In this document: one piece after another, positions 1 to 64,000 of the stretch
Layout of the letters: every line of letters begins with the position of its first letter
Numbering within the stretch: position 1 is the stretch's first letter
DNA from: an uncultured Alphaproteobacteria bacterium
GTDB lineage: Bacteria > Pseudomonadota > Alphaproteobacteria > Micavibrionales > CSBR16-224
Length of the DNA: 64,000 nucleotides
Direction of reading: 5' to 3'
Assembly (NCBI GenBank): GCA_950054485.1
Contig: CATLPD010000001.1
Coordinates: forward strand, 716,121-780,120
Program-made: the position numbers and the translations under genes
Notes under the pieces: generated by a model
Seen by the model: only the letters and a program-made list of their open reading frames with translations
Database searches by the model: none
Told to the model about the DNA's origin: nothing

Positions 1-924
1 CACGGTAACAACCGTACGGCGGTTTGCTGCCTGTCTTCGATCAATCTTGAAAAGTTTGACGAGTGGGAAGATCATCCGACATTCGTTGAAGATATTATGC
101 GTTTCCTCGACAACGTTCTGACAGACTTTATCAAAAAAGCGCCTGACAGCATGATGAATGCGAAATATGCCGCGATGCGTGAACGTTCGGTCGGTTTGGG
201 CGCGATGGGTTTCCATTCCTTCCTGCAATCGAAAATGATCCCGTTTGAGAGCGTAATGGCAAAGGTCTGGAACAAACGTATGTTTGAACATATTTCAAGC
301 CGCGCCGACGCCGCATCGAAGTTGTTGGCGAAAGAACGCGGCGCCTGCCCGGATGCGAAAGAATACGGCATGGACGAGCGTTTCTCGAACACCATGGCGA
401 TTGCACCGACAGCGTCAATCTCGATCATTTGCGGTGGTACATCGCCGGGTATCGAGCCTGTTGCGGCAAATGCCTATACACACAAAACATTGTCAGGGTC
501 TTTCGGCGTGCGTAACCCGCACCTTGAAAAACTATTGGAAGATAAGGGCATGAATACGGATGAAGTCTGGAGTGATATCTTCACAACAGAGGGGTCTGTT
601 CAGCATCTTGATTTCCTAAGTCAGGAAGAAAAAGATGTCTTTAAAACCGCGTTCGAGCTGGATCAACGCTGGGTGATTGAGCATGCGGCTGACCGCACGC
701 CATTCATATCACAGGCCCAGTCTGTTAACGTTTTCCTGCCGGCTGATGTGCATAAAAAAGATCTGCATGCGGTCCATTGGAAGGCATGGAAGCGCGGCGT
801 GAAGTCGCTGTATTACTGCCGCTCGAAATCGATCCAGCGCGCAGAAAGTAAAAACACAGCCCGTAATGCTGCTGCGGCCGTACAGGAACCGCCAAAGTAT
901 GAAGAATGCTTGGCTTGCCAGTAA
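1..924 (+). CDS. nrdA: Ribonucleoside-diphosphate reductase alpha subunit (class Ia), 5'-truncated by window edge
   Basis: Frame is open from base 1 (RTAVCCLSSINL); motifs GLGAMG, AIAPTASISII, SPGIEP, KSLYYCRS and C-terminal CLAC; followed by nrdB. Confidence 0.97.
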   Translation, partial: HGNNRTAVCCLSSINLEKFDEWEDHPTFVEDIMRFLDNVLTDFIKKAPDSMMNAKYAAMRERSVGLGAMGFHSFLQSKMIPFESVMAKVWNKRMFEHISSRADAASKLLAKERGACPDAKEYGMDERFSNTMAIAPTASISIICGGTSPGIEPVAANAYTHKTLSGSFGVRNPHLEKLLEDKGMNTDEVWSDIFTTEGSVQHLDFLSQEEKDVFKTAFELDQRWVIEHAADRTPFISQAQSVNVFLPADVHKKDLHAVHWKAWKRGVKSLYYCRSKSIQRAESKNTARNAAAAVQEPPKYEECLACQ

Positions 925-996
925 GGCTTATGATTTAAAGGGAGAGAATGTCCTCAAGTAGCGAAGCGGTAGGACAAAACGACGAAGGAGTAAAAT

Positions 997-1980
997 ATGT
1001 CGGGATTATTAGAAGAACGCCACACATACAAACCATTCAGATACCCATGGGCCTATGATGCATGGCTGACACAACAGCGTGTTCACTGGTTGCCCGAAGA
1101 AGTACCGCTGGCTGAAGATGTGCGTGACTGGAAGAAAAAACTGACACCTGCCGAACGCAACCTTGTGACACAAATTTTCCGTTTCTTTACACAGGCGGAT
1201 GTCGAGGTTAACAACTGCTATATGAAGCATTATATGCAGGTCTTTAAGCCGACCGAAATTCAGATGATGCTGTCCGCATTCTCGAACATCGAAACGGTTC
1301 ACATTGCGGCCTATTCGCATTTGCTGGATACGATTGGTATGCCGGAAACAGAGTACGAAGCCTTCCTGAAATATCAGGAAATGAAAGACAAATACGATTA
1401 TATGCAGGGTTTTAATGTTGATTCCAAAGAAGACGTTGCTAAAACTCTTGCCGTATTCGGCGCCTTTACCGAAGGTCTGCAGCTGTTTGCATCATTTGCG
1501 ATTTTGATGAACTTCCCGCGCTTTAACAAGATGAAGGGCATGGGGCAGATCGTGACATGGTCGGTGCGTGATGAAACATTGCACACATTGTCAGCCATTC
1601 GCCTGTTCAATACTTTCATTGACGAAAACCGTGAAATCTGGACGGATAAACTGAAAAATGAAATCTACGAAGCGGCTGATACCATCATCACCCACGAAGA
1701 TGCCTTTATCGATCTGGCCTTTGAAATGGGCGGGATTGAGGGTCTGGAAGGATCAGAAGTTAAGCAATATATCCGTTATATCGGCGATCGCCGTTTACAG
1801 CAACTGGGTCTGGAAGCCAGATACGGCGTTGATAAAAACCCGTTGCCATGGATGGATGAAATGTTAAACGGTGTTGAACATGCCAACTTCTTTGAAAACC
1901 GCTCGACCGAATATTCACGTGCGGCAACACAAGGAAGCTGGGAAGATGCCTTTACCGAGGATGTTTTCAACGCCGCTTAA
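997..1980 (+). CDS. nrdB: Ribonucleoside-diphosphate reductase beta subunit
   Basis: HWLPEEV, ETVHIAAYS, EGLQLFASF, RDETLH and NFFENR diiron motifs; SD AAGGAG upstream. Confidence 0.97.
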   Translation: MSGLLEERHTYKPFRYPWAYDAWLTQQRVHWLPEEVPLAEDVRDWKKKLTPAERNLVTQIFRFFTQADVEVNNCYMKHYMQVFKPTEIQMMLSAFSNIETVHIAAYSHLLDTIGMPETEYEAFLKYQEMKDKYDYMQGFNVDSKEDVAKTLAVFGAFTEGLQLFASFAILMNFPRFNKMKGMGQIVTWSVRDETLHTLSAIRLFNTFIDENREIWTDKLKNEIYEAADTIITHEDAFIDLAFEMGGIEGLEGSEVKQYIRYIGDRRLQQLGLEARYGVDKNPLPWMDEMLNGVEHANFFENRSTEYSRAATQGSWEDAFTEDVFNAA

Positions 1981-2000
1981 TGCTGTTAGATAATTATTTT

Positions 2001-2030
2001 AAAAACGCTCCTATAGGGGGCGTTTTTTTT
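2001..2030. terminator. Bidirectional intrinsic terminator
   Basis: AAAAACGCTCC-TATA-GGGGGCGTTTTTTTT between convergent genes. Confidence 0.8.
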
Positions 2031-2661
2031 ATTTCCGATAAATCGCGGCAACGGCGCAGGCAACGAAAAACACGGCGCCTGTGGTTTCGAATGTTTCTTC
2101 CATCAGGCGGAAAAATCCGGCATTGGCGAAAACGAAGTCTTTCATGGCAGGGATCAAACGTGCCAGAGAATCAAGCATTTTGGCACCTGCCAACGATCCA
2201 ATCCCCAGAACAGACAGCAATAATGGCGTGTTGGAAAAACGAATACGTTTTCTGTCTTTATACAGCCGCACCAACAGATAAATCAGCGATGCCAGAAGCA
2301 ATATAACAACAATCAATCCGCCGATCTTTTCACCCATGGGCGCATCACTTCGGGAATAAAACGTCAGTTTCAGGATACTGTCTTCGGTGAATTCCTTGTG
2401 CCAATCCAATTCACGCATCGCGGCCATGGCCATAAGGAATATATAGACCAGCCAGATTTTTGTGCGTTTACGAAACCAAACCAGAACGCCCCCGACCGCT
2501 GCTGCTGCAAAAATCCAGCCGTGAAGCTGTTCCAGCGGGCCGGTATCTTCGGCACTGAAGGCCATGCGGGCGGCTTCGTCCATGTAAAAATAGCCGAACG
2601 CCAGAAACCCGATCGTCAGTGTCGATAATACAGTTAGAAAAATAATCAGCTTTTTACTCAT
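2029..2661 (-). CDS. Hypothetical integral membrane protein
   Basis: 210-aa ORF with about 6 hydrophobic segments; RELDWHK and MEETFE motifs. Confidence 0.75.
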   Translation of the reverse strand: MSKKLIIFLTVLSTLTIGFLAFGYFYMDEAARMAFSAEDTGPLEQLHGWIFAAAAVGGVLVWFRKRTKIWLVYIFLMAMAAMRELDWHKEFTEDSILKLTFYSRSDAPMGEKIGGLIVVILLLASLIYLLVRLYKDRKRIRFSNTPLLLSVLGIGSLAGAKMLDSLARLIPAMKDFVFANAGFFRLMEETFETTGAVFFVACAVAAIYRK

Positions 2662-2736
2662 CGAAACAGCCTACACCATATTCAATGGATTTTTAACTAT
2701 TTATCTCTATAATTAATCGGGAATGGGGGACTTAAT

Positions 2737-3261
2737 ATGAATGCAACTGCTTTTGATTTGAATTCCGCCGCTGTCGGCCGCGCCAGCGGCGATGACGCAG
2801 GAACTGTATTGGGCGCTCTGTTGGAGACGCCGGGTATCGGTTTGGTGCATGAATATTCGATGGCACAGACACCCGCACCCGCAGCCCCATCTGCACCCGG
2901 TATGGGTGGTAATACAAAATCACGCAGTGCCGCCAAAGGGCAAAAGGCTGAAGCTGTAAAAGCAGCTGATGAAAGTCCCGTGGTACCTGAATACGAAGTT
3001 TTCAGAAATGATAATAACGCCGTTGCTTTCTTTATGAACCGCCAGCCTTCTGTTGATACGGCGGGGGACGAGGGGCCATATTTCTTTAGCATTCATGAAG
3101 GCAAAAACATCGTCGCCGGATCGGAAAACGGTCAGGTTTTCTTTGCCGATGTAGCTGAAGATGTTGTCGAGGCTGCGATCACGCGCGGTGTATTGCTGAT
3201 GGTTGAATTCGAAGATCAAAAGCCTATTCGCTGCACGCCTTGTTATTACATGGCCGAATAG
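2737..3261 (+). CDS. Hypothetical protein
   Basis: 174-aa ORF with GGGGGA SD; Ala/Pro-rich N-half and globular C-half. Confidence 0.7.
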   Translation: MNATAFDLNSAAVGRASGDDAGTVLGALLETPGIGLVHEYSMAQTPAPAAPSAPGMGGNTKSRSAAKGQKAEAVKAADESPVVPEYEVFRNDNNAVAFFMNRQPSVDTAGDEGPYFFSIHEGKNIVAGSENGQVFFADVAEDVVEAAITRGVLLMVEFEDQKPIRCTPCYYMAE

Positions 3262-3461
3262 AACGGTTTCTTTCGCTCTATTTTCTACTGTAAATTCCAT
3301 TAATCTGCGCTTCCGTTGCTCATGTAGCTTAACTACATTGCGCTACGGTTCTCGATTAATAAAATTTTCGTGACGATAATAATGCGAAATAATTCCGTTT
3401 GGATTTTTCCGAAAAAACACATCATCTAGTAGGTTAATTTCAAAAAACCACAAAATATAGC

Positions 3462-3490
3462 GTGACAGGTGATTCGCTTTACGGTAGAAT
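3462..3490 (+). promoter_or_regulatory. Putative sigma70 promoter for phoH leader
   Basis: GTGACA-17 nt-TAGAAT. Confidence 0.55.
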
Positions 3491-3496
3491 CTATGT

Positions 3497-3700
3497 ATAA
3501 GCTGATCCGCTCGGGACGTTCTTATCCTGACACAGTTTATGTCTCTAAACGCCAAAACTACAAGGAGGTCCATCCTTGACATTATCGCATATAGAGTTCT
3601 TTCCGCGTGCCATAGGCGCCATGATGAGAAAACGCATTCAGGACGGAAATGCAACAAACATTGTCCGCTCAGTATCAGCCTCCCCTTGGGAGGTTTTTTT
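3497..3700 (+). ncRNA. Candidate sRNA / attenuating 5' leader upstream of phoH
   Basis: Promoter, several hairpins and intrinsic terminator AGCCTCCC-CTT-GGGAGGTT-T(n) at 3677-3700, all before the phoH start. Confidence 0.45.
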
Positions 3701-3768
3701 GTGCGCAGAACATACACGGTGCCTATCGATCCACTACCATTCAACCACCAGAAAAGGAAACCATATCC

Positions 3769-4509
3769 ATGGCTAAAAAATCCAAAGTTGCAAATTACAA
3801 ACAAAAAGCACCAAAGGCCGAGCGCGTTCACAACATGTTCGAAAACGGCTGGGATCCACTTGGCGACAAGATTCAGCGTGATCAACGCTATATGAAGACC
3901 GTCAAGCCACGTAGTGAGGGGCAGGCGAAATTCATGAAAGCCATGAAAGAACATAATATGGTTCTGTCATTGGGCCCTGCGGGTACGGGTAAAACGTACC
4001 TCGCGATCAGTGCTGCGGTCGAAGCCTTTGAAAAGGGTGAAGTCGACCGCATTATCCTGTCACGCCCCGCGGTCGAGGCCGGTGAGAATATCGGATATCT
4101 GCCGGGTGATCTGCAGGATAAAATGGCACCTTACCTGCGCCCATTATATGATGCCTTGAATGATCGTTTGGGCATGAAAAAGTTGAAACAATTGATCGAC
4201 AGCGGTGAAATTGAAATCGCACCTGTCGGCTATATGCGCGGACGGACATTGAATAATGCCTTCGTTGTGATTGACGAGGCGCAGAACTGTACCTATTCAC
4301 AATTGAAAATGATCATGAGCCGCCTGGGCTGGCATTCAACCATGGTTATTACAGGCGATCCGGATCAAAGCGATTTGCTGCAGGGTCTATCGGGCCTGGG
4401 CGATATGGCGCGTAAATTAAAACCTGTCAGCGGTATCGCAGTCGAGGAATTAGCCGAGGTTGATATCGTCCGCCATCCATTGGTCGCAGCGTTGCTGGAA
4501 GTTGTTTAA
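3769..4509 (+). CDS. phoH: PhoH-family ATPase
   Basis: GPAGTGKT Walker A, RPAVEAGE, YMRGRT, DEAQN, VRHPLV; start moved to ATG 3769 after SD AAGGA. Confidence 0.92.
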   Translation: MAKKSKVANYKQKAPKAERVHNMFENGWDPLGDKIQRDQRYMKTVKPRSEGQAKFMKAMKEHNMVLSLGPAGTGKTYLAISAAVEAFEKGEVDRIILSRPAVEAGENIGYLPGDLQDKMAPYLRPLYDALNDRLGMKKLKQLIDSGEIEIAPVGYMRGRTLNNAFVVIDEAQNCTYSQLKMIMSRLGWHSTMVITGDPDQSDLLQGLSGLGDMARKLKPVSGIAVEELAEVDIVRHPLVAALLEVV

Positions 4510-4545
4510 CAAAAAAGAATAAAAGAAGCGAAGTTTGTTCGGGGG

Positions 4546-4576
4546 AAAAAGCCGGGTGTTACAGCCCGGCTTTTTT
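4546..4576. terminator. Bidirectional intrinsic terminator
   Basis: AAAAAGCCGGG-TGTTACAG-CCCGGCTTTTTT. Confidence 0.85.
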
Positions 4577-5249
4577 ATTTTGAAAACGGTCTGAAAATTG
4601 TTTCGGTCTGTTTTTTGTCAAAACCACCTGTTTGTTCAAAAATATTTAATCCATCAAACATTTTGCCGTACTTATCTGTTAACTCAGGTATCAATTCCTG
4701 CATGTCTTTGATTTCTTGCGAAATAGTTTCTTTATTTAATCCCTCAATCGGGGTTCCGGTACATATAAGTGCTTTTTTATCATAGTGCTCAAGACGCTTG
4801 CCCGCGATTTTATTAAATCCCTTCCGAAATGCGTCCGATTTAGCTTGATCAGATAAATGGGGTTTCATAATTGCTATAAGCAAGTTTCTGTCAAGCTCCC
4901 TAGCAATAATGCTTTGAATGCCGTGCGCGACAGCTTCGAATAAACGGACATGTACTATGAAAGCGGCTAGGTTTTCTTTAGAAAAAGACAGTAAACCTAT
5001 ATGATCTTGCCATGCGTGAAAAAGCTCGTGCCCTAAGATTGAGGCCATGGGCTTCTCATGAATATTTAAACCTAATTCTACTTTATATTTACCAGGGTAA
5101 TAACTTGCGCCTGCTCCAGTTTTCCAGAGGTCTTTATTTACCTGAATGCTAATACCGTGCCCTTCAGCAAAATCAAGCAGACCCTGCCCTGTCGGGGACT
5201 TTCCTAAACATTTTTTAATGGCGGGGATATAATCTATATAATCTTTCAT
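4575..5249 (-). CDS. Putative zincin metallopeptidase-like protein (DUF6782-like)
   Basis: SPTGxxLL N-terminus, HELFHAWQ HExxH motif, downstream E in RLFEAVAH. Confidence 0.65.
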   Translation of the reverse strand: MKDYIDYIPAIKKCLGKSPTGQGLLDFAEGHGISIQVNKDLWKTGAGASYYPGKYKVELGLNIHEKPMASILGHELFHAWQDHIGLLSFSKENLAAFIVHVRLFEAVAHGIQSIIARELDRNLLIAIMKPHLSDQAKSDAFRKGFNKIAGKRLEHYDKKALICTGTPIEGLNKETISQEIKDMQELIPELTDKYGKMFDGLNIFEQTGGFDKKQTETIFRPFSK

Positions 5250-5268
5250 GGTTAAGGCCCAGCTTTTT

Positions 5269-5826
5269 TTATAAAGGAAATGGACGATATCGGCATAATT
5301 TTTTTACATCTTCTTTTTCCAGCCCACCCATGTCGTTAATGAAATTACGCCCGTCAGGAAGTTTTCCGTACAAGTTAAAAAGATTTTGCAAGTGTTCGGG
5401 CTTTAGATCAAATTCGGATCGTGATGGCTCATAATTGTGTTGGAGGGTGAGAAGACCGCAGTCAACTTGCTCTTCTGGGCGCGTGTCAAAAAGATTATCA
5501 TATAAAGCAAAACCGCGCAGAGAAAACATTCTTCTGAGTCCTTTTAGGGCGGCATCTTTTTCTGATAAGGCCGTCAAATTCGGGGAAAGACTATCTAGTT
5601 CATTTCTTACAATCATATCGACTGCGTGAGCAGAGACTTCAATCACACGCGCATTTCTGAAATAGCCAGCTTTTGCACCTAGGGGTGATTTATAATCGCA
5701 ATATTCAATAGATACACCGTTCTTGCGGGCCTCTTCCAAAAGGAGTTTGCCTGTGGGGCTTTGTTCGAGCAAGGCCATGGCATCATCAAAATCATTAAAC
5801 GGGCTTTTCATGTTAATATTATACAT
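5269..5826 (-). CDS. Paralog of neighbouring metallopeptidase-like protein lacking the HExxH segment
   Basis: Aligns by eye with 4575-5249 (SPTG..LL, E.xAH...I...ELD, YGK..DG.N...GG, RPF) but lacks about 45 central residues. Confidence 0.6.
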   Translation of the reverse strand: MYNINMKSPFNDFDDAMALLEQSPTGKLLLEEARKNGVSIEYCDYKSPLGAKAGYFRNARVIEVSAHAVDMIVRNELDSLSPNLTALSEKDAALKGLRRMFSLRGFALYDNLFDTRPEEQVDCGLLTLQHNYEPSRSEFDLKPEHLQNLFNLYGKLPDGRNFINDMGGLEKEDVKKLCRYRPFPL

Positions 5827-5907
5827 AATACAGAAACTCTGTCAATCTTTATCCTTCGAAAAAGGTACCTAGTTTGTTAGTATCCTGTAACAGGGGGGAG
5901 CACATAG

Positions 5908-6660
5908 ATGACAGAATACTTTACATCAAAACAGGGGCGCCGTTTGGCGTACAATAAAACCGAAGGTTCAGCCGATTTGCCGGGTGTTATATTCCTGAGC
6001 GGGTTTATGTCGGATATGACGGGCAGTAAAGCGACCGCTTTCGAGGAAATCTGCAAAGCCCGCGGGCAATCATACCTACGGTTTGACTACAGCGGACACG
6101 GGGAATCTGACGGAGAGTTTGTCGACGGGTCAATCGGTCAATGGGCCGAGGACGCAATGGCGGCATTTGATGAATTAACAAAAGGCCCGCAGGTTCTGGT
6201 CGGGTCATCCATGGGGGGCTGGATTTCTTTGTTGGTTGCCCTGCAACGCAAAGACCGCGTAAAAGCCATCGTAGGGATTGCGGCCGCGCCCGATTTTGTA
6301 ACAGAGGTTTTTGAAAGTGGTTTCAGTGACGAACAAAAGCGCGAGCTGGCCGAAAATGGTCTGACCTATGTACCATCCGGCTATGAACATCCTTATCCGA
6401 TTTCGCGCGGACTGGTCGAAGACGGTGCACATCAGAAACTGTTGCACACCGATATCGATTTAACCTGTCCGGTCAGATTGGTTCAAGGGACCGAGGATGA
6501 AGCCGTTGCCTTTGATAAGCCTGCCCGCATCAAAGCCGCGCTGTTATCAGACGATGTTGAAATTACAATGATCAAAGGCGGAAACCACAGCCTGTCGCGG
6601 CCCGAAGATATCGAGGTTATTGATCAGAAGATCAGGGAGATGTCCGGCCTTGCGGCATAG
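5908..6660 (+). CDS. Alpha/beta hydrolase
   Basis: GFMSDM, RFDYSGHGES, GSSMGG nucleophile elbow, GGNHSLS. Confidence 0.92.
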   Translation: MTEYFTSKQGRRLAYNKTEGSADLPGVIFLSGFMSDMTGSKATAFEEICKARGQSYLRFDYSGHGESDGEFVDGSIGQWAEDAMAAFDELTKGPQVLVGSSMGGWISLLVALQRKDRVKAIVGIAAAPDFVTEVFESGFSDEQKRELAENGLTYVPSGYEHPYPISRGLVEDGAHQKLLHTDIDLTCPVRLVQGTEDEAVAFDKPARIKAALLSDDVEITMIKGGNHSLSRPEDIEVIDQKIREMSGLAA

Positions 6661-7753
6661 CGCTGCGGCCATTTTTCTGGCTTTTTACTGACCACGTGTC
6701 AAGGTTTTCAGGATGCCCGCCGGCCTCTTGCAGTTTTTGAATGGCTGTGTCCATTGCAAGGGTTCCGACCACTTCCAGCATGTCCCAACTGAGGATGTGG
6801 TTATAGGCACCATCTGGCATTTCCTGAACGCGCATAACCTTGCCCGCTGCAAAATCAAAATGATCGCGCAGGCGCGTCCCGTTCTCTTCAACCGGGTGGT
6901 TGCGATAGATGGCTGTATCACCGTGGGCTTGCCATTCCGCGGTCTCATCAGATGATTTTGAGGGCTGTATTTTGCCAATATTCTTTTCAATATATTGATC
7001 AGCTATAGGGATCGGATAGGCGCGCCCACCGTTTTGTTCGTGTTCATATTTGGCAAGGCACAAGATATAAAAAATTTCATCGGATTGCTTAAGAACGTCT
7101 TTGTATAGCTCTTCATTTTTGCTATAGGGCGTAAATTTCAGGGCAAGGGTCAAAAGCTCAGGATCTGGGTTTGTCATTGCATAACGAGCTATAATTTCTT
7201 CGTTATGTCCTGTTTTCTCGATAATTTCTTTTATCGTGTCCCGCTGTCCTTCCTCGTCTTTTTCCAGATAGGGTAGGATCTTTAAAGGGGTATATTCGGA
7301 TAACGATTTCAAAAGTGACCATTGTTTATTCTTCGCGCATTCCTGTAGGGCCTGATAGGACCATGCGGACATCCCGCCGCAAAATAAAATTTTCAAATAG
7401 ATATCATATTCGGATTTATCATGGTGTTTTGTAACCGCGTAACTCGGATCCCATCTGGTAATCAGGCCATAGTCGAATTGGCAGTCAGAAAAATATTTAT
7501 CCTCGCGCGATTCCATAAGTTTTGCTAGGCGCCAGATTTGGCCTTTCTTAATTGTATGATAGCAGGATTTGAATTTGGTCTTGCTGGATTTTTTTTGTTG
7601 TTTATCCCACCATTTCAAATCTTTATCCGTAGGGACGGGAATACCGGGAATATCCCAAACGGGATGTCTCTTCTTTTCTTTGGTGGGGGTTAAATTGTCC
7701 GAGCCACCGTCTATGATTGCTTCCCAAATCACATTCATCTCCAAAACTTTCAA
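6632..7753 (-). CDS. Hypothetical protein
   Basis: 373-aa ORF with no recognised catalytic motif; compact C-terminal domain ending A..KL..AGG.P. Confidence 0.7.
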   Translation of the reverse strand: MKVLEMNVIWEAIIDGGSDNLTPTKEKKRHPVWDIPGIPVPTDKDLKWWDKQQKKSSKTKFKSCYHTIKKGQIWRLAKLMESREDKYFSDCQFDYGLITRWDPSYAVTKHHDKSEYDIYLKILFCGGMSAWSYQALQECAKNKQWSLLKSLSEYTPLKILPYLEKDEEGQRDTIKEIIEKTGHNEEIIARYAMTNPDPELLTLALKFTPYSKNEELYKDVLKQSDEIFYILCLAKYEHEQNGGRAYPIPIADQYIEKNIGKIQPSKSSDETAEWQAHGDTAIYRNHPVEENGTRLRDHFDFAAGKVMRVQEMPDGAYNHILSWDMLEVVGTLAMDTAIQKLQEAGGHPENLDTWSVKSQKNGRSAMPQGRTSP

Positions 7754-7812
7754 TTAACATAACATGTGAATAAGGGTGGAGTCAAGTTTTAGTCGTAAGC
7801 CGTGGTATAAAA

Positions 7813-9081
7813 TCAGCGTTTCGGAGGCTTGGGGGCGGGCTTTTGTTTTTCGCCTTTTATAAAAGCTGTAATGCGCGGTGCGATGTTTTTTTGGAAACGC
7901 GCGCCGACAGCAATACCGTAATGCCCATATTCGGGATGCGTGAATTTGACGCGCTTATTTGCCGGAATGTTCGGGCATAAATCTTGTGCGGCATGGGTTT
8001 CACCGGGCGGCGCGATTTGATCATCAGCGCCCTCGATTGTCATCAGCGATGTTGTTTTCAAGGCGCCAAGATCAATTTTCTGGCCGCGGAATGTCAGTGT
8101 ACCGTTGGCAAGGCTGTGGTCTTTATAGACATGGCGCAGGGTATCAATGAAAAACGCCTCATCCAGGTCCATTGCAGCCAGATAATCTTTGTAAAAACTT
8201 TTGAATTCGGCAGAAGAGCCCAGATCTTTTTTAACAAGCGCCCCGTATAACTGTGCCAATCTGTCATGATGCTGGTCGCGCCCGTGGTTCATCAGCGCAA
8301 TCAATTGTGTAAAGCCGGGATAGACGCGCCGCCCCTGTCCCTTGTACCACATGGGTACGGAATCGGTTATTTGCGTTTTCAGCCAATCATTGGAAACCTT
8401 GCGGGCAAAATCATGCAAGGATGTCTTGGAATGACGCGTATCGATCGGCCCGCCGATCAGGGTCATTGATTTCGGCTGTGCTTTGTGACTGGTCTGTGCC
8501 ATGTAGGCGGAAACGGCAAGCAAGGGAACGGTCGATTGTGATATCCCCATGACGTGGGTATCTGGGCCCATTTTTTCCATCGCCTCGAACAGGCATTCCA
8601 TATAGCGTTCGAAATCAAAAACCCCTTCAGATAAAGGTACATCGCGCGGGTTTTTCCATTCCAGCATATGAACGTCGTGATCGGGCAGCAGGCCTTCGAC
8701 GGTTGACCGCAGCAGGCTGGCATAATGTCCTGACATCGGGGCCACGATCATCAGTTTCGGTTTGTGGCCGCCTGAATCTGTTTCAAAGCGCGTCAATTTG
8801 TAAAACGGCTGATCCAAAAGGCTGTTTTCTGTCGTATCAGGAATATTAAAAGGTGGCGGCGTATTGTAGCGGCGCGTATTGCTGCGGAACATCTGGCTGG
8901 CGGCATCCATCTGCGCGGATAGTAACTTGGCCCCATGGGCGTAATCTTTTGATAGAGAAATCTGTGACTGTGCTTTGAAAAATTCCGATCCCAGTTTCAG
9001 GTTAAAGGCGCTCATGGCCCCGAAGGCCTCGAAATTCTTGCGCGCAATATCTGTCAGGGCGTATCGGTTCCAGTACCACAT
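7813..9081 (-). CDS. phaZ: Intracellular polyhydroxyalkanoate depolymerase
   Basis: VAPMSGHYASLLR, GGPIDTR, GRRVYPGF, TIEG..D.I..GET.AA..LC, GHYG motifs. Confidence 0.88.
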   Translation of the reverse strand: MWYWNRYALTDIARKNFEAFGAMSAFNLKLGSEFFKAQSQISLSKDYAHGAKLLSAQMDAASQMFRSNTRRYNTPPPFNIPDTTENSLLDQPFYKLTRFETDSGGHKPKLMIVAPMSGHYASLLRSTVEGLLPDHDVHMLEWKNPRDVPLSEGVFDFERYMECLFEAMEKMGPDTHVMGISQSTVPLLAVSAYMAQTSHKAQPKSMTLIGGPIDTRHSKTSLHDFARKVSNDWLKTQITDSVPMWYKGQGRRVYPGFTQLIALMNHGRDQHHDRLAQLYGALVKKDLGSSAEFKSFYKDYLAAMDLDEAFFIDTLRHVYKDHSLANGTLTFRGQKIDLGALKTTSLMTIEGADDQIAPPGETHAAQDLCPNIPANKRVKFTHPEYGHYGIAVGARFQKNIAPRITAFIKGEKQKPAPKPPKR

Positions 9082-9084
9082 ATG

Positions 9085-11031
9085 TCAGGCAACCAGCTTT
9101 CTGTTGCTGTCAACCAGTGCGTCAACAACGCTGGGGTCTGCCAAAGTCGATGTATCGCCCAATTGATCGGCTTCACCTGCTGCGATTTTACGCAGGATAC
9201 GGCGCATGATTTTGCCCGAACGGGTCTTTGGCAAATCATTCGCCCATTGGATCACATCGGGTTTCGCAATCGGCCCAATCACGTCACGAACGTGATCCAC
9301 CAGTTGCTTTTGTAATTCTGCATTTGGCGTTTCGCCTGCATTCAATAGCACATAGGCATAAATACCTTGTCCCTTAATATCATGCGGATATCCGACAACG
9401 GCGCTTTCTGCGACTTTGGGGTGGGCGTTCAGCGCCTCCTCGATCTCGGCGGTTCCGAAACGGTGGCCTGATACATTAATGACATCGTCAACGCGGCCGG
9501 TGATGCGGTAATCCCCATCCGCATCACGGCGCGCTCCATCACCGGTAAAATACTTACCGGGGAATGTCGAGAAATAGGTTTGAACAAAACGGTCATGATC
9601 TTTATAGACGCTGCGCATCTGACCGGGCCAGCTATCAAGGATAACCAGATTGCCTTCGGCCTTGGTATCAGAGATGATTTCACCATCATTATCGACCAAT
9701 GCGGGCTGAATACCGAAAAACGGCTGTGTGGCCAGACCGGGTTTTAAATTCGAAACGCCGGGCAGGGGGGTGATCATGATGCCGCCCGTTTCGGTTTGCC
9801 ACCATGTATCAACAATCGGGCAGCGGCCCGCACCGACGATATCGTGATACCACAGCCATGCCTCGTCATTAATCGGCTCGCCGACTGTACCCAGAATACG
9901 CAAAGACGATCGATCGGTCTTGGTTACAAATTCATTGCCTTTTGATAACAGGGCGCGGATCGCTGTCGGGGCGGTATAGAAAATATTGACCTGATGTTTG
10001 TCAACGACCTGCCAGAAACGCGACATATCGGGATAGCTTGGCACGCCTTCGAAAATAATCGATGTAGCGCCATTGGCCAGCGGGCCGTATACGACATAGC
10101 TGTGGCCTGTGATCCAGCCGACATCGGCCGTACACCAATAAACATCACCATTGTGGTAATCGAACACATATTCGTGCGTCATGCTGGCGTAAACCAGATA
10201 GCCGCCTGTTGTATGCAAAACGCCCTTGGGTTTGCCTGTTGAACCTGACGTGTAAAGAATAAACAGCGGATCTTCCGCATTCATTGGCTCGGGCGCGCAA
10301 TCTGTTGATTGAGCATCGCACAATTCATGATACCAGACATCGTGCTCCTGCCAACTTACGTGACCACCCGTGCGTTTTAAGACAATAACTGTATGAACAT
10401 CTGGACAGTCTTCCAATGCTTTATCAACATTTGCCTTTAGCGGAATGGTCTTACCACCGCGCACGCCTTCGTCAGCTGTGATAATCACATCGGATTCACA
10501 ATCAAGAATGCGGTCTTTTAAACTGGTCGGTGAAAACCCACCAAAAACGACAGAATGGATGGCGCCGATGCGCGCACAGGCCAGCATGGCATAGGCAGCT
10601 TCAGGTACCATCGGCATATAAATTGTTACACGATCCCCTTTTTTAACGCCGCGCGCCTTCAGGCCGTTGGCAAACTGGCAGACTTTGTCTTTCAGTTCGG
10701 CATATGTGACATTGTATGTATCTTCCGGATCATCGCCTTCGAAAATAAAGGCGGTTTGATTGGCGCGTTCCGGCAAATGGCGGTCGATACAATTTGCGGA
10801 TACGTTCAAAACGCCATCGTAATACCAGCGGATGCGGGCGTTATCGGCATAATCGACATCTTTAACCTGCGTATAGGGTTTGATCCATTCAAGGCGCTGT
10901 CCATGTTCACGCCAGAATTCTTCGTTACTGGCGACAGAGTGCTCGTACATGCGCTCATATAGGGCGGAATCAAGTTTTGCTGTCTTTGCGATGTGGGCTT
11001 TGACCGGAAAAATCTTGTTTGACTCACTCAT
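9085..11031 (-). CDS. acs: Acetyl-CoA synthetase
   Basis: [32 protein letters not shown]. Confidence 0.97.
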
Positions 11032-11171
11032 TATAAGAACTCCAGAAATTATGTATGAAAATTACCGTCATGCTATCTTATTTAATGTAAAATTACAAGC
11101 TTATATCTTGACAAGCGAATGGTTTATGTTTAAATATTTCGTTAAATAAAAATATAACGAGGTTTAAGCTA

Positions 11172-11675
11172 ATGAAACAAACGCTACGTCAAAAGTTCAA
11201 CTTTTATAAAGCCAACAATACAGCCGGCATCGGTGAAACGATGTTGATCAATACAATGATTGGTGTTGCTATCTTGGTTTTTCCGCGCATTGTCACCATT
11301 CCTTTGCTTGCGGCCAGCCTCAGCAAATATGTAACAAAGTCAAAGATGTCAAAGCCATGCTGGAGCGATAGCTATATCTATACCAATGGCCAGGATTTTA
11401 TCTATGATTACGATTCTTTGAAGCGTTTGAACCGTGTTGACCTCAGTAAACAGACACACAAGGCCTCTATGGAATATTCAAAAGCAGGCCAATATCCTGA
11501 AACTTTCGAGAAAAAACGCCTTTCACAGAAGTTTGTCAGCGCACTGACCAAAAGCACGAACCTGACCAAAAAGCTGGAGCGCGAGATGAAAACGGCGACA
11601 GAGAAGCGTCAGGCGAAAATCGAAAAGCAGCTGGCAAAACAGCAGCAATTCCGCGCGGACCTGTTAAGCGTTTAA
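11172..11675 (+). CDS. Hypothetical basic protein with one hydrophobic segment
   Basis: 167-aa ORF, SD GAGG, upstream TTGACA. Confidence 0.7.
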   Translation: MKQTLRQKFNFYKANNTAGIGETMLINTMIGVAILVFPRIVTIPLLAASLSKYVTKSKMSKPCWSDSYIYTNGQDFIYDYDSLKRLNRVDLSKQTHKASMEYSKAGQYPETFEKKRLSQKFVSALTKSTNLTKKLEREMKTATEKRQAKIEKQLAKQQQFRADLLSV

Positions 11676-11697
11676 TCTGAATTTCTGAAATTGAATA

Positions 11698-12717
11698 TCA
11701 GCTTTCCTGCGTCAAGGGGCGGGAAAGCAGGGCATCGATTGTGTCTTTGACACTGACGCCGTTATGCAGCGTTTCATTAACCGCAGCGCAAATCGGCATA
11801 TCAATCGCATGTTTCTTTGCAAAATCAAGAACGGCCGCCGCCGTTGCAACCCCTTCGGTCACATTATGGCGTTTGGCCAGAATTTCATTTAACGTTTCCC
11901 CGCGCCCGCGCGCAACGCCCAGCGAGAAATTACGCGACTGCACGGAATTGCAGGTTAGGGTCAGGTCGCCAAGGCCTGATAGCCCCAAAAATGTTTCGGG
12001 GCGTGCACCCAGAACCTTACCCATACGTTTGATTTCAGCCATGCCGCGCGTCATGATGGCCGCACGTGCATTTTCACCAAGTTCATACCCATAGACAATA
12101 CCGCAGGCAATGGCGATGACATTTTTAATCGCGCCGCCGATTTCGGCGCCAACAGGGTCACTGGTCACATAGGGGCGGAATGTTTTTGAAAAAATGGCCT
12201 GTGCAACATGTCGCCCGACTTTTGTATTACTGCAGGCAAGGGTGGCGGCAGCTGGCAGCCCGCGGGCAATTTCATGGGCGAAATTCGGACCGGATAAAAT
12301 CAAATAGGGATTATCGGGCGTAACTTCTTTGACGATGTCCGACATCAAAAGACCTGTCGACATTTCAATCCCTTTACAGCAGATGACCAAAGGCACATCT
12401 TTTTCAAGATGCGGTTTTGCCGATTCCAGCGCTGCACGAAGATGTTGTGCCGGCGGGACCATAAAAAGGACATCGCTGTTTGTCACGAGGGTTTTAAGAT
12501 CTTGTGAGGCTTTGATCTTTTCGCTCAGTTCGATATCACCTAAATAGCGTGAATTGGTGTGCTTGGTGTTGATTTCATCTGTCAGATCAGCATTGCGGGT
12601 TAAAAGCGTGACATCCGGCGTTGTCTGGCAGATCATTTGCGCCAGCGCTGTCCCCCAACTGCCCGCACCAATTATGCCGATTTTTTCGATTGGTTTTTTT
12701 TGCTCGTTTTCCGTCAT
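11698..12717 (-). CDS. gpsA: NAD(P)H-dependent glycerol-3-phosphate dehydrogenase
   Basis: GAGSWGTALA, KGIE, SGPNFA, GAIKNVIAIA, GDLTLTC..SRN. Confidence 0.96.
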   Translation of the reverse strand: MTENEQKKPIEKIGIIGAGSWGTALAQMICQTTPDVTLLTRNADLTDEINTKHTNSRYLGDIELSEKIKASQDLKTLVTNSDVLFMVPPAQHLRAALESAKPHLEKDVPLVICCKGIEMSTGLLMSDIVKEVTPDNPYLILSGPNFAHEIARGLPAAATLACSNTKVGRHVAQAIFSKTFRPYVTSDPVGAEIGGAIKNVIAIACGIVYGYELGENARAAIMTRGMAEIKRMGKVLGARPETFLGLSGLGDLTLTCNSVQSRNFSLGVARGRGETLNEILAKRHNVTEGVATAAAVLDFAKKHAIDMPICAAVNETLHNGVSVKDTIDALLSRPLTQES

Positions 12718-13778
12718 CCGGCACTATCTTTTAATTCGGTTAAAGGCCATCGCGGCCTTGGTAGAGTCTTTATATCGTCTGTCAGGTTCAGGCGCAAGCG
12801 TTCGATTCCGGCCCATGCGATCATGACAGCGTTATCCGAGCATAATTTCAGCGGCGGCGCGGCAAAATGCAGGCCGTTTTTATTGCAAATTTCCTGAAGA
12901 ATATCGCGCAGATGCATATTGGCGGCAACACCGCCGGAAACGACAAGTGTCGGTATGATATCTTTTGGGCAGGCCTTTAAATAGGCCTTGATTGCATTTT
13001 TAAGGCGGCTTTTCACAATCAGACCGCAGGTTTGCTGAAAGGCGCAGCACAAACCGGCGATGGTCGCATCATTCAGATTGTCAGCCTCTTTTAGTTTTTC
13101 AGCCTGCCTGCGGACGGCTGTCTTTAAACCTGAAAAAGACATATCGCATCCCGAGCGTCCCTTCATAGAGACAGGAAGGTCATAGGTTTTCAGCGCTTTT
13201 TCCGGATCATTGCATTCTGCCGCTTTCTTTTCGACAGCAGGCCCACCCGGGTAGCCAAGGCCCAGTAGTTTGGCGGTTTTATCAAAGGCCTCCCCAAGTG
13301 CATCATCAATTGTTGTACCCAATAGATCATAATCGCCGACACCATTTACAATCAATATCTGTGTATGGCCACCAGAAACGAGTAATAACAGATAGGGGAA
13401 TTGTAAGTTGTCTTCTGTCAGGCGCGGTGTCAGTGCGTGCCCTTCCAAATGGTTGACAGCGATATATTGGCGGTTTGACGACAGGGCAAGGCCCTTGGCC
13501 ATCATAACGCCGACCAGAACACCGCCGATCAACCCTGGCCCTGATGTGACGGCAACGGCGTCCATGTTCTTTATCGTTAAACCCGTATCTGCCAGTGATT
13601 TTTTAACAAGGCTATCAATATGATCCATATGGCCACGCGCTGCGATTTCCGGCACGACCCCGCCGAAAATTTCATGTTCGGATTGGCTGAGCACATAAGA
13701 AGAAAGAATGTTTTTCTGATCGTCAACAATGGCAACGGCTGTTTCGTCACAGCTGGTTTCAATACCGATAACTTTCAT
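12714..13778 (-). CDS. tsaD: tRNA N6-adenosine threonylcarbamoyltransferase
   Basis: GIETSCDET, GGVVPEIAAR, HLEGH, VSGGHT, DDALGEAFDK, DNAVMIA. Confidence 0.97.
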   Translation of the reverse strand: MKVIGIETSCDETAVAIVDDQKNILSSYVLSQSEHEIFGGVVPEIAARGHMDHIDSLVKKSLADTGLTIKNMDAVAVTSGPGLIGGVLVGVMMAKGLALSSNRQYIAVNHLEGHALTPRLTEDNLQFPYLLLLVSGGHTQILIVNGVGDYDLLGTTIDDALGEAFDKTAKLLGLGYPGGPAVEKKAAECNDPEKALKTYDLPVSMKGRSGCDMSFSGLKTAVRRQAEKLKEADNLNDATIAGLCCAFQQTCGLIVKSRLKNAIKAYLKACPKDIIPTLVVSGGVAANMHLRDILQEICNKNGLHFAAPPLKLCSDNAVMIAWAGIERLRLNLTDDIKTLPRPRWPLTELKDSAG

Positions 13779-16435
13779 TATTGGTCCTTGTTATCGTCAC
13801 TGCCGCCAATAACATCACCCCAAGTCAGCTGACTTTTTTCTGCGGGCTTCTCGACAGGTGCAGGTTCAACAGGTTTTTCTTCTGTCGGCGATGTAAATAG
13901 GTCCGCAGATGTCATGGGGGCGTCGTTATTATCTTTTTTATCATCTTCAACAGGCGGTGCGGCGGGGGCAGCAGGCGCTTCAGGTTGCTGCGGTTTTTCT
14001 GCTGCTGCTGGTTGGCCGGGCATTCCCATTAGCGAGGCCCAGCTCATCGGTTGTAATTCGTCACTTCCGGCAGGAACGGCTGTTTTTGCATCATCTGTCG
14101 GAATAGGCGGCTGACCGTCGCCGGATCCGAAAATCTGATCAAAGAAAGCATCATCGTCATCTGTGTCGGCAGATGTCTCAGGTGTCGATGCGGCTGTTGG
14201 CCCCCCTGACATATCAGCCATTAAATCATCCCATCCCCCATCGCTTGATGTGCTGTCAGCCGAAGGGCTGGATTGGCTTGTGCTAGGCGCTGCGGTTTTG
14301 CCATCACTTTCGCCGCCGATAACATCCATCCATGATAACGGGCCGTCACCTGTTGGTAGCGGTGCAACAGGATCTGCGTTTGCAGCGGGAGCATCCTGTC
14401 CTGACATATTCGCATCCTGGGCTTGATCGCCCTCATCGGCTTCTTCCATATCCGTAATGCTGATATAGCCGTTTTGTTCACCCAGATTGGCAATCGCCAT
14501 CGCACTTTGTGATGTCGGGTTGGCGTTTTCATCATCCACCATACGGAAACCGTCAACAAGGGCTGCGATATCCGCGCTGTCATCTTTCAAGGCCGGAATT
14601 TCCTGTGGCTTCCATTCTTTACTACGCAAGCGATCCAGAACGGATTTCACATCCTGCAGGCTTCTGAGCACATCTTCAGATGGCGGAGGCACAGGTAAAA
14701 AGCGCTGGACGCGCATGGCCTTGGCAAAGCCGGGGTTTGAATAATAAACCTGAATTTCGGTGACATTCGGACCAAAGGCACAGACGGCGCGCCCCTCGGT
14801 AAAGCTGCGAAGTTCATCGTAATCCGCACGTGCGCGCAACTGGATGCTGGCATTACCACCATCCATATAGTTTGTGGCAGATGATCCGCGGGAATAGCCC
14901 GATACTTCGGTCACATAGGCCTGACCAACTGTCTTTTCAAAGAATTCTTTGGTTTGGGTCGGGTCTTCCAGCTTGCCGAATAATTTAATGTTACAGTTCG
15001 CAGTAATTGAACGTGCTTCTTCCTTAACGCGTTTTTCCATCGCGGGTAAATCCTGCGCGGCATAGACAAGGCAGAAACCCAGCGAGCGGGCCTGCGCGGC
15101 CATAACGGCCATACCTTGGGCGGCATAATAACCGACCTCGTCAAAGATCGCGATAAACGGTGTTTCCGAACGCGCGGGTTTATTTTCAATGGCGGTTTCC
15201 GATGATCCCTCGACCGTTGACCCAAGTGTAGCACCCATCATCCCCTTAAGAGTCGAGGCAATAATCTTACCAAGGTTCGCCGTTTCATCGGATGATTTTT
15301 CCAGCGCCGGGATCAGGGTAATCATGATGCGCCGTTGCAAAACAACATCCATCATGTCGATATCTGCTGCCTGTGTATCAAAAATAAAGCCGTAATCATC
15401 CCCTAATGATTGTAGGGAACGGGTGAACTGCATTGACAGATATCCGTGCTGTTGGCGTGGGACGGATGAATCAAACGGCGGGGCATCCGGCGGCAATGAC
15501 TTTTCCTGGCCCTCGTCGTCAAAGGCCTCGTCGACGTAACCCGGCAGTTCATTCAAATATCCGACAACACCTGCGCGCAGGGTTTCAGGTACGGCCTTGT
15601 CACGTGATAATTTAATAATATCACCAAGCCCCATATATTTACGGATAACACCAACCGAAATCGGCAGGTTCTGGTTATCGCGTTTCCAGACCAGACAGGG
15701 CATCAAGGATGAAACCAGCGCAACCGCACGTTCTTTCCACATAGCGTTATCGCCTTCAGCATCGGGCATCAGGCTGACCAACATATTCACAAGATATCCG
15801 GCTGAACCGCTTGAGAACGGGTTCATCGTATTTGATGGAACGCGACCACCGACGTTACCTGTCATATAGTTCATGATCAAAAGGTCATCATCACGGCCAA
15901 AACGGCGCGCCATTGCGGATATCGTACTCCATAAATCAGTATCAGCCTTACCATCGATGTATAGAAAACCGGATGCCCAGCATAGCGCGTTTGCGGAAAT
16001 GGACTTCAGGCCTTCGGTTTTACCCGAACCTGTTGTTCCGAGATATAAGATGTGTGTACGCGCGTCGTTATTGGTAAACCAGATTTCTTCGCCGCTTTCT
16101 TTATCATTTCCGAAATATAAAATGCCTTCGGCTTGTGCGGTCCCGCCACCGGGTTTAACGTTATTCGGATCCTTGATGCCTGCTGTGCGGGGCAGTTTAA
16201 ACGGCAGCCTGATCGGGGTTGATTTCAGCCACCAAAAATAAAGTGCAAGAATAAAGAATATCAGATCGGCAAACAGTCCGATTAACGGGTCAACGGCAAT
16301 ACCAATGGCAGCGCCGCCGAAAATCATTGCCGACATACTGGGCTGTCGCAAAGCCTCGGCAATGCGTTGGCCTAGCGGGCGGACATCCCGCATCACCAAA
16401 TCACGTGATGACTGATATTTCTTTTTTAAAGCCAT
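13778..16435 (-). CDS. icmO: Type IVB secretion coupling ATPase IcmO/DotL-like, with long acidic C-terminal tail
   Basis: RDVRP N-terminus, TM pair, GTTGSGKTE Walker A, DGKAD, DEVGYY Walker B, AQARSLGF..AAQD, KLEDP; near dotM. Confidence 0.88.
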   Translation of the reverse strand: MALKKKYQSSRDLVMRDVRPLGQRIAEALRQPSMSAMIFGGAAIGIAVDPLIGLFADLIFFILALYFWWLKSTPIRLPFKLPRTAGIKDPNNVKPGGGTAQAEGILYFGNDKESGEEIWFTNNDARTHILYLGTTGSGKTEGLKSISANALCWASGFLYIDGKADTDLWSTISAMARRFGRDDDLLIMNYMTGNVGGRVPSNTMNPFSSGSAGYLVNMLVSLMPDAEGDNAMWKERAVALVSSLMPCLVWKRDNQNLPISVGVIRKYMGLGDIIKLSRDKAVPETLRAGVVGYLNELPGYVDEAFDDEGQEKSLPPDAPPFDSSVPRQQHGYLSMQFTRSLQSLGDDYGFIFDTQAADIDMMDVVLQRRIMITLIPALEKSSDETANLGKIIASTLKGMMGATLGSTVEGSSETAIENKPARSETPFIAIFDEVGYYAAQGMAVMAAQARSLGFCLVYAAQDLPAMEKRVKEEARSITANCNIKLFGKLEDPTQTKEFFEKTVGQAYVTEVSGYSRGSSATNYMDGGNASIQLRARADYDELRSFTEGRAVCAFGPNVTEIQVYYSNPGFAKAMRVQRFLPVPPPSEDVLRSLQDVKSVLDRLRSKEWKPQEIPALKDDSADIAALVDGFRMVDDENANPTSQSAMAIANLGEQNGYISITDMEEADEGDQAQDANMSGQDAPAANADPVAPLPTGDGPLSWMDVIGGESDGKTAAPSTSQSSPSADSTSSDGGWDDLMADMSGGPTAASTPETSADTDDDDAFFDQIFGSGDGQPPIPTDDAKTAVPAGSDELQPMSWASLMGMPGQPAAAEKPQQPEAPAAPAAPPVEDDKKDNNDAPMTSADLFTSPTEEKPVEPAPVEKPAEKSQLTWGDVIGGSDDNKDQ

Positions 16436-16458
16436 TTAGTTTTTATCTTTACTATGTC

Positions 16459-17031
16459 CTATTCACCAAAAAATTCGTCGGCCGGTACGGGGCGCCCCTG
16501 TTGAATGTCAGGCAGATCTTCCAGATCGCCCCCCATTGTCTGACTGTTCGGGCGATCAGGCAGATAGGGGCTGGTCTGCAATTCTTCAGGCGTCATATCC
16601 TGCGGCGGGGTCATGCTGCCGGAAAGGATGAAAAGCGTAAAGCCGACAAATAAAACTGCAAAGGCAACCCAGTATACACGGCGCCAAAAGGTCATCGGGT
16701 GCGATGATGTATCTGCAATGGCATCGTCATTTTCAATGGCTTTCGGGCTATGGGTTGTGACCACGGCAACAGGTTCGGCCTCCAGATCGAACATCACCTT
16801 TGAGATTTCGTTCAATGCATCGGTTGCTGCTGATTTTGTTGTGTATTCGGCCAAAACATCGGACGTGCCATTTTTGTCGAACAGCAGTACGTATTTGCTT
16901 TTTCCGCCATCAACCTTAAAGCTGGCACCATCCAGCTGTGACAGTTTAACGCGCCAAACCGATGGCGATTTTGCGGATTGAAAGGATACAACCATAGTAT
17001 CGCCGGATGTTTTTACAAGTGTGTCGGTCAT
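16459..17031 (-). CDS. Hypothetical single-pass membrane protein between dotM and dotL
   Basis: 190-aa ORF with SD AAAGGA, one TM and C-terminal GRPVPADEFF. Confidence 0.75.
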   Translation of the reverse strand: MTDTLVKTSGDTMVVSFQSAKSPSVWRVKLSQLDGASFKVDGGKSKYVLLFDKNGTSDVLAEYTTKSAATDALNEISKVMFDLEAEPVAVVTTHSPKAIENDDAIADTSSHPMTFWRRVYWVAFAVLFVGFTLFILSGSMTPPQDMTPEELQTSPYLPDRPNSQTMGGDLEDLPDIQQGRPVPADEFFGE

Positions 17032-17049
17032 CTTTTATCGTCCTTTTTC

Positions 17050-18210
17050 CTACTTGGTCCTTGGTGGTATTTTGCGTGCATCGGGGCCAGTCAGGGTTTT
17101 TTCAAAAACCTTGATCACATCTTCGAAGCGGGGTGATGGGATGCGTTGGCCTGCAATAAGTTCGTTTGTATAATGTGCCATTGCGCCCGCAGCCTCGGCA
17201 TGATATGACTTGCGGCCCAGATTATTTAATGGATACCACAATGTGCGGTCATATCCACGCAACCACACAAATGCAGCCGACGCCATAACGCCGCCTTCTT
17301 CGCGTGCGCGCTGCAAGGCTCTCAACATGGCTGTGGTCTGATAGGCATGTTTTTTCGTATCCTGATTTAAAGCGCGGCATATGGCAGGTGAACGGATTGT
17401 TTTATTGATCTTTGAACGCAGTGCTCCCGTCGGTTTGAAACCGCTTTTGGCGCTCCAGCATTTGGCCATTTCTTTTAAAATATCTTCGGATTCTTTACGT
17501 TTGCGAACCGATTTCAGGGCGCAGGCCGCATATATGCCGCGGGCGTGCATAGGCAGTTTTTGAGGGCCTTGCCAGCGCGGACCCAGTTGTTGGGCCAATG
17601 CGCGGTATGATGCGGCGTAATCAAGTTTGCCGCCCTCAAATTTGATGTTGTGATAGGCTACCCATTCTTCAGGGGCCAAGGCCTCGGCAAATAGCGGTAG
17701 TTTGGCGGGAACAGGGTCGCCCGGTGCGCGGCTGGGCGATTTATTCGGGTTAAAATCGATAAAGGGCACGATAAAGGGGAACATTTTTGCCTGTTCTCCC
17801 ATCAATGTATCCAAGGAGAATTTGCGTCTGAAATACGTGCCGGGCCCTTTGAATATCGACCATATCGACATGATGCCCAAAAGAACGACAAAAATATATT
17901 TTACCTGTGAGAGGGCCAGCTGGCTCATAACCTTGATATAATCAAGTGTGATGCTGTCAGGATCAGCATTGGGCAGCCATTCTTTCCATTTTCCAAGCAC
18001 TTGCGGCCCGGCCACTGGGTGTTCGATCGCATAGTCGTCGCCGACAATCCAGCTGGCGATGTGCAATTCGCCCACCCGAACCCAACGCAGCAGGCTCAGC
18101 AGTTCCGTTGAGAAAATAGACCAGATGACAAAACAGATTCCGCCTATGATAAAAATGACGAAACCCGTTAAGATAAATTCCTCATGCGGGCTTTTCTGCT
18201 GATTAGACAC
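17050..18210 (-). CDS. icmP: Type IVB secretion protein IcmP/DotM-like
   Basis: N-terminal TMs; ALAPEEW, QQLGPRW, H.Y..T....L..AR..GV.A.A.F.WL...DR.LWY.LN..GR...E.AG..AH DotM/TrbA motifs. Confidence 0.88.
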   Translation of the reverse strand: MSNQQKSPHEEFILTGFVIFIIGGICFVIWSIFSTELLSLLRWVRVGELHIASWIVGDDYAIEHPVAGPQVLGKWKEWLPNADPDSITLDYIKVMSQLALSQVKYIFVVLLGIMSIWSIFKGPGTYFRRKFSLDTLMGEQAKMFPFIVPFIDFNPNKSPSRAPGDPVPAKLPLFAEALAPEEWVAYHNIKFEGGKLDYAASYRALAQQLGPRWQGPQKLPMHARGIYAACALKSVRKRKESEDILKEMAKCWSAKSGFKPTGALRSKINKTIRSPAICRALNQDTKKHAYQTTAMLRALQRAREEGGVMASAAFVWLRGYDRTLWYPLNNLGRKSYHAEAAGAMAHYTNELIAGQRIPSPRFEDVIKVFEKTLTGPDARKIPPRTK

Positions 18211-18442
18211 AATTTGACCCTTGTCTTTTGTTTAATTGCCAACGCCGGATAAAAAATGATCGACTATGCAGTCGACATTCATAAAGATTAGCACTTCCCC
18301 CGACAGATTAAAACCGTCGTTTTTTCTATTTAGACTATAAAATATAGCATGATTTGCTAAAAAATGAATGAAGAGTGTAAAAAACGCATTTTTCGGTTGC
18401 AAAACACATGATGGTTTCCTATATTGCGACAGTTCCGATTAT

Positions 18443-18517
18443 GCCGGCATAGCACAGTGGTAGTGCAGCGGTTTTGTAAACCGAAGGTCGGGAGTTCGAA
18501 TCTCTCTGCCGGCACCA
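18443..18517 (+). tRNA. tRNA-Thr(TGT)
   Basis: Cloverleaf GCCGGCA...TGCCGGC-A-CCA, anticodon loop TTTGTAA, GTTCGAATC T-loop. Confidence 0.96.
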
Positions 18518-18665
18518 TTTCCCCTTCTTTTTCAACAAAATCAATATTCAGTCTTCCTATTATTTCCGGGGCTTTAATCAATGGTACTTGCCTTAACAAA
18601 AAGTTCTAAAAGGGTGGCTTTTCAATTTAATTTGACCAAAGAAATTCGCAAGCAGGAATTAAGGC

Positions 18666-18687
18666 ATTAAGTACTATAGTACTTAAT
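18666..18687. promoter_or_regulatory. Perfect 22-bp palindrome, probable operator
   Basis: ATTAAGTACTATAGTACTTAAT; near-copy AAGTACAATAGTACTA at 18821-18836. Confidence 0.55.
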
Positions 18688-18824
18688 TTTGTAATTTCTT
18701 ATAATCCGTACCTGCTTCCTTCATTTATTTTCATTGATCTGAAATATTGATTCTTAAAGATTTATTGGGTATATTGTCTCTTGTAAGGTGATTTTGACGC
18801 AAAGTTAATAAGGTACACAAAAGT

Positions 18825-18929
18825 ACAATAGTACTATAAATTTTATCTGCGGCCACTATGCCAAAAGCAAGATAAACTCTTAATCCTCGTCAAAGGATGC
18901 CCCCTTGGTTTTATCCAAGGGGGTTTTTT
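18825..18929 (+). ncRNA. Candidate three-hairpin small RNA
   Basis: Upstream TTGACGC..GGTACACA; hairpins 18842-18876 and 18883-18898; terminator GCCCCCTTGG-TTTTAT-CCAAGGGGGT-T(n); no plus-strand ORF. Confidence 0.55.
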
Positions 18930-19059
18930 ATTTTGAAGCCTCTGGTAATATAATTATAAAATCGACGGGTTTTTAGCAAGTTTTCTTGCTTTTGCATAAA
19001 GAATCGGTTATGATGTAAGTATATCAAATAATAAAAAGAACAAGAAAGGACCGGGGCGC

Positions 19060-19287
19060 ATGCGCATACTGGCCACAGATATAGACAGAAGATTTTCAAA
19101 TGGCTTTACCGCCATTTCCGCCGAGGGTGCTGATTTTGCGCCTTCAACCATGATTTTTGCATCTAACCAAGCTGGGGTTTCAGGGATTTTCTCTGATGTG
19201 GCATCAAACGGTATGGATCAAATTATCAAATCCGACCACCGTTATGTTTCGGGGAAAAAACATACACGGGCTTTTCCTTTATCCTAA
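19060..19287 (+). CDS. Small hypothetical protein
   Basis: 75-aa ORF preceded by AAAGGA. Confidence 0.5.
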   Translation: MRILATDIDRRFSNGFTAISAEGADFAPSTMIFASNQAGVSGIFSDVASNGMDQIIKSDHRYVSGKKHTRAFPLS

Positions 19288-19318
19288 AACACGTTTCAAA
19301 ACCGTGGTAAGGTAAATC

Positions 19319-19594
19319 ATGAAAAGTGAAATCATACTTTCAGATCAGGGGGACGTTTTGTTTGTGCAAAACGCCCCTTTTGATCATATCGTCGTACGTG
19401 CCGAATTTTACGTTGAAAGCGGCTTTCTTATTCTTGTCTATGAAAACGAGGATAGCCGCATGGTGGAATATCAATTTCAGGATAAATCGGTTATAGACGC
19501 GATTGTATATGCCCCCACAATTATACTGACCCATGTTGAAAACAGCGAGTTGCAGGACGGGTTTGAAGTGCCCCTGATTGCCATCCAGCCATAA
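19319..19594 (+). CDS. Small acidic hypothetical protein
   Basis: 91-aa ORF with SD TAAGG. Confidence 0.65.
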   Translation: MKSEIILSDQGDVLFVQNAPFDHIVVRAEFYVESGFLILVYENEDSRMVEYQFQDKSVIDAIVYAPTIILTHVENSELQDGFEVPLIAIQP

Positions 19595-19670
19595 TCTTCA
19601 AAGTTTATTAAGTTTTTGACTATATCCTTGTGATATCACGCCCGCTTCAGGGCATTCGGGGATTTTTTTT

Positions 19671-20543
19671 ATGGATATTTGGACGCAGATACAGTTTTTA
19701 ACCGTACCGAAATGGCTGCGCAATCTGGTTGTGATTTTAACCGTATTGCTGGTGGGAATATGCGCTTATATGTTCTATTACGCGCTGTCAAACAGCGATG
19801 ATGGCCTGAACTGGATGGAGGCCGGCGCCTATCTGACGGGTATTGTCTTTCCGGTTACATTGATCATTATTTTTGTGGCAGGTGTTCAAACGGGTGTTGA
19901 ATCAATCCAAAAGAAAATCGATGTTTTTCTGACACAGACTATGCCGGATATTTTAAAGCACATTCCGGAACAGCAGGCGGGTTTTATCGAATATGATCCG
20001 GATGGGGCGCTGGAAAGCCTGCCGGCCCAGCAAGAAGCCAAAATTCTGATATCGCATGTCGAAAGCCACTGTTATGCTGACTACCAGATTATTTTTAAAC
20101 ATCCGGACGGTTCAATCCTGAACCTGCCCATTCGTCCTGAAATCAATGTTAAACGCGTTAATTTGTGTATCTATATTGATCCGGACCGTGTGGTCGAGCT
20201 GGCAGGTTTGAAAAAATCGGACCCTGATTTTGTTCAAAATATGACGCATTGGCTCTATAAGAAATTTGAAGGCACGATCTTTGGCGCGCAGGTCGATATG
20301 GTATCGCGTAAAAAGAACATAGAGAAAAACGAAAGCCAGACCAAAGTTGAGGAAGGCTATAAATTCAATTCAACCCTGTTAAAACGCATCGTCGATGGCA
20401 AGGAATATTACGCGATTGTCGCATCTACCCGTATATCCGAAGATATGCTGTGGCATTCGGCCGAAACACTGTATTTCACACAGGATCTGATGTTTATGCT
20501 GCGCGCCATTGCCTATGAAGCGCCCGAAGTCTTTCAGGTATAA
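19671..20543 (+). CDS. Hypothetical protein with two N-terminal TM helices
   Basis: 290-aa ORF, 2 hydrophobic segments then a soluble domain. Confidence 0.75.
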   Translation: MDIWTQIQFLTVPKWLRNLVVILTVLLVGICAYMFYYALSNSDDGLNWMEAGAYLTGIVFPVTLIIIFVAGVQTGVESIQKKIDVFLTQTMPDILKHIPEQQAGFIEYDPDGALESLPAQQEAKILISHVESHCYADYQIIFKHPDGSILNLPIRPEINVKRVNLCIYIDPDRVVELAGLKKSDPDFVQNMTHWLYKKFEGTIFGAQVDMVSRKKNIEKNESQTKVEEGYKFNSTLLKRIVDGKEYYAIVASTRISEDMLWHSAETLYFTQDLMFMLRAIAYEAPEVFQV

Positions 20544-20611
20544 ATTTTTATTCTTAATTTGAACTTTCTGTTTCACAATCCGTATGATTTTTGTGAAAGG
20601 AGACATCACAC

Positions 20612-21037
20612 ATGATTAAATATGGTACAGCAGAATGGACCGGCAGCCTAAAAGACGGCACGGGTCTGATTTCAACGGAAAGCGGTGCGGTTGATAAAAT
20701 CCAGTACGGCTTTAAAAAAAGGTTCGAGGGCGAGCCCGGCAGCAACCCAGAAGAGCTGATCGGCGCGGCACATGCATCTTGCTTTGCAATGGCGTTTTCG
20801 AACGAGCTAGGAAAACTGGATGTTACAGCTGATAAAATTGAGGCAAAATCTGAAATTACTCTGGAGAAAAAAGACGACGGCTTTGCGATTACCAAAGCGC
20901 ATCTGACGGTTTCGGCAAGTGCCGAGGGCGCAACAGAAGACGTCATCCGCGAGGCGGCCAATAATGCCAAAACAGGTTGTCCGGTTTCCAAACTTTTAAA
21001 CGCAGAAATTACAATGGATTTAACAATTAAATCATAA
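20612..21037 (+). CDS. osmC: OsmC-family peroxiredoxin
   Basis: W.G.LKDG.G, NPEELIGAAHASCF, GCPVSK. Confidence 0.95.
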   Translation: MIKYGTAEWTGSLKDGTGLISTESGAVDKIQYGFKKRFEGEPGSNPEELIGAAHASCFAMAFSNELGKLDVTADKIEAKSEITLEKKDDGFAITKAHLTVSASAEGATEDVIREAANNAKTGCPVSKLLNAEITMDLTIKS

Positions 21038-21047
21038 GGATCAAACA

Positions 21048-21881
21048 ATGAAATCTGAAATTTATAATAATGTGAAAATGCCGAAATTGGGTCTTGGAAC
21101 ATGGCAATTAAAAGATAGTGCCTGTCAGGACATGGTTTTATACGCGCTGGAAAATACAGTCTGTCGTCATATTGACACGGCACAGGCTTACGGCAACGAA
21201 GCGCAGGTCGGCGCTGCGATCGAAAAATCGTCTGTTGCGCGCGATGATATATTTTTAACAACCAAAGTCTGGATGGAAAATTTCAAGGCCGATGATGTGA
21301 TCCCGTCCATTGAAAAAAGCCTTGAGAAACTAAAGACAGATTATTGCGATTTGATATTGGTGCATTGGCCCGATAAGGATATTCCGTTTGATGAAACGCT
21401 GGGCGCGCTGAAAAAAGCGCAAGAACAGGGTAAGACACGCCTGATCGGTATCAGCAATTATACAACCGATCAGGTTGAAAAAGTGCGCGGCGATCTGGGC
21501 TATGATGTTGCAGTTAACCAATGCGAATATCATCCGTTTCTGGATCAATCGGTCTTGATTGATCAGGCCCGCAAACACGGTATGATCTTTACAGCCTATA
21601 GCCCGATTGCACAGGGTAAGGTGATGTCGGATGAAACTTTGAAAAAGATTGCCGAAGAACATAATAAGACACCCGTACAGGTGACATTGCGCTGGCTCTA
21701 TCAGCAAGAGCGCGTTGTCGCTATTCCAAGATCATCCAGCAAAGGCCATATCACAGATAATTTTGACATCTTTGATTTTGAATTATCCCAAGGTGAAATG
21801 GATCGTATTTTTGATTTGGGTAAAAAGGAAATGCGCATTGTTGATCCTGATTTTGCCCCTGAATGGGATGTTGCCGCGTAA
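21048..21881 (+). CDS. Aldo/keto reductase
   Basis: GLGTW, IDTAQAYGNE, TTKVW, LVHWP, IGISNY, AYSPI, IPRSS. Confidence 0.95.
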   Translation: MKSEIYNNVKMPKLGLGTWQLKDSACQDMVLYALENTVCRHIDTAQAYGNEAQVGAAIEKSSVARDDIFLTTKVWMENFKADDVIPSIEKSLEKLKTDYCDLILVHWPDKDIPFDETLGALKKAQEQGKTRLIGISNYTTDQVEKVRGDLGYDVAVNQCEYHPFLDQSVLIDQARKHGMIFTAYSPIAQGKVMSDETLKKIAEEHNKTPVQVTLRWLYQQERVVAIPRSSSKGHITDNFDIFDFELSQGEMDRIFDLGKKEMRIVDPDFAPEWDVAA

Positions 21882-21889
21882 CGCCGGTG

Positions 21890-22585
21890 ATGCTTTATCT
21901 GATTATTGCCGTTGTCTCGGGCGCCCTGTTGATCGGGGCGCTTTGGGGTATTTACGGGCCGCTCAGTAAACAGGCCGAAGGTTTTATGGTCGCCCTGGCC
22001 GGCGGCGCCCTGATCATTGCCGTTGTGATCGAAATGATTGAACCCGCAATTGAAAAGACAACTCTGATACAGGCTTCGGTATATATCATGCTGGGGGCAG
22101 GAGCATTCAGTTTTCTCGATTATTTAATAGACGAAAAATGGGGCGCGCACAGCGGCGGGGGACTTTTGGCGGCTATTACCATGGATGGTGTCCCTGAAAA
22201 TCTGGCACTGGGTGTCGGTTTGATCGGGGCAAGTATAACGGACGTCAGCGCCTTGGCGGCTGCTATTTTCTTATCGAATTTACCTGAAGCTATGGGCGGT
22301 GCCAGCGAAATGAAAAAAAGCGGACTCAGCACCAAGAAAACGCTGGGGCTTTGGGTTGGGTGTGCGCTTTTACTTTCGGCGGCGGCCATTATCGGAAATC
22401 AGTTCTTTATAGATGCGGCGCCAAGTGTTCTGGCGCATATCAATTGCTTTGCTGCGGGGGCTGTTGTGGCATCGCTGGCGCTGGAGGTTTTTCCGACGGC
22501 TTTTAAAGATGATCGTCACTGGGCTGGGGTGGCGGTCGCGATTGGATTTATTGCGGCCTATGGCATTTCGACAATCGGGGCCTAG
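21890..22585 (+). CDS. ZIP-family metal transporter
   Basis: Multiple TMs; DGVPENLALG and SNLPEAMG signature helices. Confidence 0.85.
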   Translation: MLYLIIAVVSGALLIGALWGIYGPLSKQAEGFMVALAGGALIIAVVIEMIEPAIEKTTLIQASVYIMLGAGAFSFLDYLIDEKWGAHSGGGLLAAITMDGVPENLALGVGLIGASITDVSALAAAIFLSNLPEAMGGASEMKKSGLSTKKTLGLWVGCALLLSAAAIIGNQFFIDAAPSVLAHINCFAAGAVVASLALEVFPTAFKDDRHWAGVAVAIGFIAAYGISTIGA

Positions 22586-23112
22586 TCGTCTTGTTCCAGA
22601 TTGGGGTTAAATGCGTCGATCGTTGCCATCGCAATATTCTTCAGGATCAAAATTACCGAAATCATATGACCGGCCAAAAGGCCATTCCAGACCGTAATGG
22701 CATAGAAAAAATAGATAATATAATCATTATTGATTTTATCGAGTTCTTGAATCGGAAAGCTAATGAAGAATAATAGCGCCACACCCCCGATAAAGGAAAT
22801 CACACATAAAAGCGCAATTGCTTTCAGATTTGTATAGGTTGCATCTTCAAAATCTTCTTCACTACTATAGGCAAGACTGAGGATCGTAATCATCAGGGCC
22901 AAAATGGTCGCCGATGACGTCATGATGGCTGCGCCATAATATAAACTTGAAGATTGCAGTGTGTTGATAATATCGCGTGCCTGACCCTCTTCAATACCGT
23001 CATACAGTCCACCGGTCGCGAATATAATTAAAGCGGCAAGCAAGAATGCAATCCCCCATGAAAAGAGGATATGGTGGCGCATCGTTTTATTTTTCAGTGT
23101 TGATAAAATCAT
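22582..23112 (-). CDS. Hypothetical membrane protein
   Basis: 176-aa ORF with 4 TMs; SATILALMITILSL. Confidence 0.75.
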   Translation of the reverse strand: MILSTLKNKTMRHHILFSWGIAFLLAALIIFATGGLYDGIEEGQARDIINTLQSSSLYYGAAIMTSSATILALMITILSLAYSSEEDFEDATYTNLKAIALLCVISFIGGVALLFFISFPIQELDKINNDYIIYFFYAITVWNGLLAGHMISVILILKNIAMATIDAFNPNLEQDD

Positions 23113-23121
23113 CCTGCTTTA

Positions 23122-24219
23122 TCATACGTTTATCGACCAGATCAGTTCAGATTTACCAAGACCTAGGGGCAGGGGCGTAATATCGCCGACAGGTGTTTTG
23201 ATCTTCGAAACTGTCTGCTGTGTGCGTGACAGGGTGAAAGTTTCCTTTGAAACGGGAAGGTCATAAAATTCCGCGCCGTTCAGGCATAAAAATGCCTCGA
23301 ATATTTTTTGATTTGCCTGAATGTTTAAATCAAGGCCCGATTGCTCGAAGGCCTCGGCATAAAGCTGTGGGGCAATCCCGCCTGTAAAGCAGCCCGCTGC
23401 ACATCCGCATTCTGTTGCTTTGGTGGTATGGGGCGCATTATCCGTTCCGGCAAAAAATTGCGCGTTATTTGATGCGGTCACGGCATCACGCAGGGCCTGA
23501 CGGTCGCTTTCGAATTTTAAAAGCGGTAAACAATATAGGTGATATTTTAGCCCCCTCACCAGATGGCCGATTGTATACAGCAAATGCTGCGGCGTGACGC
23601 TGGCGGCAATATTTTTGCCGCGTGCTTTAACAAACTCGACGGCTGTCTTGGTCGTCACATGTTCGGCAACAATTTTTAAATCGGGATAATTGTCTGCGAT
23701 GCGGGGGGCATATTCGCGATAAAAGATATCCTCCGCATTTGTTTTGTCAGACAGATAATCTTCGTCACTTATATTATGTTCCTCCCCATGTAGGCAGAGG
23801 ACGATACCATGATCCTGCATTGCTTTGAATATATCGGTCTTTAAAACCTCTGTAATCGGCGTGCCGAAATCAGCGCCTGTCGTGCCATGCGGCGGATAAT
23901 ATTTTACCGCCTTTAACGATCCCGATTTCGCGCCCTGTTCAATCATCTCGGCAGTGGTATCACGTGTCAAATACAGCGGCACGATCACATGATCAAATTT
24001 ATCACCGCCGTTTTCGCGGATCATATCCAGATATTCTGCGATTGACCAATAGGGCAGGGGATCATCTTTATGAATTTTGGCGACAGGTGGTTTGGTATTC
24101 GGCATCGCCAGCGCGCCCGCGCATCCCATATCCAGTTGCGATTGAATAACGGGTGCCAGTAATTCATCCTGACGTAGATGTGTGTGCAAATCGTACCATT
24201 TCGGGAGCGTGAATTTCAT
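23122..24219 (-). CDS. pyrC: Dihydroorotase
   Basis: DLHTHLR, AMPNTKPP, KYYP..GTT, LHGE, EHVTT, TPQHL, GTDNAPH, CAAGCF. Confidence 0.92.
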   Translation of the reverse strand: MKFTLPKWYDLHTHLRQDELLAPVIQSQLDMGCAGALAMPNTKPPVAKIHKDDPLPYWSIAEYLDMIRENGGDKFDHVIVPLYLTRDTTAEMIEQGAKSGSLKAVKYYPPHGTTGADFGTPITEVLKTDIFKAMQDHGIVLCLHGEEHNISDEDYLSDKTNAEDIFYREYAPRIADNYPDLKIVAEHVTTKTAVEFVKARGKNIAASVTPQHLLYTIGHLVRGLKYHLYCLPLLKFESDRQALRDAVTASNNAQFFAGTDNAPHTTKATECGCAAGCFTGGIAPQLYAEAFEQSGLDLNIQANQKIFEAFLCLNGAEFYDLPVSKETFTLSRTQQTVSKIKTPVGDITPLPLGLGKSELIWSINV

Positions 24220-24269
24220 GCCCCAGTCTAACAGATGCAATTTTTTTTCGCGATAACATTCATCGCATA

Positions 24270-24298
24270 TTGAAAAAGAACAAAACGTGAACTATAAT
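24270..24298 (+). promoter_or_regulatory. sigma70 promoter with alphaproteobacterial LexA (SOS) box in the spacer
   Basis: TTGAAA(24270)-17 nt-TATAAT(24293); GAAC-AAAACGT-GAAC (GAAC-N7-GAAC) at 24278-24292. Confidence 0.85.
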
Positions 24299-24305
24299 TA
24301 TTCCG

Positions 24306-25559
24306 ATGCAGGATAAAATAAAAACAAAACTAGAAATCTTGGCAGACGCGGCGAAATACGATGCATCCTGTGCATCGGGTACGGCCGGTAAGCGTTCAGC
24401 AAAAAAGGGCGAACAGGGGATCGGCTCCCTGACGGGTGGCACAGGCATTTGCCACAGCTTTACGCCCGATGGCCGATGTGTTTCATTGTTGAAAATCCTG
24501 ATGACGAATTACTGTATTTACGATTGTCATTATTGTATCAACCGGGCCTCCAGCAACGTGCGCCGCGCGCGTTTTACGGTTCAGGAAGTCGTTGACCTGA
24601 CGCTCAATTTTTATAAACGCAATTATATTGAGGGGCTTTTTCTCAGCTCCGGCATTATCAAGTCACCTGATTACACCATGGAATCGATGGTGCGAATTGC
24701 AAAATCTTTGCGCGAAGATCATCATTTCAAAGGCTATATCCACCTGAAGACCATCCCGAATGCCTCACCCGAATTGCAGGAGGAGGCAGGCCTTTACGCC
24801 GATCGCCTCAGCATCAATGTCGAAATGCCGACGGAAAAGGGGCTGAACACCTATGCGCCCGAAAAAAAGCTGAATGAAATTACCGGCGCGATGGGCAAGC
24901 TGGATCATAAAATCACCGAACATAAACAATCGAAATCATACAGCGGCAAACGCCCGCCGCGTTTTGCACCGGGGGGGCAATCGACACAGATGATTGTCGG
25001 GGCCGATGATACGGATGATAAAATCATTCTGGGCTCCAGCGTTTCGCTGTATGACACATATAAATTGCGGCGGGTTTATTATTCGGCCTTCAGCCCGATT
25101 CCGGATGCCAGTATTATTTTGCCGCTGAAACCCGCACCGCTGGTGCGCGAACACAGATTATATCAGGCCGACTGGCTGCTGCGCTTTTATAATTTCAACC
25201 TCGATGAAATTTTGCAGGGCACGATTGATAATATGCTTGATCTTGATTTTGACCCCAAGATGGCATGGGCATTGCGTAACCGTCACGAATTTCCAGTGAA
25301 TCTGAATACGGCCGATAAACATATGATATTGCGCGTGCCGGGCATCGGGGTGCAGACCGCCAATAAGATTATATCAATCCGGCGCTATAGGACATTGCGC
25401 TGGGAAGACCTTGCGAAAATGCGCCTGCCGCTGGATAAGCTGAAACCCTTTATATGTGTTCTGGATTATCGTCCGCCGCCGCATTTGCTCGATTCAAATC
25501 ACCTCTCGCAATTGATGCGCCCGTCACAGCAACTGGAATTATTCGGGGCGGCGACATGA
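24306..25559 (+). CDS. Putative DNA modification/repair radical SAM protein (TIGR03916-like)
   Basis: KLEILADAAKYDASCAS, CxxxCxxC (CIYDCHYC), REHRLYQADWL, HhH RVPGIG. Confidence 0.93.
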   Translation: MQDKIKTKLEILADAAKYDASCASGTAGKRSAKKGEQGIGSLTGGTGICHSFTPDGRCVSLLKILMTNYCIYDCHYCINRASSNVRRARFTVQEVVDLTLNFYKRNYIEGLFLSSGIIKSPDYTMESMVRIAKSLREDHHFKGYIHLKTIPNASPELQEEAGLYADRLSINVEMPTEKGLNTYAPEKKLNEITGAMGKLDHKITEHKQSKSYSGKRPPRFAPGGQSTQMIVGADDTDDKIILGSSVSLYDTYKLRRVYYSAFSPIPDASIILPLKPAPLVREHRLYQADWLLRFYNFNLDEILQGTIDNMLDLDFDPKMAWALRNRHEFPVNLNTADKHMILRVPGIGVQTANKIISIRRYRTLRWEDLAKMRLPLDKLKPFICVLDYRPPPHLLDSNHLSQLMRPSQQLELFGAAT

Positions 25560-26347
25560 TCAATATTATGATCGATACATGCCCCGGTTTTGATCAGTGG
25601 CGTGATGCTGCGCGGCGCTGTATATTAAATGATATTCCGCCCGATCAAATTCTCTGGAAAACGCCCGATCAGGCGCAGGATAGTCTTTTCACGGCAGCGG
25701 ATGAATTGCCACCTGACACACCGGATGAATTCAGCGTGTCCAAGGATTTCATAGATTTGGCCGAAACAGTGATGTGCCATTCGGATAATGCGCGCTTTGA
25801 TATTTTATACAGGTTGTTGTGGCGTATACGTCATGACAATAAAAACCTGCTGAAAATCAAAACGGACAGTGATGTCATGGCGGCAACCAAAATGGTCAAA
25901 GCGGTGCGGCGCGATGCATATAAGATCACTGCCTTTTTGCGCTTTCGCGAGATCGAACTGGATGGCCGCGAACACTATATCGCCTGGTACGAGCCCGACC
26001 ACTATATATTGCAGCGCGCGATCGGGTTTTTCAAAACGCGGTTCAGAAATATGAATTGGTCGATTTTGACGCCTTATTTATCGGCGCATTGGAACGGGCA
26101 GAGCGTTTATTTTGACAGCACGCCCGATAAATCGCTATTGCCTGAACAGGATGATTTCGAAGATTACTGGCTGACCTATTACGCCAGCATTTTTAACCCC
26201 GCGCGCCCCAAGAAAAAGGCGATGCTGACTCAAATGCCGAAAAAATACTGGAAAAATATGCCCGAAACGCGCCTGATCCCCGATCTGCTGAAAACTGCCG
26301 AAGCGCGGACGAAGGAGATGATTAAAAAGTCAGGTGGTGGTGTCTAG
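25556..26347 (+). CDS. TIGR03915/DUF4130-family putative DNA repair protein
   Basis: ATGA overlap with rSAM gene; WRDAAR, LYRLLWR, AFLRFRE, W.EP.H, YYASIFNPAR, MPKKYWKNMPE. Confidence 0.9.
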   Translation: MINIMIDTCPGFDQWRDAARRCILNDIPPDQILWKTPDQAQDSLFTAADELPPDTPDEFSVSKDFIDLAETVMCHSDNARFDILYRLLWRIRHDNKNLLKIKTDSDVMAATKMVKAVRRDAYKITAFLRFREIELDGREHYIAWYEPDHYILQRAIGFFKTRFRNMNWSILTPYLSAHWNGQSVYFDSTPDKSLLPEQDDFEDYWLTYYASIFNPARPKKKAMLTQMPKKYWKNMPETRLIPDLLKTAEARTKEMIKKSGGGV

Positions 26348-26352
26348 GTGAA

Positions 26353-26370
26353 AAAATGGAGCGGTGAAGG
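26353..26370 (-). repeat. att site (duplicate of tRNA-Gly 3' end, 1-nt deletion)
   Basis: AAAATGGAGCGG-TGAAGG vs AAAATGGAGCGGGTGAAGG at 35777-35795. Confidence 0.88.
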
Positions 26371-26433
26371 TCTCGAATTTTATTTTCCATGCCCTTGAAT
26401 TTATTTGATATTAACTGTTTCAAACTTTATTGG

Positions 26434-26453
26434 TGCCCCCATATGTGCCCCCA
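26434..26453 (+). repeat. Integrase arm-type sites (distal end)
   Basis: TGCCCCCA x2 with 12-bp period; same arrangement at 35649-35668 and an inverted copy at 35617-35624. Confidence 0.75.
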
Positions 26454-26466
26454 AGTGGTAAGAATT

Positions 26467-26958
26467 TTATTCATTGGTGGCTTTTTTCATTAAAGTGCAA
26501 AACCAGATTACCAATAAAATTAATACACTTCTAGCCTCTAAAGACTTTACTTTTTTAGGGTCTTTACCTGTTATTTTTGCTGCGCTTTCGTAAGACTTGT
26601 GAAAAATTTCTCTGTCTTTGGTGGATAAAGACTTTAATAAGTTGTTGTACTCTCCAGCGGTAACTTTAAAAGCCCTGTTATGAGCCACGTTATTCCTAAT
26701 GCTTTGCAATGTTTTGGCGAGGCTTAAGATCCGACTGCCTAAGGGACTGAGGTAACAACGGACTAAAGCTAATTTTTGCTCAAAGTTTAATCTTGCGATA
26801 TTGTTCCTGCTTAGGAGCTCCCCATCAATGTTTGGAACGCAAGTTCTTAAAACCTCCTCAATAGCTTCTTCAATAATTAAAAAGCTTTCAATTATCAATT
26901 GTCTATCATCTAGGTCTTTTAGGTAATCATTTATTTCTATGCTATCTAAAATTTTCAT
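26467..26958 (-). CDS. HEPN-like protein
   Basis: Helical protein with IRNNVAH (RNxxxH) motif and N-terminal IIEE. Confidence 0.6.
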   Translation of the reverse strand: MKILDSIEINDYLKDLDDRQLIIESFLIIEEAIEEVLRTCVPNIDGELLSRNNIARLNFEQKLALVRCYLSPLGSRILSLAKTLQSIRNNVAHNRAFKVTAGEYNNLLKSLSTKDREIFHKSYESAAKITGKDPKKVKSLEARSVLILLVIWFCTLMKKATNE

Positions 26959-26983
26959 CACCAAAGCGTTAAATTAATTATCA

Positions 26984-27691
26984 TTAATCATTATAGTGAG
27001 ATTGTATAAAATTGTTAACTAAAGTGTCGAGCTTTTCAAAGAACGCTATCAATTTGTTAAATAGGAGGTCAATGAAAGCTGGTTTTATTGATATGTAATC
27101 AAAATACGTGCCTAAAGTATCTGTCTGCTCTACAAATCTTCTTAATTTATTGTTTTCTTCTGTGGGAATACGCCCACCGCTATGAACTAGAGAGTTTCTT
27201 AGCTTATTTAAATGTCTAATAAAGCTCCATTCATCAGATATTTCATTAACTGGTATTTTAGCGACTTTTGACAAAAATGTTCCCGCGCGTGTAATGCCTG
27301 TGTCTGATAGGTCCTTTAATTTCACACTGCTATCAATGCAATTTTCTAAGATCCAACATAACTCATTTAATTTGTTTTCTAAAAAGCTGTATACAGCCAT
27401 CACAAATGCGTTTCTATGAACATTTGGATATTTGATTTGGTTTTCATGTAAACTGAGACTGTAGTTCTCTATAATATCATCATGCTCTGGCTCAGGTGCT
27501 TGTTCTAAAATTTTATCGATTTTATTTTGCAACTCTTCGTCTTTTTTTCTCCAGAAATTTTCTATTTCATTGTGATAATATTTCAATTCCCTAAGCTCAT
27601 TTGCGGCATGATGGCAATGCCCACACAATCCGTTACCGAAAAAATCTATCTCTGTCACAGTTGCTCCTTTAACCTTAAAAATTTTCGTCAA
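26984..27691 (-). CDS. HEPN-like protein
   Basis: YSFLE..L..LC helix and LRNSLVH..G (RNxxxH) motif; TTG start. Confidence 0.65.
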   Translation of the reverse strand: MTKIFKVKGATVTEIDFFGNGLCGHCHHAANELRELKYYHNEIENFWRKKDEELQNKIDKILEQAPEPEHDDIIENYSLSLHENQIKYPNVHRNAFVMAVYSFLENKLNELCWILENCIDSSVKLKDLSDTGITRAGTFLSKVAKIPVNEISDEWSFIRHLNKLRNSLVHSGGRIPTEENNKLRRFVEQTDTLGTYFDYISIKPAFIDLLFNKLIAFFEKLDTLVNNFIQSHYND

Positions 27692-27898
27692 ATTAAACTT
27701 AGCCGCTTTAAAAGCGGAGGGGGGGGACCCCCAAAGTCGTAATAATATTTCTTAATAAACTACCCTTTCAATGTAGTTTAATTTTTGAAATCAAGTATCC
27801 AGTAATGTCCAACTATGCTTTCGTTAATAATTGTGTTAATAAAAATAAGTTATAAAGATGCCTTATAAAATATAATTTTTGTGAGGACTAGGATAAAG

Positions 27899-28435
27899 AT
27901 GTCATCAAAAATATTAGATATAGAAAGTCATATTGCGGAAATAATAGCATCAGAAAAAGAAGTTCTGGGCCAGCCAGCGTGGCAAAAGGTTTCTAGTAAG
28001 CAAGATTCTTGGCAATTAAAAGCTTCAGTAAGGGCGAAAATAGAGACAGATTTTAAGCTTTCAATTGTATTGGACACCAATGTTAAATGCCCTTTCCAGC
28101 GTGGGTCAATTATTTTGACTTGCAGTTCAGCACCTATTGAGAGGATGGAGCACTGCAACAGGCGTCAGCACGTAAATAAGCTTGATAAAGCAGTTCCAAA
28201 ACATTTAAGAGGGCTTGATATACCACCTGATATATGCCGATATTATTCGTGGGATAATAATAGAAGATATAAATGGCCTAATGCCTCTAGACCACTAAAT
28301 TTACCTGTAAGTGAGCCGATAAGTGAGCTAAACACAAAATTATTTTTTGATAGCGTTAAATATTTCTTAAAAAGAACTAATTTAAAATTAGAAGTACCTG
28401 ATTTACACTATGATGCGAGGTTGGGTCTACAATGA
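27899..28435 (+). CDS. Hypothetical protein (DUF6978-like)
   Basis: IERME..H.N motif, FLKRTNL C-terminus, ATGA overlap with the next gene. Confidence 0.6.
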   Translation: MSSKILDIESHIAEIIASEKEVLGQPAWQKVSSKQDSWQLKASVRAKIETDFKLSIVLDTNVKCPFQRGSIILTCSSAPIERMEHCNRRQHVNKLDKAVPKHLRGLDIPPDICRYYSWDNNRRYKWPNASRPLNLPVSEPISELNTKLFFDSVKYFLKRTNLKLEVPDLHYDARLGLQ

Positions 28436-29205
28436 ACTGTGATATAGAAATTAAAAGAGCTTTAGAAAAGCTTCATGCCTGCGATATTCTTGAGGGTGCT
28501 CAAAGAATATCAACAACCTGTTTGTACCCGGACGGTGCTAGAGTAACGCTGTTTGCATACAGGACACATAAAAACGCAGAATTTGTAGTCACTGATGATG
28601 GAGATGCCTACGAGGTCCTCAGATCATATGGTATTGACACTATTTCAAAGTATACGAAAACGGCACATGACACGGCTAGCAAATTCGATATGAATTTCAA
28701 TAAAGAGCTAAGTAACTTTTATTCAGACCCCGTAACTTCTGAAATGCTGCCAGCTACTATCGCATATCTTGCTAATTGTGTTCAAAAATTTGTTCAGCAG
28801 ATTAATGATAAAATGGAGCTAGAAAATGAAAAGGATATTCGTGAAAGAATAGATGAGTGCCTTGAAAGCTACCATTTAATTCCAGAGCGTAATATTGTGC
28901 GAGATTTTGAGATTATTGGAGATAGCGGAAAGACTCATAATTTTTCTCATGCCATCTTAAGAGAGGAAAGAACTATTCTAGTATCTCCTGTTAGCGACCA
29001 TCATGCATCGATTGCTCCAGCTTATATGAAATTCAATGACGTATACACTCAAAACCCAGATTACAAAAGGGAGGCTGTTATATCTAATGTGTCAGCATGG
29101 GGATCAAATAATCTGAATTTGATCGAAAGCGTTGTTGATAATGTGAATTATATTGAAGAAAAAATGAAGCCGTTCATGAAGAGATATGGATATCTTCAAA
29201 ATTAA
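28432..29205 (+). CDS. DUF1828/DUF1829-like protein
   Basis: ISTT.LYPDG....LF and VTDDGD (DUF1828-like); IIGDSGKTHNF (DUF1829-like). Confidence 0.7.
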   Translation: MNCDIEIKRALEKLHACDILEGAQRISTTCLYPDGARVTLFAYRTHKNAEFVVTDDGDAYEVLRSYGIDTISKYTKTAHDTASKFDMNFNKELSNFYSDPVTSEMLPATIAYLANCVQKFVQQINDKMELENEKDIRERIDECLESYHLIPERNIVRDFEIIGDSGKTHNFSHAILREERTILVSPVSDHHASIAPAYMKFNDVYTQNPDYKREAVISNVSAWGSNNLNLIESVVDNVNYIEEKMKPFMKRYGYLQN

Positions 29206-29264
29206 TTATATTTTTCAATATTTTATATGTACCCCTTCCTAAATCTGTATGGTATTATGATACC

Positions 29265-29621
29265 ATGGATCAAAGCCCCAAAAAACGTGCTGAAAAAGCC
29301 TTTAAAGTCACTTCTCTTAAAACCTTTCTGAGAAACCAAGGAAAGGCTGACAAGGGCAGTGAGGATGTCTTGCGGCGGTGGATACATGACCATGAGCTGG
29401 TCGAGTTTCTATTAAGGGCTGTGAGCGGGGAGGTTTTTAACAACCAGCGTTTAAGTTTGCGTGATCGTTGCAACTTGGCTACCAAGCTTCTCAATAAAAC
29501 ACTTCCTGACATGAAAACTGTGGAGTGTATTCAGTCACCCTCAGATAGCCCTGATGCGGTCACTTATCAGGCAACCCAAAACTTGCTTCAATCCGCTTTG
29601 AACCTGCCTAATAAAGATTGA
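29265..29621 (+). CDS. Terminase small subunit-like / phage DNA-binding protein
   Basis: R...A.KLLNKTLPDMKTVE motif resembles small phage packaging proteins; satellite context. Confidence 0.5.
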   Translation: MDQSPKKRAEKAFKVTSLKTFLRNQGKADKGSEDVLRRWIHDHELVEFLLRAVSGEVFNNQRLSLRDRCNLATKLLNKTLPDMKTVECIQSPSDSPDAVTYQATQNLLQSALNLPNKD

Positions 29622-29652
29622 ATTTCTTAGCATAATTAACGTATATTGGTTT

Positions 29653-29849
29653 TAGGTAAGTGATCGGCTTACTTGGGGCTTGATAACCTCTAACGAGCGG
29701 CCAACAGCATCTGGCCGTAAAAATGATGCTGCTTTCTCGATTAAGTTCGGGATGGCAGCGAAATAAAATAGCGCACTGCGTAAATACGCTGTGCCGTCTC
29801 GTTACGGTTATCAACATCCCGAGCACCAGAGCGATCTGGTGTTTTTTTT
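29653..29849 (+). ncRNA. Candidate highly structured ncRNA
   Basis: TTGAAT-18-TATATT promoter; long closing stem 29673-29701/29793-29822; internal hairpins; terminator GCACCAGA-GCGA-TCTGGTGT-T7. Confidence 0.6.
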
Positions 29850-29869
29850 CTTACAGGAAGGGAAGGTTT

Positions 29870-30262
29870 ATGATCGAGAATAATTCCAAAGATAAAAGAG
29901 AGGAAGTTGCGGCCAATGAAGCCGCATTGAAACTACTTCTAGTAAATGGAGAGATTAAAGAGCTTGAAGCACGTAGACGCGCTGTAATTGGAGTAGGGGT
30001 TTTTGCGCTATTTGTTGGGCTGACTTTTAATTCTTACTTGAGGTCACCAATAGAAGAATTCTGGTGGATTCTGGGTTTTCTAGCGGCGGTCTTATTCTTT
30101 TTTATATGGGAGAATGGGAAATCTATAGATAAAAAAATTAGTTTAAAATTTGATTTTGAGCAATTGATCAAAAAATACGGTTGGGATTTTTCTTACAACG
30201 AAAATAATTATAGAGTTGAATTTAAGCCTTTAAGGACATCTAGACAAACGGACACCCCTTAG
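29870..30262 (+). CDS. Hypothetical two-TM protein
   Basis: ATG 29870 after GGAAGG; two hydrophobic helices. Confidence 0.6.
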   Translation: MIENNSKDKREEVAANEAALKLLLVNGEIKELEARRRAVIGVGVFALFVGLTFNSYLRSPIEEFWWILGFLAAVLFFFIWENGKSIDKKISLKFDFEQLIKKYGWDFSYNENNYRVEFKPLRTSRQTDTP

Positions 30263-30292
30263 GGGGCTGTCTTGTCTTGTCTTAAGGTTGTC
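30230..30292 (-). other. Iteron/palindrome cluster, putative satellite origin and detached 3' end of the helicase gene
   Basis: GACA repeats around GACACCCCTTAGGGGGCTGTC; minus frame reads DNLKTRQDSPLRGVRLSRCP*. Confidence 0.5.
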
Positions 30293-30295
30293 GGA

Positions 30296-31207
30296 TTATA
30301 TTTTATCGCCTTTGTAAAAGTATCCTTTATTAAAAGAGCCAGCTTTTTCACGCTTTTTATACATGAGGTCAAAAAACTCTGATTCTGATTTACCTTTGAG
30401 GCGTGCAATACTTACTATTACCTCTGTCATGTCTGCGAGTTCTTCTAAATCATATTCATCCAAAAACTCACGATATTCTTCTGACAGCTTCTCGTACAGG
30501 GCATTTAGGTGCTGTTTAGGAGATAATTCAGAAATGTCAGGGTCTCTGCCTTCTTTACGAATAATATCTGGTATCTTATCTCGAACTAACTTATTTGATT
30601 TTTTAAAGTCTGTGTTATCTCCCGCTCTTTTGCCGCGATTGCAAGAGGCACATAAAACTTGAAGATTTTCTTTTGAGTGGACATCAATCCATATTTCGTC
30701 TTTGCGGACTTTACCTTTCTGGGCAAGCGATTGGGGAACAATGTGATCAATCTCTAAGGGTGACAAGCTAGATGTAATGCCACATAATTGGCAACGCCCA
30801 CCAGATTCCTTTAATAAGATATAGCGAATTGATGAATCTACGCTCGGGTCACCCTCTCGGTTTTGTTTTTCAATCCATTCACTCATAGCAGCCTCGCAAG
30901 CTTCTATGACACTTTCGCGATATTGTTTTGATACAGAGTAGTTTTTCAGTCGAAACGATTTTAATGTCTTATCGTATTCTATAACGCCATGTTTAAGTAG
31001 CGTCTGTTTAGGATACCTTTTAACAATGTTTTCGTAATACTCAACGGTTGAGAGATCATGTTTAGCAAACGCTTTGGCTAAATCTCTTATTGTGCACTCC
31101 CCGCCATGCTCAATTAACTCACGTATAATTAAGGGCTGATAAATTGCGCTCATCGACATTCGATTATTCACAAACTCTAATAAGTCAGTTTCATTATTTT
31201 TCGTCAT
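30296..31207 (-). CDS. wHTH-HNH endonuclease fused to MazG-like nucleotide pyrophosphohydrolase
   Basis: MS.IYQP..I..L...GG N-domain; CQLCG, EIDHIVP, NLQVLCASCNRGK HNH; KLVRDKIP..I, KL.EE..EF, EELADM.EV, KR...G.F. Confidence 0.85.
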   Translation of the reverse strand: MTKNNETDLLEFVNNRMSMSAIYQPLIIRELIEHGGECTIRDLAKAFAKHDLSTVEYYENIVKRYPKQTLLKHGVIEYDKTLKSFRLKNYSVSKQYRESVIEACEAAMSEWIEKQNREGDPSVDSSIRYILLKESGGRCQLCGITSSLSPLEIDHIVPQSLAQKGKVRKDEIWIDVHSKENLQVLCASCNRGKRAGDNTDFKKSNKLVRDKIPDIIRKEGRDPDISELSPKQHLNALYEKLSEEYREFLDEYDLEELADMTEVIVSIARLKGKSESEFFDLMYKKREKAGSFNKGYFYKGDKI

Positions 31208-31247
31208 TCGATTTTCTATAAGGTTTGATTAATCCAATCTTAATTGC

Positions 31248-31913
31248 CTAAATTTTTGGGTCGGGCGTTTCAATTAAATCTACCGTTTGAATTAAGCCTT
31301 TGGTGTGTAAGTCCGTGATCGCACTTTTGCCAGAGCTTATAAGCAGATCAACATAGCTATGAAAGCTTTCACCACTTGAAGTTCCATCGGCCTGCCACAC
31401 AGTATTTCCATTGCTCAAGTCAATAAGAAGGGATTTTGTAGCCATTATAGGCTCACTTGTTGTGTACCCACCTGTTGTGTAGCCCGGGCTTGTGTATGTG
31501 TTTACAGTTGCAAAATTACCGTAACCTGAAATATAGCTAGTCGTTGTTCCTGCGTGGTAAGTTGGAGGTACAAAGCTTTCTATTTCAGATTTTTCTCCGA
31601 CCATAGTAATAAACAAGCTATCTGCGCCTGTATCTTTAATTATTTTAGCGGCCTCTTTTTCACTGTAATCTCTAGTTGGAGGAATTAAATCTGTATATTT
31701 AATAGCGTCCACGCCTAATGAGCTAAATTTCTCCACCAAAGCGGTTTCGGCTGACAGTACTTCTTTTAAAGTAGCCCCATCAATTTTCACCACAGTTTTG
31801 GTAATTTGGTATCCGCCATCGCTGTAGTCAGGATCAACGAAACTTGTCGTGTCAGACATTACGCATGCTGTTAGCAATAAAACCGATACTAAACAATATG
31901 AAATAATTCTCAT
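31248..31913 (-). CDS. Lipoprotein
   Basis: Lipobox LLTA-C; LIDLSNG.TVW DUF4136-like C-terminus. Confidence 0.75.
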   Translation of the reverse strand: MRIISYCLVSVLLLTACVMSDTTSFVDPDYSDGGYQITKTVVKIDGATLKEVLSAETALVEKFSSLGVDAIKYTDLIPPTRDYSEKEAAKIIKDTGADSLFITMVGEKSEIESFVPPTYHAGTTTSYISGYGNFATVNTYTSPGYTTGGYTTSEPIMATKSLLIDLSNGNTVWQADGTSSGESFHSYVDLLISSGKSAITDLHTKGLIQTVDLIETPDPKI

Positions 31914-32076
31914 TATATCTCCTTTGAAAGCAATTATGTCTTCTAATTAATGGTGGCAATGTACGAGTTTATAGTTTTCTTTTTTATAAACCCTAGGCCT
32001 GTAGGCTTAAAATTATCCTATACATTTTGTATTTGAAGAGCAATTTAGTAATTCAGCATATCTGGCAACCCATGCT

Positions 32077-33114
32077 TTAGGATTTATGGTTTGGTATCCA
32101 GATATAATCACCATAAGTGGCGGTGACCTGTTTCTCATTTAAGCTATCAATAGCTCTTGAAACAGCCTTTCGCACGCTGGATATGTTTTCGGATGCAGAG
32201 ATATTGTTTTTCTCTAAAGCTTCTCTAAAGTCGCTCACCATCACACAATTTTGTTTGGGCATTCCATTTTTTGGCGAATAAGGCTTGGATTTTTCAATTA
32301 TCAAGTCGTACAAAATATCAAGTGCCCGTTTTGTCTGTCCATTAAGACGGGTTTTCTTTCCTGTTAGCGTGTCTCGGCCTTTTACAAGAGCGCAAGACGA
32401 TATTTTGTCGCCATCTGCATCAGTGCCCAAATCAATAACTTTAAGGTTAAAAGTCATGGAAATATCTTTTTTGCCATCGCGCTGTTTACGGGTTTTAATG
32501 GTGAGGTCGCCTGATTTGTTTTGAACTTCGATCTCAGTATCAACCGCCGCTTTTAATGAGCTATGGCCTCTCGCACCTTTGCCACTATCCTTGCCACTAT
32601 GGTGAACAATCAACACGTGAGCTTTCGTATTCTCTCGTATTTTGTCACAGTTTCGGACAAAAGAACCCATGTCACGAGAAGAATTTTCATCTCCCCCAGA
32701 CATCGCTCGATTTAGGGTGTCTACAATGATAAGTGAAAAAGCCCCAAGTTTTTGAACGGCATCTATCAGCCGATCTGTATCGGTGCTGTCTTCGCCACAT
32801 AAATCAATTCCTGAGGGCAAAATATAAAGCTCTCCCTTTGATTTGAGTTGGTGATGTATCTCAAAGGCTCTTAGCCTCTCCCCAATGCCCAAACCGCCTT
32901 CGGTAGCAATATATAAAACAGAGCCTTGTTTCGATTTCAGTCCTTGCCAATCCATCCCTGTGGCAATATGTGCGGCAATATCTAATACAAAGAATGTTTT
33001 ACCGCTATTGCTCTGGCCATAAACTACGCTAAGGGCGTTTTTATCTAGGAGTGATTTTACTAGATATTCTTTTTTTGGTAGCTTGTGAAGGTCTTTCCAG
33101 TGTGTGATTTTCAT
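32077..33114 (-). CDS. RepA-like SF4 helicase (AAA_25)
   Basis: GQSNSGKTF Walker A, YIATEG, IIVDTL Walker B, GDEN, VHHSGKD, ARGHSSL..AVD. Confidence 0.9.
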   Translation of the reverse strand: MKITHWKDLHKLPKKEYLVKSLLDKNALSVVYGQSNSGKTFFVLDIAAHIATGMDWQGLKSKQGSVLYIATEGGLGIGERLRAFEIHHQLKSKGELYILPSGIDLCGEDSTDTDRLIDAVQKLGAFSLIIVDTLNRAMSGGDENSSRDMGSFVRNCDKIRENTKAHVLIVHHSGKDSGKGARGHSSLKAAVDTEIEVQNKSGDLTIKTRKQRDGKKDISMTFNLKVIDLGTDADGDKISSCALVKGRDTLTGKKTRLNGQTKRALDILYDLIIEKSKPYSPKNGMPKQNCVMVSDFREALEKNNISASENISSVRKAVSRAIDSLNEKQVTATYGDYIWIPNHKS

Positions 33115-33129
33115 GCTGAGCGCCCCCCT

Positions 33130-33516
33130 TTACAAAATTGAATGTTCATTGGAAGGGTAGACGACGGGGAGATCTCCTTCTTTTCTATATTTAATATCGA
33201 AGCCGATATTTAGATATGAAACTGCACAATAAACATGAAAGAAATGAATTCCTTCTTCTTGATCGTATGTTCTATTTGCCCACTTAATTACAGAATACAT
33301 GTGAGCGAGTTCTTGACCATTTCTAAATTTGCCTTGGGGAGTGATTATTGACTTTAGGAATGTGATTGCCTGAAGGGTGTGGTGGTGCGATTTGCGACCT
33401 AGAAGGTAAGGCTCTTCGGTTATATCTCTTTTTTCTCCTCTGTAGCCCGACAGGGACAAGTGAGGCTCTTCTTCAAGTATTTTCAAAACAAGTTCTTTAT
33501 ATGCTTCGTATTCCAT
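33130..33516 (-). CDS. Hypothetical satellite protein
   Basis: ATG 33516 after SD GGAGG within the alpA end; between alpA and helicase. Confidence 0.65.
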   Translation of the reverse strand: MEYEAYKELVLKILEEEPHLSLSGYRGEKRDITEEPYLLGRKSHHHTLQAITFLKSIITPQGKFRNGQELAHMYSVIKWANRTYDQEEGIHFFHVYCAVSYLNIGFDIKYRKEGDLPVVYPSNEHSIL

Positions 33517-33517
33517 T

Positions 33518-33715
33518 TTATACCTCCACACCGTTGATTTTGTGTTCAATCCATAAATCAATATCAGCTTCAAGCCAGCCCACAGCTTTTTCACCTAAAG
33601 AAATTTGTTTTGGAAAAGTATTTTTCTGGATGAAAGAATAAATTGATGATCTAGAGAGCCCTGTTCTTTCTATTACTTCGGGAAGCCTTAATATTCTTCT
33701 GTTTTGTTTTTGCAT
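33518..33715 (-). CDS. alpA: AlpA-family regulator/excisionase
   Basis: RILRLPEVIERTGLSRSSIY..I....FPK.I.LG.KAVGW. Confidence 0.93.
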   Translation of the reverse strand: MQKQNRRILRLPEVIERTGLSRSSIYSFIQKNTFPKQISLGEKAVGWLEADIDLWIEHKINGVEV

Positions 33716-33803
33716 TTTTAGCCTTTCTTGGTTCTGTTAATAACTCAACATATCCAAGCGGCTATCCCAGTAATATAAGTCCAGTAATAATTGGGAAAAA
33801 AAA

Positions 33804-34448
33804 CTATAAAATTGGTTTCTCTCTATAAAAACTGTTTATAAGGCTCTTAATTTCTAACTTCTTCTGGGGTGATGCAAGGCTGTAATCTATGGAAAGTAGC
33901 CTCATTTTAGCCTTTGAATAACGATTTTGAAGTTTTTTTAGCGTGTCTAAGGAGTCTCGCATTTCGGGAAGGCCTTTCCAAGGATGGCTCTCAATTATCT
34001 TTGCCAATGCCGCTTTATCGCTAATTTTAGTGTCTTGCTGCTTAATCTCATCTACATCAATAAATAATTTGGCGTATAATAACTCGTCCCACACAACTCT
34101 ACGCCTTTTGGGGTTGTTGAATTTAACCTCAAATCCTCTAATGAAATCACAGGCTATATCTAATGCGAAATTATGTAGGGACTTTGTAGAGGCGTATCCA
34201 TAATAGTCTTGCAATATAAGAAGTTTTCTCAAGCGTTCTTTTTTAATATGAGTTGCTATTCTTTTTTCCCACTGATCACGCGCCTTCTTCATGTCGGCAA
34301 GAATTTTTATAAATATGGCGGCTCTATTGTTTTCAGAAGTCCCTAAAGCACTTTTAAAACAATTAAGAAAGGGAGTGGAATCAAACATGTCTATGCTAAT
34401 TTCTTTGTATAATTCCTCTGGTAGCTTGCTATTTTTTCGCTTGCTCAT
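33804..34448 (-). CDS. Hypothetical satellite protein
   Basis: 214-aa basic ORF overlapping the integrase 3' end. Confidence 0.65.
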   Translation of the reverse strand: MSKRKNSKLPEELYKEISIDMFDSTPFLNCFKSALGTSENNRAAIFIKILADMKKARDQWEKRIATHIKKERLRKLLILQDYYGYASTKSLHNFALDIACDFIRGFEVKFNNPKRRRVVWDELLYAKLFIDVDEIKQQDTKISDKAALAKIIESHPWKGLPEMRDSLDTLKKLQNRYSKAKMRLLSIDYSLASPQKKLEIKSLINSFYREKPIL

Positions 34449-35616
34449 CTATATAATCTGCCCATTCTTGCATCATAACTCTACGTTCATCTAGAAATTT
34501 AGCTCTATCGTATGCGCGCGTAACCATGCTTTTAGCGGCGTGTGCCAGTTGTCGATCAATAACCTCGTGCCGGTAACCAAGTTTTTCTTTGATTGCGCTC
34601 ATGGCTAAGGCTCTAAAACCGTGACCTGTCATGCGGTCTTTGAAGCCTAACCTATGCAAGCCCATTCTTATTGTATTATTGCTCATATGTTTGCGTGGCG
34701 AATGATGGCCTGGCAATATCCATTCCCACTGCCCATTCATCTCCTTTAAGTCGGTTAGAATTTCTACGGCTTGTCTTGATAGCGGCACGATGTGCTCTTT
34801 ACGCATTTTCATGCGCTCAGCAGGGATAATCCATTCTGCTTCTTCTAGATTGAATTCTGACCATTTTGCTTCAATTAGCTCTTTTGTTCTTACAAAAGTT
34901 AGCATGAGAAGTTTCATGGCGTGGCGAGTCTCTAACCGAAGGCATGCTTCGTTACGTTCCATAGCTGACAAGAGTTCTGGTAATTCATCAATCGCAATGC
35001 AGGGATAATGCTTTCTAACTATTGGTTTTATGGCTTCTGATAGCTCTGAGGCAGGGTTGTACTCGCAATATCCGTGGGCGATGGCATATCTGAATATTTG
35101 CCCACAAGACTGGCGCATTCTATGCGCGGGCTCTATCGCGCCTCTTTTCTGTATGCGTTCTAGACAATTTAGAATTTGCGGGGGCTTAATATCTGTTATT
35201 GGAAGGTGACCAATTTGGGGGAAAATATCACGTTCTAGTCGGCCAAGTACGGTTTTTGCGTGTCGCGCTGTCCATTTGGACTTAATGTTTTCATGCCATT
35301 CGCGAGCAATAGCTTCAAAATTATTCTCAGCATTTTGCTCTGCTAGGCGTTTCTTTTCCTGTTTGTAAAGCGAGGGGTCGATATTTTGATCAAGAAGTCT
35401 TCTAGCGTCTGTGCAACGATCATCCGCTTCTTTGAGGGATATCTCGGGATAAACACCTAGGGCAAGACGCTTTTCCTTGCCGTTTATACGGTATTTCATA
35501 CGCCAATATTTGCTTCCGTTGGGTCTGACCTCAAGGTAAAGGCCGCGCCCAACCGCTAATTTATAAGGCTTCTTTCTAGGTTCAGCATTCTTACACTGCA
35601 GATTCGTGAGCTTCAT
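34429..35616 (-). CDS. P4-type tyrosine integrase
   Basis: Arm-binding domain GLYLEV.PNGSKYWR; catalytic R (FVRTKE), HGFR, LAH, AY. Confidence 0.96.
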   Translation of the reverse strand: MKLTNLQCKNAEPRKKPYKLAVGRGLYLEVRPNGSKYWRMKYRINGKEKRLALGVYPEISLKEADDRCTDARRLLDQNIDPSLYKQEKKRLAEQNAENNFEAIAREWHENIKSKWTARHAKTVLGRLERDIFPQIGHLPITDIKPPQILNCLERIQKRGAIEPAHRMRQSCGQIFRYAIAHGYCEYNPASELSEAIKPIVRKHYPCIAIDELPELLSAMERNEACLRLETRHAMKLLMLTFVRTKELIEAKWSEFNLEEAEWIIPAERMKMRKEHIVPLSRQAVEILTDLKEMNGQWEWILPGHHSPRKHMSNNTIRMGLHRLGFKDRMTGHGFRALAMSAIKEKLGYRHEVIDRQLAHAAKSMVTRAYDRAKFLDERRVMMQEWADYIDEQAKK

Positions 35617-35780
35617 TGGGGGCATCACCTTTGCGTTGTTGAAGTATATGCCCCCACCAGTGCCCCCAAATATTGTGGATTTGGCAACATCTCATTGGAT
35701 GGCTACAGATTAATTATACGCTGAATCCCTTAATAAATAAAGAAAAACTGGACTGTTTAGGATTTTATTGGATGAGAAAA

Positions 35781-35855
35781 TGGAGCGGGTGAAGGGATTC
35801 GAACCCTCGACTTCAACCTTGGCAAGGTTGCGCTCTACCCCTGAGCTACACCCGC
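35781..35855 (-). tRNA. tRNA-Gly(GCC)
   Basis: Reverse complement GCGGGTGTAGCTCAGGGGTAGAGCGCAACCTTGCCAAGGTTG...GTTCGAATCCCTTCACCCGCTCCA. Confidence 0.97.
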
Positions 35856-35994
35856 ATGTGGTGAAATGACGAATCGTCATTTGGGTAACGATGGTCAATA
35901 TACAAAACGTATAAGAAAATGCAAGCCCCAATCCTGCTGGAAAAAAGAATTGGACTGTGGCAGACTGTGAAAACGTTTAAACAAAGGCGAAAAC

Positions 35995-36954
35995 ATGTCT
36001 ATTCTATTTATTCTTGCAGGGTTTGTCATTCTGATGCTGGGTGGTGAAACGCTGGTCAACGGCGCGGTAGCCGTTGCAAAGCGCTTGAATATGCCGCCCT
36101 TGGTCATCGGGATTGTGCTGGTCGGTTTCGGCACGTCCGTGCCTGAACTGGTGACAAGTATTCAGGCCAGTTTGCAGGGATCACCCGGCATCGCAATTGG
36201 TAATGTGATTGGCAGCAATATTGCCAATGTTTTGCTGGTTGCAGGTGCAGGCGCCATTCTGGTGCCGATCGTGGCCGATTTAAAAGGCCTTAAGCGCGAT
36301 GGTCTGGTTTTAATGTTGGCGACGGTTATGTTTTTTGCCGCGGCCTATGCGGGCGGCATAAGCTATGGCCTTGGCCTGTTATTCACAGTCTCTCTGGTTT
36401 GCTACGTCGCCTATCTGGTGATGTCCGAACGCCGCCGCAGCCGTGCGCATCAAAAAACAGTAGAAGTTGATGATGATGCCGTATCCTTTGAAAAACCACC
36501 CAAAAGCCTTGCAACAGCAATGATTTATACCATTGTTGGTATCGGCTTGACGGTTCTGGGCGCTGATTTTCTGGTGCGCGGTGCAACCGAAATTGCACGC
36601 GATATGGGCATATCCGAAACCATTATCGGTTTGACGATTGTTGCGATCGGTACATCCCTGCCCGAGCTGGCGACAGCTGTTGTGGCGGGATTAAAAGGCG
36701 AGGCTGATGTCTCCGTTGGGAATATTATCGGCAGTAACATTTATAATATTCTGGCGATTTTGGGTATTACGGCGATGATCAAGCCGTTGCCGGTTGACCC
36801 CAGTGTTCTGAGTTTTGATATCTGGGTCATGGCAGCATCATCGCTGATATTGGTCGCTTTACCATTTATGTTCAAAAAGCTGGGACGCGGCACAGGTATC
36901 ATATTCCTGTGCGCTTATGCGGCCTATCTGTTTGCACTGTACTTGATGATTTAA
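35995..36954 (+). CDS. Calcium/sodium antiporter (YrbG-like)
   Basis: Two GTS.PEL / GN..GSN alpha repeats. Confidence 0.93.
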   Translation: MSILFILAGFVILMLGGETLVNGAVAVAKRLNMPPLVIGIVLVGFGTSVPELVTSIQASLQGSPGIAIGNVIGSNIANVLLVAGAGAILVPIVADLKGLKRDGLVLMLATVMFFAAAYAGGISYGLGLLFTVSLVCYVAYLVMSERRRSRAHQKTVEVDDDAVSFEKPPKSLATAMIYTIVGIGLTVLGADFLVRGATEIARDMGISETIIGLTIVAIGTSLPELATAVVAGLKGEADVSVGNIIGSNIYNILAILGITAMIKPLPVDPSVLSFDIWVMAASSLILVALPFMFKKLGRGTGIIFLCAYAAYLFALYLMI

Positions 36955-37508
36955 ATGCGTTGAAGCGGCGCATCACTGCGCGGACGAAACGGCACAATGA
37001 CACCGACAACATTGTCAGCAGCCTTAACTGTTTTTGCAATCATGCGGCGGCGGGCTTCCTGTTTTTTACGGACCTTTTCCTCGGCAGATTCAAATTCGGA
37101 AATGGCGGTTTGATATCGCTGACCAATCATAATTTCATTAATTTTAAGGGCGCGGGCATAGAACATGCCACAGCATAATTCGATCATGCCGGCATCTTCG
37201 GCATCATATTCGCAGCCATCAAAAGCCACTTTTGAAATGCGGAAAAGCTGGCTGTCGCCGATGCGACGGGCATGTAAGACCACGGTCTCATCGCAGGCCT
37301 CGCCGATTTCACCCTCGAATTCATCGGTGTTTTTGAAATGATGGTTTAATTCAACAATCAGGTTACGCCCGTCATTGGCAAATCGTGCATGGGCACAGCC
37401 GCTGATTTCAGGCTCTGTTGCATCAATATAGTACCAACGCAGCTCTTTCTTTTCTTTAAGCTCGTTCAGACCCAGTTTGAATAAAAGATCGTTGATATCG
37501 TAATCCAT
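36951..37508 (-). CDS. Hypothetical protein
   Basis: ATG 37508 after GGGGGA; C-terminal NVV.VIVPFRPR. Confidence 0.7.
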   Translation of the reverse strand: MDYDINDLLFKLGLNELKEKKELRWYYIDATEPEISGCAHARFANDGRNLIVELNHHFKNTDEFEGEIGEACDETVVLHARRIGDSQLFRISKVAFDGCEYDAEDAGMIELCCGMFYARALKINEIMIGQRYQTAISEFESAEEKVRKKQEARRRMIAKTVKAADNVVGVIVPFRPRSDAPLQRI

Positions 37509-37685
37509 TTTTTCCCCCGCCCTGTTCGGGCATCTTAATTTATTGTATTTACGGCTCCCCAACCGTTGCAATATATAGGATATGGCATATTGATTACAAA
37601 AAAGTTAACAAAATCGGAGGCTTTCAATTTGAATTTTCAGCAAAATCGCTTTAAGAATCTTAGAAAAATATAAATAAGGAAGAAT

Positions 37686-38654
37686 ATGATACGTCACAGA
37701 CGCATGCGCCAACATAAATGGGTGCGGGATCTTGCCGCCGAAACAGTTTTAACCCCCAAAGACCTGATCTGGCCGGTTTTTGTTGTGGAGGGTGAAAACC
37801 AGTGTCAGCCCGTGGCATCGTTGCCAGGGGTGGATAGATATTCAATTGATATTCTGGTTTCTGAAGTCAAAAAAGCCCGTGACCTTGGTATTCCCGCTGT
37901 TGCGCTTTTCCCGGTAACGCCGGATGATAAAAAGACAGAAGACGGGCGCGCAGCGCTGGACGAAAATAACTTGATATGCAGGGCCCTATCCGAAATTAAA
38001 GATAAAGTTGCGGATATAGGACTTATCGCCGATGTGGCGCTGGATCCTTATACTTCGCACGGGCATGATGGTGTGGTTTCTGATGACGGATATGTATTGA
38101 ACGACGAAACCGTCGATATTCTCTGCAGGCAGGCTGTGCTTCAGGCGCGTGCGGGGGCCGATATTGTTGCCCCGTCCGATATGATGGATGGACGTATTGC
38201 AGCAATTCGCAAAGCCCTGGATGAAAACGGGTTGATTAATAAGATGATCCTGTCTTATGCCGTTAAATATGCATCGGCATTTTATGGGCCCTTTCGCGAT
38301 GCGGTCACATCTGCAGGCAATCTTAAGGGGGATAAAAAAACATACCAGATGAATCCTGCCAATCGTAAAATGGCCTTACGTGAAGCCCGCGCCGACGTAG
38401 GCGAGGGGGCGGATATGCTGATGGTTAAACCGGGGCTGCCCTATCTGGATATTATTCGTGATATTTCGCAATCCTGTGATTTGCCGGTTTTCGGATATCA
38501 TGTCAGTGGGGAATACGCCATGTTAAAAGCCGCCGCCCAAAACGGTTGGTTGAATTACGACGATTGTCTGCATGAAAAGCTGATCGGTTTCAAAAGGGCC
38601 GGATGCACTGGAATTTTAACCTATGCCGCGCGTGAAATGGCCGCAAAGCTTTAG
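37686..38654 (+). CDS. hemB: Porphobilinogen synthase
   Basis: DVALDPYTSHGHDG, PSDMMDGR, KYASAFYGPFRDA, MVKPG, VSGEY. Confidence 0.97.
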   Translation: MIRHRRMRQHKWVRDLAAETVLTPKDLIWPVFVVEGENQCQPVASLPGVDRYSIDILVSEVKKARDLGIPAVALFPVTPDDKKTEDGRAALDENNLICRALSEIKDKVADIGLIADVALDPYTSHGHDGVVSDDGYVLNDETVDILCRQAVLQARAGADIVAPSDMMDGRIAAIRKALDENGLINKMILSYAVKYASAFYGPFRDAVTSAGNLKGDKKTYQMNPANRKMALREARADVGEGADMLMVKPGLPYLDIIRDISQSCDLPVFGYHVSGEYAMLKAAAQNGWLNYDDCLHEKLIGFKRAGCTGILTYAAREMAAKL

Positions 38655-38785
38655 ACTTTTAGAACCGGATCGATTACGGTTTACTTTTTTTCGTTAAAAA
38701 TGTAAAAAAATGTATAAAAACGACCAAACACAATTGACATAATTTAAAGTCTGTAGTATTTATATAATAATTACAGGGTCAAAAC

Positions 38786-39358
38786 ATGAAGAAAATTGCT
38801 GAAAACTGCGCGAAAACCTATACGCGCCTTGCCGGAGAATTCACCCGCCTGAGTGCGCGTACTAATCCTCTTATCGTTGGGGTGCGCGGCATTTCATTTG
38901 GCGTGGATGTTGCTGCGGCTTTCTTGGTTATGTCAGCCCTGTCAGCTCCGGCAATCATGCCGATCTGCGTAACGGTATTTTCAGGTGTCATTGCCGCTGC
39001 CTTTTTCCATGAAACCTTCAAGGATCTGAAACGCATGAGAACTGCGATTCCGTTTTATACTGATCGTCAGGAAAAACAAAACAAGCTGGGTCAGGTCATC
39101 GGACAAGAGGATGTTTACGCAATGCCCCGCACGGCAACGGTTTTCTTGCAATCGATAGACGAAAAACTGGAAAAAATGACAAGAAAATACGATAAAACGA
39201 ATTTTAGCCTCGTAAAAGCCTTTTATGCCGTCAGAATTAAAAGCTGCAAAAAGACACGTGAGTCTGTTTTGACTGCAAAATACTCTGAAAAGCTACCTGG
39301 CGGGCGTTCTTATATCCGTGATTTCAGGCCTCAGCTGAATTCACCAGCCTCAGTTTAA
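38786..39358 (+). CDS. Hypothetical two-TM protein
   Basis: 190-aa ORF, upstream TTGACA..TAGTAT promoter-like sequence. Confidence 0.7.
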   Translation: MKKIAENCAKTYTRLAGEFTRLSARTNPLIVGVRGISFGVDVAAAFLVMSALSAPAIMPICVTVFSGVIAAAFFHETFKDLKRMRTAIPFYTDRQEKQNKLGQVIGQEDVYAMPRTATVFLQSIDEKLEKMTRKYDKTNFSLVKAFYAVRIKSCKKTRESVLTAKYSEKLPGGRSYIRDFRPQLNSPASV

Positions 39359-40365
39359 TTTTTTAAAAGTCCGAACAAGTTGCGCGGGTCATCCAACTCG
39401 CCGATGATGTCAAGATCCTCGTAGATATCGAATTCGCGGACTTTATCGTACACGTATCGCAATAGCGAGAAATCCTGCAAGGCAAAACCGACAGAATCAA
39501 AAATGGTGATTTCACGCTCGTTTTGACGGCCTTGTTTTTCGCCTTTGAAAATATGATGCATTTCAGTAACCGCAAAATCTTCGGGCATATGCTGGATTTC
39601 GCCTTCAATGCGGCTTTGGGGCTCGAATTCTACAAAAACAGATCCGCGCTTCAGGATATCCTGATGCAATTCGGTCTTACCGGGGCAATCCCCGCCAATT
39701 GCATTAATATGCATGCCCTGGCCAACCATGTTATCTGTCAGCACGGTGGCATATTGTTTGTCAGCGGTGCAGGTCGTGATGATATCCGCGCCCTGAACGG
39801 CATCCTGCCCGGTTTTACAGACAGTAATGTCAAAGCCTGAATCGGCCATGTTGCGCTGAAATTTCTCGGAGACTTTATAATCAATATCGTAGACGCGCAG
39901 GGTATCGATGCCTGTCAGCGCGCGAAAGGCATAGGCCTGAAATTCGGCCTGACATCCGGCGCCAATCATGCCCATGGTTTTGACATTATTATTTGCAAGA
40001 TATTTGGCGGTCAGGGCCGAAATTGCCGCAGTGCGCAGGGCCGTGCCGATTGTCATTTCAGATAATAACAGCGGATATCCCGTTTCAACGTCTGATAAAA
40101 CGCCAAAGGCGACAACGGTCTGAAGGCCCTTGTTGAAATTGCCTGGGTGGCCATTCACGTATTTAAAGCTGAACAGCTCGCGGTTTCCGGTTGGCATCAA
40201 TTCGATTACGCCGACATCGGAATGGTGCGCATAGCGCGGGCTTTTGTCAAAGTTGTCCCAGTTCTGATAGTCTTCTTTGATATATTCGGCCAGTTCGGTC
40301 ATCAGCGTTTCGATACCAATGCGGTTAACCAATTTGACCATATTTTCGGCACTTAAATATTTCAT
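39355..40365 (-). CDS. ocd: Ornithine cyclodeaminase
   Basis: GVIELMP, KYVNGHP, TALRTAA, GGDCPGKTEL, FDSVGFA. Confidence 0.93.
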   Translation of the reverse strand: MKYLSAENMVKLVNRIGIETLMTELAEYIKEDYQNWDNFDKSPRYAHHSDVGVIELMPTGNRELFSFKYVNGHPGNFNKGLQTVVAFGVLSDVETGYPLLLSEMTIGTALRTAAISALTAKYLANNNVKTMGMIGAGCQAEFQAYAFRALTGIDTLRVYDIDYKVSEKFQRNMADSGFDITVCKTGQDAVQGADIITTCTADKQYATVLTDNMVGQGMHINAIGGDCPGKTELHQDILKRGSVFVEFEPQSRIEGEIQHMPEDFAVTEMHHIFKGEKQGRQNEREITIFDSVGFALQDFSLLRYVYDKVREFDIYEDLDIIGELDDPRNLFGLLKN

Positions 40366-40451
40366 CTTGTCCAAGCTTTCTTTTTTGATTTTCTCTTTTA
40401 TACAAAAATGCTAGTCTTCCTTCAATTCAAAGTTGGTCAAAGGAGTCTGAC

Positions 40452-41573
40452 ATGCTGATTGGTGTGCCAAAAGAAATTAAAAATAACGAATTCCGTGTTG
40501 GTTTGCTGCCGTCTTCGGTGAAAGAATTCACAACGGCCGGGCATGATGTTCTGGTTCAAACGAACGCAGGTGCGTCGATTCATGCAACGGACGAAGAATA
40601 TATCAAGGCCGGTGCCACAATCGCCAAAGACGCAAAAGAAGTCTTTGCCAAGGCCGATATGATTATCAAGGTGAAAGAGCCCCAACCCGAGGAATGCAAA
40701 ATGCTGCGTAAGGGGCAGGTTTTATTCACATACCTGCATCTGGCAGCTGACAGAAAACAGGCTGAAGGCTTGATCGACAGCGGCTGTACAGCCATTGCCT
40801 ATGAAACAGTGACAGGCCCATTCGGTGGTTTGCCATTGCTGGCCCCAATGAGCGAGGTTGCAGGCCGTATGTCTGTTCAGGTCGGCGCGGTTGCGATGCA
40901 GATTGGAAACCGTGGCGGTTCAGGCCTTTTGATCGGCGGTGTACCGGGCGTTAAACCTGCGGATGTTGTGATTATCGGCGGCGGCGTTGCCGGAACGAAT
41001 GCGGCCAAAATGGCTGTTGGTTTGGATGCCAATGTTGTTATTCTCGAGCGTTCGCTGGATCGTATCCGCCAGCTTGAGGACTTATTCGGCCCGACTGCGA
41101 ATATCATTTATTCAACCAAGGCCAGTGTCGATCACTATGTTTTTAATTCCGATCTGATTATCGGCGCTGTTCTGATCCCGGGTGCGATTGCCCCGAAACT
41201 GATTACAAAAGATATGCTGAAACATATGCGCCCGGGTGCTGTGATCGTTGATATTGCGATTGATCAGGGCGGCTGTACAGAAACCAGCAAGCCCACAACC
41301 CATCAGGACCCAACATATATGGTTGATGGCATTTTGCATTATTGTGTTGCGAATATGCCGGGCGCTGTGGCACGCACGTCGTCACAGGCGCTGAATAACG
41401 CTGTTCTGCCCTATGCTTTGCAAATTGCAAACAAAGGCTGGCGCGCAGCATTGTCGGAAAATCCACACTTGATGGATGGCTTGACCGTGCATGAAGGCAA
41501 AATCACGCAAGCCGAAGTTGCGCAGGATCTGGGTTACGAATTCTTTGCTCCCGATCAACAGCTTGCGGCTTGA
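40452..41573 (+). CDS. ald: Alanine dehydrogenase
   Basis: GVPKEIKNNEFRV, KVKEP, TYLHLAA, PMSEVAG, IDQGG, VANMPGAV. Confidence 0.97.
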   Translation: MLIGVPKEIKNNEFRVGLLPSSVKEFTTAGHDVLVQTNAGASIHATDEEYIKAGATIAKDAKEVFAKADMIIKVKEPQPEECKMLRKGQVLFTYLHLAADRKQAEGLIDSGCTAIAYETVTGPFGGLPLLAPMSEVAGRMSVQVGAVAMQIGNRGGSGLLIGGVPGVKPADVVIIGGGVAGTNAAKMAVGLDANVVILERSLDRIRQLEDLFGPTANIIYSTKASVDHYVFNSDLIIGAVLIPGAIAPKLITKDMLKHMRPGAVIVDIAIDQGGCTETSKPTTHQDPTYMVDGILHYCVANMPGAVARTSSQALNNAVLPYALQIANKGWRAALSENPHLMDGLTVHEGKITQAEVAQDLGYEFFAPDQQLAA

Positions 41574-41622
41574 CATAATTTTATTTCCGGTGTAGGTTTG
41601 TCTTGAAATCAAGGAGTTCAAG

Positions 41623-41937
41623 ATGAAAAAACTATCAGAAAGCTTTAATGAAATTACCGTTGCGCGCGGCGAAAAGTTTCAAATTGAATTAAAAGAAAAT
41701 CCATCATCAGGATATCGCTGGCGTTTTCAGGTTGTCAGCGGCAAGGTTTCTAAAGTGGATGACAAGTTCGAACGTGACGAGCCACGGGCCAATGTCGTGG
41801 GTGGTTTGGGTACACGCCGCATGACGTATAATGCTTATGGCGGCAAAGACATTACCATCCGCGCCCTTTACAAAAGATCGTGGGAAAAAGATTCGGATGC
41901 AGCAGGTAATTTGACTTTGAAGGTTAAAATCCGTTAG
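41623..41937 (+). CDS. Chagasin/I42-family cysteine protease inhibitor
   Basis: ENPSSGYRW, VGG.G and Y.RSWE loops. Confidence 0.85.
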   Translation: MKKLSESFNEITVARGEKFQIELKENPSSGYRWRFQVVSGKVSKVDDKFERDEPRANVVGGLGTRRMTYNAYGGKDITIRALYKRSWEKDSDAAGNLTLKVKIR

Positions 41938-42782
41938 GTCGCAGCCTCAAGCGTATTTTCAAGTAACATCGCAATAGTCATCGGACCAACCCCGCCCGGA
42001 ACAGGCGTGATGGCGCAATTGCGCTTGCTTGTAACGTCCTGAAAATCAACATCCCCCACCAGACGGCATTCATCAATGCGGTTAATGCCAACATCTATAA
42101 CAATCGCGCCATCTTTCACGTGTTGCGCCGTAATCAGGTTCGGCACGCCTGTTGCGATGACCAGAATATCGGCATCTTTGCAGGCATCAACCAGATCAGC
42201 CGTTTTTGAATGCGCCTGTGTTACTGTACAATTTTCTTGAATTAACAGCTGCGCCATAGGGCGCCCAACAAGGGCCGAGGCACCGACGACGGTCGCTTTC
42301 AGCCCAGTCAGATCGTGACGTATGGATTTAATTAAATACAAACATCCCTTTGGTGTGCAGGGCACTGCCGTATTCTGGCGTAAAACCAGTTGCCCCAGAT
42401 TATAGGGGTGCAGGCCGTCGACATCTTTGGCGGGGGTAATCACATTTATGATTTTTTGTTTGTTAATATGCGCGGGCAGGGGCAATTGTACCAATATGCC
42501 ATGTACATTTTGATCTGTGTTCAAACGCTCAATCAGGCGCAGGATATCCGCCTCGCTGGCGTCCTCGGATAATAAATGCACATAGGAATTCATACCCGTA
42601 TCGGATGCCGCCTTACGTTTTGCGGCGACATAGATCTGACTTGCGGGGCTTTTACCCACCAATACGACGGCAAGGCCCGGCACGCGGCCTGTTTCATCCA
42701 TCAGTATTCGCGTTTTTTTTGTAATATCATCACGCAGGCCGCTCGCAATTGCCCGGCCGTCTATAATCCGGATATCAGGCAT
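41934..42782 (-). CDS. folD: Methylenetetrahydrofolate dehydrogenase/cyclohydrolase
   Basis: HGILVQLPLP, KDVDG.HP, PCTP.G, DVGINR, TPVPGGVGPMT. Confidence 0.97.
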   Translation of the reverse strand: MPDIRIIDGRAIASGLRDDITKKTRILMDETGRVPGLAVVLVGKSPASQIYVAAKRKAASDTGMNSYVHLLSEDASEADILRLIERLNTDQNVHGILVQLPLPAHINKQKIINVITPAKDVDGLHPYNLGQLVLRQNTAVPCTPKGCLYLIKSIRHDLTGLKATVVGASALVGRPMAQLLIQENCTVTQAHSKTADLVDACKDADILVIATGVPNLITAQHVKDGAIVIDVGINRIDECRLVGDVDFQDVTSKRNCAITPVPGGVGPMTIAMLLENTLEAAT

Positions 42783-43060
42783 TAATAGGCAAGACCCCGC
42801 AGCAGGGCTTGGATAATCATCAGGCCAAAGATAGCAATAACAGGCGAGAAATCCATGCCCCCGATCGGCGGCACATGTTTTCTGATTTTCAAAATGACCG
42901 GATTGGTGATTGCATTAATGGCCGTGCAGAATTTGTAGACCCATTTATTACGGGCATTTAAAACATCTAATGCAACCATCCAGCTGATAATGACGGCAAT
43001 CACGATGATCCAGATATAAACATCAAGTGCCCAGATCAAAAGTCCAATAAGTGGTGTCAT
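42782..43060 (-). CDS. yggT: YggT-family membrane protein
   Basis: ISW, T.P....IR..VPPIGGMDFSP; upstream of folD. Confidence 0.9.
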   Translation of the reverse strand: MTPLIGLLIWALDVYIWIIVIAVIISWMVALDVLNARNKWVYKFCTAINAITNPVILKIRKHVPPIGGMDFSPVIAIFGLMIIQALLRGLAY

Positions 43061-43131
43061 GTTTTTTCCTCTTGCAATTTCCCCTTTACTATACCAGCTT
43101 TAATGCGAAGGAAAAGAAGAAAGGAAGACTT

Positions 43132-43614
43132 ATGGATTTGGAAAATACACTGTATCTTGATTTGGAAGATGGCCGCGTTGTCATTCAATTGCGTCCCGAT
43201 CTGGCGCCAAAACACGTCAAACGTATCAAGGAATTGGCGCGCGAAGGCTATTATGATGGCTTAATATTTCACCGCGTGATTCCGGGCTTTATGGCGCAAA
43301 CGGGTTGTCCTGACGGGCAGGGAACGGGCGGATCGGGCCAGAAGCTGCAGGCAGAATTCAACGACGAGCCCTATGTGCGTGGAACCTGCGGCATGGCGCG
43401 TACGACGAACCCTGACAGTGCCGACAGCCAGTTTTTCATTACATTTGATGATACACCGCATCTGGACGGACAATATACAGTATGGGGTCAAGTCGTCGAG
43501 GGAATGGAACACGTTGACAGTATAAATGAGGGAGAGCCGCCGGAAGATCCGACAGCAATTAAATCAATGAGCGTTGCGGCAGATGCCGATGCGAAAAAGG
43601 AGAAAAAAGCATGA
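43132..43614 (+). CDS. Cyclophilin-type peptidyl-prolyl isomerase (cytoplasmic)
   Basis: FHRVIPGFMAQTG, GMAR, SQFFI. Confidence 0.94.
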   Translation: MDLENTLYLDLEDGRVVIQLRPDLAPKHVKRIKELAREGYYDGLIFHRVIPGFMAQTGCPDGQGTGGSGQKLQAEFNDEPYVRGTCGMARTTNPDSADSQFFITFDDTPHLDGQYTVWGQVVEGMEHVDSINEGEPPEDPTAIKSMSVAADADAKKEKKA

Positions 43615-44171
43615 GTAAATTAATCGCAATTTTTACAGCCCTGTTCATGTTGGCGGTGGTACCGATGGCAAATGCACAGGATATCACGGACCCTGAAAAC
43701 ACGCTGATCCTGCAGTTAAAAGATGGACCGGTTTACATTCAATTGCGTCCCGATCTGGCGCCAAACCATACAGCCCGCATCAAGGAGCTGACACGCCAGG
43801 GTTTTTACGATGGAATCGTATTCCACCGTGTGATCGAAGGTTTTATGGCACAAACAGGTGACCCGACAGGCACAGGAACAGGGGGATCAGGTCAGAATAT
43901 AGACGCTGAATTCACATCGACCCCGTTTGAACGTGGTACGGTTGGTATGGCCCGATCAAACAACCCAAATTCTGCGGACAGCCAGTTCTTCATCAACTTT
44001 GTCCCGACACCATTTTTGAATAACAACTATACTGTTGTGGGCGAGGTGATTTCAGGTATGGAATATGTTGATAATATCACACGCGGCGAGCCGCCGATGA
44101 ATCCGGACAAAATCGTTTCGATGAAGGTTGCGGCCGATGCCGAGCGTACAAACAATCTGACAGTCGAATAA
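43611..44171 (+). CDS. Cyclophilin-type peptidyl-prolyl isomerase (exported)
   Basis: Signal peptide ending ANA; FHRVIEGFMAQTGDP, SQFFI. Confidence 0.94.
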   Translation: MSKLIAIFTALFMLAVVPMANAQDITDPENTLILQLKDGPVYIQLRPDLAPNHTARIKELTRQGFYDGIVFHRVIEGFMAQTGDPTGTGTGGSGQNIDAEFTSTPFERGTVGMARSNNPNSADSQFFINFVPTPFLNNNYTVVGEVISGMEYVDNITRGEPPMNPDKIVSMKVAADAERTNNLTVE

Positions 44172-44189
44172 ACTGTGTCTGAATAATTT

Positions 44190-44217
44190 AAAAGGCGGTC
44201 TTTGGGCCGCCTTTTTT
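44190..44217 (+). terminator. Intrinsic terminator
   Basis: AAAAGGCGGTC-TTTG-GGCCGCCTTTTTT. Confidence 0.85.
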
Positions 44218-44308
44218 ATTGCCGTCTTTTATACGTCTCGGGGCGTGACATTGAAAATAACACGTGGTAATTTATCTTGGATAAAAGTAAACCAAACGGG
44301 ATATAACC

Positions 44309-45058
44309 ATGAAAATTCTTGTCGCTGTCAAACGGGTACTGGACTACAACGTCAAGGCGCGCGTCAAATCAGACCAGTCGGGCGTTGATCTGTCGAATGT
44401 CAAAATGTCGATGAACCCATTTTGTGAAATCGCGGTTGAAGAAGCCGTACGCATGAAAGAAAAGGGCCTTGCTGAAGAAATTATCACCGTTTCAATCGGC
44501 CCGTCACAGGCGCAGGAAACATTGCGGACATCACTTGCGATGGGGGCAGACCGCAGTATCCTGATCGAAATAGATGAAAATGTTGAACCGCTGGCCGTTG
44601 CCAAATTGTTAAAAGGCGTCGTTGAAAAAGAAAGCCCAAATCTTGTTATCATGGGTAAACAATCCATTGATGGCGATAACAACCAGACAGGCCAGATGTT
44701 GGCGGCATTGCTGGGCTGGGGTCAGGGCACATTTGCATCCAAAGTTGAAAAAGACGGCGATCAATTGAAAGTCACAAGGGAAGTCGACGGCGGTTTGGAA
44801 ACAGTCGGCCTGAAACTGCCTGCGGTTGTCACAACCGATCTGCGTTTGAACGAGCCGCGTTATGCGTCCCTGCCGAATATTATGAAGGCCAAGAAAAAGC
44901 CGCTGGATACAATGGCGCCGTCTGATTTCGGCGTTGATGTCAGCCCGCGCGTTGTTACCCTTAAAGTCACCGAGCCGCCAAAACGCGAAGCCGGTATCAA
45001 GGTTGAAAGCGTCGAACAACTTGTCGATAAACTGCAAAACGAAGCAAAGGTAATATAA
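44309..45058 (+). CDS. etfB: Electron transfer flavoprotein beta subunit
   Basis: [42 protein letters not shown]. Confidence 0.97.
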
Positions 45059-45059
45059 T

Positions 45060-46016
45060 ATGTCGATTTTATTAGTTGCAGAACATGATCATAAATCTTT
45101 AAATCCGGCCACTTTAAATGCAGTGACCGCCGCTACCAAGATCGGTGGTGATATCACCATTCTGGTTGCAGGTGAAAATTGCGGCCCATCAGCAGATTCT
45201 GCTGCAAAGGTTGCCGGCGTATCCAAAGTTTTGAAAGCGGATAACGCATCATTCGGCCATCATTTGGCAGAACCGATGGCGGATTTGATCGTCGAGCAAG
45301 CCAAAAGCGGCGGTTATAAATATGTTCTGGCCCCTGCGACAACCATGGGGAAAAACATTATGCCGCGTGTTGCCGCGATGCTGGATACACAGCAGGTTTC
45401 GGATATTATCGCTGTTGAAAGTGCCGATACATTCGTTCGCCCGATCTATGCCGGTAACGCAATCGCAACGGTGCAAAGCAAAGATGATGTAAAAGTTATC
45501 ACGGTTCGTACCACGGGCTTTGATAAGGCGGCTGCTGAAGGCGGCAGCGCATCTGTCGAAGATATATCCGCATCAGGCGCGTCAGATCTATCGTCTTTTG
45601 TCGGTCAGGAGCTGACAGAATCCGAACGCCCTGAATTGACCAGCGCAGGCATTGTTATCTCAGGTGGCCGCGGCGTTGGATCGGCTGAAAACTTTGAGAT
45701 GATCGAAGATTTGGCAGATACGCTGGGTGCTGCGGTCGGCGCATCACGTGCGGCGGTTGATGCGGGCTATGTTCCAAACGATTATCAGGTCGGACAAACA
45801 GGTAAAGTTGTTGCCCCCGATCTTTATATGGCTATTGGTATTTCAGGTGCGATTCAGCATTTGGCCGGTATGAAAGATTCAAAGGTGATTGTTGCCATCA
45901 ATAAAGATGAAGACGCACCGATTTTTCAGGTGGCCGATTATGGTCTGGTTGCCGATCTATTTGATGCGGTTCCGAAACTGAAAACCGCTTTGGAAAACCT
46001 TAAGCAAGCCGCCTAA
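45060..46016 (+). CDS. etfA: Electron transfer flavoprotein alpha subunit
   Basis: RPIYAGN, SGGRG, ASRAAVD, QVGQTGK, GISGAIQHLAGM. Confidence 0.97.
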   Translation: MSILLVAEHDHKSLNPATLNAVTAATKIGGDITILVAGENCGPSADSAAKVAGVSKVLKADNASFGHHLAEPMADLIVEQAKSGGYKYVLAPATTMGKNIMPRVAAMLDTQQVSDIIAVESADTFVRPIYAGNAIATVQSKDDVKVITVRTTGFDKAAAEGGSASVEDISASGASDLSSFVGQELTESERPELTSAGIVISGGRGVGSAENFEMIEDLADTLGAAVGASRAAVDAGYVPNDYQVGQTGKVVAPDLYMAIGISGAIQHLAGMKDSKVIVAINKDEDAPIFQVADYGLVADLFDAVPKLKTALENLKQAA

Positions 46017-46022
46017 AACACC

Positions 46023-47687
46023 ATGAAAAAAATCAAATTACCGTTTGATCTTTCCAAAAAATCGCTGAAGGTTTTGGAAAAAACATATCTGTTGCCAGCC
46101 CTTCGTGAGTTCAGGAAATGGCGCAATAAAGAATTTATCAAACCTGTGGCGCATCAGGATATCATCGGCCTTGTGATCGAGGACGGGCGGATGACATCAC
46201 GCTATTCCTTTATGATTGTCATGTCCTGCGCGATTGCTATTTTAGGTCTTTTGTTATCATCACCTGCTGTTGTGATCGGTGCGATGTTGATCTCCCCGCT
46301 GATGGGGCCGATCATGTCGCTCGGTTTTTCATTATGTGTTGTTGATTACAGACAAATGCGTAAATCGCTTGAGGCTTTGGCGATTGGAACCTGCCTTGCG
46401 CTTGCCATCTCGATGATCATCGTTTTCTTTTCGCCCTTGACGGATGCAACACCTGAAATTATGGCGCGAACCAAGCCCAATTTATTTGACCTGTTGGTGG
46501 CGGTGTTTTCGGGCCTTGCGGGTGGCTATGCGACCATTAAACAAAAAGGCGCGACAATTGTCGGCGTTGCGATTGCGACAGCCTTGATGCCGCCTTTGGC
46601 TGTTGTCGGATATGGTGTTGCAACCGTTTCCTGGTCGATTGCGGGGGGTGCGTTCTTTTTATTCATGACAAACCTTTTGGCAATTGCGCTGAGCGTCACG
46701 CTGCTGGCGAAATGGTATGGGTTTGGTGAACATCATTCGCCTGTTCATACGCTGCGCAAAACACTCGCGGTTTTTGCGGTCTTTATTTTGCTGTCTATTC
46801 CGCTCGGGATATCGCTTTCAAAAATCGCCTATCAGGCCTATGCGACGAAAACAGCGCAGTTTGAAATTGATGATTATTTCAAAAACTATGACAGCCGGAT
46901 TGCCAATTTTGATATCAACTTCAAGGACAAGGAAAATGTCGTGATTGATACGGTAATTGTCACAACAAAATACCAACCCGATGCGCAAAACGTTCTGGCA
47001 GAGCGTTTAAGCGCCTCGCTGGATACAAATGTTTTGGTATCTGTTGATCAGATTATTGTTGCGCGTGAACAGGTCAAAGATCAGGCATTGGCTGAGGCTG
47101 AAACCCTTTTGCGAAACAATATTCAAAACCGTCTGGCCGAAGTCGACCTGCGCGAGGATATGATTAACAGCATCCGAAGCACCGCTTTTTTCCCGCTTGA
47201 GTTCATCAATATCGATCAGGATCAGAAAATTATTTCCGTTTCACCAGCGTCATCGGATGAATTAACGATATCGCTGTTGCGTGAATTCGAAAATAATCTG
47301 CGTACCCGTTTTCCCGAATGGACGGTAATGGTTGTTCCCAATACACAGACCCTGCCGACAATCTATTTTGATGTCGGTGAAAGCGAATTAAATGATGCGG
47401 CCTTAAACCGTATTGATGATGCGGCCTGGGCCCTGCGCCGCTGGAATATCAATGATGTTCTTGTGATGGGGTATGCCAGCACACTTGGCGGCAGCCGATC
47501 GACGGTCAACCGTCAATTGGCCTTTGATCGCGCCAGCAACGTTGCAAATATCCTGAATGAAAGCGGGGTTGAAACGTCGCTTCGCAGTGAATTCGGCCGT
47601 TTCGACCAAAGCCGCGACGAACGGGACTATGGTATGAACAGCCTGCATAAGGTCGAAATCAGATTTAATTCAAACAGCATTCAATAA
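46023..47687 (+). CDS. DUF389/TIGR00341 membrane protein with C-terminal OmpA-like domain
   Basis: SPAVVIGAMLISPLMGPI, GVAIATALMPPL; C-terminal IYFD..S.L, GYAS..G, N.QLA..RA. Confidence 0.85.
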   Translation: MKKIKLPFDLSKKSLKVLEKTYLLPALREFRKWRNKEFIKPVAHQDIIGLVIEDGRMTSRYSFMIVMSCAIAILGLLLSSPAVVIGAMLISPLMGPIMSLGFSLCVVDYRQMRKSLEALAIGTCLALAISMIIVFFSPLTDATPEIMARTKPNLFDLLVAVFSGLAGGYATIKQKGATIVGVAIATALMPPLAVVGYGVATVSWSIAGGAFFLFMTNLLAIALSVTLLAKWYGFGEHHSPVHTLRKTLAVFAVFILLSIPLGISLSKIAYQAYATKTAQFEIDDYFKNYDSRIANFDINFKDKENVVIDTVIVTTKYQPDAQNVLAERLSASLDTNVLVSVDQIIVAREQVKDQALAEAETLLRNNIQNRLAEVDLREDMINSIRSTAFFPLEFINIDQDQKIISVSPASSDELTISLLREFENNLRTRFPEWTVMVVPNTQTLPTIYFDVGESELNDAALNRIDDAAWALRRWNINDVLVMGYASTLGGSRSTVNRQLAFDRASNVANILNESGVETSLRSEFGRFDQSRDERDYGMNSLHKVEIRFNSNSIQ

Positions 47688-47692
47688 AAAAA

Positions 47693-47714
47693 CAGCCCCC
47701 GAAATTGGGGGCTG
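47693..47714. terminator. Terminator hairpin between convergent genes
   Basis: CAGCCCCC-GAAATT-GGGGGCTG preceded by an A-run. Confidence 0.7.
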
Positions 47715-47735
47715 AATTTTCAGTGCTATATTCTG

Positions 47736-49811
47736 TTATTCAATTTTATCGGCGGATTTTGCCAAACGCACCAGATTGATGAATTCGGCGCGGTATCCGA
47801 AATTATCTTCGCCTTTTGCCGATTGGGCCAGTTCGATGACATCATCATAGCTGAAATCACCTGTAAATGTTCCGCCGCGTAATATCTGGCCGAAACCTGC
47901 CACAGCACTGGCAAAGCGGATATCATCCGATAGTTTAATATCAGCATCGGCAAAGGTGATCGGACGCGTGATCAGATCGCTTTTATCGGCAAAGCCGGCA
48001 AGCCCATCATCCGGCTTTTTATAGCGGATTTTCAATAGGGCATATTCATCACCCATATCTGAACTCGGTTGGGCTTCTTCGGACTGATAGCGCAAATCAT
48101 CGATCATACGTTTGTCGCTGTTTTTTGGTGTGATCTCATATATTGCGGTCACGGCATGACCTGCGCCGATTTCACCCGCATCCACCTTGTCGTTATTAAA
48201 GTCTTCACGGTTTAAATGGCGTGTTTCATAGCCGATCAAACGATATTCACCAACAATTGCAGGGTTGAATTCGACCTGAATTTTGACGTCTTTCGCAATG
48301 GTAAACAGGGTTGCGCCTGCCTGATCAACCAGCACCTTGCGCGCTTCGTTCAGGTTATCGATATAGGCCGCCTGACCATTCCCGTTTTGCGCAAGCGTCT
48401 GCATCAGATTGTCATGGTAGTTCCCCTGACCAAAGCCCAGAACCGACAGGGATATTCCCGTATCGCGCATGCGCTCGACATAGTCCTGCAATTCCTGATG
48501 GTTCGTGATGCCGACGTTAAAATCGCCATCTGTTGCCAATATAACGCGATTGACGCCATCTTTATCAAGGTTTTGTTGCGCTAGATTATAGGCTTGTTTT
48601 ATACCTGCCGCGCCTGCGGTTGACCCGCCTGCGCGCAAGTTTTCCAGTGCTGACAAAATCTTTTGTTTATCGGATGCTTTCGTCGGCTCCAGAACTGTGC
48701 CAGCAGACCCTGCATAAGTGACAATCGCAACCGTGTCATTTTCATCCAGCGAGCTGAGCAGGAGTTTAAAAGAATTAATCAACAACGGCAGTTTATCGGC
48801 ACTGTTCATTGACCCTGATGTATCCAGCAGGAAAACAAGGTTGCTACGCGGTTTGCTGTCGGCGGGCAATTGATAGCCTTTAATGCCGATATGCATCAGT
48901 TTTTTACCCTCTGCCCATGGGCTGTCATAAACGGCAACCGTAGGTTTGAAAGGCGCATCTTGCGTTTCAGGCACGGGGTAATCGTAATTGAAATAATTGA
49001 TCAGCTCCTCGATGCGCACAGAATCTTTTTGCGGCAGAACACCGTTATTCAACTGACGACGCATAAAGCTGTAACTGGCCGTATCGACATCAATCGAGAA
49101 TGTGGATACGGGCTCCTCCGATACCAGCTTGACACTGTTATCTTTGAAATCGGTGAATTCATCTTGCCCGACATCTTGGTAAGACGGCTGGATGATATCA
49201 GGCGCGGGCATTGGCGTCGGGGCAATAAAGCCCATTTGTACGGATTCAGTTGCCATCGCGCGGTTGGCCTGCGTAGCAGCGGGCGGTGCGGATACGGCAT
49301 CTGCGGCCATATCGGCTTCAGCCTCTGCAATTTCTTGTCGCGCTTTTTTGGCTTGGCCAATTGGTGTCGGCAGAGTGGAACTTCCATTTTGAATAGCTTC
49401 TTCTACCCTTTGATTATCAGCGGCAATAATCGCATCGCGAAATTCCGGTGAAACTTCACCTTCGCCGGGGATGGATGTAACCTTTGCCCCTTGCCCGACA
49501 GGCGAAACGTTCAGCGATTGGCTGTCCATCGCATTATAGGTAAATAGCGGCACCCCGATCACGGCCAAAACGGCGCATGCGGCAACGGCACCAGATAATC
49601 CTGAAAGTCTATATTTATTTTTCATCATTGATCTCCATAAGTTGTTGGTTATACCTATAGGACGATCAGTCTTTCCATATCCTTGGAAATTTTTTTGATT
49701 TTTTTTCTCGAATGCCTCAATCGCCAGACGGGTTGCGTCTTTGCGGGCATTCTCATCAGGTGCGGGGGCATCGATATCATGCAGTAATTCTTTTAATTTC
49801 TTTTCATCCAT
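47736..49811 (-). CDS. YfbK-like vWA domain protein with N-terminal anti-sigma-like/TM region
   Basis: STFSIDVDTASY, DTSGSM MIDAS, ATDGDFNVG, IAKDVKIQVEFNP; overlaps sigma gene end. Confidence 0.9.
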   Translation of the reverse strand: MDEKKLKELLHDIDAPAPDENARKDATRLAIEAFEKKNQKNFQGYGKTDRPIGITNNLWRSMMKNKYRLSGLSGAVAACAVLAVIGVPLFTYNAMDSQSLNVSPVGQGAKVTSIPGEGEVSPEFRDAIIAADNQRVEEAIQNGSSTLPTPIGQAKKARQEIAEAEADMAADAVSAPPAATQANRAMATESVQMGFIAPTPMPAPDIIQPSYQDVGQDEFTDFKDNSVKLVSEEPVSTFSIDVDTASYSFMRRQLNNGVLPQKDSVRIEELINYFNYDYPVPETQDAPFKPTVAVYDSPWAEGKKLMHIGIKGYQLPADSKPRSNLVFLLDTSGSMNSADKLPLLINSFKLLLSSLDENDTVAIVTYAGSAGTVLEPTKASDKQKILSALENLRAGGSTAGAAGIKQAYNLAQQNLDKDGVNRVILATDGDFNVGITNHQELQDYVERMRDTGISLSVLGFGQGNYHDNLMQTLAQNGNGQAAYIDNLNEARKVLVDQAGATLFTIAKDVKIQVEFNPAIVGEYRLIGYETRHLNREDFNNDKVDAGEIGAGHAVTAIYEITPKNSDKRMIDDLRYQSEEAQPSSDMGDEYALLKIRYKKPDDGLAGFADKSDLITRPITFADADIKLSDDIRFASAVAGFGQILRGGTFTGDFSYDDVIELAQSAKGEDNFGYRAEFINLVRLAKSADKIE

Positions 49812-50352
49812 GATGCTGCTCCTTTCCGTTTTCGTTAAAATATTTGCGAACCTCGTGCAGACGCCAGCTGACGGTTGCTTCACTGACGCCGAGTATTTCT
49901 GCGGCCTCTTTATGGGTCAGCCCCTCCCAACAGACCAGAATAACGGCATCACGCAGTTTTTCGGGCAGGGTGTCGATAACCTCCAGCGCCTGACGTGTCT
50001 GCATCTGTTTTTCCTGATTATCAGGCGCGGCGACCATCAGTGCATCTTCAAACAATAGGCCCTCGCGGCTGTTCTGGCGGTTTTTCTTTTTCAAATAGTC
50101 TTTGGCCGTATTGATAACCAGGCGATACAGCCATGTCGTAAAGGCCGAATCAAACCGAAAGCTATCAATATTCCCTGCCAGTTTGATACAGGCATCTTGT
50201 GCGATATCTTCAGCGTCCGATTTCACGCCCACATATTTATAGGCCATTTTATATATGGTTATATAATGGCGTTCGACCAGCTGAGAAAATGCGTATGCAT
50301 TGCCGCCGGCGGCTTCGCGTATCAACTGTTCATCTGTCATCTCATCATTCAT
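49804..50352 (-). CDS. ECF RNA polymerase sigma factor
   Basis: DAEDIAQD, FTTWLYR..IN, LP...R, EAAEILGVSEATV.WRL. Confidence 0.92.
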   Translation of the reverse strand: MNDEMTDEQLIREAAGGNAYAFSQLVERHYITIYKMAYKYVGVKSDAEDIAQDACIKLAGNIDSFRFDSAFTTWLYRLVINTAKDYLKKKNRQNSREGLLFEDALMVAAPDNQEKQMQTRQALEVIDTLPEKLRDAVILVCWEGLTHKEAAEILGVSEATVSWRLHEVRKYFNENGKEQHHG

Positions 50353-50473
50353 AACAGGCCTATTTTCAGATAAGACGATCAAAACAGCAAGAACCTTTGA
50401 AAATTTATTCAGGTTTACATTTCGGCTTGTTCTGGTTAATATGCAAAACAATTCAAATATAACGAGGTTTAAA

Positions 50474-50917
50474 ATGTCGCAAAAACTTGGTACACGTGTT
50501 GTTGTTCAGCTTAAAGATGAATTCGCCAAGGCTGTTAATAAAAACGGCCTGCAATATGCAAAAAATAAAGAACTGGATGCTTTAAAAGCGGTTCTGGAGG
50601 GTGAAAAAGCAACTTTGACCAATGTAATGCGTGATTTCGAATATTACGTGCAGTCATCTGATGCCCATGGCGCAGCCGAAAGCCCGATGATCAATTGGAG
50701 CCGTGATGCAACAACCAGCGAGCGTGCAAAAAGCTATTACGGATCTAAATTTGTTGTCACATGGGGGGCAGGTACCAAGGTTGTTTCTGAAGACGTCGCC
50801 GAGCGCATCAAAGATAAAATCGCAGAATTGGAAGGCCAAGGCGCTGTTGAAAAAGTTCGCGTTGATTCTATGGACCCTGCCAAGAACCCGCCGATTCCGC
50901 CAAAGTATTTCAAATAA
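50474..50917 (+). CDS. Hypothetical protein
   Basis: ATG 50474 after SD GAGG; backbone-like codon usage. Confidence 0.75.
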   Translation: MSQKLGTRVVVQLKDEFAKAVNKNGLQYAKNKELDALKAVLEGEKATLTNVMRDFEYYVQSSDAHGAAESPMINWSRDATTSERAKSYYGSKFVVTWGAGTKVVSEDVAERIKDKIAELEGQGAVEKVRVDSMDPAKNPPIPPKYFK

Positions 50918-50924
50918 ATACATA

Positions 50925-51683
50925 TCAGCGTATAAGAACGGTATAGTAGAAAACAGCATTTGTGCAGCTTCCTGACCCGAATGCTGCGTATTGGCATGTG
51001 CAACCGGCTGGTTTACCAATAAGGGCCCCACCTGCCTGATCGCCGATGGCATGCGGCCAAGGTTGTATCGTGCTGTCAACATAATCGCCCTGAAAGTACG
51101 TATTCGGTCCTGGCTGCGTTGATGTAAAAGGATCAAACGGAACATCGCCCGAAGGGTTATCGTTATCCAGCCCCTCGTTTATTGCAAGACATACATCCTT
51201 ATTCACAAATTCAACCTGTAAGACAAGGTCGTTTTTATTGTCATCCCCTATGCCTTGCAAGGTTGCCGGCCAGAAATTAAAGTGGCTCTGGGCCGGAGGT
51301 AAGCTTATGTATGTATATTCCTGATCTTCATATACTAAATGAGGCACATTTCCGCCATTTTGGTGAAAAACATGACAGCTTAAGTCACTGGGGGAGGTCG
51401 GATTATTATTTATATCATCTGTATCAATATATGATCCATCATCGTCGAAATCATGGTTGAAAGATATATCGGTCTCTGAACAGCCATTTACAAGCCGAAG
51501 GCGCGTTACTGCATTTTCAATTTGTGTTGCATATTGCAGTAATTGCGAGGCAAGCAATGTCGCTTTTTCTTTGTCGATATTGCCACCACCGCGGCTGCTG
51601 GCTGTAATGGCATATGAAAGTGCTGCGAACAAAGCCACAGCAATCAAAATCAAAAACAATGCATTTCCGGAAGCATTCTTCAT
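50925..51683 (-). CDS. Type IV pilin-like protein
   Basis: Short leader, G|NALFLILIAVALFAALSYAI hydrophobic helix, C-terminal cysteines. Confidence 0.75.
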   Translation of the reverse strand: MKNASGNALFLILIAVALFAALSYAITASSRGGGNIDKEKATLLASQLLQYATQIENAVTRLRLVNGCSETDISFNHDFDDDGSYIDTDDINNNPTSPSDLSCHVFHQNGGNVPHLVYEDQEYTYISLPPAQSHFNFWPATLQGIGDDNKNDLVLQVEFVNKDVCLAINEGLDNDNPSGDVPFDPFTSTQPGPNTYFQGDYVDSTIQPWPHAIGDQAGGALIGKPAGCTCQYAAFGSGSCTNAVFYYTVLIR

Positions 51684-51822
51684 TCTTTAAATATAAAACA
51701 AAAATATGGCAAAAATAAGGCATTTTCTTGGAATGATCTTTCAGCTTTCCAATTTAGTGGAAATCCGTATGTATAATGGCTATTCTGAAACTGATTGTGT
51801 ATGACTAAAAAAGTTTTGATAA

Positions 51823-53037
51823 ATGCTTCGTGAAAATATCCTGGAAAGAATTTATTTTATGTGTTGGGTGGTTATTATCCTCTCAATTCCAATTCTAGGA
51901 AACGTTTCAATAACGACGCTCAGCTTTGCCGTTTTTATATTGGGTCTGATCAGCTGGTTGTATGCCCTTTTAAAAGGCGGCAAAAATATCTGGCAGGTAA
52001 TTATAAACAGCCCTTATTTTTATATTGTCTTATTAATCATTGCTGTTTTGTTTTTATCATCTTTTGCCAGTGTGGATCCGGGTTATGTTATAAAACGTGC
52101 AGCTAAAGTATCCGCCATACTGGTGTTCGCAAGCGGATTTTTTGTTGTTATGCCTTATGTGCGGCCAATAGTAAGCCAAACTACCGTTCGTTTTTTGCCT
52201 TGGGTGTTGGGGGCCACGGCTCTGGTTATGTTGGTGGAATATTTCTTTCAATATCCTTTATATAGTTTCGTCCGTGGCGAGCCATCAGTCTTAACAAAAT
52301 TGCATGAACTGAATCCATCCGCTGTCTTGCAAACGCTTTTGATTTGGCCGATTTTGTTGATATTTTACCATCACGAAATAGATAGAAAAGCCCTGAGTAT
52401 TGGCTTTTTTATATTAATTTTGGCGGCTCAGTTAATATTATTTTCAAGTCAGGCAGCGCTTTTGGGTCTGGTAGTCGGAGGGTTCGCTTTTCTTTTAACT
52501 GTCTATGCGCCTAACAGTTTTCCTAAGGCAACATTTATATTGATCGGCATTGCGGCTCTTTTATCGCCCGTTCTTGCAGAAATATTATATCAGTGGAAAC
52601 CGCCATTTTTTGAATATCTCAGGTCATCTGCTGCAGCGCCGCAGCGTATTGACATCTGGCATGCGTGCGTCATGCTCATCAAAGAAAGCCCTGTATTCGG
52701 ATATGGGTTGGATGCAACGCGTGTTCATGCCGATAATATTCTCGTCTATACACAAGATTACAAATGGAAAGAAGTGCTGCACCCGCATAACTTTGCCCTG
52801 CAGTTGTGGTTGGATACTGGTGTTTTTGGTGTGTTGTTGTTCTTATCGTTTTTGAAAATTCTTTATAATAAACTCATGAACTTAAATCTGGACGCCAGAC
52901 CTTATGCAATGGGGATTTTATTATCTGTCATCAGCGTTGCATCTGTCGGTTACAGTATTTGGAATGGTTGGTTTTTATCGACTATAATTGTGTCGTCAGT
53001 TTTTGTGATGCTCATTATCGGGCATGCTCGAAAATAA
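51823..53037 (+). CDS. O-antigen ligase / O-oligosaccharyltransferase family
   Basis: Many TMs; RIDIW, P.FGYG, HPHNFALQLWLDTGVFG (Wzy_C). Confidence 0.88.
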   Translation: MLRENILERIYFMCWVVIILSIPILGNVSITTLSFAVFILGLISWLYALLKGGKNIWQVIINSPYFYIVLLIIAVLFLSSFASVDPGYVIKRAAKVSAILVFASGFFVVMPYVRPIVSQTTVRFLPWVLGATALVMLVEYFFQYPLYSFVRGEPSVLTKLHELNPSAVLQTLLIWPILLIFYHHEIDRKALSIGFFILILAAQLILFSSQAALLGLVVGGFAFLLTVYAPNSFPKATFILIGIAALLSPVLAEILYQWKPPFFEYLRSSAAAPQRIDIWHACVMLIKESPVFGYGLDATRVHADNILVYTQDYKWKEVLHPHNFALQLWLDTGVFGVLLFLSFLKILYNKLMNLNLDARPYAMGILLSVISVASVGYSIWNGWFLSTIIVSSVFVMLIIGHARK

Positions 53038-53246
53038 CCGGAGCGGGTTAATCGAGCCTCCAGCCATTCGTGGTATGTCGTAAGCCACTTGAGCGGGCTG
53101 GAAGTCTAGTGGGTTTTCGTTCAATCGGAGATTTGTATACCCTCTTTATTTGAGTTTGATACTTCTTGTAATTTAAAAGTATTAATCATAGAAAACTATA
53201 TCTTCGTTATATTATAATCGTAAAACCATAAGAGGATGGAGCTTTA

Positions 53247-54473
53247 ATGAAGGTATGGTTTGTTCATCAATTTGCGTTGCCGCCTAAATGTGCCGGAGTA
53301 ACTCGGCATTTTTCCCTTGCGCGAGAGTTAGTGAAATTGGGTCACGAAGTTACGATTATAGCGGCTAATCAGCATCATCGTAAAACGGATGCCGAACATA
53401 TACCAGAAGGAGAAGATTGGAAGCTTGAGAATTACGACGGCGTTAATTTTATTTGGTTAAAAAACCCTAACTCAAGACCTTCTTATTTTAAACGTATTGT
53501 CAACATGTTTTCATTTGGTTGGAAAGTGGCTCGATTTAATAGCGATATTCCAAAACCTGATATAATTATCGGATGCTCACCAGACCCGGTGACAGCATAC
53601 AGTGCCTACGGGCTCTCCAAAAGATTGGGTTGTAGATACACGGCACATATTGGTGATTTCTGGCCAATGGTTTTAACGGATATGTCTGGAATATCAAAAC
53701 ATCATCCTTTTATAGTTTTTTTAGGTTGGCTGGAAAAGAAGATATATAAAAAAGCTGAACTTATCATATGTCCTTTGCCGGCGGGTTGGAAAAGGCTGCG
53801 GGAGTGTGGGGTTAATTCGGATAAATTTTTGTATTTACCAAATGGGGTAGATTTAGAGAATATTCCACCTTTGCGGCCTCCTGAAAAACGGGGTCAGTTC
53901 ACATTTATGTTCGCAGGGTCTCATGTTGTTTCGTGTTGTCTAGATAATATTTTGGATGCGATAAAATTAATTCAGAGGAAATATCCTGAATTAAATGCGC
54001 AGTACCGTTTTATAGGTGAGGGCGGTGAAAAGCCAAGGCTGATAGAAAAATCTAAAGATATGAGATTACAAAATGTTTATTTTGAAAATGCGGTACCAAA
54101 AGAGCAGATTCTTAATAAGTTGATGGAAGCAGATGCTTTTATGAATGCAGTCTCGGCTAAAAAATCTTATCAATACGGTATTTCCATGAATAAATTATTT
54201 GACTATATGGCGGCAGGGCGCCCCACAGTCATAGCTGTAACTTCTTATAACAACCCCATCGAGGAAGAAAGATGTGGATTAACGGTACCTGCTGAAAATA
54301 TACCAGCCTTGGCAGAGGCGATGAATGAAATGGCTCATATGTCTGTTGAGCAGAGAATTATTATGGGCGAGCGCGCTTATGAGGCTTTAAAAAGGGAATA
54401 TAATTTTGAAAACCTTGGTAGAATATTAGAAGCCAGCCTTTTAAGCCTATTAAAAAATAAACGCCCTGAATAA
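53247..54473 (+). CDS. Glycosyltransferase family 4 (WbuB-like)
   Basis: TRHFSLA..L...GHEV, DFWP, PNG, NKLFDYMAAGRP. Confidence 0.9.
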   Translation: MKVWFVHQFALPPKCAGVTRHFSLARELVKLGHEVTIIAANQHHRKTDAEHIPEGEDWKLENYDGVNFIWLKNPNSRPSYFKRIVNMFSFGWKVARFNSDIPKPDIIIGCSPDPVTAYSAYGLSKRLGCRYTAHIGDFWPMVLTDMSGISKHHPFIVFLGWLEKKIYKKAELIICPLPAGWKRLRECGVNSDKFLYLPNGVDLENIPPLRPPEKRGQFTFMFAGSHVVSCCLDNILDAIKLIQRKYPELNAQYRFIGEGGEKPRLIEKSKDMRLQNVYFENAVPKEQILNKLMEADAFMNAVSAKKSYQYGISMNKLFDYMAAGRPTVIAVTSYNNPIEEERCGLTVPAENIPALAEAMNEMAHMSVEQRIIMGERAYEALKREYNFENLGRILEASLLSLLKNKRPE

Positions 54474-54512
54474 ATTCAGAGCGTCTAAATTTTTAATACC
54501 GTGTTTATTATT

Positions 54513-55628
54513 TTAAGCCGCTTTATTTAAAGCTTTTGTATGACATTCTTCAATAGCATCAATAACTGCATTGGCATCATCTTCGCTTAAGCCATGATGA
54601 ACTGGGATGGCGATAATTTCCTCACACAATTTTTCAGTCGCTGGCAGACTTTGTTTTCCGTACATTTCTTCAAAAACAGGTTGCTGATGCAAACCGCGTG
54701 GATAATGGACGCCATTATGAATTTCTTTTTCCATCAAAGCCGCGGACAAATCGTCACGGCTTACACCAAACTCTTCTGGTACGATACGTATGCAATACAG
54801 GTGAACTGCATGTGTAGTATCAGCGGTTTGTTTCTGCGGGTATACGCCATTCATTTGACCAAGGCGTTCGTCAAAAATTGCTTTGTTGCGTCTGCGAACA
54901 TCCAGCATTTGATCTAGGCGACCAAGTTGTTTGCGACCAATAGCTGCTTCTACATCTGTCATGCGATAGTTTAGACCCAGCATTTCATGGTAGTATTTTC
55001 CAGTCTGTCCGTGCGAGCGCAAAAATTTTAATTTGTGCGCCAGATCATCATCATTTGTACAAACCATGCCGCCCTCGCCAACGAACATATTTTTTGATGG
55101 ATAAAATGAATAAGACACAGCATTATCAAATTGTCCGATGTCCTTCCCTTTGAATTCACCACCGTGTGCTTGAGCCGCATCCCATAAAATCTTAAGGTTA
55201 TGTTTGCGGGCAAAAGCTGTTAGTTCATCAATGTTGTAGACGTTACCAAACAGGTGAACGGGTGAAATAAATTTTGTCTTATCAGTGATTAAGGTTTCTG
55301 CATGATCCAAATCCATCAAAAATGTTTCAGGATCAATATCACAAAATAAGGGCTTTCCACCAACAACTGCCGGCATGGTGGCGGTTGCAATAAATGTAAA
55401 AGCAGGAACGATGACTTCGTCACCGGGCTCCATTTCGGCCATATAATACATATGTAAGGATGCTGAGCCGTTTGCGCATGTGACAGCGTGTTTTGCGCCG
55501 ACTTTGGCCGCGAATTCTTCTTCAAACGCTTGGCAGTGCTGTCCTTGACGAAGGTTCCCCGATTCGAGAACTTCGGTTGCGGCCTTAATTTCTTCGGGGG
55601 TTAATTTTATCTCTGCCATTCCAATCAT
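54513..55628 (-). CDS. DegT/DnrJ/EryC1/StrS aminotransferase (WbpE-like)
   Basis: FTFIAT, VHLFG, DAAQAHG, SFYPSKN..GEGG, NYRM. Confidence 0.93.
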   Translation of the reverse strand: MIGMAEIKLTPEEIKAATEVLESGNLRQGQHCQAFEEEFAAKVGAKHAVTCANGSASLHMYYMAEMEPGDEVIVPAFTFIATATMPAVVGGKPLFCDIDPETFLMDLDHAETLITDKTKFISPVHLFGNVYNIDELTAFARKHNLKILWDAAQAHGGEFKGKDIGQFDNAVSYSFYPSKNMFVGEGGMVCTNDDDLAHKLKFLRSHGQTGKYYHEMLGLNYRMTDVEAAIGRKQLGRLDQMLDVRRRNKAIFDERLGQMNGVYPQKQTADTTHAVHLYCIRIVPEEFGVSRDDLSAALMEKEIHNGVHYPRGLHQQPVFEEMYGKQSLPATEKLCEEIIAIPVHHGLSEDDANAVIDAIEECHTKALNKAA

Positions 55629-56617
55629 GCTGCTTTCTCCTTTATATTTTGTATAGCCCGCATAACTTTTATTGAATCTTCAACCGAACAGCGAGACGGT
55701 TGCTTGCGGGTTTTGATTGCGTTAATAAATTCGCTCATCTGGTTTCCGAACAGGTCAGCCTGTTCAGTGCTGAGGTCTGTTTTTCCTGCTTTAAAATCAT
55801 TGGCAGGCTCCTGTAAAAATAAGAAGGATGGCATATCTTGCTGGATCGAACCCATGAAAGTTCCGTTATCGCCTTGGATTTCAACATGTTGCGTAAATGC
55901 CGGGGTTACCATGTCCGCTTGCAACAACACATCAGTGCCATCGGCCATTTTGCAGCGCACAAGCACATAGTCCTCGGCATCTACATCGTGTTCAGAACCT
56001 TGTATACTCCGCCTAGGACGGCGCAAGTCATTGATTAAAACTTCAGCATTTTGCACATCGCCAAAATACCAGACGGCGAGGTCAAGCATATGAACCAGCA
56101 TTTCGTTAATTGCGCCACCATCTTTTTCTCTCAGATGTTTCCAAAGCTGGTGCGATCCGCGGCCGCCAATACGAAATTGTGCTGAAGCAATATCGCCTAA
56201 TGCTTTTTCTTCAAAAGCTTTATAAGCAGCTTCAAAGACGGGAGCAAAGCGATAGATATAACCAACCATACCGATACGGCCCGTCTCGTTCATTTTTGAA
56301 AGAATTTGCTCTGCTTCTTCAAGTGTGCGGCAAAGAGGTTTCTCGCAAAAGAAGTCTTTCCCGTTTTCCAAAGCTTTTAATATCAAACGTGTATGTGTAG
56401 ATGTGGGGGTGCAAATATCAATAGCATCAATTGTGGGGTCAACGAGTACATCTTGCGGTTCATTTGACCATTCAACTCCTTGTGCTTCTCCCAGCGCTTT
56501 TGCCGCTTGTTCATTACGATCGGCAACGATAATTTCTATGTTGGGATATGCTTTGCGCAAGCCGTTAATATGTTTTGGTGCTTGCTTGCCGCAACCAATT
56601 ATTGCAATTTTAGTCAT
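55625..56617 (-). CDS. Gfo/Idh/MocA oxidoreductase (WbpB-like)
   Basis: IIGCG, CTPT..H, CEKP, GGA. Confidence 0.9.
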   Translation of the reverse strand: MTKIAIIGCGKQAPKHINGLRKAYPNIEIIVADRNEQAAKALGEAQGVEWSNEPQDVLVDPTIDAIDICTPTSTHTRLILKALENGKDFFCEKPLCRTLEEAEQILSKMNETGRIGMVGYIYRFAPVFEAAYKAFEEKALGDIASAQFRIGGRGSHQLWKHLREKDGGAINEMLVHMLDLAVWYFGDVQNAEVLINDLRRPRRSIQGSEHDVDAEDYVLVRCKMADGTDVLLQADMVTPAFTQHVEIQGDNGTFMGSIQQDMPSFLFLQEPANDFKAGKTDLSTEQADLFGNQMSEFINAIKTRKQPSRCSVEDSIKVMRAIQNIKEKAA

Positions 56618-57249
56618 GCGGCGTCTTCCTCATCCATATATTTCCGCCAAGATAGGGCCATGTTTACCTCGGAAAGCTTATCAGGTAAAGGCTTAATTTC
56701 CCCCGGAACGCCTATTACAAAACTTTTTGGGGGGACATCTTTTGTCACAACAGCCCCAGCTGCAACAAATGAGTTTTGTCCGATTGTCACGCCGGGACAT
56801 ACAGTGACATTTCCTCCCAAAGTAACGCCATCTTCTATAACCGGTCCTTCAGGTTTATATTGATTGCGCAATTTAAGTGGATAGCGATCGTTTAAAATAG
56901 TCACGCCCGGCCCAAAAAAAACACGGTTGCCGATTTTAACATGCGTTGGAATATAGCAGTTTGTTTCAATCTTTACAAAATTTCCAATTGTGACATTACC
57001 ATCAATTACAACATTTGTACCGATCACTACGTGATCGCCAATTACGGTATTTTCACGAATCATGGCATTGTGGCCAGTTTGAATGTAATTGCCCAGAATT
57101 ACATCTCCGTAAATTATGGTGCCAGCACGAATAACACAATTTTCACCCATTTTAACGGGTTGGCAATCGTCTTTGTATTTTAAACCGACTGTTGCGTCGT
57201 CTTGGATTGTGCAGTTTTTACCGGTTAAATAGTTATTGCTCATATTCAT
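56614..57249 (-). CDS. Hexapeptide-repeat N-acetyltransferase (WbpD-like)
   Basis: Left-handed beta-helix repeats, ND.YP, AGAVVTKDVP..G.P. Confidence 0.9.
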   Translation of the reverse strand: MNMSNNYLTGKNCTIQDDATVGLKYKDDCQPVKMGENCVIRAGTIIYGDVILGNYIQTGHNAMIRENTVIGDHVVIGTNVVIDGNVTIGNFVKIETNCYIPTHVKIGNRVFFGPGVTILNDRYPLKLRNQYKPEGPVIEDGVTLGGNVTVCPGVTIGQNSFVAAGAVVTKDVPPKSFVIGVPGEIKPLPDKLSEVNMALSWRKYMDEEDAA

Positions 57250-57272
57250 ATCTCAATTTTTTTAAAGCTATT

Positions 57273-58715
57273 TTAGATTTTTTCTTTTTTTGTTTTAAAA
57301 AGAAAAGGAAAAAAACAGATTACACCTATAGATATAGCTAATAAAGGGTTTATAGATAAAAATGTAATTCCACAAATTGTTAAAATAGTTATTGCGCTAA
57401 AGGTAAATAACCCTTTAGGGGTTTTAATACGATGCAAGAATCTTTTCCACGTGCCTTTTACCAAGTAAGCTACAAAAATAAGGCCTAGCTTTGTCATTGC
57501 TGAGATGTTTTTAAACGAGGGCTCATCAACAAAGCTTTTTATACTGTACAAAAGTTGACCGGGTATAAATTTACGTATTGCTGAATAGGCTAAGTTTTTT
57601 AGGGAGTTGTTAGGTTTTGAAACTTTTAAAATATAATCTATGTCAGCTGTGCCCTTTGGAGTTTTTCCTTTTTTCTTTTCAAGGTTATTATAGATGTCTA
57701 AACACTTCTGGCTAACTATTTTGGAATCATGGAACTTTTCAACTGTTTTACGGCCTTTTTGAGATAATTCTTGACGCCAGTCGTGGTCCTTTATCAAATC
57801 TCTTAACACATTGGTGATTGTATCTGGGTTCGCGTTGGCGGCAGGAACTTCGCCATAAAAAGGCTTAAATAAATCCTCTCTTAAATAAACTACAACTGGT
57901 TTTCCCAATGCCCACCCTTCTAAAGTTAATACGCCGGTTGCCCCAATTAAAAGCTGATCAATAATAATGTCTGCTTTACGATACATTTCACGCGCTTTAT
58001 CATGTGACATATTTTGGATTGTTTGAAAATTAAACTTTAACCCTTCATCTTTAAGCACTTCAATCGCTTTGAAGACAAACTCGCTACCTTTACAGGATTT
58101 ATTAGTTGGGGCATGTACGACAAGTGGGCAATCAGTCTTTTCGATACCAACATACTGCCATTCATCCAAGTCGAGAGCACGAGGTAAAATTTCGGCTTCT
58201 GGCATAAATTGCTTCAATTCAGGATCTTGAACTAAAAATAAATCTACATACTCTCTTAAAAAACTAATATATTCTTTTTGAGTGTTTTCGTCAAAGAAGC
58301 CATCAAATTTGTAATTGAACGCACTATATGGATTAACCGCTTTATCCCAGCTTTTCAAACGTAAATCGTAACCTGTAAAACGGTGTATAATTTTGCTTTC
58401 ACCTCTTGCCTTTATCAGAGGCAAATCTAAACCCGTCATATCAGAGCAATCAGGACGAAAAATTAGAGATCGTTGCCAGAAATGGTAAATATCATAGTCG
58501 TCATGCAGAACTTCCTTAAGCGCCTGCATTTGGCTTTCAAACAGACTTTTGTGTGGGTCATAGTAATAAACTTTATCCATGCGGAAATCAAAACGATGCT
58601 TCCCGCCAGCCCCCATATATTGTAGATGGTGCGCGTCTACGCCTAGTTTGCGCAGCCCTTCTACTAACAGTATGGGCTGCAATGCGAAGTTCATTGGCGC
58701 GTGCAGCACTTTCAT
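57273..58715 (-). CDS. Glycosyltransferase (GT4-like) with C-terminal TM anchor
   Basis: MKVLH.P, HAPT...KG, ADIIIDQL, E.WALGKPV; hydrophobic C-terminus. Confidence 0.8.
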   Translation of the reverse strand: MKVLHAPMNFALQPILLVEGLRKLGVDAHHLQYMGAGGKHRFDFRMDKVYYYDPHKSLFESQMQALKEVLHDDYDIYHFWQRSLIFRPDCSDMTGLDLPLIKARGESKIIHRFTGYDLRLKSWDKAVNPYSAFNYKFDGFFDENTQKEYISFLREYVDLFLVQDPELKQFMPEAEILPRALDLDEWQYVGIEKTDCPLVVHAPTNKSCKGSEFVFKAIEVLKDEGLKFNFQTIQNMSHDKAREMYRKADIIIDQLLIGATGVLTLEGWALGKPVVVYLREDLFKPFYGEVPAANANPDTITNVLRDLIKDHDWRQELSQKGRKTVEKFHDSKIVSQKCLDIYNNLEKKKGKTPKGTADIDYILKVSKPNNSLKNLAYSAIRKFIPGQLLYSIKSFVDEPSFKNISAMTKLGLIFVAYLVKGTWKRFLHRIKTPKGLFTFSAITILTICGITFLSINPLLAISIGVICFFPFLFKTKKEKI

Positions 58716-58798
58716 TTCAATAAAACCCCTTTTTTGATTGCTCTGTAACTTCTTTATATGGTAAGAGGTGTCAAAGATAAAGAACAAATGTTGAGCGC

Positions 58799-59593
58799 AT
58801 GCTGGTAAAACAAATTCACTGGTTCATGCATATGGTCGCTAGGTATATCCCCGTGACTATGCATATGACAAGGTCAGCCTTAAAGAAAGATATATCAGGA
58901 ACATTTGCTGGTATGCTCTGGTGGATTATTGAGCCTCTATTTTATACATTTATATACTATTTTTTATTTGCAGTGATATTTGAGGTAAGGTCAGAGAACT
59001 TTGCTTTAATGTTGCTTTTTGGTCTTATTTTATGGCGTTGGATAGCTTTATGCATTAATTCAGGCAGTTCATCTGTGGTTGCGCGAACCGCTTTAATGCG
59101 GCAGGTGGATATACCTAAAATCATATTCCCTGTAGAGTCTGTGCTGAGAGAAACTATAAAGTTTTTAATAGGTTTCGGTCTCATTGCTGCAGTTTTTCTT
59201 GTGTTTGGATATTTGTCTTTCGAGATTATCTATTGGTTTCCAGTTATCCTTGGTTTAAGTGTTTTTTTTCTTACAAGCCTTGTTTTAATAACCTCTGTAA
59301 TCATGACTTTTGTACCTGACCTCAAAAATTTAATTAGATTAGGTATGCGTGCGTTAGTGTTTGTCTCGGGAGTATTTTTCACGCCTGAGCAGGTGCCTGA
59401 AAATTTAAGAACCTTATTCATGATGAATCCATTTGCTGTTATTATAGATAGTTTTCGTAGAGTGTGCCTTTTCGGTGAAGCCCCTATATTAGGATGGTTG
59501 ATTTATGTTTTAGGTTTAAGTGTTATTTTGGCAAGTATTGGACTATATATGCACATAAAATATAATCGTATTATGCCGCGCTATCTGATTTAG
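58799..59593 (+). CDS. wzm: Polysaccharide ABC transporter permease
   Basis: G.LWWIIEPL, SGVFF, NPF motifs; precedes wzt. Confidence 0.88.
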   Translation: MLVKQIHWFMHMVARYIPVTMHMTRSALKKDISGTFAGMLWWIIEPLFYTFIYYFLFAVIFEVRSENFALMLLFGLILWRWIALCINSGSSSVVARTALMRQVDIPKIIFPVESVLRETIKFLIGFGLIAAVFLVFGYLSFEIIYWFPVILGLSVFFLTSLVLITSVIMTFVPDLKNLIRLGMRALVFVSGVFFTPEQVPENLRTLFMMNPFAVIIDSFRRVCLFGEAPILGWLIYVLGLSVILASIGLYMHIKYNRIMPRYLI

Positions 59594-59602
59594 GGTAATT
59601 AA

Positions 59603-60379
59603 ATGTCAAAAAAGCTTGCGATAAAAGTCGAGAATGTTGGTGTGCAGTTGTTCAAACGGAATGGCTTCCTAGGGCGAAAAACTAAATTTCATTGGGCCTT
59701 AGACAACGTATCTTTTGACGTTAATCGTGGAGAAGTTTTAGGTATTATCGGCCGAAATGGTGCCGGGAAGTCAACCCTATTAAGGCTTTTGGCGGCAATA
59801 ATTGATCCGGACCGGGGAAAGATACGCCGCTATGGTAACAAGGCATGTTTATTGGCGCTCCAGACTGGATTTGTACCGGAGTTAACCGGGCGTGAAAATG
59901 CATTACTTAGCGGTATGTTTTTGGGATTTAGTAAAAGTGAGATTGAAGGCCTTTTGCCTGAAATTAAAGAGTTTTCTGAATTGGGGGATTGGTTTGAACA
60001 GCCAATACAAACTTATTCATCAGGCATGAAGGCTAGATTGGGTTTCTCTGCTGCTATAAATGTTCCCTCTGACATTATTCTTGTTGATGAAACTTTAGGG
60101 GTAGGGGATACAGGCTTTAAAAAGAAATCCTCCGAAGCAATGCGAAGCATAATGAAATCGGATCGCACTGTGATTTTGGTGTCACATAGCGCGTCAATGA
60201 TTCAAGAGATGTCTGATCGTGCTGTATGGTTAGAACAGGGACATACTATAATGTCAGGAGATCCCAAAAAAGTATCGGGGCAATATGAGGCATTCTGGGA
60301 CGAGACTTTAGCCCTGCAAAATGATGGGCTTCCGCTTAATCAAGCGATAGAACAAGTTTTATCTAAACATATACAATAA
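59603..60379 (+). CDS. wzt: Polysaccharide ABC transporter ATP-binding protein
   Basis: GRNGAGKST, YSSGMKARLGF, DE.LGVGD, VSH. Confidence 0.92.
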   Translation: MSKKLAIKVENVGVQLFKRNGFLGRKTKFHWALDNVSFDVNRGEVLGIIGRNGAGKSTLLRLLAAIIDPDRGKIRRYGNKACLLALQTGFVPELTGRENALLSGMFLGFSKSEIEGLLPEIKEFSELGDWFEQPIQTYSSGMKARLGFSAAINVPSDIILVDETLGVGDTGFKKKSSEAMRSIMKSDRTVILVSHSASMIQEMSDRAVWLEQGHTIMSGDPKKVSGQYEAFWDETLALQNDGLPLNQAIEQVLSKHIQ

Positions 60380-60435
60380 ATTGTTATATACATAGCTGAA
60401 TATGTATTTTGATTTTTTGAAAAGTGAGGGTTGAT

Positions 60436-61077
60436 ATGTTTAATAGAGAATTTAACGCCCGCAGGGCTTTTTTAGCATCCCATTTTGACGTTAAGAATAA
60501 AATGGAAGAGCTGGAAGAAAGTTGCATACCTTCTTATCTTCATAAAAATAAATTAGCGGCCTGGGTCGCCTGGAAAAGGCTTGTTTGTGCAAAAAACTTA
60601 TATTTAAAATTTGGTAAGCCGGGAAAAGTATTAGATTTTGGAGCTGGGTCTGGCGAATTATCTTATTTGCTAAGGGGGAAAATAAGTTCTTATAGTTTTG
60701 CCGAGCTCGAAAACGACCTTTCAGATTTTATTCTAAAGGAATATCCAGAGTCTAGGAAAATTGACTTGGATAAAAATGAGGGTGATAAATACGATACGAT
60801 CTTTGCTCTCGATTCATTGGAACATAATGATAGTTACGAAGATTTGCTTGGCAGTCTTGCTGACAAATTGGTTTTGGGCGGAGCCCTAATATTATCAGGC
60901 CCCTCTGAGAACTGGTTATACAGGCTAGGACGTAAAGTCGCAGGTTTTGACGGACATTATCACCACACTACAATAACCGATATTGAAACCGCGGCGGCGA
61001 AGCATCTGACTTTATCGAAAAAACAATGGGTTCCTTATAATGTGCCGCTGTTCAGTTTATCCGTTTGGAAGAAATAA
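60436..61077 (+). CDS. SAM-dependent methyltransferase
   Basis: VLDFGAGSG, D.IFALDSLEH. Confidence 0.85.
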   Translation: MFNREFNARRAFLASHFDVKNKMEELEESCIPSYLHKNKLAAWVAWKRLVCAKNLYLKFGKPGKVLDFGAGSGELSYLLRGKISSYSFAELENDLSDFILKEYPESRKIDLDKNEGDKYDTIFALDSLEHNDSYEDLLGSLADKLVLGGALILSGPSENWLYRLGRKVAGFDGHYHHTTITDIETAAAKHLTLSKKQWVPYNVPLFSLSVWKK

Positions 61078-61086
61078 GGTAATCCT

Positions 61087-61848
61087 ATGTATACAGCGGA
61101 TGGACTTATTTTATCGTGTGGGCGTACTGGAACAACCTACATAAACTCATTACTGAATCAGAAAATTGAAAATTGTGTTGTTCTACAAGAGCCCCCACCG
61201 TCTCGTTCTCTTTTTATGATGACGAACGCAGCTGAAAGAAAAATCCCCTTGGGTTCTATCGCTTTCTCAGCTTATAAAAAAACCAGAAACGATTGGTATA
61301 AAAAGGCGGGTGATAAAACTTTGTTGGAAATAAACCCTTTTCTAATAGGCCTAAGTCCGTTTCTTAAGCCAGAAAATATTAAGCATGGTATCGTACATAT
61401 AGTCAGGCGTCCGGCAGACTGGATAGAGTCCACCTTAAACTTTGGGGGATATAAGTGGTTGTCTTACATTACCCCTAGAATGCCTTTTGCGCATGAAAGA
61501 CCATCTGATAAAAAGTTTTTTGAATGGAACAGGTTGACTGTTTATGAGAAGTTTGCTTGGAGGTGGAGACACCGTAATTCCCAAATAGAGAAAGTTAAAA
61601 AATCAGGTATTCCTTATTTATTAGTAAAATACGAGGATATTTTTAAAGAGGGTGAATTTAATAGAGACATCTTTATAGAAATGATTAATCACTTGGGGCT
61701 GAAAAATTTTAAGCCGGATGATTTTGAGTACCCTCAAAAGAAAATAAACTCTAGCGCTAGCAACCCTGAGTTAAAAAAACATAAAGTTATAGAAACCAAA
61801 GAAATGATTGAAATATACGGTTCTTTAGCTAAAAAATATGGCTATTAA
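61087..61848 (+). CDS. Sulfotransferase-family protein
   Basis: GRTGTT 5'-PSB loop, IVR.P.....S 3'-PB, VKYEDI. Confidence 0.75.
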   Translation: MYTADGLILSCGRTGTTYINSLLNQKIENCVVLQEPPPSRSLFMMTNAAERKIPLGSIAFSAYKKTRNDWYKKAGDKTLLEINPFLIGLSPFLKPENIKHGIVHIVRRPADWIESTLNFGGYKWLSYITPRMPFAHERPSDKKFFEWNRLTVYEKFAWRWRHRNSQIEKVKKSGIPYLLVKYEDIFKEGEFNRDIFIEMINHLGLKNFKPDDFEYPQKKINSSASNPELKKHKVIETKEMIEIYGSLAKKYGY

Positions 61849-61850
61849 AA

Positions 61851-62900
61851 TTGTCCATTTTCAAAAACAACATAGTCGTTATCAATCCTGCTCTCAGGTT
61901 CTTTTTGTTTTTACTGGCGACCTCCGGAGTTCTGTTTCTTCTGCATTATGATGGTAGTTATTTAAAGCTTGTTGACCAGCTAGAAAAAGTTGCGCTAAAG
62001 CCCTTACTTTTGGCGTTTATATGTTTGCACATATTGCAGTTTGTTAGTGTTTATCGCCTTTTGTACAGTTTACCTCCGTTAGATATTAAAAGAAAAAAGG
62101 CATTAGAAGAGGCTGTGAAGCTTACATATTTTCAGCAATTTTTGGCGAGGGTCTTGCCCTTAAGGCTGGGAGAAGTTGCATATGTGTTTATGATAAAAAA
62201 ACTCCTTAAAGTAAATATTGCAGGAAATTTAGCAGCCTATTCTTTGATTAGAATATGGGATCTAAGGATTATAGTGGGCAGCTTCGTACTGACCGCGGTA
62301 ATGAATAGATCTCTTTTTAATTTAGAAACTTACTTAGAACATAGTATTGCATATTTTATATGTGGTGTAATTTGTTCTGCAATTGTTTTCCCTCTTTTTT
62401 ATATGCGCCTCTCTGTTGAGTTACTTAAGTTTTTGAATTTAAAATTAAGCAATAAAAATAAGGCCCTTTATAAAATATATCTTTTTGTAGAGGATATCTA
62501 TGCGTCATACAAAAAAAGTATTGAAAGTACGTCCTATTTTGTGCACGGTTTTCTATCGTTTTTAAACTGGGCACTAGCATACGCACTCTTTGGTTTTGTA
62601 TATATGTCATTAAACCTATACTTGCCTCCCAGTGTGGTGATTTTGTTTACAAGCGCTCTGATCTTGTTAACAATACTTCCGCTCCAATCCATTGGAGGGC
62701 TAGGAATTGGAGAGGCGGGGCTATCGGGACTTTTAGTTTTATATGGCTTTCAAAGTGTAGACGCGATTGCAACTGGGTTCTCTGTGGGAATAATTCACAC
62801 TACGCTATCAATCGCTTTGCTTGCAAGCTTTTGTATATATAAAATATTGAAAAGAATATATCTATCTGCTTTAATCCATAAAAGTCACTGGAAAATGTAG
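61851..62900 (+). CDS. Lysylphosphatidylglycerol-synthase-TM / flippase-like membrane protein
   Basis: LP.RLGE, LPLQSIGGLGIGE, many TMs; TTG start. Confidence 0.8.
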   Translation: MSIFKNNIVVINPALRFFLFLLATSGVLFLLHYDGSYLKLVDQLEKVALKPLLLAFICLHILQFVSVYRLLYSLPPLDIKRKKALEEAVKLTYFQQFLARVLPLRLGEVAYVFMIKKLLKVNIAGNLAAYSLIRIWDLRIIVGSFVLTAVMNRSLFNLETYLEHSIAYFICGVICSAIVFPLFYMRLSVELLKFLNLKLSNKNKALYKIYLFVEDIYASYKKSIESTSYFVHGFLSFLNWALAYALFGFVYMSLNLYLPPSVVILFTSALILLTILPLQSIGGLGIGEAGLSGLLVLYGFQSVDAIATGFSVGIIHTTLSIALLASFCIYKILKRIYLSALIHKSHWKM

Positions 62901-62901
62901 T

Positions 62902-63921
62902 ATGCTTAAAGGTCACAAAATTGCAGTTATTATTCCTTGTTATCGCGTTAGAAAGCACATACTAAGGCTAGTGTCAAATATTCCTGAGTTTGTTGATACA
63001 ATCTATATTGTAGATGATAAGTGCCCAGAGAAAACAGGAGAATTAGTCAAGAAAAGCTGTAAAGACTCAAGAGTCCATTTAATCAGCCATAAAGAAAACC
63101 AAGGCGTAGGACAAGCAACAATCACGGGCATGAAAGAGGCCGTTAAAGATGGCGCTCATTGTCTGGTGAAGATTGATGGCGATGAACAACATAATCCAGA
63201 ACTGATTGAAGATTTTGTTTCCCCAATTCTAAATAGAGACGCTGACTTTACAAAGGGTAACCGTTTTTTCTACTTAGAAGATTTGCGCCAAATGCCTGGG
63301 GTGCGCCTGATTGGCAACGCATGCTTGTCATTCGCCACGAAGTTTTCCTCTGGGTATTGGAATATTTTTGATCCAACCAATGGATATCTAGCTGTGCATT
63401 CATTGGTCTTCCAAGCCTTACCTCATGAAAAAATAGACAAACGATATTTTTTTGAGTCGGACCTTCTTTTTAGATTATATACAATCAGGGCTAAGATTGT
63501 AGAAATCCCTATGCACGCCGTATATGGTGAAGAAGAATCAAGCTTAAGCCCATCTAAGCTTATTTTGCCTTTCTTATGGAGGCATATGATAAACTCTCTA
63601 AAAAGAATATTTTACTCCTATTTTCTAAGGAATTTCTCTTTAGCTTCCATCTATCTTTTTTTAGGGTTGTTTTTTTGCCTTTTTGGAGGGGCGATGGGGC
63701 TGTCAGCTTGGCTGCAATATTTCGGTTCAGAAACGGGCGCTCCAATTGGTCAGGTTGCCTTGCCAGGTTTAATGATACTAATTGGCGTGCAGATGATTTT
63801 AGGCTTTTTAAATTATGACCTGTCTTCTATACCTTCATCAGTAATTCATTCGCACTTGTCTTGGTTGAAAAACAAGACTAGAGGCTCGGGTCGGGCGGGA
63901 TTAAATGACACTCTTGAATAA
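62902..63921 (+). CDS. Glycosyltransferase family 2 (polyprenol-phosphate GT-like)
   Basis: IIPCY, VDDKCP, NQGVG, KIDGDEQH, KGNRF, DPTNG, C-terminal TMs. Confidence 0.92.
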   Translation: MLKGHKIAVIIPCYRVRKHILRLVSNIPEFVDTIYIVDDKCPEKTGELVKKSCKDSRVHLISHKENQGVGQATITGMKEAVKDGAHCLVKIDGDEQHNPELIEDFVSPILNRDADFTKGNRFFYLEDLRQMPGVRLIGNACLSFATKFSSGYWNIFDPTNGYLAVHSLVFQALPHEKIDKRYFFESDLLFRLYTIRAKIVEIPMHAVYGEEESSLSPSKLILPFLWRHMINSLKRIFYSYFLRNFSLASIYLFLGLFFCLFGGAMGLSAWLQYFGSETGAPIGQVALPGLMILIGVQMILGFLNYDLSSIPSSVIHSHLSWLKNKTRGSGRAGLNDTLE

Positions 63922-64000
63922 AGGCCATGTATCGATTGAGCGATTTCATGTTGATAATCGGACTGCAATTTTATCTCTTGATCTTGAGGCTGACTATGGG
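63905..64000 (+). CDS. Probable polysaccharide deacetylase, N-terminus only (runs off window)
   Basis: Open to the window end: MTLLNK...AILSLDLEADYG resembles the NodB-type first motif. Confidence 0.45.
   Translation, partial: MTLLNKGHVSIERFHVDNRTAILSLDLEADYG

Follow-up and report, generated by a model that had tools for sequence, protein, structure and literature searches.

A structured RNA with two mutually exclusive folds, related in layout to c4 and sRNA-Xcc1, on a mobile island of an alphaproteobacterium

What kind of RNA is encoded at positions 29618-29849 of the window, the whole stretch of 64,000 nucleotides analysed here, and what could it do for the gene that starts directly behind it? 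An earlier note on this DNA had described a self-contained, potentially switchable RNA matching no family that it recognized, and had offered three roles for it: an antitoxin or guide for neighboring HEPN or HNH nucleases, interference with a helper phage, or a switch for the downstream gene. The structured RNA at this position is real and is a member of a widespread, unannotated family. It is akin to two antisense RNAs, c4 of phages and sRNA-Xcc1. The reading that we regard as probable, if only just, is that it serves as leader RNA to a small transcription unit of the c4/sRNA-Xcc1/P4-CI type on a mobile island, with two folds, a private small RNA and control over a cargo gene.

Anatomy and family of the element

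All parts of the element lie on the plus strand. A sigma-70-type promoter at 29618..29647 (TTGAAT-18-TATATT, 9 of 12 in the consensus scan) would place the start of the transcript near 29653. Taken alone, this match was not above chance, with 2 sites per 1.5 kb versus 4.0 expected. Among the homologues, a TTG..-16/18-TA...T pair scoring at least 8 of 12 occurred at the corresponding position in 20 of 35 loci versus 7 of 34 control windows, and in 15 of these 20 loci the -10 end fell 22-29 nt before column 1 of the alignment. The 5'-terminal hairpin P0 (29653..29675, UAGGUAAGU/GCUUACUUG) formed part of the minimum-free-energy fold, and a hairpin of variable sequence ends at the position of P0 in nearly all 35 homologues.

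P0 is followed by the 5' arm, the target module of the element (29675..29697), which consists of a local hairpin, GGGG-CUUGAUAA-CCUC, carrying the word b1 as its loop (29680-29687) and, 3' of this hairpin, the single-stranded word a1 (UAACGAG, 29691-29697). Hairpin P2 (CGGCCA/UGGCCG, 29698-29717), helix 6 of the masked-fold alignment, has a competitor in hairpin P2', formed by CAGCAUC (29705-29711) and GAUGCUG (29725-29731). The U-rich masking strand Y (GCUGCUUUCUCGA) spans 29728..29740. The tRNA-like, c4/sRNA-Xcc1-like small-RNA domain, delimited by a match to Rfam family RF02221 and by covariation of its acceptor stem, occupies 29745..29828. Its acceptor stem of 7-9 bp (29745-29753 with 29816-29824) exists in the open fold and encloses hairpins 1 and 2; the loop of hairpin 2 is the word a' (CUCGUUA, 29798-29804), and the word b' (UUAUCAA, 29808-29814) forms a linker. 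The 3' end of the domain is made of the discriminator base A29825 and CCA (29826-29828). This CCA is contained in the 3' hairpin, identified by the terminator scan as an intrinsic terminator (29821..29849, GAGCACCAGA-GCGA-UCUGGUGUUU and a U run), the base of which extends into the end of the acceptor 3' strand. A Shine-Dalgarno stretch (AGGAAGGGAAGG) and the cargo open reading frame (ORF, 29870-30262) together cover 29856..30262. We rejected a reading of the element itself as coding DNA (ORFs 29723-30262 on the plus and 29608-29826 on the minus strand), because conservation tracks base pairs rather than codons.

The predicted fold of the element had an energy of -86.9 kcal/mol (z -7.86), and none of 200 shuffled sequences folded as well. 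The minus strand reached only -71.9 kcal/mol, so that the plus strand folds better by 15 kcal/mol. A long closing stem (29673-29701 with 29793-29822), the inner hairpins and the terminator are all present in the minimum-free-energy fold. Fold and scans thus recovered the promoter, the 5' hairpin, the closing stem, the inner hairpins and the terminator exactly where the earlier note had placed them.

A model built from the genome's own copies detected 8 copies in the source genome and matched 42 of 61 related genomes as well as 26 of 150 other families of the class, a tally that includes an unpublished genome (G100). Up to 13 copies per genome were reached. Five of the six own-genome copies examined sit in integrase or recombinase islands; one own-genome copy sits between two core genes, the SpoU methylase gene and rpsD. 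The copy studied here belongs to an integrative island of 9.4 kb (26349..35788), the putative satellite of the earlier note, with a 16-nt direct repeat (family D1) at both ends, the right copy of which is the 3' end of tRNA-Gly; the island encodes an integrase, an AAA_25 ATPase and an HNH protein. A pattern scan of genome contigs, with a gap of 70-100 nt where hand counting in two members gave 69 and 70 nt, returned 9 loci, one of the nine being confirmed (L116, 61.9 bits). The 12 sequencing runs listed for 29200-30400 are marine-metagenome runs of presumed DNA type, none of them recorded as RNA.

The 3' 88 nt of the element (29745-29832) matched the Rfam family RF02221, sRNA-Xcc1, with 46.7 bits (E 3.8e-7) against a gathering score of 53 bits, and the model aligned over its full length (positions 1-87 of 87). 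All 40 homologous loci miss this threshold too, their best score being 43.0 bits, which makes the window copy the best of the family. The earlier claim that the RNA matches no known family therefore holds as far as Rfam thresholds are concerned and fails in view of this sub-threshold match. Likewise, the idea of a novel satellite RNA does not fit 8 copies in one genome, occurrence in 42 of 61 relatives, a 3' half resembling sRNA-Xcc1 and the layout of a c4 leader. The family escapes standard annotation because no member reaches the Rfam threshold, and with up to 13 copies in a genome it stands ahead of many island genes of unknown function.

Being multi-copy and island-linked, the element might be suspected to act as a DNA-level repeat, a MITE or a recombination site, and the combination of a terminator, two exclusive folds and unpaired loops that are conserved could also suit a riboswitch sensing a metabolite or a protein, in either case without an antisense module. 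We consider both extremely unlikely. From copy to copy the arms change in a compensating manner, unlike ends bound by a transposase or recombinase, which stay constant, and terminal inverted repeats of MITE type, conserved in sequence between copies, were not found. Many of the G-U pairs exist on the plus strand only, which folds better by the margin given above. The genes behind the element, for their part, share no function and are a poor fit to a metabolite sensor.

Two mutually exclusive folds supported by covariation

In the fold that we call masked, the words a1 and b1 of the 5' arm pair with a' and b'. Strand Y covers the 5' strand of the acceptor stem, making many G-U pairs with the 5' strands of this stem and of hairpin 1, while the 5' GGGG and the 3' hairpin cover the acceptor 3' strand. 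In the open fold, the 3' half becomes tRNA-like, with an acceptor-like stem, two hairpins and N-CCA, and displays the a' loop and the b' linker; the 5' half is folded on itself and displays b1 in its hairpin loop as well as a1. For 34 of 35 sequences, the masked fold had the lowest free energy of all; in every one of the 35 it lay below the open fold, by 19 kcal/mol on average. With such a difference in stability, the open fold would need to be a kinetic or an assisted state.

For the masked fold, 93.4% of the cells in the alignment of 35 homologues were paired and 36 of 55 pairs had changed on both sides. The test for covariation on collected homologues, named as a check in the earlier note, gave a score of 0.559 versus 0.226 for shuffled alignments (0 of 500 reached it) and at most 0.119 with partners slid; the alignment had been fitted to this fold, and the relatedness of the sequences makes the shuffle statistics overstate their independence. 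Helix 7, by which strand Y masks the small RNA, was paired in 96.1% of cells, and 9 of its 14 pairs showed changes in both strands. Pair 80:103, an example of the plus-strand G-U pairs, was UG in 31 of 35 sequences. Every pair of a1 showed four pair types.

The open fold was supported by pairs to which the alignment had not been fitted. Its acceptor stem, TCGGGAT/ATCCCGA, was paired in 96.8% of cells, with four pairs changed on both sides: pair 99:205 was GC in 13 and AU in 12 sequences, pair 101:203 CG in 22 and UA in 10, and pair 106:196 occurred in all four Watson-Crick types (AU 17, UA 11, GC 3, CG 1). Two columns of this stem covaried three ways, column 203 with both 101 and 3 and column 205 with both 99 and 242. 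Covariation of a single strand with two alternative partners is seldom seen and is clean evidence of an RNA with two natural states. The local stem of the 5' arm was preserved as well, pair 4:23 being GC in 26, GU in 5 and AU in 4 sequences and unpaired in none.

A comparison of each strand with its own partner and with the partners from other copies pointed in the same direction. P2' paired at -7.5 kcal/mol with its own partner versus -3.2 with those of other copies, and the cognate partner ranked among the best 3 of 35 for 20 of 35 sequences. For the words a and b, the cognate partner was among the best 3 of 35 in 34 and 24 of 35 sequences, respectively. All tested helices of both folds preferred their own partner, with the exception of the hairpin-2 stem (4 of 35); the negative control stayed at chance level (2 of 35). 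All 35 sequences have both Cs of CCA, and 33 also have the A. The mutually exclusive set of pairings listed in the earlier note, with TCGGGAT/ATCCCGA and CAGCATC/GATGCTG as its members, is therefore conserved, and its picture of a self-contained element able to switch fold at the RNA level is supported, with the element lying on the plus strand.

A simpler reading would be a plain stand-alone small RNA gene, for which the masked fold is the sole functional form, binding a protein or acting as a sponge, with the tRNA-like fold never populated and the cargo living on leaky termination. The great stability of the masked fold and the strong terminator of the window copy speak in its favor, and the conserved sequences of the internal loops (AUGUCCA/AAAG, or AAUAMAAU/UAAAUA) could bind a protein. 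However, it would leave unexplained why the acceptor stem covaries through four pair types, why P2' and the outer stem of hairpin 1, both of which exist in the open fold only, prefer their own partners, and why CCA is kept inside a stem that otherwise covaries. The start of the cargo, moreover, keeps to a distance of 13-31 nt from the hairpin, and 32 of 34 loci have a Shine-Dalgarno-like stretch. We therefore judge this reading rather improbable.

Private words, cargo genes and a proposed mechanism

The words a and b differ strongly from copy to copy, yet within one copy they remain complementary. The a1/a' blocks of the 11 closest pairs were 50% identical, versus 88% for the same pairs elsewhere, and the 8 copies of the source genome carry 8 different a1 words. 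These private words may provide a ready set of RNA-RNA pairs that do not cross-react.

A second target (a2/b2) at the downstream ribosome-binding site is absent: in local alignments of the 5' arm of each of the 35 members with its own downstream 200 nt, the score was 12.1, versus 12.2 for the downstream regions of other copies. No target of a2/b2 type was found genome-wide in the source genome either, nor any matching a+b site elsewhere in this genome beyond chance matches inside ORFs judged to be housekeeping genes from their translations; these include three extra exact word matches, one of them in a ClpA-like ORF. Near genes of the window, single words resembling a or b were no more frequent than expected by chance. 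Duplex prediction with the whole RNA against the cargo starts yielded -44.4 for own and -41.2 for other starts (sd 9.4), with unrealistically long duplexes and no clear signal.

These results bear on the possibility that the small RNA acts in trans on another replicon, be it a helper phage, a rival island or a copy of its own island that superinfects the cell, in the manner of P4-type immunity or interference. The 5' arm would then be just a built-in mask or decoy. Hypervariable words that are always self-matched would suit this role, as reported for the immunity specificity of P1 and P7 (PMC5320573), as would the location of most of the examined copies in islands with an integrase or recombinase; the P4 CI RNA, too, is described as pairing with the upstream seqA in its own leader (PMC4825925). 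But the genome offered no other a+b site beyond the chance matches mentioned above, a pattern scan of IMG/VR, with a loose pattern, returned 13 loci of which none was confirmed by model R1 at E <=0.001, and the copy between SpoU methylase and rpsD stands among core genes. An action of this kind is in our view unlikely.

The 3' side of the element is tied to the gene that follows. In 34 of 35 homologues, the element is followed at a distance of 2-31 nt by the start of an ORF of 30 aa or more. In the window, the end of the terminator (29849) lies so close to the start of the ORF (29870) that there is no room for a promoter between them. The window cargo is a protein of 130 aa with two predicted membrane segments, for which neither a Pfam family nor, in a search of 5.8 billion clusters, any relative besides itself was found. 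Of the 34 cargo proteins, 27 have no Pfam family and the other 7 are mutually unrelated; a hydrophobic segment was present in 22. Their range includes lipoprotein-like proteins, two Mrr-type nucleases, a GIY-YIG protein and a Sel1-repeat protein, and some of the cargo consists of operons with a ParB-methylase gene. No protein gene, HEPN and HNH included, recurs in the neighborhood of the element (35 loci, 1.5 kb on each side). Co-segregation with a neighbor gene, which the earlier note had seen as a way to find a partner, thus points to no candidate, and the proposed role as antitoxin or guide for HEPN or HNH nucleases is without comparative support.

The RNA could still be an antitoxin or translational silencer of the downstream protein itself, in a type I or type III toxin-antitoxin system where the toxin of the window would be the 130-aa protein with its two membrane segments. 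Precedents point that way: sRNA-Xcc1 is reported upstream of the toxin gene symE in Xanthomonas integron cassettes (10.1101/2025.06.18.660453), and the c4 RNA of P1 silences icd, a cell-division inhibitor. The frequent hydrophobic segment of the cargo proteins would not be out of place in a toxin. The great diversity of the cargo, however, and the lack of RNA complementarity to the region of cargo translation start make us regard this option as very unlikely.

We prefer the reading of a c4-like leader that controls its cargo, which could work as follows. An RNA of about 200 nt would be made from the element's own promoter and could adopt either of the two exclusive folds, the open one forming first, during transcription. 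RNase P would cut the open fold before G29745, a site suggested by a G-C first pair, a 7-bp stem, a discriminator base and CCA, and would release an antisense RNA of about 80 nt. Its private a/b words would restrict this RNA to the leader of the element that encodes it. How much transcription passes the 3' hairpin or terminator into the cargo gene, in the window that of the 130-aa protein with two predicted membrane segments, would depend on the balance between the folds; formation of the acceptor stem would halve the terminator hairpin and shift the hairpin away from the U run. What is shown for this unit are its anatomy and family, both folds, the private words and the lack of a downstream target; that RNase P processes it, that its small RNA works in trans and which way control runs is what we infer.

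The energies of the 3' hairpin are in line with such a scheme. This hairpin (helix 10) was 97.4% paired in the 35-sequence alignment; the full terminator hairpin averaged -17.1 kcal/mol over the 35 sequences and the remnant left when the acceptor stem forms -8.5 kcal/mol. The U run behind it is poor or absent in about 11 of 35 members, and termination control therefore cannot hold family-wide. Among the three roles first offered for this RNA, the switch for the gene 20 nt after the terminator fits best, since an ORF follows nearly all homologues; the control itself is predicted from the arrangement of the sequence.

A wider version of this reading, which we put forward only tentatively, would see in the words a private RNA address of about 7+7 nt for each island, the 8-13 modules of a genome being independent circuits of a general RNA identity system. 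If this were true, each circuit might gate one accessory gene, provide P4-style immunity against a second copy of its island, or target a helper phage. Small marine genomes would then have an RNA means of telling islands apart, based on a precursor that masks itself until RNase P arms it.

Relation to known antisense RNAs

sRNA-Xcc1 is known from integron cassettes of Xanthomonas, from transposons and from plasmids. The small-RNA domain shares with it the closing stem, two hairpins and an internal loop of the AAUAMAAU type. The likeness extends beyond the Rfam model: bona fide sRNA-Xcc1 loci also carry a 5' arm, seen by eye in L070, L094, L076 and L077 and found by model R1 at 22-37 bits in L072, L096, L076 and L074. 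The 87-nt sRNA-Xcc1 of Rfam is hence only the 3' part of a c4-like leader of some 180-200 nt. At the start of the next gene, bona fide sRNA-Xcc1 loci have a2/b2 targets, as 20-nt matches in L076 and L077 and as an a2 that covaries with a' in L070 and L094, and these targets in c4 style offer a concrete candidate mechanism for sRNA-Xcc1. The two groups differ in this respect: a2/b2 goes with bona fide sRNA-Xcc1, where the U run is mostly missing, whereas in the window family there is no a2/b2 and a terminator is mostly present. CCA was absent in 3 of 10 bona fide sRNA-Xcc1 loci inspected.

The c4 RNA and its a1/b1 leader belong to the immI operon of phages P1 and P7. The c4 leader of P1, where the record annotates promoter, a1, b1, c4, a2, b2 and icd in this order, has the same layout of a promoter, a 5' hairpin and two upstream words followed by the small RNA, which again is built from a closing stem and two hairpins with a loop and a linker complementary to the upstream words. 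The P1 leader also folds into the masked shape, an upstream strand covering the 5' strand of the c4 closing stem. The c4-a1b1 motif is part of the listing of Weinberg 2010 (PMC2864571), and RNase P is reported to cut c4, and multi-copy c4-like RNAs likewise, from a longer transcript (PMC5320573). There are differences, however. In 29400-30000, the c4 model RF01695 gave no match at E values of up to 10. The c4 RNA of P1 lacks a terminal N-CCA; its end reads ...CCACC and passes directly into a2, whereas in the window family N-CCA is followed by a hairpin or terminator. The window family is multi-copy and precedes diverse cargo instead of icd-ant. It also has no a2/b2 at the ribosome-binding site, where c4 makes the effector contact that defines it. 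This variant raises the question of what a c4-type RNA regulates if its own leader is its sole partner.

The CI RNA of satellite phage P4, processed from an untranslated leader in which it pairs with seqA, is reported to control premature termination ahead of the downstream genes (PMC4825925). The element resembles this published description in a small RNA complementary to an upstream site in its own leader and in its integrase-bearing island; it differs in that no seqC-like downstream target was found in the window family, in downstream genes that are not replication genes and in an island with an AAA_25 ATPase instead of the P4 alpha primase. For IsrK of the Gifsy-1 prophage, one promoter is reported to give rise to a terminated small RNA and a read-through mRNA, the short form acting on the long one (PMC4825925). 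The likeness here is one of predicted anatomy, with a terminator followed by an ORF that has no space for its own promoter; the isrK model RF01394 did not match in the Rfam search of the element, and, unlike in IsrK, the downstream part of the predicted long form yielded no site for the small RNA.

The Group 1 C4-like small RNAs of Acinetobacter baumannii are similar in occurrence. They are described as present in many copies per genome with a variable a' region, their c4-like 3' part being apparently processed from a longer transcript together with an upstream region (PMC5320573). Compared by description, they differ from the window family in matching the c4 motif of Rfam. Masking by two folds, N-CCA and a cargo ORF at a fixed place are shown for the present family only.

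Architecture and genomic setting of the element

The structured RNA at 29618-29849 (+) starts with a promoter TTGAAT-18-TATATT (29618-29647, +) and ends with a terminator followed by a U run (29821-29844, +), both found by sequence scan. The predicted folding energy of the plus-strand RNA (29652-29849) was -86.9 kcal/mol, against a shuffle mean of -54.2 (z -7.86; none of 200 shuffles was as good), and the minus strand of the element was weaker at -71.9 kcal/mol. The minimum-free-energy fold comprised all of the structural parts: 5' hairpin, long closing stem, inner hairpins and terminator. Sequence, scan and fold over 29618-29849 thus agreed with the anatomy, promoter included, that the earlier note had described. 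Its remark that G-U pairs point to an RNA-level structure was borne out as well: many of the pairs exist as G-U on the plus strand alone (column pair 80:103 of the alignment is UG in 31 of 35 homologues), and the RNA is therefore read towards the downstream gene, hereafter the cargo gene.

As judged from the 35 aligned members, the layout of this transcription unit is conserved. A promoter-like pair at fixed distance (at least 8 of 12 in 20/35 loci vs 7/34 control windows) is followed by a 5'-terminal hairpin of variable sequence. Next in order are GGGG-CUUNNNAA-CCCC, a 7-8-nt word, a small hairpin and a C/U-rich strand, which lead to an sRNA-Xcc1-like domain; N-CCA and a 3' hairpin close the unit. 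In 34 of 35 loci an ORF of 30 aa or more begins 2-31 nt past the element, preceded in 32 of these 34 by a Shine-Dalgarno-like stretch. The cargo proteins themselves are diverse: 27 of the 34 fall in no Pfam family, among the rest are two Mrr_cat, one GIY-YIG, one Sel1-repeat and one DUF2846 protein, and a hydrophobic segment was present in 22 of the 34. The window's own 130-aa cargo (29870-30262) had no relative besides itself in a word-indexed search.

The integrative island that holds the window copy is 9.4 kb long. A 16-nt direct repeat flanks it at 26349-26364 and 35773-35788, with 15 of 16 bases identical, and the right-hand repeat unit is formed by the 3' end of tRNA-Gly(GCC). The left end of the island directly follows a DUF4130 gene; just outside it, 24306-26347 (+) encodes a radical-SAM/HhH protein and then the DUF4130 protein. 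The island contains an integrase, an AAA_25 ATPase, an HNH protein, a PDC-M24B-like protein and two ORFs with Rx4H motifs. The latter are adjacent (26467-26964 (-), 165 aa, RNNVAH; 26984-27691 (-), 235 aa, RNSLVH) and HEPN-like in appearance; they gave weak PADLOC matches and no Pfam family above cutoff, with one sub-threshold L27_2 match for the 165-aa ORF. Of two overlapping genes, 27881-28435 (+) and 28432-29205 (+), the second matched PDC-M24B, a candidate defence protein of PADLOC (E 3.7e-12), and the first had no match.

Six copies in the window's own genome were examined: five are on islands with an integrase or a recombinase, and one is flanked by a SpoU methylase gene and rpsD. Two copies other than the window's (L009 on G000:C7 and L010 on G000:C4, G000 being this genome) lie in islands built like that of the window, with a P4-type integrase and PrimPol-DUF5906 or AAA_25 on one strand and the RNA and its cargo on the opposite strand, converging on them. 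Within 1.5 kb on each side of the 35 loci no neighbouring protein family recurred, save two found in 5-7 loci each, which from the own-genome loci appear to be ParB-methylase and DUF5681. Neither HEPN nor HNH genes recur beside the RNA, so the partnership with such nucleases suggested earlier found no support in these neighbourhoods.

Two exclusive folds

The RNA can adopt either of two folds. In the open fold, the 3' half is tRNA-like: an acceptor-like stem of 7 bp, extending to 8-9 bp and opening with a G-C pair, encloses two hairpins and is followed by a discriminator base and C-C-A. Both Cs are invariant in 35/35 and the A is present in 33/35, whereas other stem positions covary. Two words are exposed, one in the loop of hairpin 2 (a') and one in the linker preceding the 3' strand of the stem (b'). 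The 5' half of the open fold carries the complementary words, b1 in the loop of a GGGG/CCCC hairpin and a1 just 3' of it. In this hairpin, pair 4:23 is GC in 26, GU in 5 and AU in 4 members, and is never unpaired; the competing pair 4:202 is broken in the 4 sequences with A at column 4. In the masked fold the words are paired with each other, the C/U-rich strand covers the 5' strand of the acceptor stem, and the 5' GGGG together with the far strand of the 3' hairpin covers its 3' strand. The 3' hairpin indeed competes with the acceptor stem: it averages -17.1 kcal/mol, and -8.5 once the acceptor stem has formed, in which case 2-4 non-U bases separate it from the U run in most members.

The masked fold, to which the closing stem of the earlier note belongs, had the minimum free energy for 34 of 35 members and lay below the best acceptor-stem-containing fold in all 35, on average by 19 kcal/mol. 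Its pairs were formed in 93.4% of cases, and 36 of 55 were altered on both sides among the homologues. Computed on a model-fitted alignment, its covariation score was 0.559 vs 0.226 for shuffled alignments (0/500 reached it) and at most 0.119 with partners slid; as the 35 sequences are mutually related, such statistics overstate independence, but there remain many compensating changes, spread over many positions. The acceptor-like stem was 96.8% paired on an alignment that had not been fitted to it, with pair 99:205 as GC 13, AU 12 and GU 6, pair 101:203 as CG 22 and UA 10, and pair 106:196 as AU 17, UA 11, GC 3 and CG 1. Several columns serve both folds or alternative stems: column 203 has column 101 as its open-fold partner and column 3 as its masked-fold partner (CG 16, UA 10, UG 6), column 205 pairs with either 99 or 242, and columns 99-101 pair with either 203-205 or 82-84.

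Independently of exact column register, we compared the pairing energy of each strand with its own partner and with those of the remaining 34 sequences. Own partners were favored in the acceptor stem (-16.2 vs -10.9 kcal/mol), the outer stem of hairpin 1 (-8.4 vs -6.0), P3 (-20.5 vs -15.4), a1:a' (-8.5 vs -1.2, the own partner ranking within the best 3 of 35 for 34/35 sequences) and b1:b' (-7.6 vs -2.7). The same was true of P2', the competing hairpin CAGCATC/GATGCTG (-7.5 vs -3.2), which the earlier note had rightly placed in a mutually exclusive set. The hairpin-2 stem showed no discrimination (-5.6 vs -4.9, own partner within the best 3 in only 4/35), and the negative control gave -2.9 vs -3.1. 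The covariation analysis came out in favor of structure, and on this comparative evidence both exclusive folds are maintained by selection. That both are functional we consider likely.

Private pairing words and spread of the family

The pairing words are, from sequence comparison, hypervariable, private to each copy and matched to themselves. In the 11 closest pairs, identity is 50% over the a blocks and 88% elsewhere, and the 8 own-genome copies have 8 different a1 words. A second target downstream is absent from the 35 members: the 5' arm scored 12.1 when compared with the 200 nt downstream of its own copy, and 12.2 with the downstream regions of other copies. A genome-wide search with the words of six own-genome copies returned only the arms themselves and three matches of the window copy, which lie inside ORFs judged housekeeping by eye (one ClpA-like) and were rejected as targets. 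The place of the second target is taken by a hairpin that contains CCA and overlaps the stem, with a U run directly after it in about 24/35 members and none there in about 11/35.

At gathering thresholds, Rfam detected two tRNAs only in the whole window. In a permissive scan, 29745-29832 aligned to the entire sRNA-Xcc1 model RF02221 with 46.7 bits (E 3.8e-7), below its curated gathering score of 53 bits. The impression that the RNA matches no family therefore holds at threshold only. The window's own genome (2.28 Mb, 12 contigs; marine metagenome runs) contained six such sub-threshold matches, and their flanks have an entire unit of ~190 nt in common, beyond the 3' part. None of 40 homologous loci reached the sRNA-Xcc1 threshold, and the family would therefore go unnamed in standard annotation.

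R1, a model of 179 positions made from these six copies, found 8 strong copies in the window's own genome. Within the order, 42 of 61 genomes were matched (the window's own counted), with up to 13 matches per genome. Among 150 further families of the class R1 matched 26, a tally that takes in one unpublished genome (G100), and among 150 further genomes across the phylum it matched 10 at E <=1e-5, 6 of these being weak and outside the class. The RNA is hence not special to the satellite, contrary to what had been supposed. Two members stand in tandem at G025:C1:63339-63751, and in a related genome a family member is preceded, at a distance of ~320 nt, by an above-threshold SAM-I/IV riboswitch (L021:1088-1179, 60.1 bits).

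Proposed mechanism and relation to c4 and sRNA-Xcc1

Bacterial RNase P recognises a 3' RCCA. During transcription, the open fold would form locally and RNase P might cut before G29745, releasing an RNA of ~80 nt; for such processing of the element we see about even chances. Uncut molecules would relax into the masked, inert fold via contacts between the exposed words. The fold present when the polymerase reaches 29840 could set read-through into the cargo gene, and control of the cargo via the terminator is put forward tentatively, at somewhat lower confidence than processing. The free small RNA would bind the arm in newly made transcripts of its own element only, with feedback that could run in either direction. 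Among the functions envisaged earlier, a switch for the downstream gene is retained; a satellite-specific RNA and a tie to HEPN or HNH genes are not.

Among known RNAs, the element is very probably of the c4/sRNA-Xcc1 type. The annotated order in phage P1 is promoter P1c4, a1, b1, the 77-nt C4 RNA, a2, b2 and icd. Its immI leader (AF234172, 48230-48440; z -5.4) folds as the window family does: it starts with a hairpin, its a1/b1 words pair with the loops of c4, and the strand upstream of c4 pairs with the 5' strand of the closing stem of c4, which corresponds to the masking described here. Bona fide sRNA-Xcc1 (at least 53 bits) occurred in 5 of 151 class genomes (the window's own and unpublished G100 among them), once as three units in tandem, 994 nt apart (G074:C1:749745-751817). 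These loci share the 5' arm with the window family but, unlike it, carry a second copy of both words just before the start of the next gene: at two loci (L076, L077) we found 20-nt matches at this downstream copy, and at two others (L070, L094) the downstream word covaries with the loop word. sRNA-Xcc1, whose function is described as unknown in the papers cited here, is therefore a c4-type module, and by sequence comparison the 87-nt Rfam model spans only the 3' part of it. The most widespread Xanthomonas cassette has sRNA-Xcc1 upstream of symE (preprint 10.1101/2025.06.18.660453).

c4 is reported to be excised by RNase P, and Acinetobacter baumannii to have many c4-like copies processed out of longer transcripts (PMC5320573). 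In P4, the CI RNA arises by processing of a leader, its pairing with seqA and seqC leads to termination, and IsrK exists as a terminated small RNA and a read-through mRNA (PMC4825925). c4-a1b1 appears as a motif in a table of Weinberg 2010 (PMC2864571). Beside these systems, the element is a branch of the c4/sRNA-Xcc1 leader RNAs that dispenses with the downstream target, bears a terminator and occurs in multiple copies.

Follow-up and report, generated by a model that had tools for sequence, protein, structure and literature searches.

A putative phosphorothioate-reading HNH nuclease with a MazG-like C-terminal domain on a tRNA-Gly integrative island of an uncultured alphaproteobacterium

We describe a 303-aa protein, P0001, that is encoded on the minus strand at 30296..31207 of the window (the whole 64,000-nt stretch of DNA that was analysed) and is made up of three domains in this order: a winged helix at the N terminus, an intact HNH nuclease of the Zn-finger type and, at the C terminus, an all-alpha NTP pyrophosphatase that is MazG-like. 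Judging from a predicted structure, the N-terminal domain resembles, albeit in divergent form, the sulfur-binding domain (SBD) found in restriction enzymes that depend on phosphorothioate (PT). We assign a probability of about one half to the reading that P0001 is a PT-dependent, type-IV-like nuclease, in which a divergent SBD serves as the reader and a nucleotide-hydrolase module has been added. Such a protein probably recognises PT (sulfur-marked) DNA and cuts it; both PT binding and the direction of restriction are what we infer from the evidence below.

Domains of the protein

The gene was delimited by the translation of its open reading frame and by homologues; it starts with ATG and ends with TAA, with the stop codon lying within 30296..31207. 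In one database, 56 proteins matched P0001 at E<=1e-3, and some 40 of these were full-length, with 40-52% identity and E-values down to 2.7e-89. In the other database, 4829 cluster representatives passed E<=1e-3, of which 465 also passed E<=1e-10 and 37 passed E<=1e-30. Every motif quoted in a preliminary description of this DNA was located in P0001, namely MS.IYQP (residues 19-25) and EYY (56-58) in the N-terminal domain, CQLC (139-142), DHIVP (154-158) and N...LC..CN (181-190) in the nuclease, and KLVRDKIP (206-213), EE..E (243-247) and EELAD (255-259) in the C-terminal domain, and all the residues so quoted are invariant across 41 aligned full-length relatives. Because of the homologues and the invariant motif residues, neither the reading frame nor the motifs are due to chance. 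The three domain calls of that description were also right: the HNH domain passes Pfam, and the MazG-like call is carried, without a Pfam model, by several lines of evidence.

The HNH nuclease domain comprises residues 119-202 (30602..30853, minus strand; Pfam PF01844, E 1.1e-8), and the same region has a weak GmrSD_C/DUF1524 match in Pfam (E 2.6e-6). Its core, C139..N190 (30638..30793, minus strand), was defined by invariant residues: the catalytic residues and the four zinc-binding cysteines (C139, C142, D154, H155, N181, C186, C189 and N190) do not vary among 41 sequences. Structural comparison by VIA-align matched the HNH domain to Cap5 (7rwk_B, Z 7.5) and EcoKMcrA (6ghc_B, Z 7.0).

The MazG-like domain, residues 203-303 (30299..30601, minus strand), was assigned by motifs and structure clusters, and contains the KLVRD motif (30578..30592, minus strand) and the EExxE..ExxD..E motif (30422..30481, minus strand). 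No Pfam or NCBIfam model matches this domain, even at E<=10. Among 41 sequences, K206, L207, R209, D210, K240, E243, E244, E247, E256, D259, E262 and K285 are invariant, and the metal-binding residues among them (E243, E244, E247, E256 and D259, plus E262) are also invariant in a set of 13 sequences. The acidic motif aligns with its counterpart in 1vmg, 7ody and 7bgm. AF2 predicts helices at 212-218, 230-251, 254-270 and 275-289 with pLDDT 85-98, and comparison with Atlas structures gave TM values of 0.88-0.92 to clusters of NTP pyrophosphohydrolases of around 100 aa, one of which carries PF01503 on 25% of its members. Nearly all matches of the domain profile to the PDB are MazG, MazZ, PRA-PH or dUTPase, albeit weak ones (E 0.059-8). 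Further, the relative P0034 has a precomputed PF01503 assignment, and plasmid homologues are labelled 'nucleoside triphosphate pyrophosphohydrolase' in RefSeq. A helical bundle with an EExxE...ExxD acidic motif is thus common to this domain and to MazG, MazZ, HisE/PRA-PH and DCTPP1-like enzymes, whereas its scores below the Pfam thresholds, its fusion to a nuclease and its membership in a 'KLVRD' subfamily (house-cleaning NTP pyrophosphatase according to the JGI label) set it apart from the rest of the superfamily.

The KLVRD-type module was also found on P0189, which has a different HNH domain, on the NucS-like P0053 (PF01939) and on the Nudix protein P0054. The presence of the module on unrelated nucleases and on a Nudix protein means that its role need not be PT-specific; in P0001, it may deplete or cleanse nucleotides. 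In P0161 and P0187, which combine the N-terminal and MazG domains without HNH, the YQP and WP motifs are lost as well.

The winged helix and its proposed sulfur cavity

The N-terminal domain (residues 1-118; 30854..31207, minus strand) was modelled on its own with AF2 (pLDDT 88.1, pTM 0.83), and this model was compared by VIA-align with 48,161 chains. The SBD fold adds helices at the N and C termini to a winged helix, and four SBD structures occupied ranks 2, 5, 6 and 10: 5zmo_A (Z 8.9, rmsd 3.8, 106 residues aligned), 7ccd_A (Z 8.6, rmsd 3.9, 110 aligned), 5zmm_A (Z 8.6, 114 aligned) and 5zmn_A (Z 8.4, 109 aligned). In Z the SBDs tie with generic winged helices (ORC2, Z 9.0; Cdc6, Z 8.8), and 23 chains reach Z>=8; the alignments to SBD chains are the longest, covering 106-114 of the 119 residues. 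The outcome was the same with the whole-protein model, whose match list was taken up by the N-terminal domain. Foldseek against the PDB, run with the whole-protein and N-domain models, returned no match at E<=0.001 (best E 0.048), and no SBD was present among the best 50 for either model; the matches listed comprised only winged helices of generic MarR or ORC type and the HNH domains of Cas9 or McrA, with no MazG among them.

Sequence methods did not connect the domain to known SBDs. Pfam gave no relevant match to it at E<=10, and single-sequence scans of the N- and C-terminal domains (Pfam and NCBIfam at E<=10, phmmer against the PDB) produced nothing usable. Profiles built from 16 and from 116 sequences had no match in any SBD region when compared to PDB sequences; the profile of 116 sequences reached ScoMcrA (E 0.0049) through its HNH domain only.

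The sulfur cavity of SprMcrA is formed by Y31, Q32, Y78, P79 and A82 on helices 2 and 4 (PMC7470945), the published cavity of ScoMcrA by H116, R117, Y164, P165 and A168, and that of Hga, according to PMC10602919, by H25, K26, L75, P76 and H79 on A2 and A4. The same pattern, an adjacent pair on helix 2 followed by x-P-x-x-x on helix 4, is present in P0001 as judged from motifs and predicted helices (helix 2, residues 23-33; helix 4, residues 55-72). Conservation and the predicted helix point to Y23-Q24-P25 (31133..31141, minus strand), at the start of helix 2, as the putative equivalent of SprMcrA Y31-Q32. On helix 4, Y65-P66-K67-Q68-T69-L70-L71-K72 (30992..31015, minus strand) would correspond to SprMcrA Y78-P79..A82..R85 or, with the published ScoMcrA residues as an alternative reference, to Y164-P165..A168..R171. 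These equivalences were drawn from the order of the motifs and from helix prediction rather than from a superposition. Across 116 sequences, Y23 and L70 are invariant, while Q24, P25 and P66 are conserved in at least 90%; across 41 sequences, W65 (tyrosine in P0001), K67, T69 and K72 are each conserved in at least 90%. The basic residue six positions after the proline is K72 in P0001, compared to R85 in SprMcrA and R171 in ScoMcrA, and the helix 2 and helix 4 motifs are 42 residues apart, compared to 47-50 in published SBDs.

P0001 resembles the SprMcrA/EcoWI-type SBD-HNH enzymes in the order of its parts, with a winged-helix reader at the N terminus and a Cys4-Zn HNH domain after it, in a similar size of reader plus nuclease, and in the predicted Y-Q ... 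Y-P-x-x-A/T-x-x-R/K pattern on reader helices 2 and 4. It differs from them in a shorter reader (about 115 aa versus about 150-165 in known SBDs) that has no detectable sequence similarity to known SBDs, and in the extra C-terminal domain, MazG-like in P0001 or HIT in relatives. In the accessible part of PMC10602919, the partner domains given for 1722 SBD homologues do not include MazG-like or HIT by name. ScoMcrA (SBD-SRA-HNH) has an SBD, to which the N-terminal domain of P0001 gives a structural match (Z 8.4-8.9), and, like P0001, an HNH domain; P0001 lacks both the SRA domain and the head domain at the N terminus, and has a nucleotide hydrolase as its third domain.

Genomic context and alternative readings

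The P0001 gene is the solitary cargo of an integrative island of roughly 9.4 kb, inserted at a tRNA-Gly(GCC) gene (35781..35855, minus strand; ARAGORN). At the far end of the island, the 3' end of tRNA-Gly is partially duplicated as an att repeat (26349..26377), detected as a 16-nt direct repeat with 94% identity; the partner is found at about 35773-35803, and the repeat extends with one indel. The island encodes a tyrosine integrase (34429..35628, minus strand; Pfam Phage_int_M 6.8e-37, Arm-DNA-bind_3 4.6e-25, Phage_integrase 2.8e-21), and the PADLOC candidate-system gene PDC-M24B (E 3.7e-12) lies beside the P0001 gene. Searches of the island with Pfam and PADLOC found no dnd or pbe genes, and the host genome (99.99% complete) had 0 matches to DndE, DndC or SspD. 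Such an absence is what one would expect if the enzyme is of type IV, and is a feature shared with the PT-dependent enzymes of the SprMcrA/EcoWI type, whose hosts also lack dnd.

The preliminary description proposed a single-gene system. This fits the window, where P0001 has no conserved partner (among the island ORFs, only the integrase clusters with neighbours of relatives), but one in three of the closest relatives is part of a multi-gene Dnd/Pbe locus. The PADLOC check that it recommended assigned the protein to no known system: 12 weak matches at the level of the HNH domain (PtuB, PtuA, Cas9; best E 3.6e-5) were all that was returned. A literature search found no description of a sulfur-reading nuclease with a MazG tail, although the supplementary datasets of PMC10853773 may list this architecture. 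An HNH-MazG defence fusion was not found in titles and abstracts; nothing was found joining HNH, a HIT domain and phosphorothioate, and nothing relevant joining a sulfur-binding domain with a pyrophosphohydrolase.

The family was confirmed at 461 loci in one-genome-per-species data, distributed patchily over many phyla. Among 80 species-level loci, we distinguished the following architectures: (i) N-HNH-HIT, 47 loci; (ii) N-HNH-MazG, the P0001 type, 12 loci; (iii) bare N-HNH, 17 loci. These numbers bear out the statement in the preliminary description that the N-terminal and HNH unit is more often fused to HIT. In the sister proteins, the HIT domain sits where MazG sits in P0001, and the large HNH+HIT clusters share the N-domain fold of P0001; at some loci, a stand-alone MazG-family gene is located next to N-HNH-HIT.

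Most of the family is solitary, with no dnd or pbe gene nearby in 69 of the 80 loci, including 45 of the 47 HIT-type ones. Genes of dnd and/or pbe lie within 7 kb at 4 of the 12 N-HNH-MazG loci and 5 of the 17 N-HNH loci; the two adjacent HIT-type loci have DndB-like genes only. In locus L083, the order is dndBCDEA-pbeA-pbeC-small ORF-Orf5-family gene, all on one strand. The same dnd-pbe modules, ending in an N-HNH-HIT gene, were found in L094, from a background genome that was not picked for the family. In L018, the family gene follows, on the same strand, dndE and a 480-aa ORF, and L009, L014 and L006 likewise have it in or adjoining dnd-pbe arrays. The gene of about 480-547 aa between dndE and the family gene had no match in Pfam, PADLOC or the PDB. 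DndE was detected in 13 of 50 family-carrying genomes and in 5 of 12 MazG-type genomes, versus 21 of 401 genomes in a phylum background sample, where only 8 of the 21 matches were at E<=1e-19. A SAD_SRA search for ScoMcrA-type proteins in 58 genomes yielded one short SRA-HNH only, and 14 further dnd loci contained no ScoMcrA-type protein; such genes often lie directly downstream of dnd genes according to PMC10853773.

This context leads to the foremost alternative, to which we give about half the weight of the main reading: P0001 would be a PT-sensing, self-sparing Dnd/Pbe effector with a logic like that of SspE/DndI. The SBD-like domain would read host PT, modulating NTP hydrolysis by MazG and releasing or silencing the HNH nuclease, with the result that cleavage is confined to invader DNA lacking the mark. 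The copy in the window would be an orphan that arrived recently with the island and is either silent or reliant on PT in trans. No MazG-type enzyme is known to act as a conformational switch, which counts against this possibility. According to PMC7461809, Lutz et al. expected and found fewer than 3.6% of PT-dependent enzymes near dnd; the MazG-type clade, with its strong positive association with dnd, shows the opposite, which favours a self-sparing PT sensor in the hosts of that clade. The same association distinguishes the closest relatives from SprMcrA/EcoWI-type enzymes. In PMC10853773, wHTH(SBD)+SAD+HNH nucleases downstream of dnd were proposed as alternative restriction components, and DndI and SspE join PT sensing, NTPase and nickase (PMC11662687 and PMC9646914). 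P0001 would similarly sense PT, hydrolyse nucleotides and act as an HNH-type nuclease within one polypeptide, has the weak GmrSD_C/DUF1524 match as a further point in common with SspE and DndI, and is, through its relatives, linked to a PT-defence gene context; its solitary state also has a parallel in that 58% of PbeAC pairs are solitary (PMC6459918). Against this, the host lacks dnd and ssp modification genes, although the gene is intact and retains all its catalytic residues; most loci, as described above, have no dnd or pbe neighbour; and PT-DNA is cleaved, not spared, by all the SBD-HNH enzymes characterised so far (PMC7461809 and PMC10602919). Neither the sensing nor the NTPase domain is homologous to its SspE/DndI counterpart, no DUF262/ParB-like domain was found in P0001 by Pfam or PADLOC, and a pyrophosphatase would take the place of the ATPase or GTPase. 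The likeness to SspE/DndI is at most a functional analogy, and we do not claim membership.

A generic form of the model in the preliminary description is less probable still. Here, the winged helix would read a non-PT modification or DNA in general, MazG would deplete or cleanse (modified) dNTPs, and the adjacency to dnd would reflect the clustering of defence islands, the protein being a nuclease combined with nucleotide-depletion defence. The tie of the SBD match with generic winged helices and the lack of an SBD by sequence methods are consistent with such a reader, as are the recurrence of the KLVRD-type module on P0189, P0053 and P0054 and the other type IV nucleases that adjoin relatives (HNH_2 proteins similar to PDB 6yex in 8 loci, SRA-HNH in 3). 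The HNH_2 neighbour was considered as an SBD-HNH and rejected, for it matches 6yex, 'HNH endonuclease', with E 5e-27; we take 6yex to be EVE-HNH. In the PUA-Cal-HAD system, a MazG-like enzyme replaces the dNTP-depleting effector (bioRxiv 10.64898/2026.01.15.699771). Conversely, six positions that match published cavity and backbone-contact residues of SBDs, on the correct helices by motif and prediction, are the most conserved of the N-terminal domain. The adjacency to dnd/pbe is specific (11 of 80 loci, versus 3 for any one of the other recurring systems except HNH_2, with 8) and in operon-like order, and DndE is enriched genome-wide.

Finally, a selfish HNH of the homing type, or a nuclease/pyrophosphatase with housekeeping duties outside defence, is a very improbable identity for P0001: HNH domains are common in homing endonucleases, and 7 phage records match the HNH part, but the three-domain protein is absent from 50,697 phage records, with no match reaching 80% coverage, and the gene is island cargo beside PDC-M24B in a family with a patchy distribution and restriction contexts.

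Proposed mechanism and significance

In the preferred reading, P0001 as a PT-dependent nuclease, the winged helix would bind the PT sulfur in a small hydrophobic cavity around P66, together with Y23, Q24, Y65 and T69, and K72 would contact the DNA backbone, while the Zn-finger HNH domain would cleave the DNA held by the reader. The targets would be incoming PT-marked plasmids, islands or phage DNA; the host has no PT-writing genes, and its own DNA should therefore be unmarked. The preliminary description had the nuclease steered by the sensing of phage (modified) nucleotides. That idea is not supported; on the evidence, it is rather the N-terminal domain that would confer specificity, for PT-DNA, an option that the description did not raise.

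The MazG-like domain would be an active (d)NTP pyrophosphohydrolase. We infer that its job is most likely to hydrolyse nucleotides tied to the restricted DNA, for example thio-dNTPs derived from degraded PT-DNA, the removal of which would keep sulfur from being written into host DNA. A tentative extension, which we regard as rather doubtful, is that the C-terminal hydrolases of the whole family are thionucleotide sanitisers that make PT-directed restriction safe. Breakdown of PT-DNA would yield dNMPS, kinases would turn dNMPS into dNTP-alpha-S, and polymerases would write the latter back as PT, so that the host's SBD-HNH nuclease would turn on the host itself. Splitting of dNTP-alpha-S into dNMPS and PPi would fall to the MazG-like domain, and the HIT domain of the sister proteins would desulfurate dNMPS to dNMP and H2S, as does HINT1, a HIT enzyme that converts (d)NMPS to (d)NMP and H2S according to PMC8775712. 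The likeness to HINT1-type HIT concerns the N-HNH-HIT sister proteins, as P0001 itself has no HIT domain. Sanitising would explain both the interchangeability of HIT and MazG and the stand-alone MazG-family gene beside N-HNH-HIT.

SBD-HNH enzymes are, to our knowledge, the only known readers of the PT mark in DNA, and they serve as tools for PT mapping and for the separation of PT stereoisomers. If the preferred reading is correct, P0001 and its relatives would represent a large, sequence-divergent SBD branch that was missed by published SBD surveys and in which coupling to a nucleotide hydrolase (HIT or MazG) is systematic, tying the restriction of backbone-modified DNA to nucleotide-pool chemistry. 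The family would also be a recurrent terminal gene of Dnd-Pbe loci, which bears on the paradox of PT readers beside PT writers. Should the hydrolases indeed act as sanitisers, the family would provide the first case of a restriction enzyme that carries its own step of nucleotide-pool cleansing.

The three-domain protein and its exchangeable third domain

The target gene (30296..31207, minus strand) encodes 303 amino acids, and every motif quoted in the preliminary description was found in the translation at the residues assigned to it; the domain anatomy proposed there, i.e., an N-terminal domain, an HNH domain and a MazG-like domain, is correct. At E<=1e-3, one database contained 56 relatives, about 40 of them full-length with 40-52% identity, and in a scan of 1.84 billion representatives the target matched 4829 (E<=1e-3), 465 (E<=1e-10) and 37 (E<=1e-30). 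In one-genome-per-species data, the family spans many bacterial phyla and Nitrosopumilaceae archaea. The whole three-domain protein was not found in 50,697 phage records, seven of which match via the HNH only, none at 80% coverage or more.

An alignment of 41 full-length relatives contains three blocks of invariant columns: (i) Y23, Q24, P25, Y57, Y58, P66, H73 and Y78 in the N-terminal domain; (ii) C139, C142, D154, H155, N181, C186, C189 and N190 in the HNH domain, comprising the four cysteines and the D-H...N...N residues; (iii) K206, L207, R209, D210, K240, E243, E244, E247, E256, D259, E262 and K285 in the C-terminal domain. The HNH domain is recognised by Pfam (PF01844, E 1.1e-8), with GmrSD_C also above its cut-off. 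No Pfam or NCBIfam model matched the C-terminal 100 residues even at E<=10. Nevertheless, five lines of evidence agree that this domain is an all-alpha NTP pyrophosphatase: nine relatives carry the JGI label 'house-cleaning noncanonical NTP pyrophosphatase (MazG superfamily)', and one has a precomputed PF01503 match; the acidic motif EExxE...ExxD is invariant; a 13-sequence profile of the domain retrieved 10 PDB sequences at E<=10, all weak (best E 0.059), of which eight, aligned on the acidic motif, were deposited as MazG, MazZ, PRA-PH, dUTPase-family or nucleotide pyrophosphohydrolase; residues 200-303 of the Atlas model superpose on stand-alone 'nucleoside triphosphate pyrophosphohydrolase' clusters of about 100 amino acids (TM 0.88-0.92); and the plasmid-borne RefSeq homologues, 16 records matching in this domain only, are named nucleoside triphosphate pyrophosphohydrolase. 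The same KLVRDKIP module was also observed on an HNH nuclease of another kind whose N-terminal domain differs as well (P0189), on a NucS-like PF01939 nuclease (P0053) and on a protein with a Nudix domain (P0054); it is mobile and has been repeatedly joined to nucleases.

Local profiles were used to classify the best 80 of 461 confirmed loci in the one-genome-per-species data. The third domain was HIT in 47 loci (N-HNH-HIT) and MazG in 12 (N-HNH-MazG, including one gene cut off by the end of its contig and one with a frameshift); another 17 encoded N-HNH with no recognised third domain, and no N-domain ORF was found in the remaining four. This comparison of architectures bears out the earlier statement that the N-HNH unit is more often fused to HIT. 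Pfam detected HIT in 22 of 92 cluster representatives, and the N-domains of Atlas HNH+HIT clusters (401, 110, 71, 62 and 53 members) superpose on that of the target with TM 0.75-0.91. In four loci from about two lineages, three of the four from Nitrospirota, a stand-alone DCTPP1-like MazG-family gene of the PF12643 type is co-oriented with N-HNH-HIT: L076:1856-2203 (20 nt upstream of the N-HNH-HIT gene), L059:4913-5395 (PF12643, E 1.3e-5), L070:362-712 and L079:4441-4791. Two broken genes, perhaps the result of decay or of faulty assembly, were also seen: a frameshift-split MazG-type gene in a Chloroflexaceae MAG (L023:7016-7895) and a 112-aa HNH-MazG remnant (L010:509-847) adjoining an intact dndBCDE cluster, dnd being the genes that write phosphorothioate (PT) marks on DNA.

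The N-terminal domain as a candidate sulfur-binding domain

Sequence methods gave no match for the N-terminal domain. Both the whole-protein model (pLDDT 86.3) and the model of residues 1-119 (116 sequences, pLDDT 88.1, pTM 0.83) show a predicted winged helix to which a further helix at the N-terminus and a long one at the C-terminus are added. In structural alignments, the latter model matched chains of sulfur-binding domains (SBDs), which read PT, at Z 8.9 (5zmo_A, 106 residues aligned), 8.6 (7ccd_A, 110 residues), 8.6 (5zmm_A, 114 residues) and 8.4 (5zmn_A, 109 residues). These alignments are the longest in the list but not decisive: generic winged helices equal them in score (ORC2, Z 9.0; Cdc6, Z 8.8; 23 chains with Z>=8). 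The whole-protein model gave the same SBD picture, plus the Hga SBD at Z 7.1; the Foldseek top 50 contained no SBD.

According to three structural studies, the sulfur cavities of solved SBDs combine an adjacent residue pair on helix 2 with x-P-x-x-x on helix 4 (PMC6224610, PMC7470945, PMC10602919). These residues are H116, R117 and Y164, P165, A168 in ScoMcrA, with R171 at P+6 (PMC6224610); Y31, Q32 and Y78, P79, A82 in SprMcrA, with R85 at P+6 (PMC7470945); and H25, K26 and L75, P76, H79 in Hga, where P+6 is T82 (PMC10602919). The proposed cavity of the target consists of Y23, Q24 and Y65, P66, T69, with K72 at P+6, and is thus identical to SprMcrA at four of five cavity positions. Y23 and Q24 are at the start of predicted helix 2 (23-33), and Y65, P66 and T69 lie on predicted helix 4 (55-72); most relatives have W at position 65, and the two motifs are 42 residues apart, compared to 47-50 in the solved SBDs. 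The putative cavity residues are the most conserved of the domain: among 116 sequences, Y23 never varies, and at least 90% share Q24, P25 and P66. We infer the equivalence of these residues from their order and from the predicted helices. It should be noted that the SBD assignment, for which the support is a fold match tied with generic winged helices, a motif match at six positions and gene context, is the weakest link of the argument.

Gene neighbourhoods of the relatives and of the target

Neighbours of the 80 loci were clustered, and recurring ones were identified with Pfam and PADLOC as DndE (PF08870, E 1e-44), DndB (E 1e-135 to 1e-165), DndC (PADLOC, E 1e-197), DndD (E 1e-208), DndA/IscS (E 3e-123), PbeA (E 8e-199), PbeC (up to E 2e-267) and the SspE-like 'Orf5' (E 8e-175), pbe being linked defence genes. 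Genes of dnd and/or pbe lie within 7 kb of 4 of 12 MazG-type loci, 5 of 17 N-HNH loci and 2 of 47 HIT-type loci, the last two with a DndB-like gene alone; these 11 loci represent about five or six lineages, with two Pseudooceanicola, three Sphingomonadales, two Rhodobacteraceae and two Mycobacteriales, and therefore do not count as 11 independent events. The other 69 loci have neither nearby, so the family is mostly solitary. The gene order of the linked relatives is operon-like. For example, a Sulfitobacter locus (L083) carries, on one strand, dndB-C-D-E-A, pbeA, pbeC, a 166-aa ORF, Orf5 and the N-HNH-MazG gene; L018 carries dndB-C-D-E, a 480-aa ORF and the target homologue, all co-oriented; and L094, from a background-sample genome picked independently of the family, has the modules of L083 ending in an N-HNH-HIT gene. 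DndE was found in 13 of the 50 family-carrying genomes searched (L051-L080 left out), compared to 21 of 401 sample genomes of the window's phylum (only eight at E<=1e-19), a rough comparison because the samples differ in taxonomy.

Several unrelated dnd loci have, directly downstream of dndE, a gene of 480-547 aa (L009:7614-9257, L018:5504-6946, L081:10133-11596, L088:10291-11757), which lies between dndE and the target homologue in L009 and L018 and has no match in Pfam, PADLOC or PDB. By clustering, an HNH_2 protein of about 285 aa adjoins the N-HNH-X gene in eight loci (L002:8719-9576, with cluster members in L019, L025, L035, L042, L070, L076 and L079), its C-terminal half resembling the PDB 6yex 'HNH endonuclease' (E 5e-27), and short SRA-HNH genes adjoin it in three; type IV-like nucleases seem to occur in groups.

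The target itself lies in a stretch with GC of 0.35-0.40, compared to 0.44-0.49 in the flanks, bordered by tRNA-Gly(GCC) (35781..35855) and, at the opposite end, by a partial copy of its 3' end (from near 26349), and encoding a tyrosine integrase, an AlpA-type regulator and an AAA_25 protein; these features make it an integrative island about 9.4 kb long (26349-35855). The cargo resembles a small defence island: a PADLOC candidate PDC-M24B gene (28432..29205, E 3.7e-12), its upstream partner ORF with a 4-nt overlap (27881..28435), and two ORFs with weak HEPN-type matches (26467..26964 and 26984..27691). Among the clustered neighbours of the 80 loci, no island ORF save the integrase has a counterpart, and thus the target gene stands alone in the window. 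A second long low-GC stretch (0.36-0.42) occupies the window's right end (50000-64000).

A putative reader of phosphorothioate DNA

Experiments have established SBD-HNH enzymes as PT-dependent type IV nucleases (PMC7461809, PMC6224610, PMC7470945, PMC10602919), and, according to Lutz et al., fewer than 3.6% of them lie near dnd clusters (PMC7461809). The 2024 reappraisal of Dnd describes, in 698 taxa, wHTH(SBD)+SAD+HNH genes that closely follow dnd on the downstream side, and proposes that they serve as alternative restriction components; its main text, as available, contains no 'MazG' and one 'HIT'-prefixed word, with no domain context in its passages (PMC10853773). The partners that the available text of a survey of 1722 SBD homologues names are HNH, SRA, kinase, PD-(D/E)XK and 'unknown', with neither MazG nor HIT among them (PMC10602919), and full-text literature searches did not turn up a description of the fusion.

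No match to DndE, DndC or SspD was found in the window's genome (99.99% complete); therefore, host DNA should be unmarked. The target would then be a type IV nuclease that attacks PT-marked DNA entering the cell, the simplest reading for an SBD-HNH protein on a mobile island in a dnd-less host. We give a probability of about 0.5 to the target being a PT-reading nuclease with a nucleotide-hydrolase module; the SBD-like fold, the cavity motif and the dnd/pbe context led us to adopt this reading in place of the nucleotide-sensing nuclease proposed in the preliminary description. According to the main rival, which we regard as rather unlikely, the N-domain of relatives embedded in dnd/pbe loci would sense self PT by analogy with SspE and DndI; that embedding speaks for it, whereas the solitary state of 69 of 80 loci and the lack of DndE, DndC and SspD matches in the window's genome speak against it.

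The MazG domain of the target may couple nucleotide cleansing or depletion to DNA destruction. This role is suggested by the intact active-site residues, the interchange of HIT and MazG, the linked stand-alone MazG-family genes, the presence of the module on other nucleases, and the chemistry of HINT1, a HIT enzyme that desulfurates (d)NMPS and acts in phosphorothioate oligonucleotide metabolism (PMC8775712). The boldest reading, that the C-terminal hydrolases are thionucleotide sanitisers, is improbable. The two N-MazG proteins without HNH no longer carry the YQP and WP motifs and one HNH-less N-HIT protein retains both, which argues against a PT-specific coupling. The target architecture may, at roughly even odds, be a variant of the known PT-dependent restriction type that carries an extra nucleotide-hydrolase domain.
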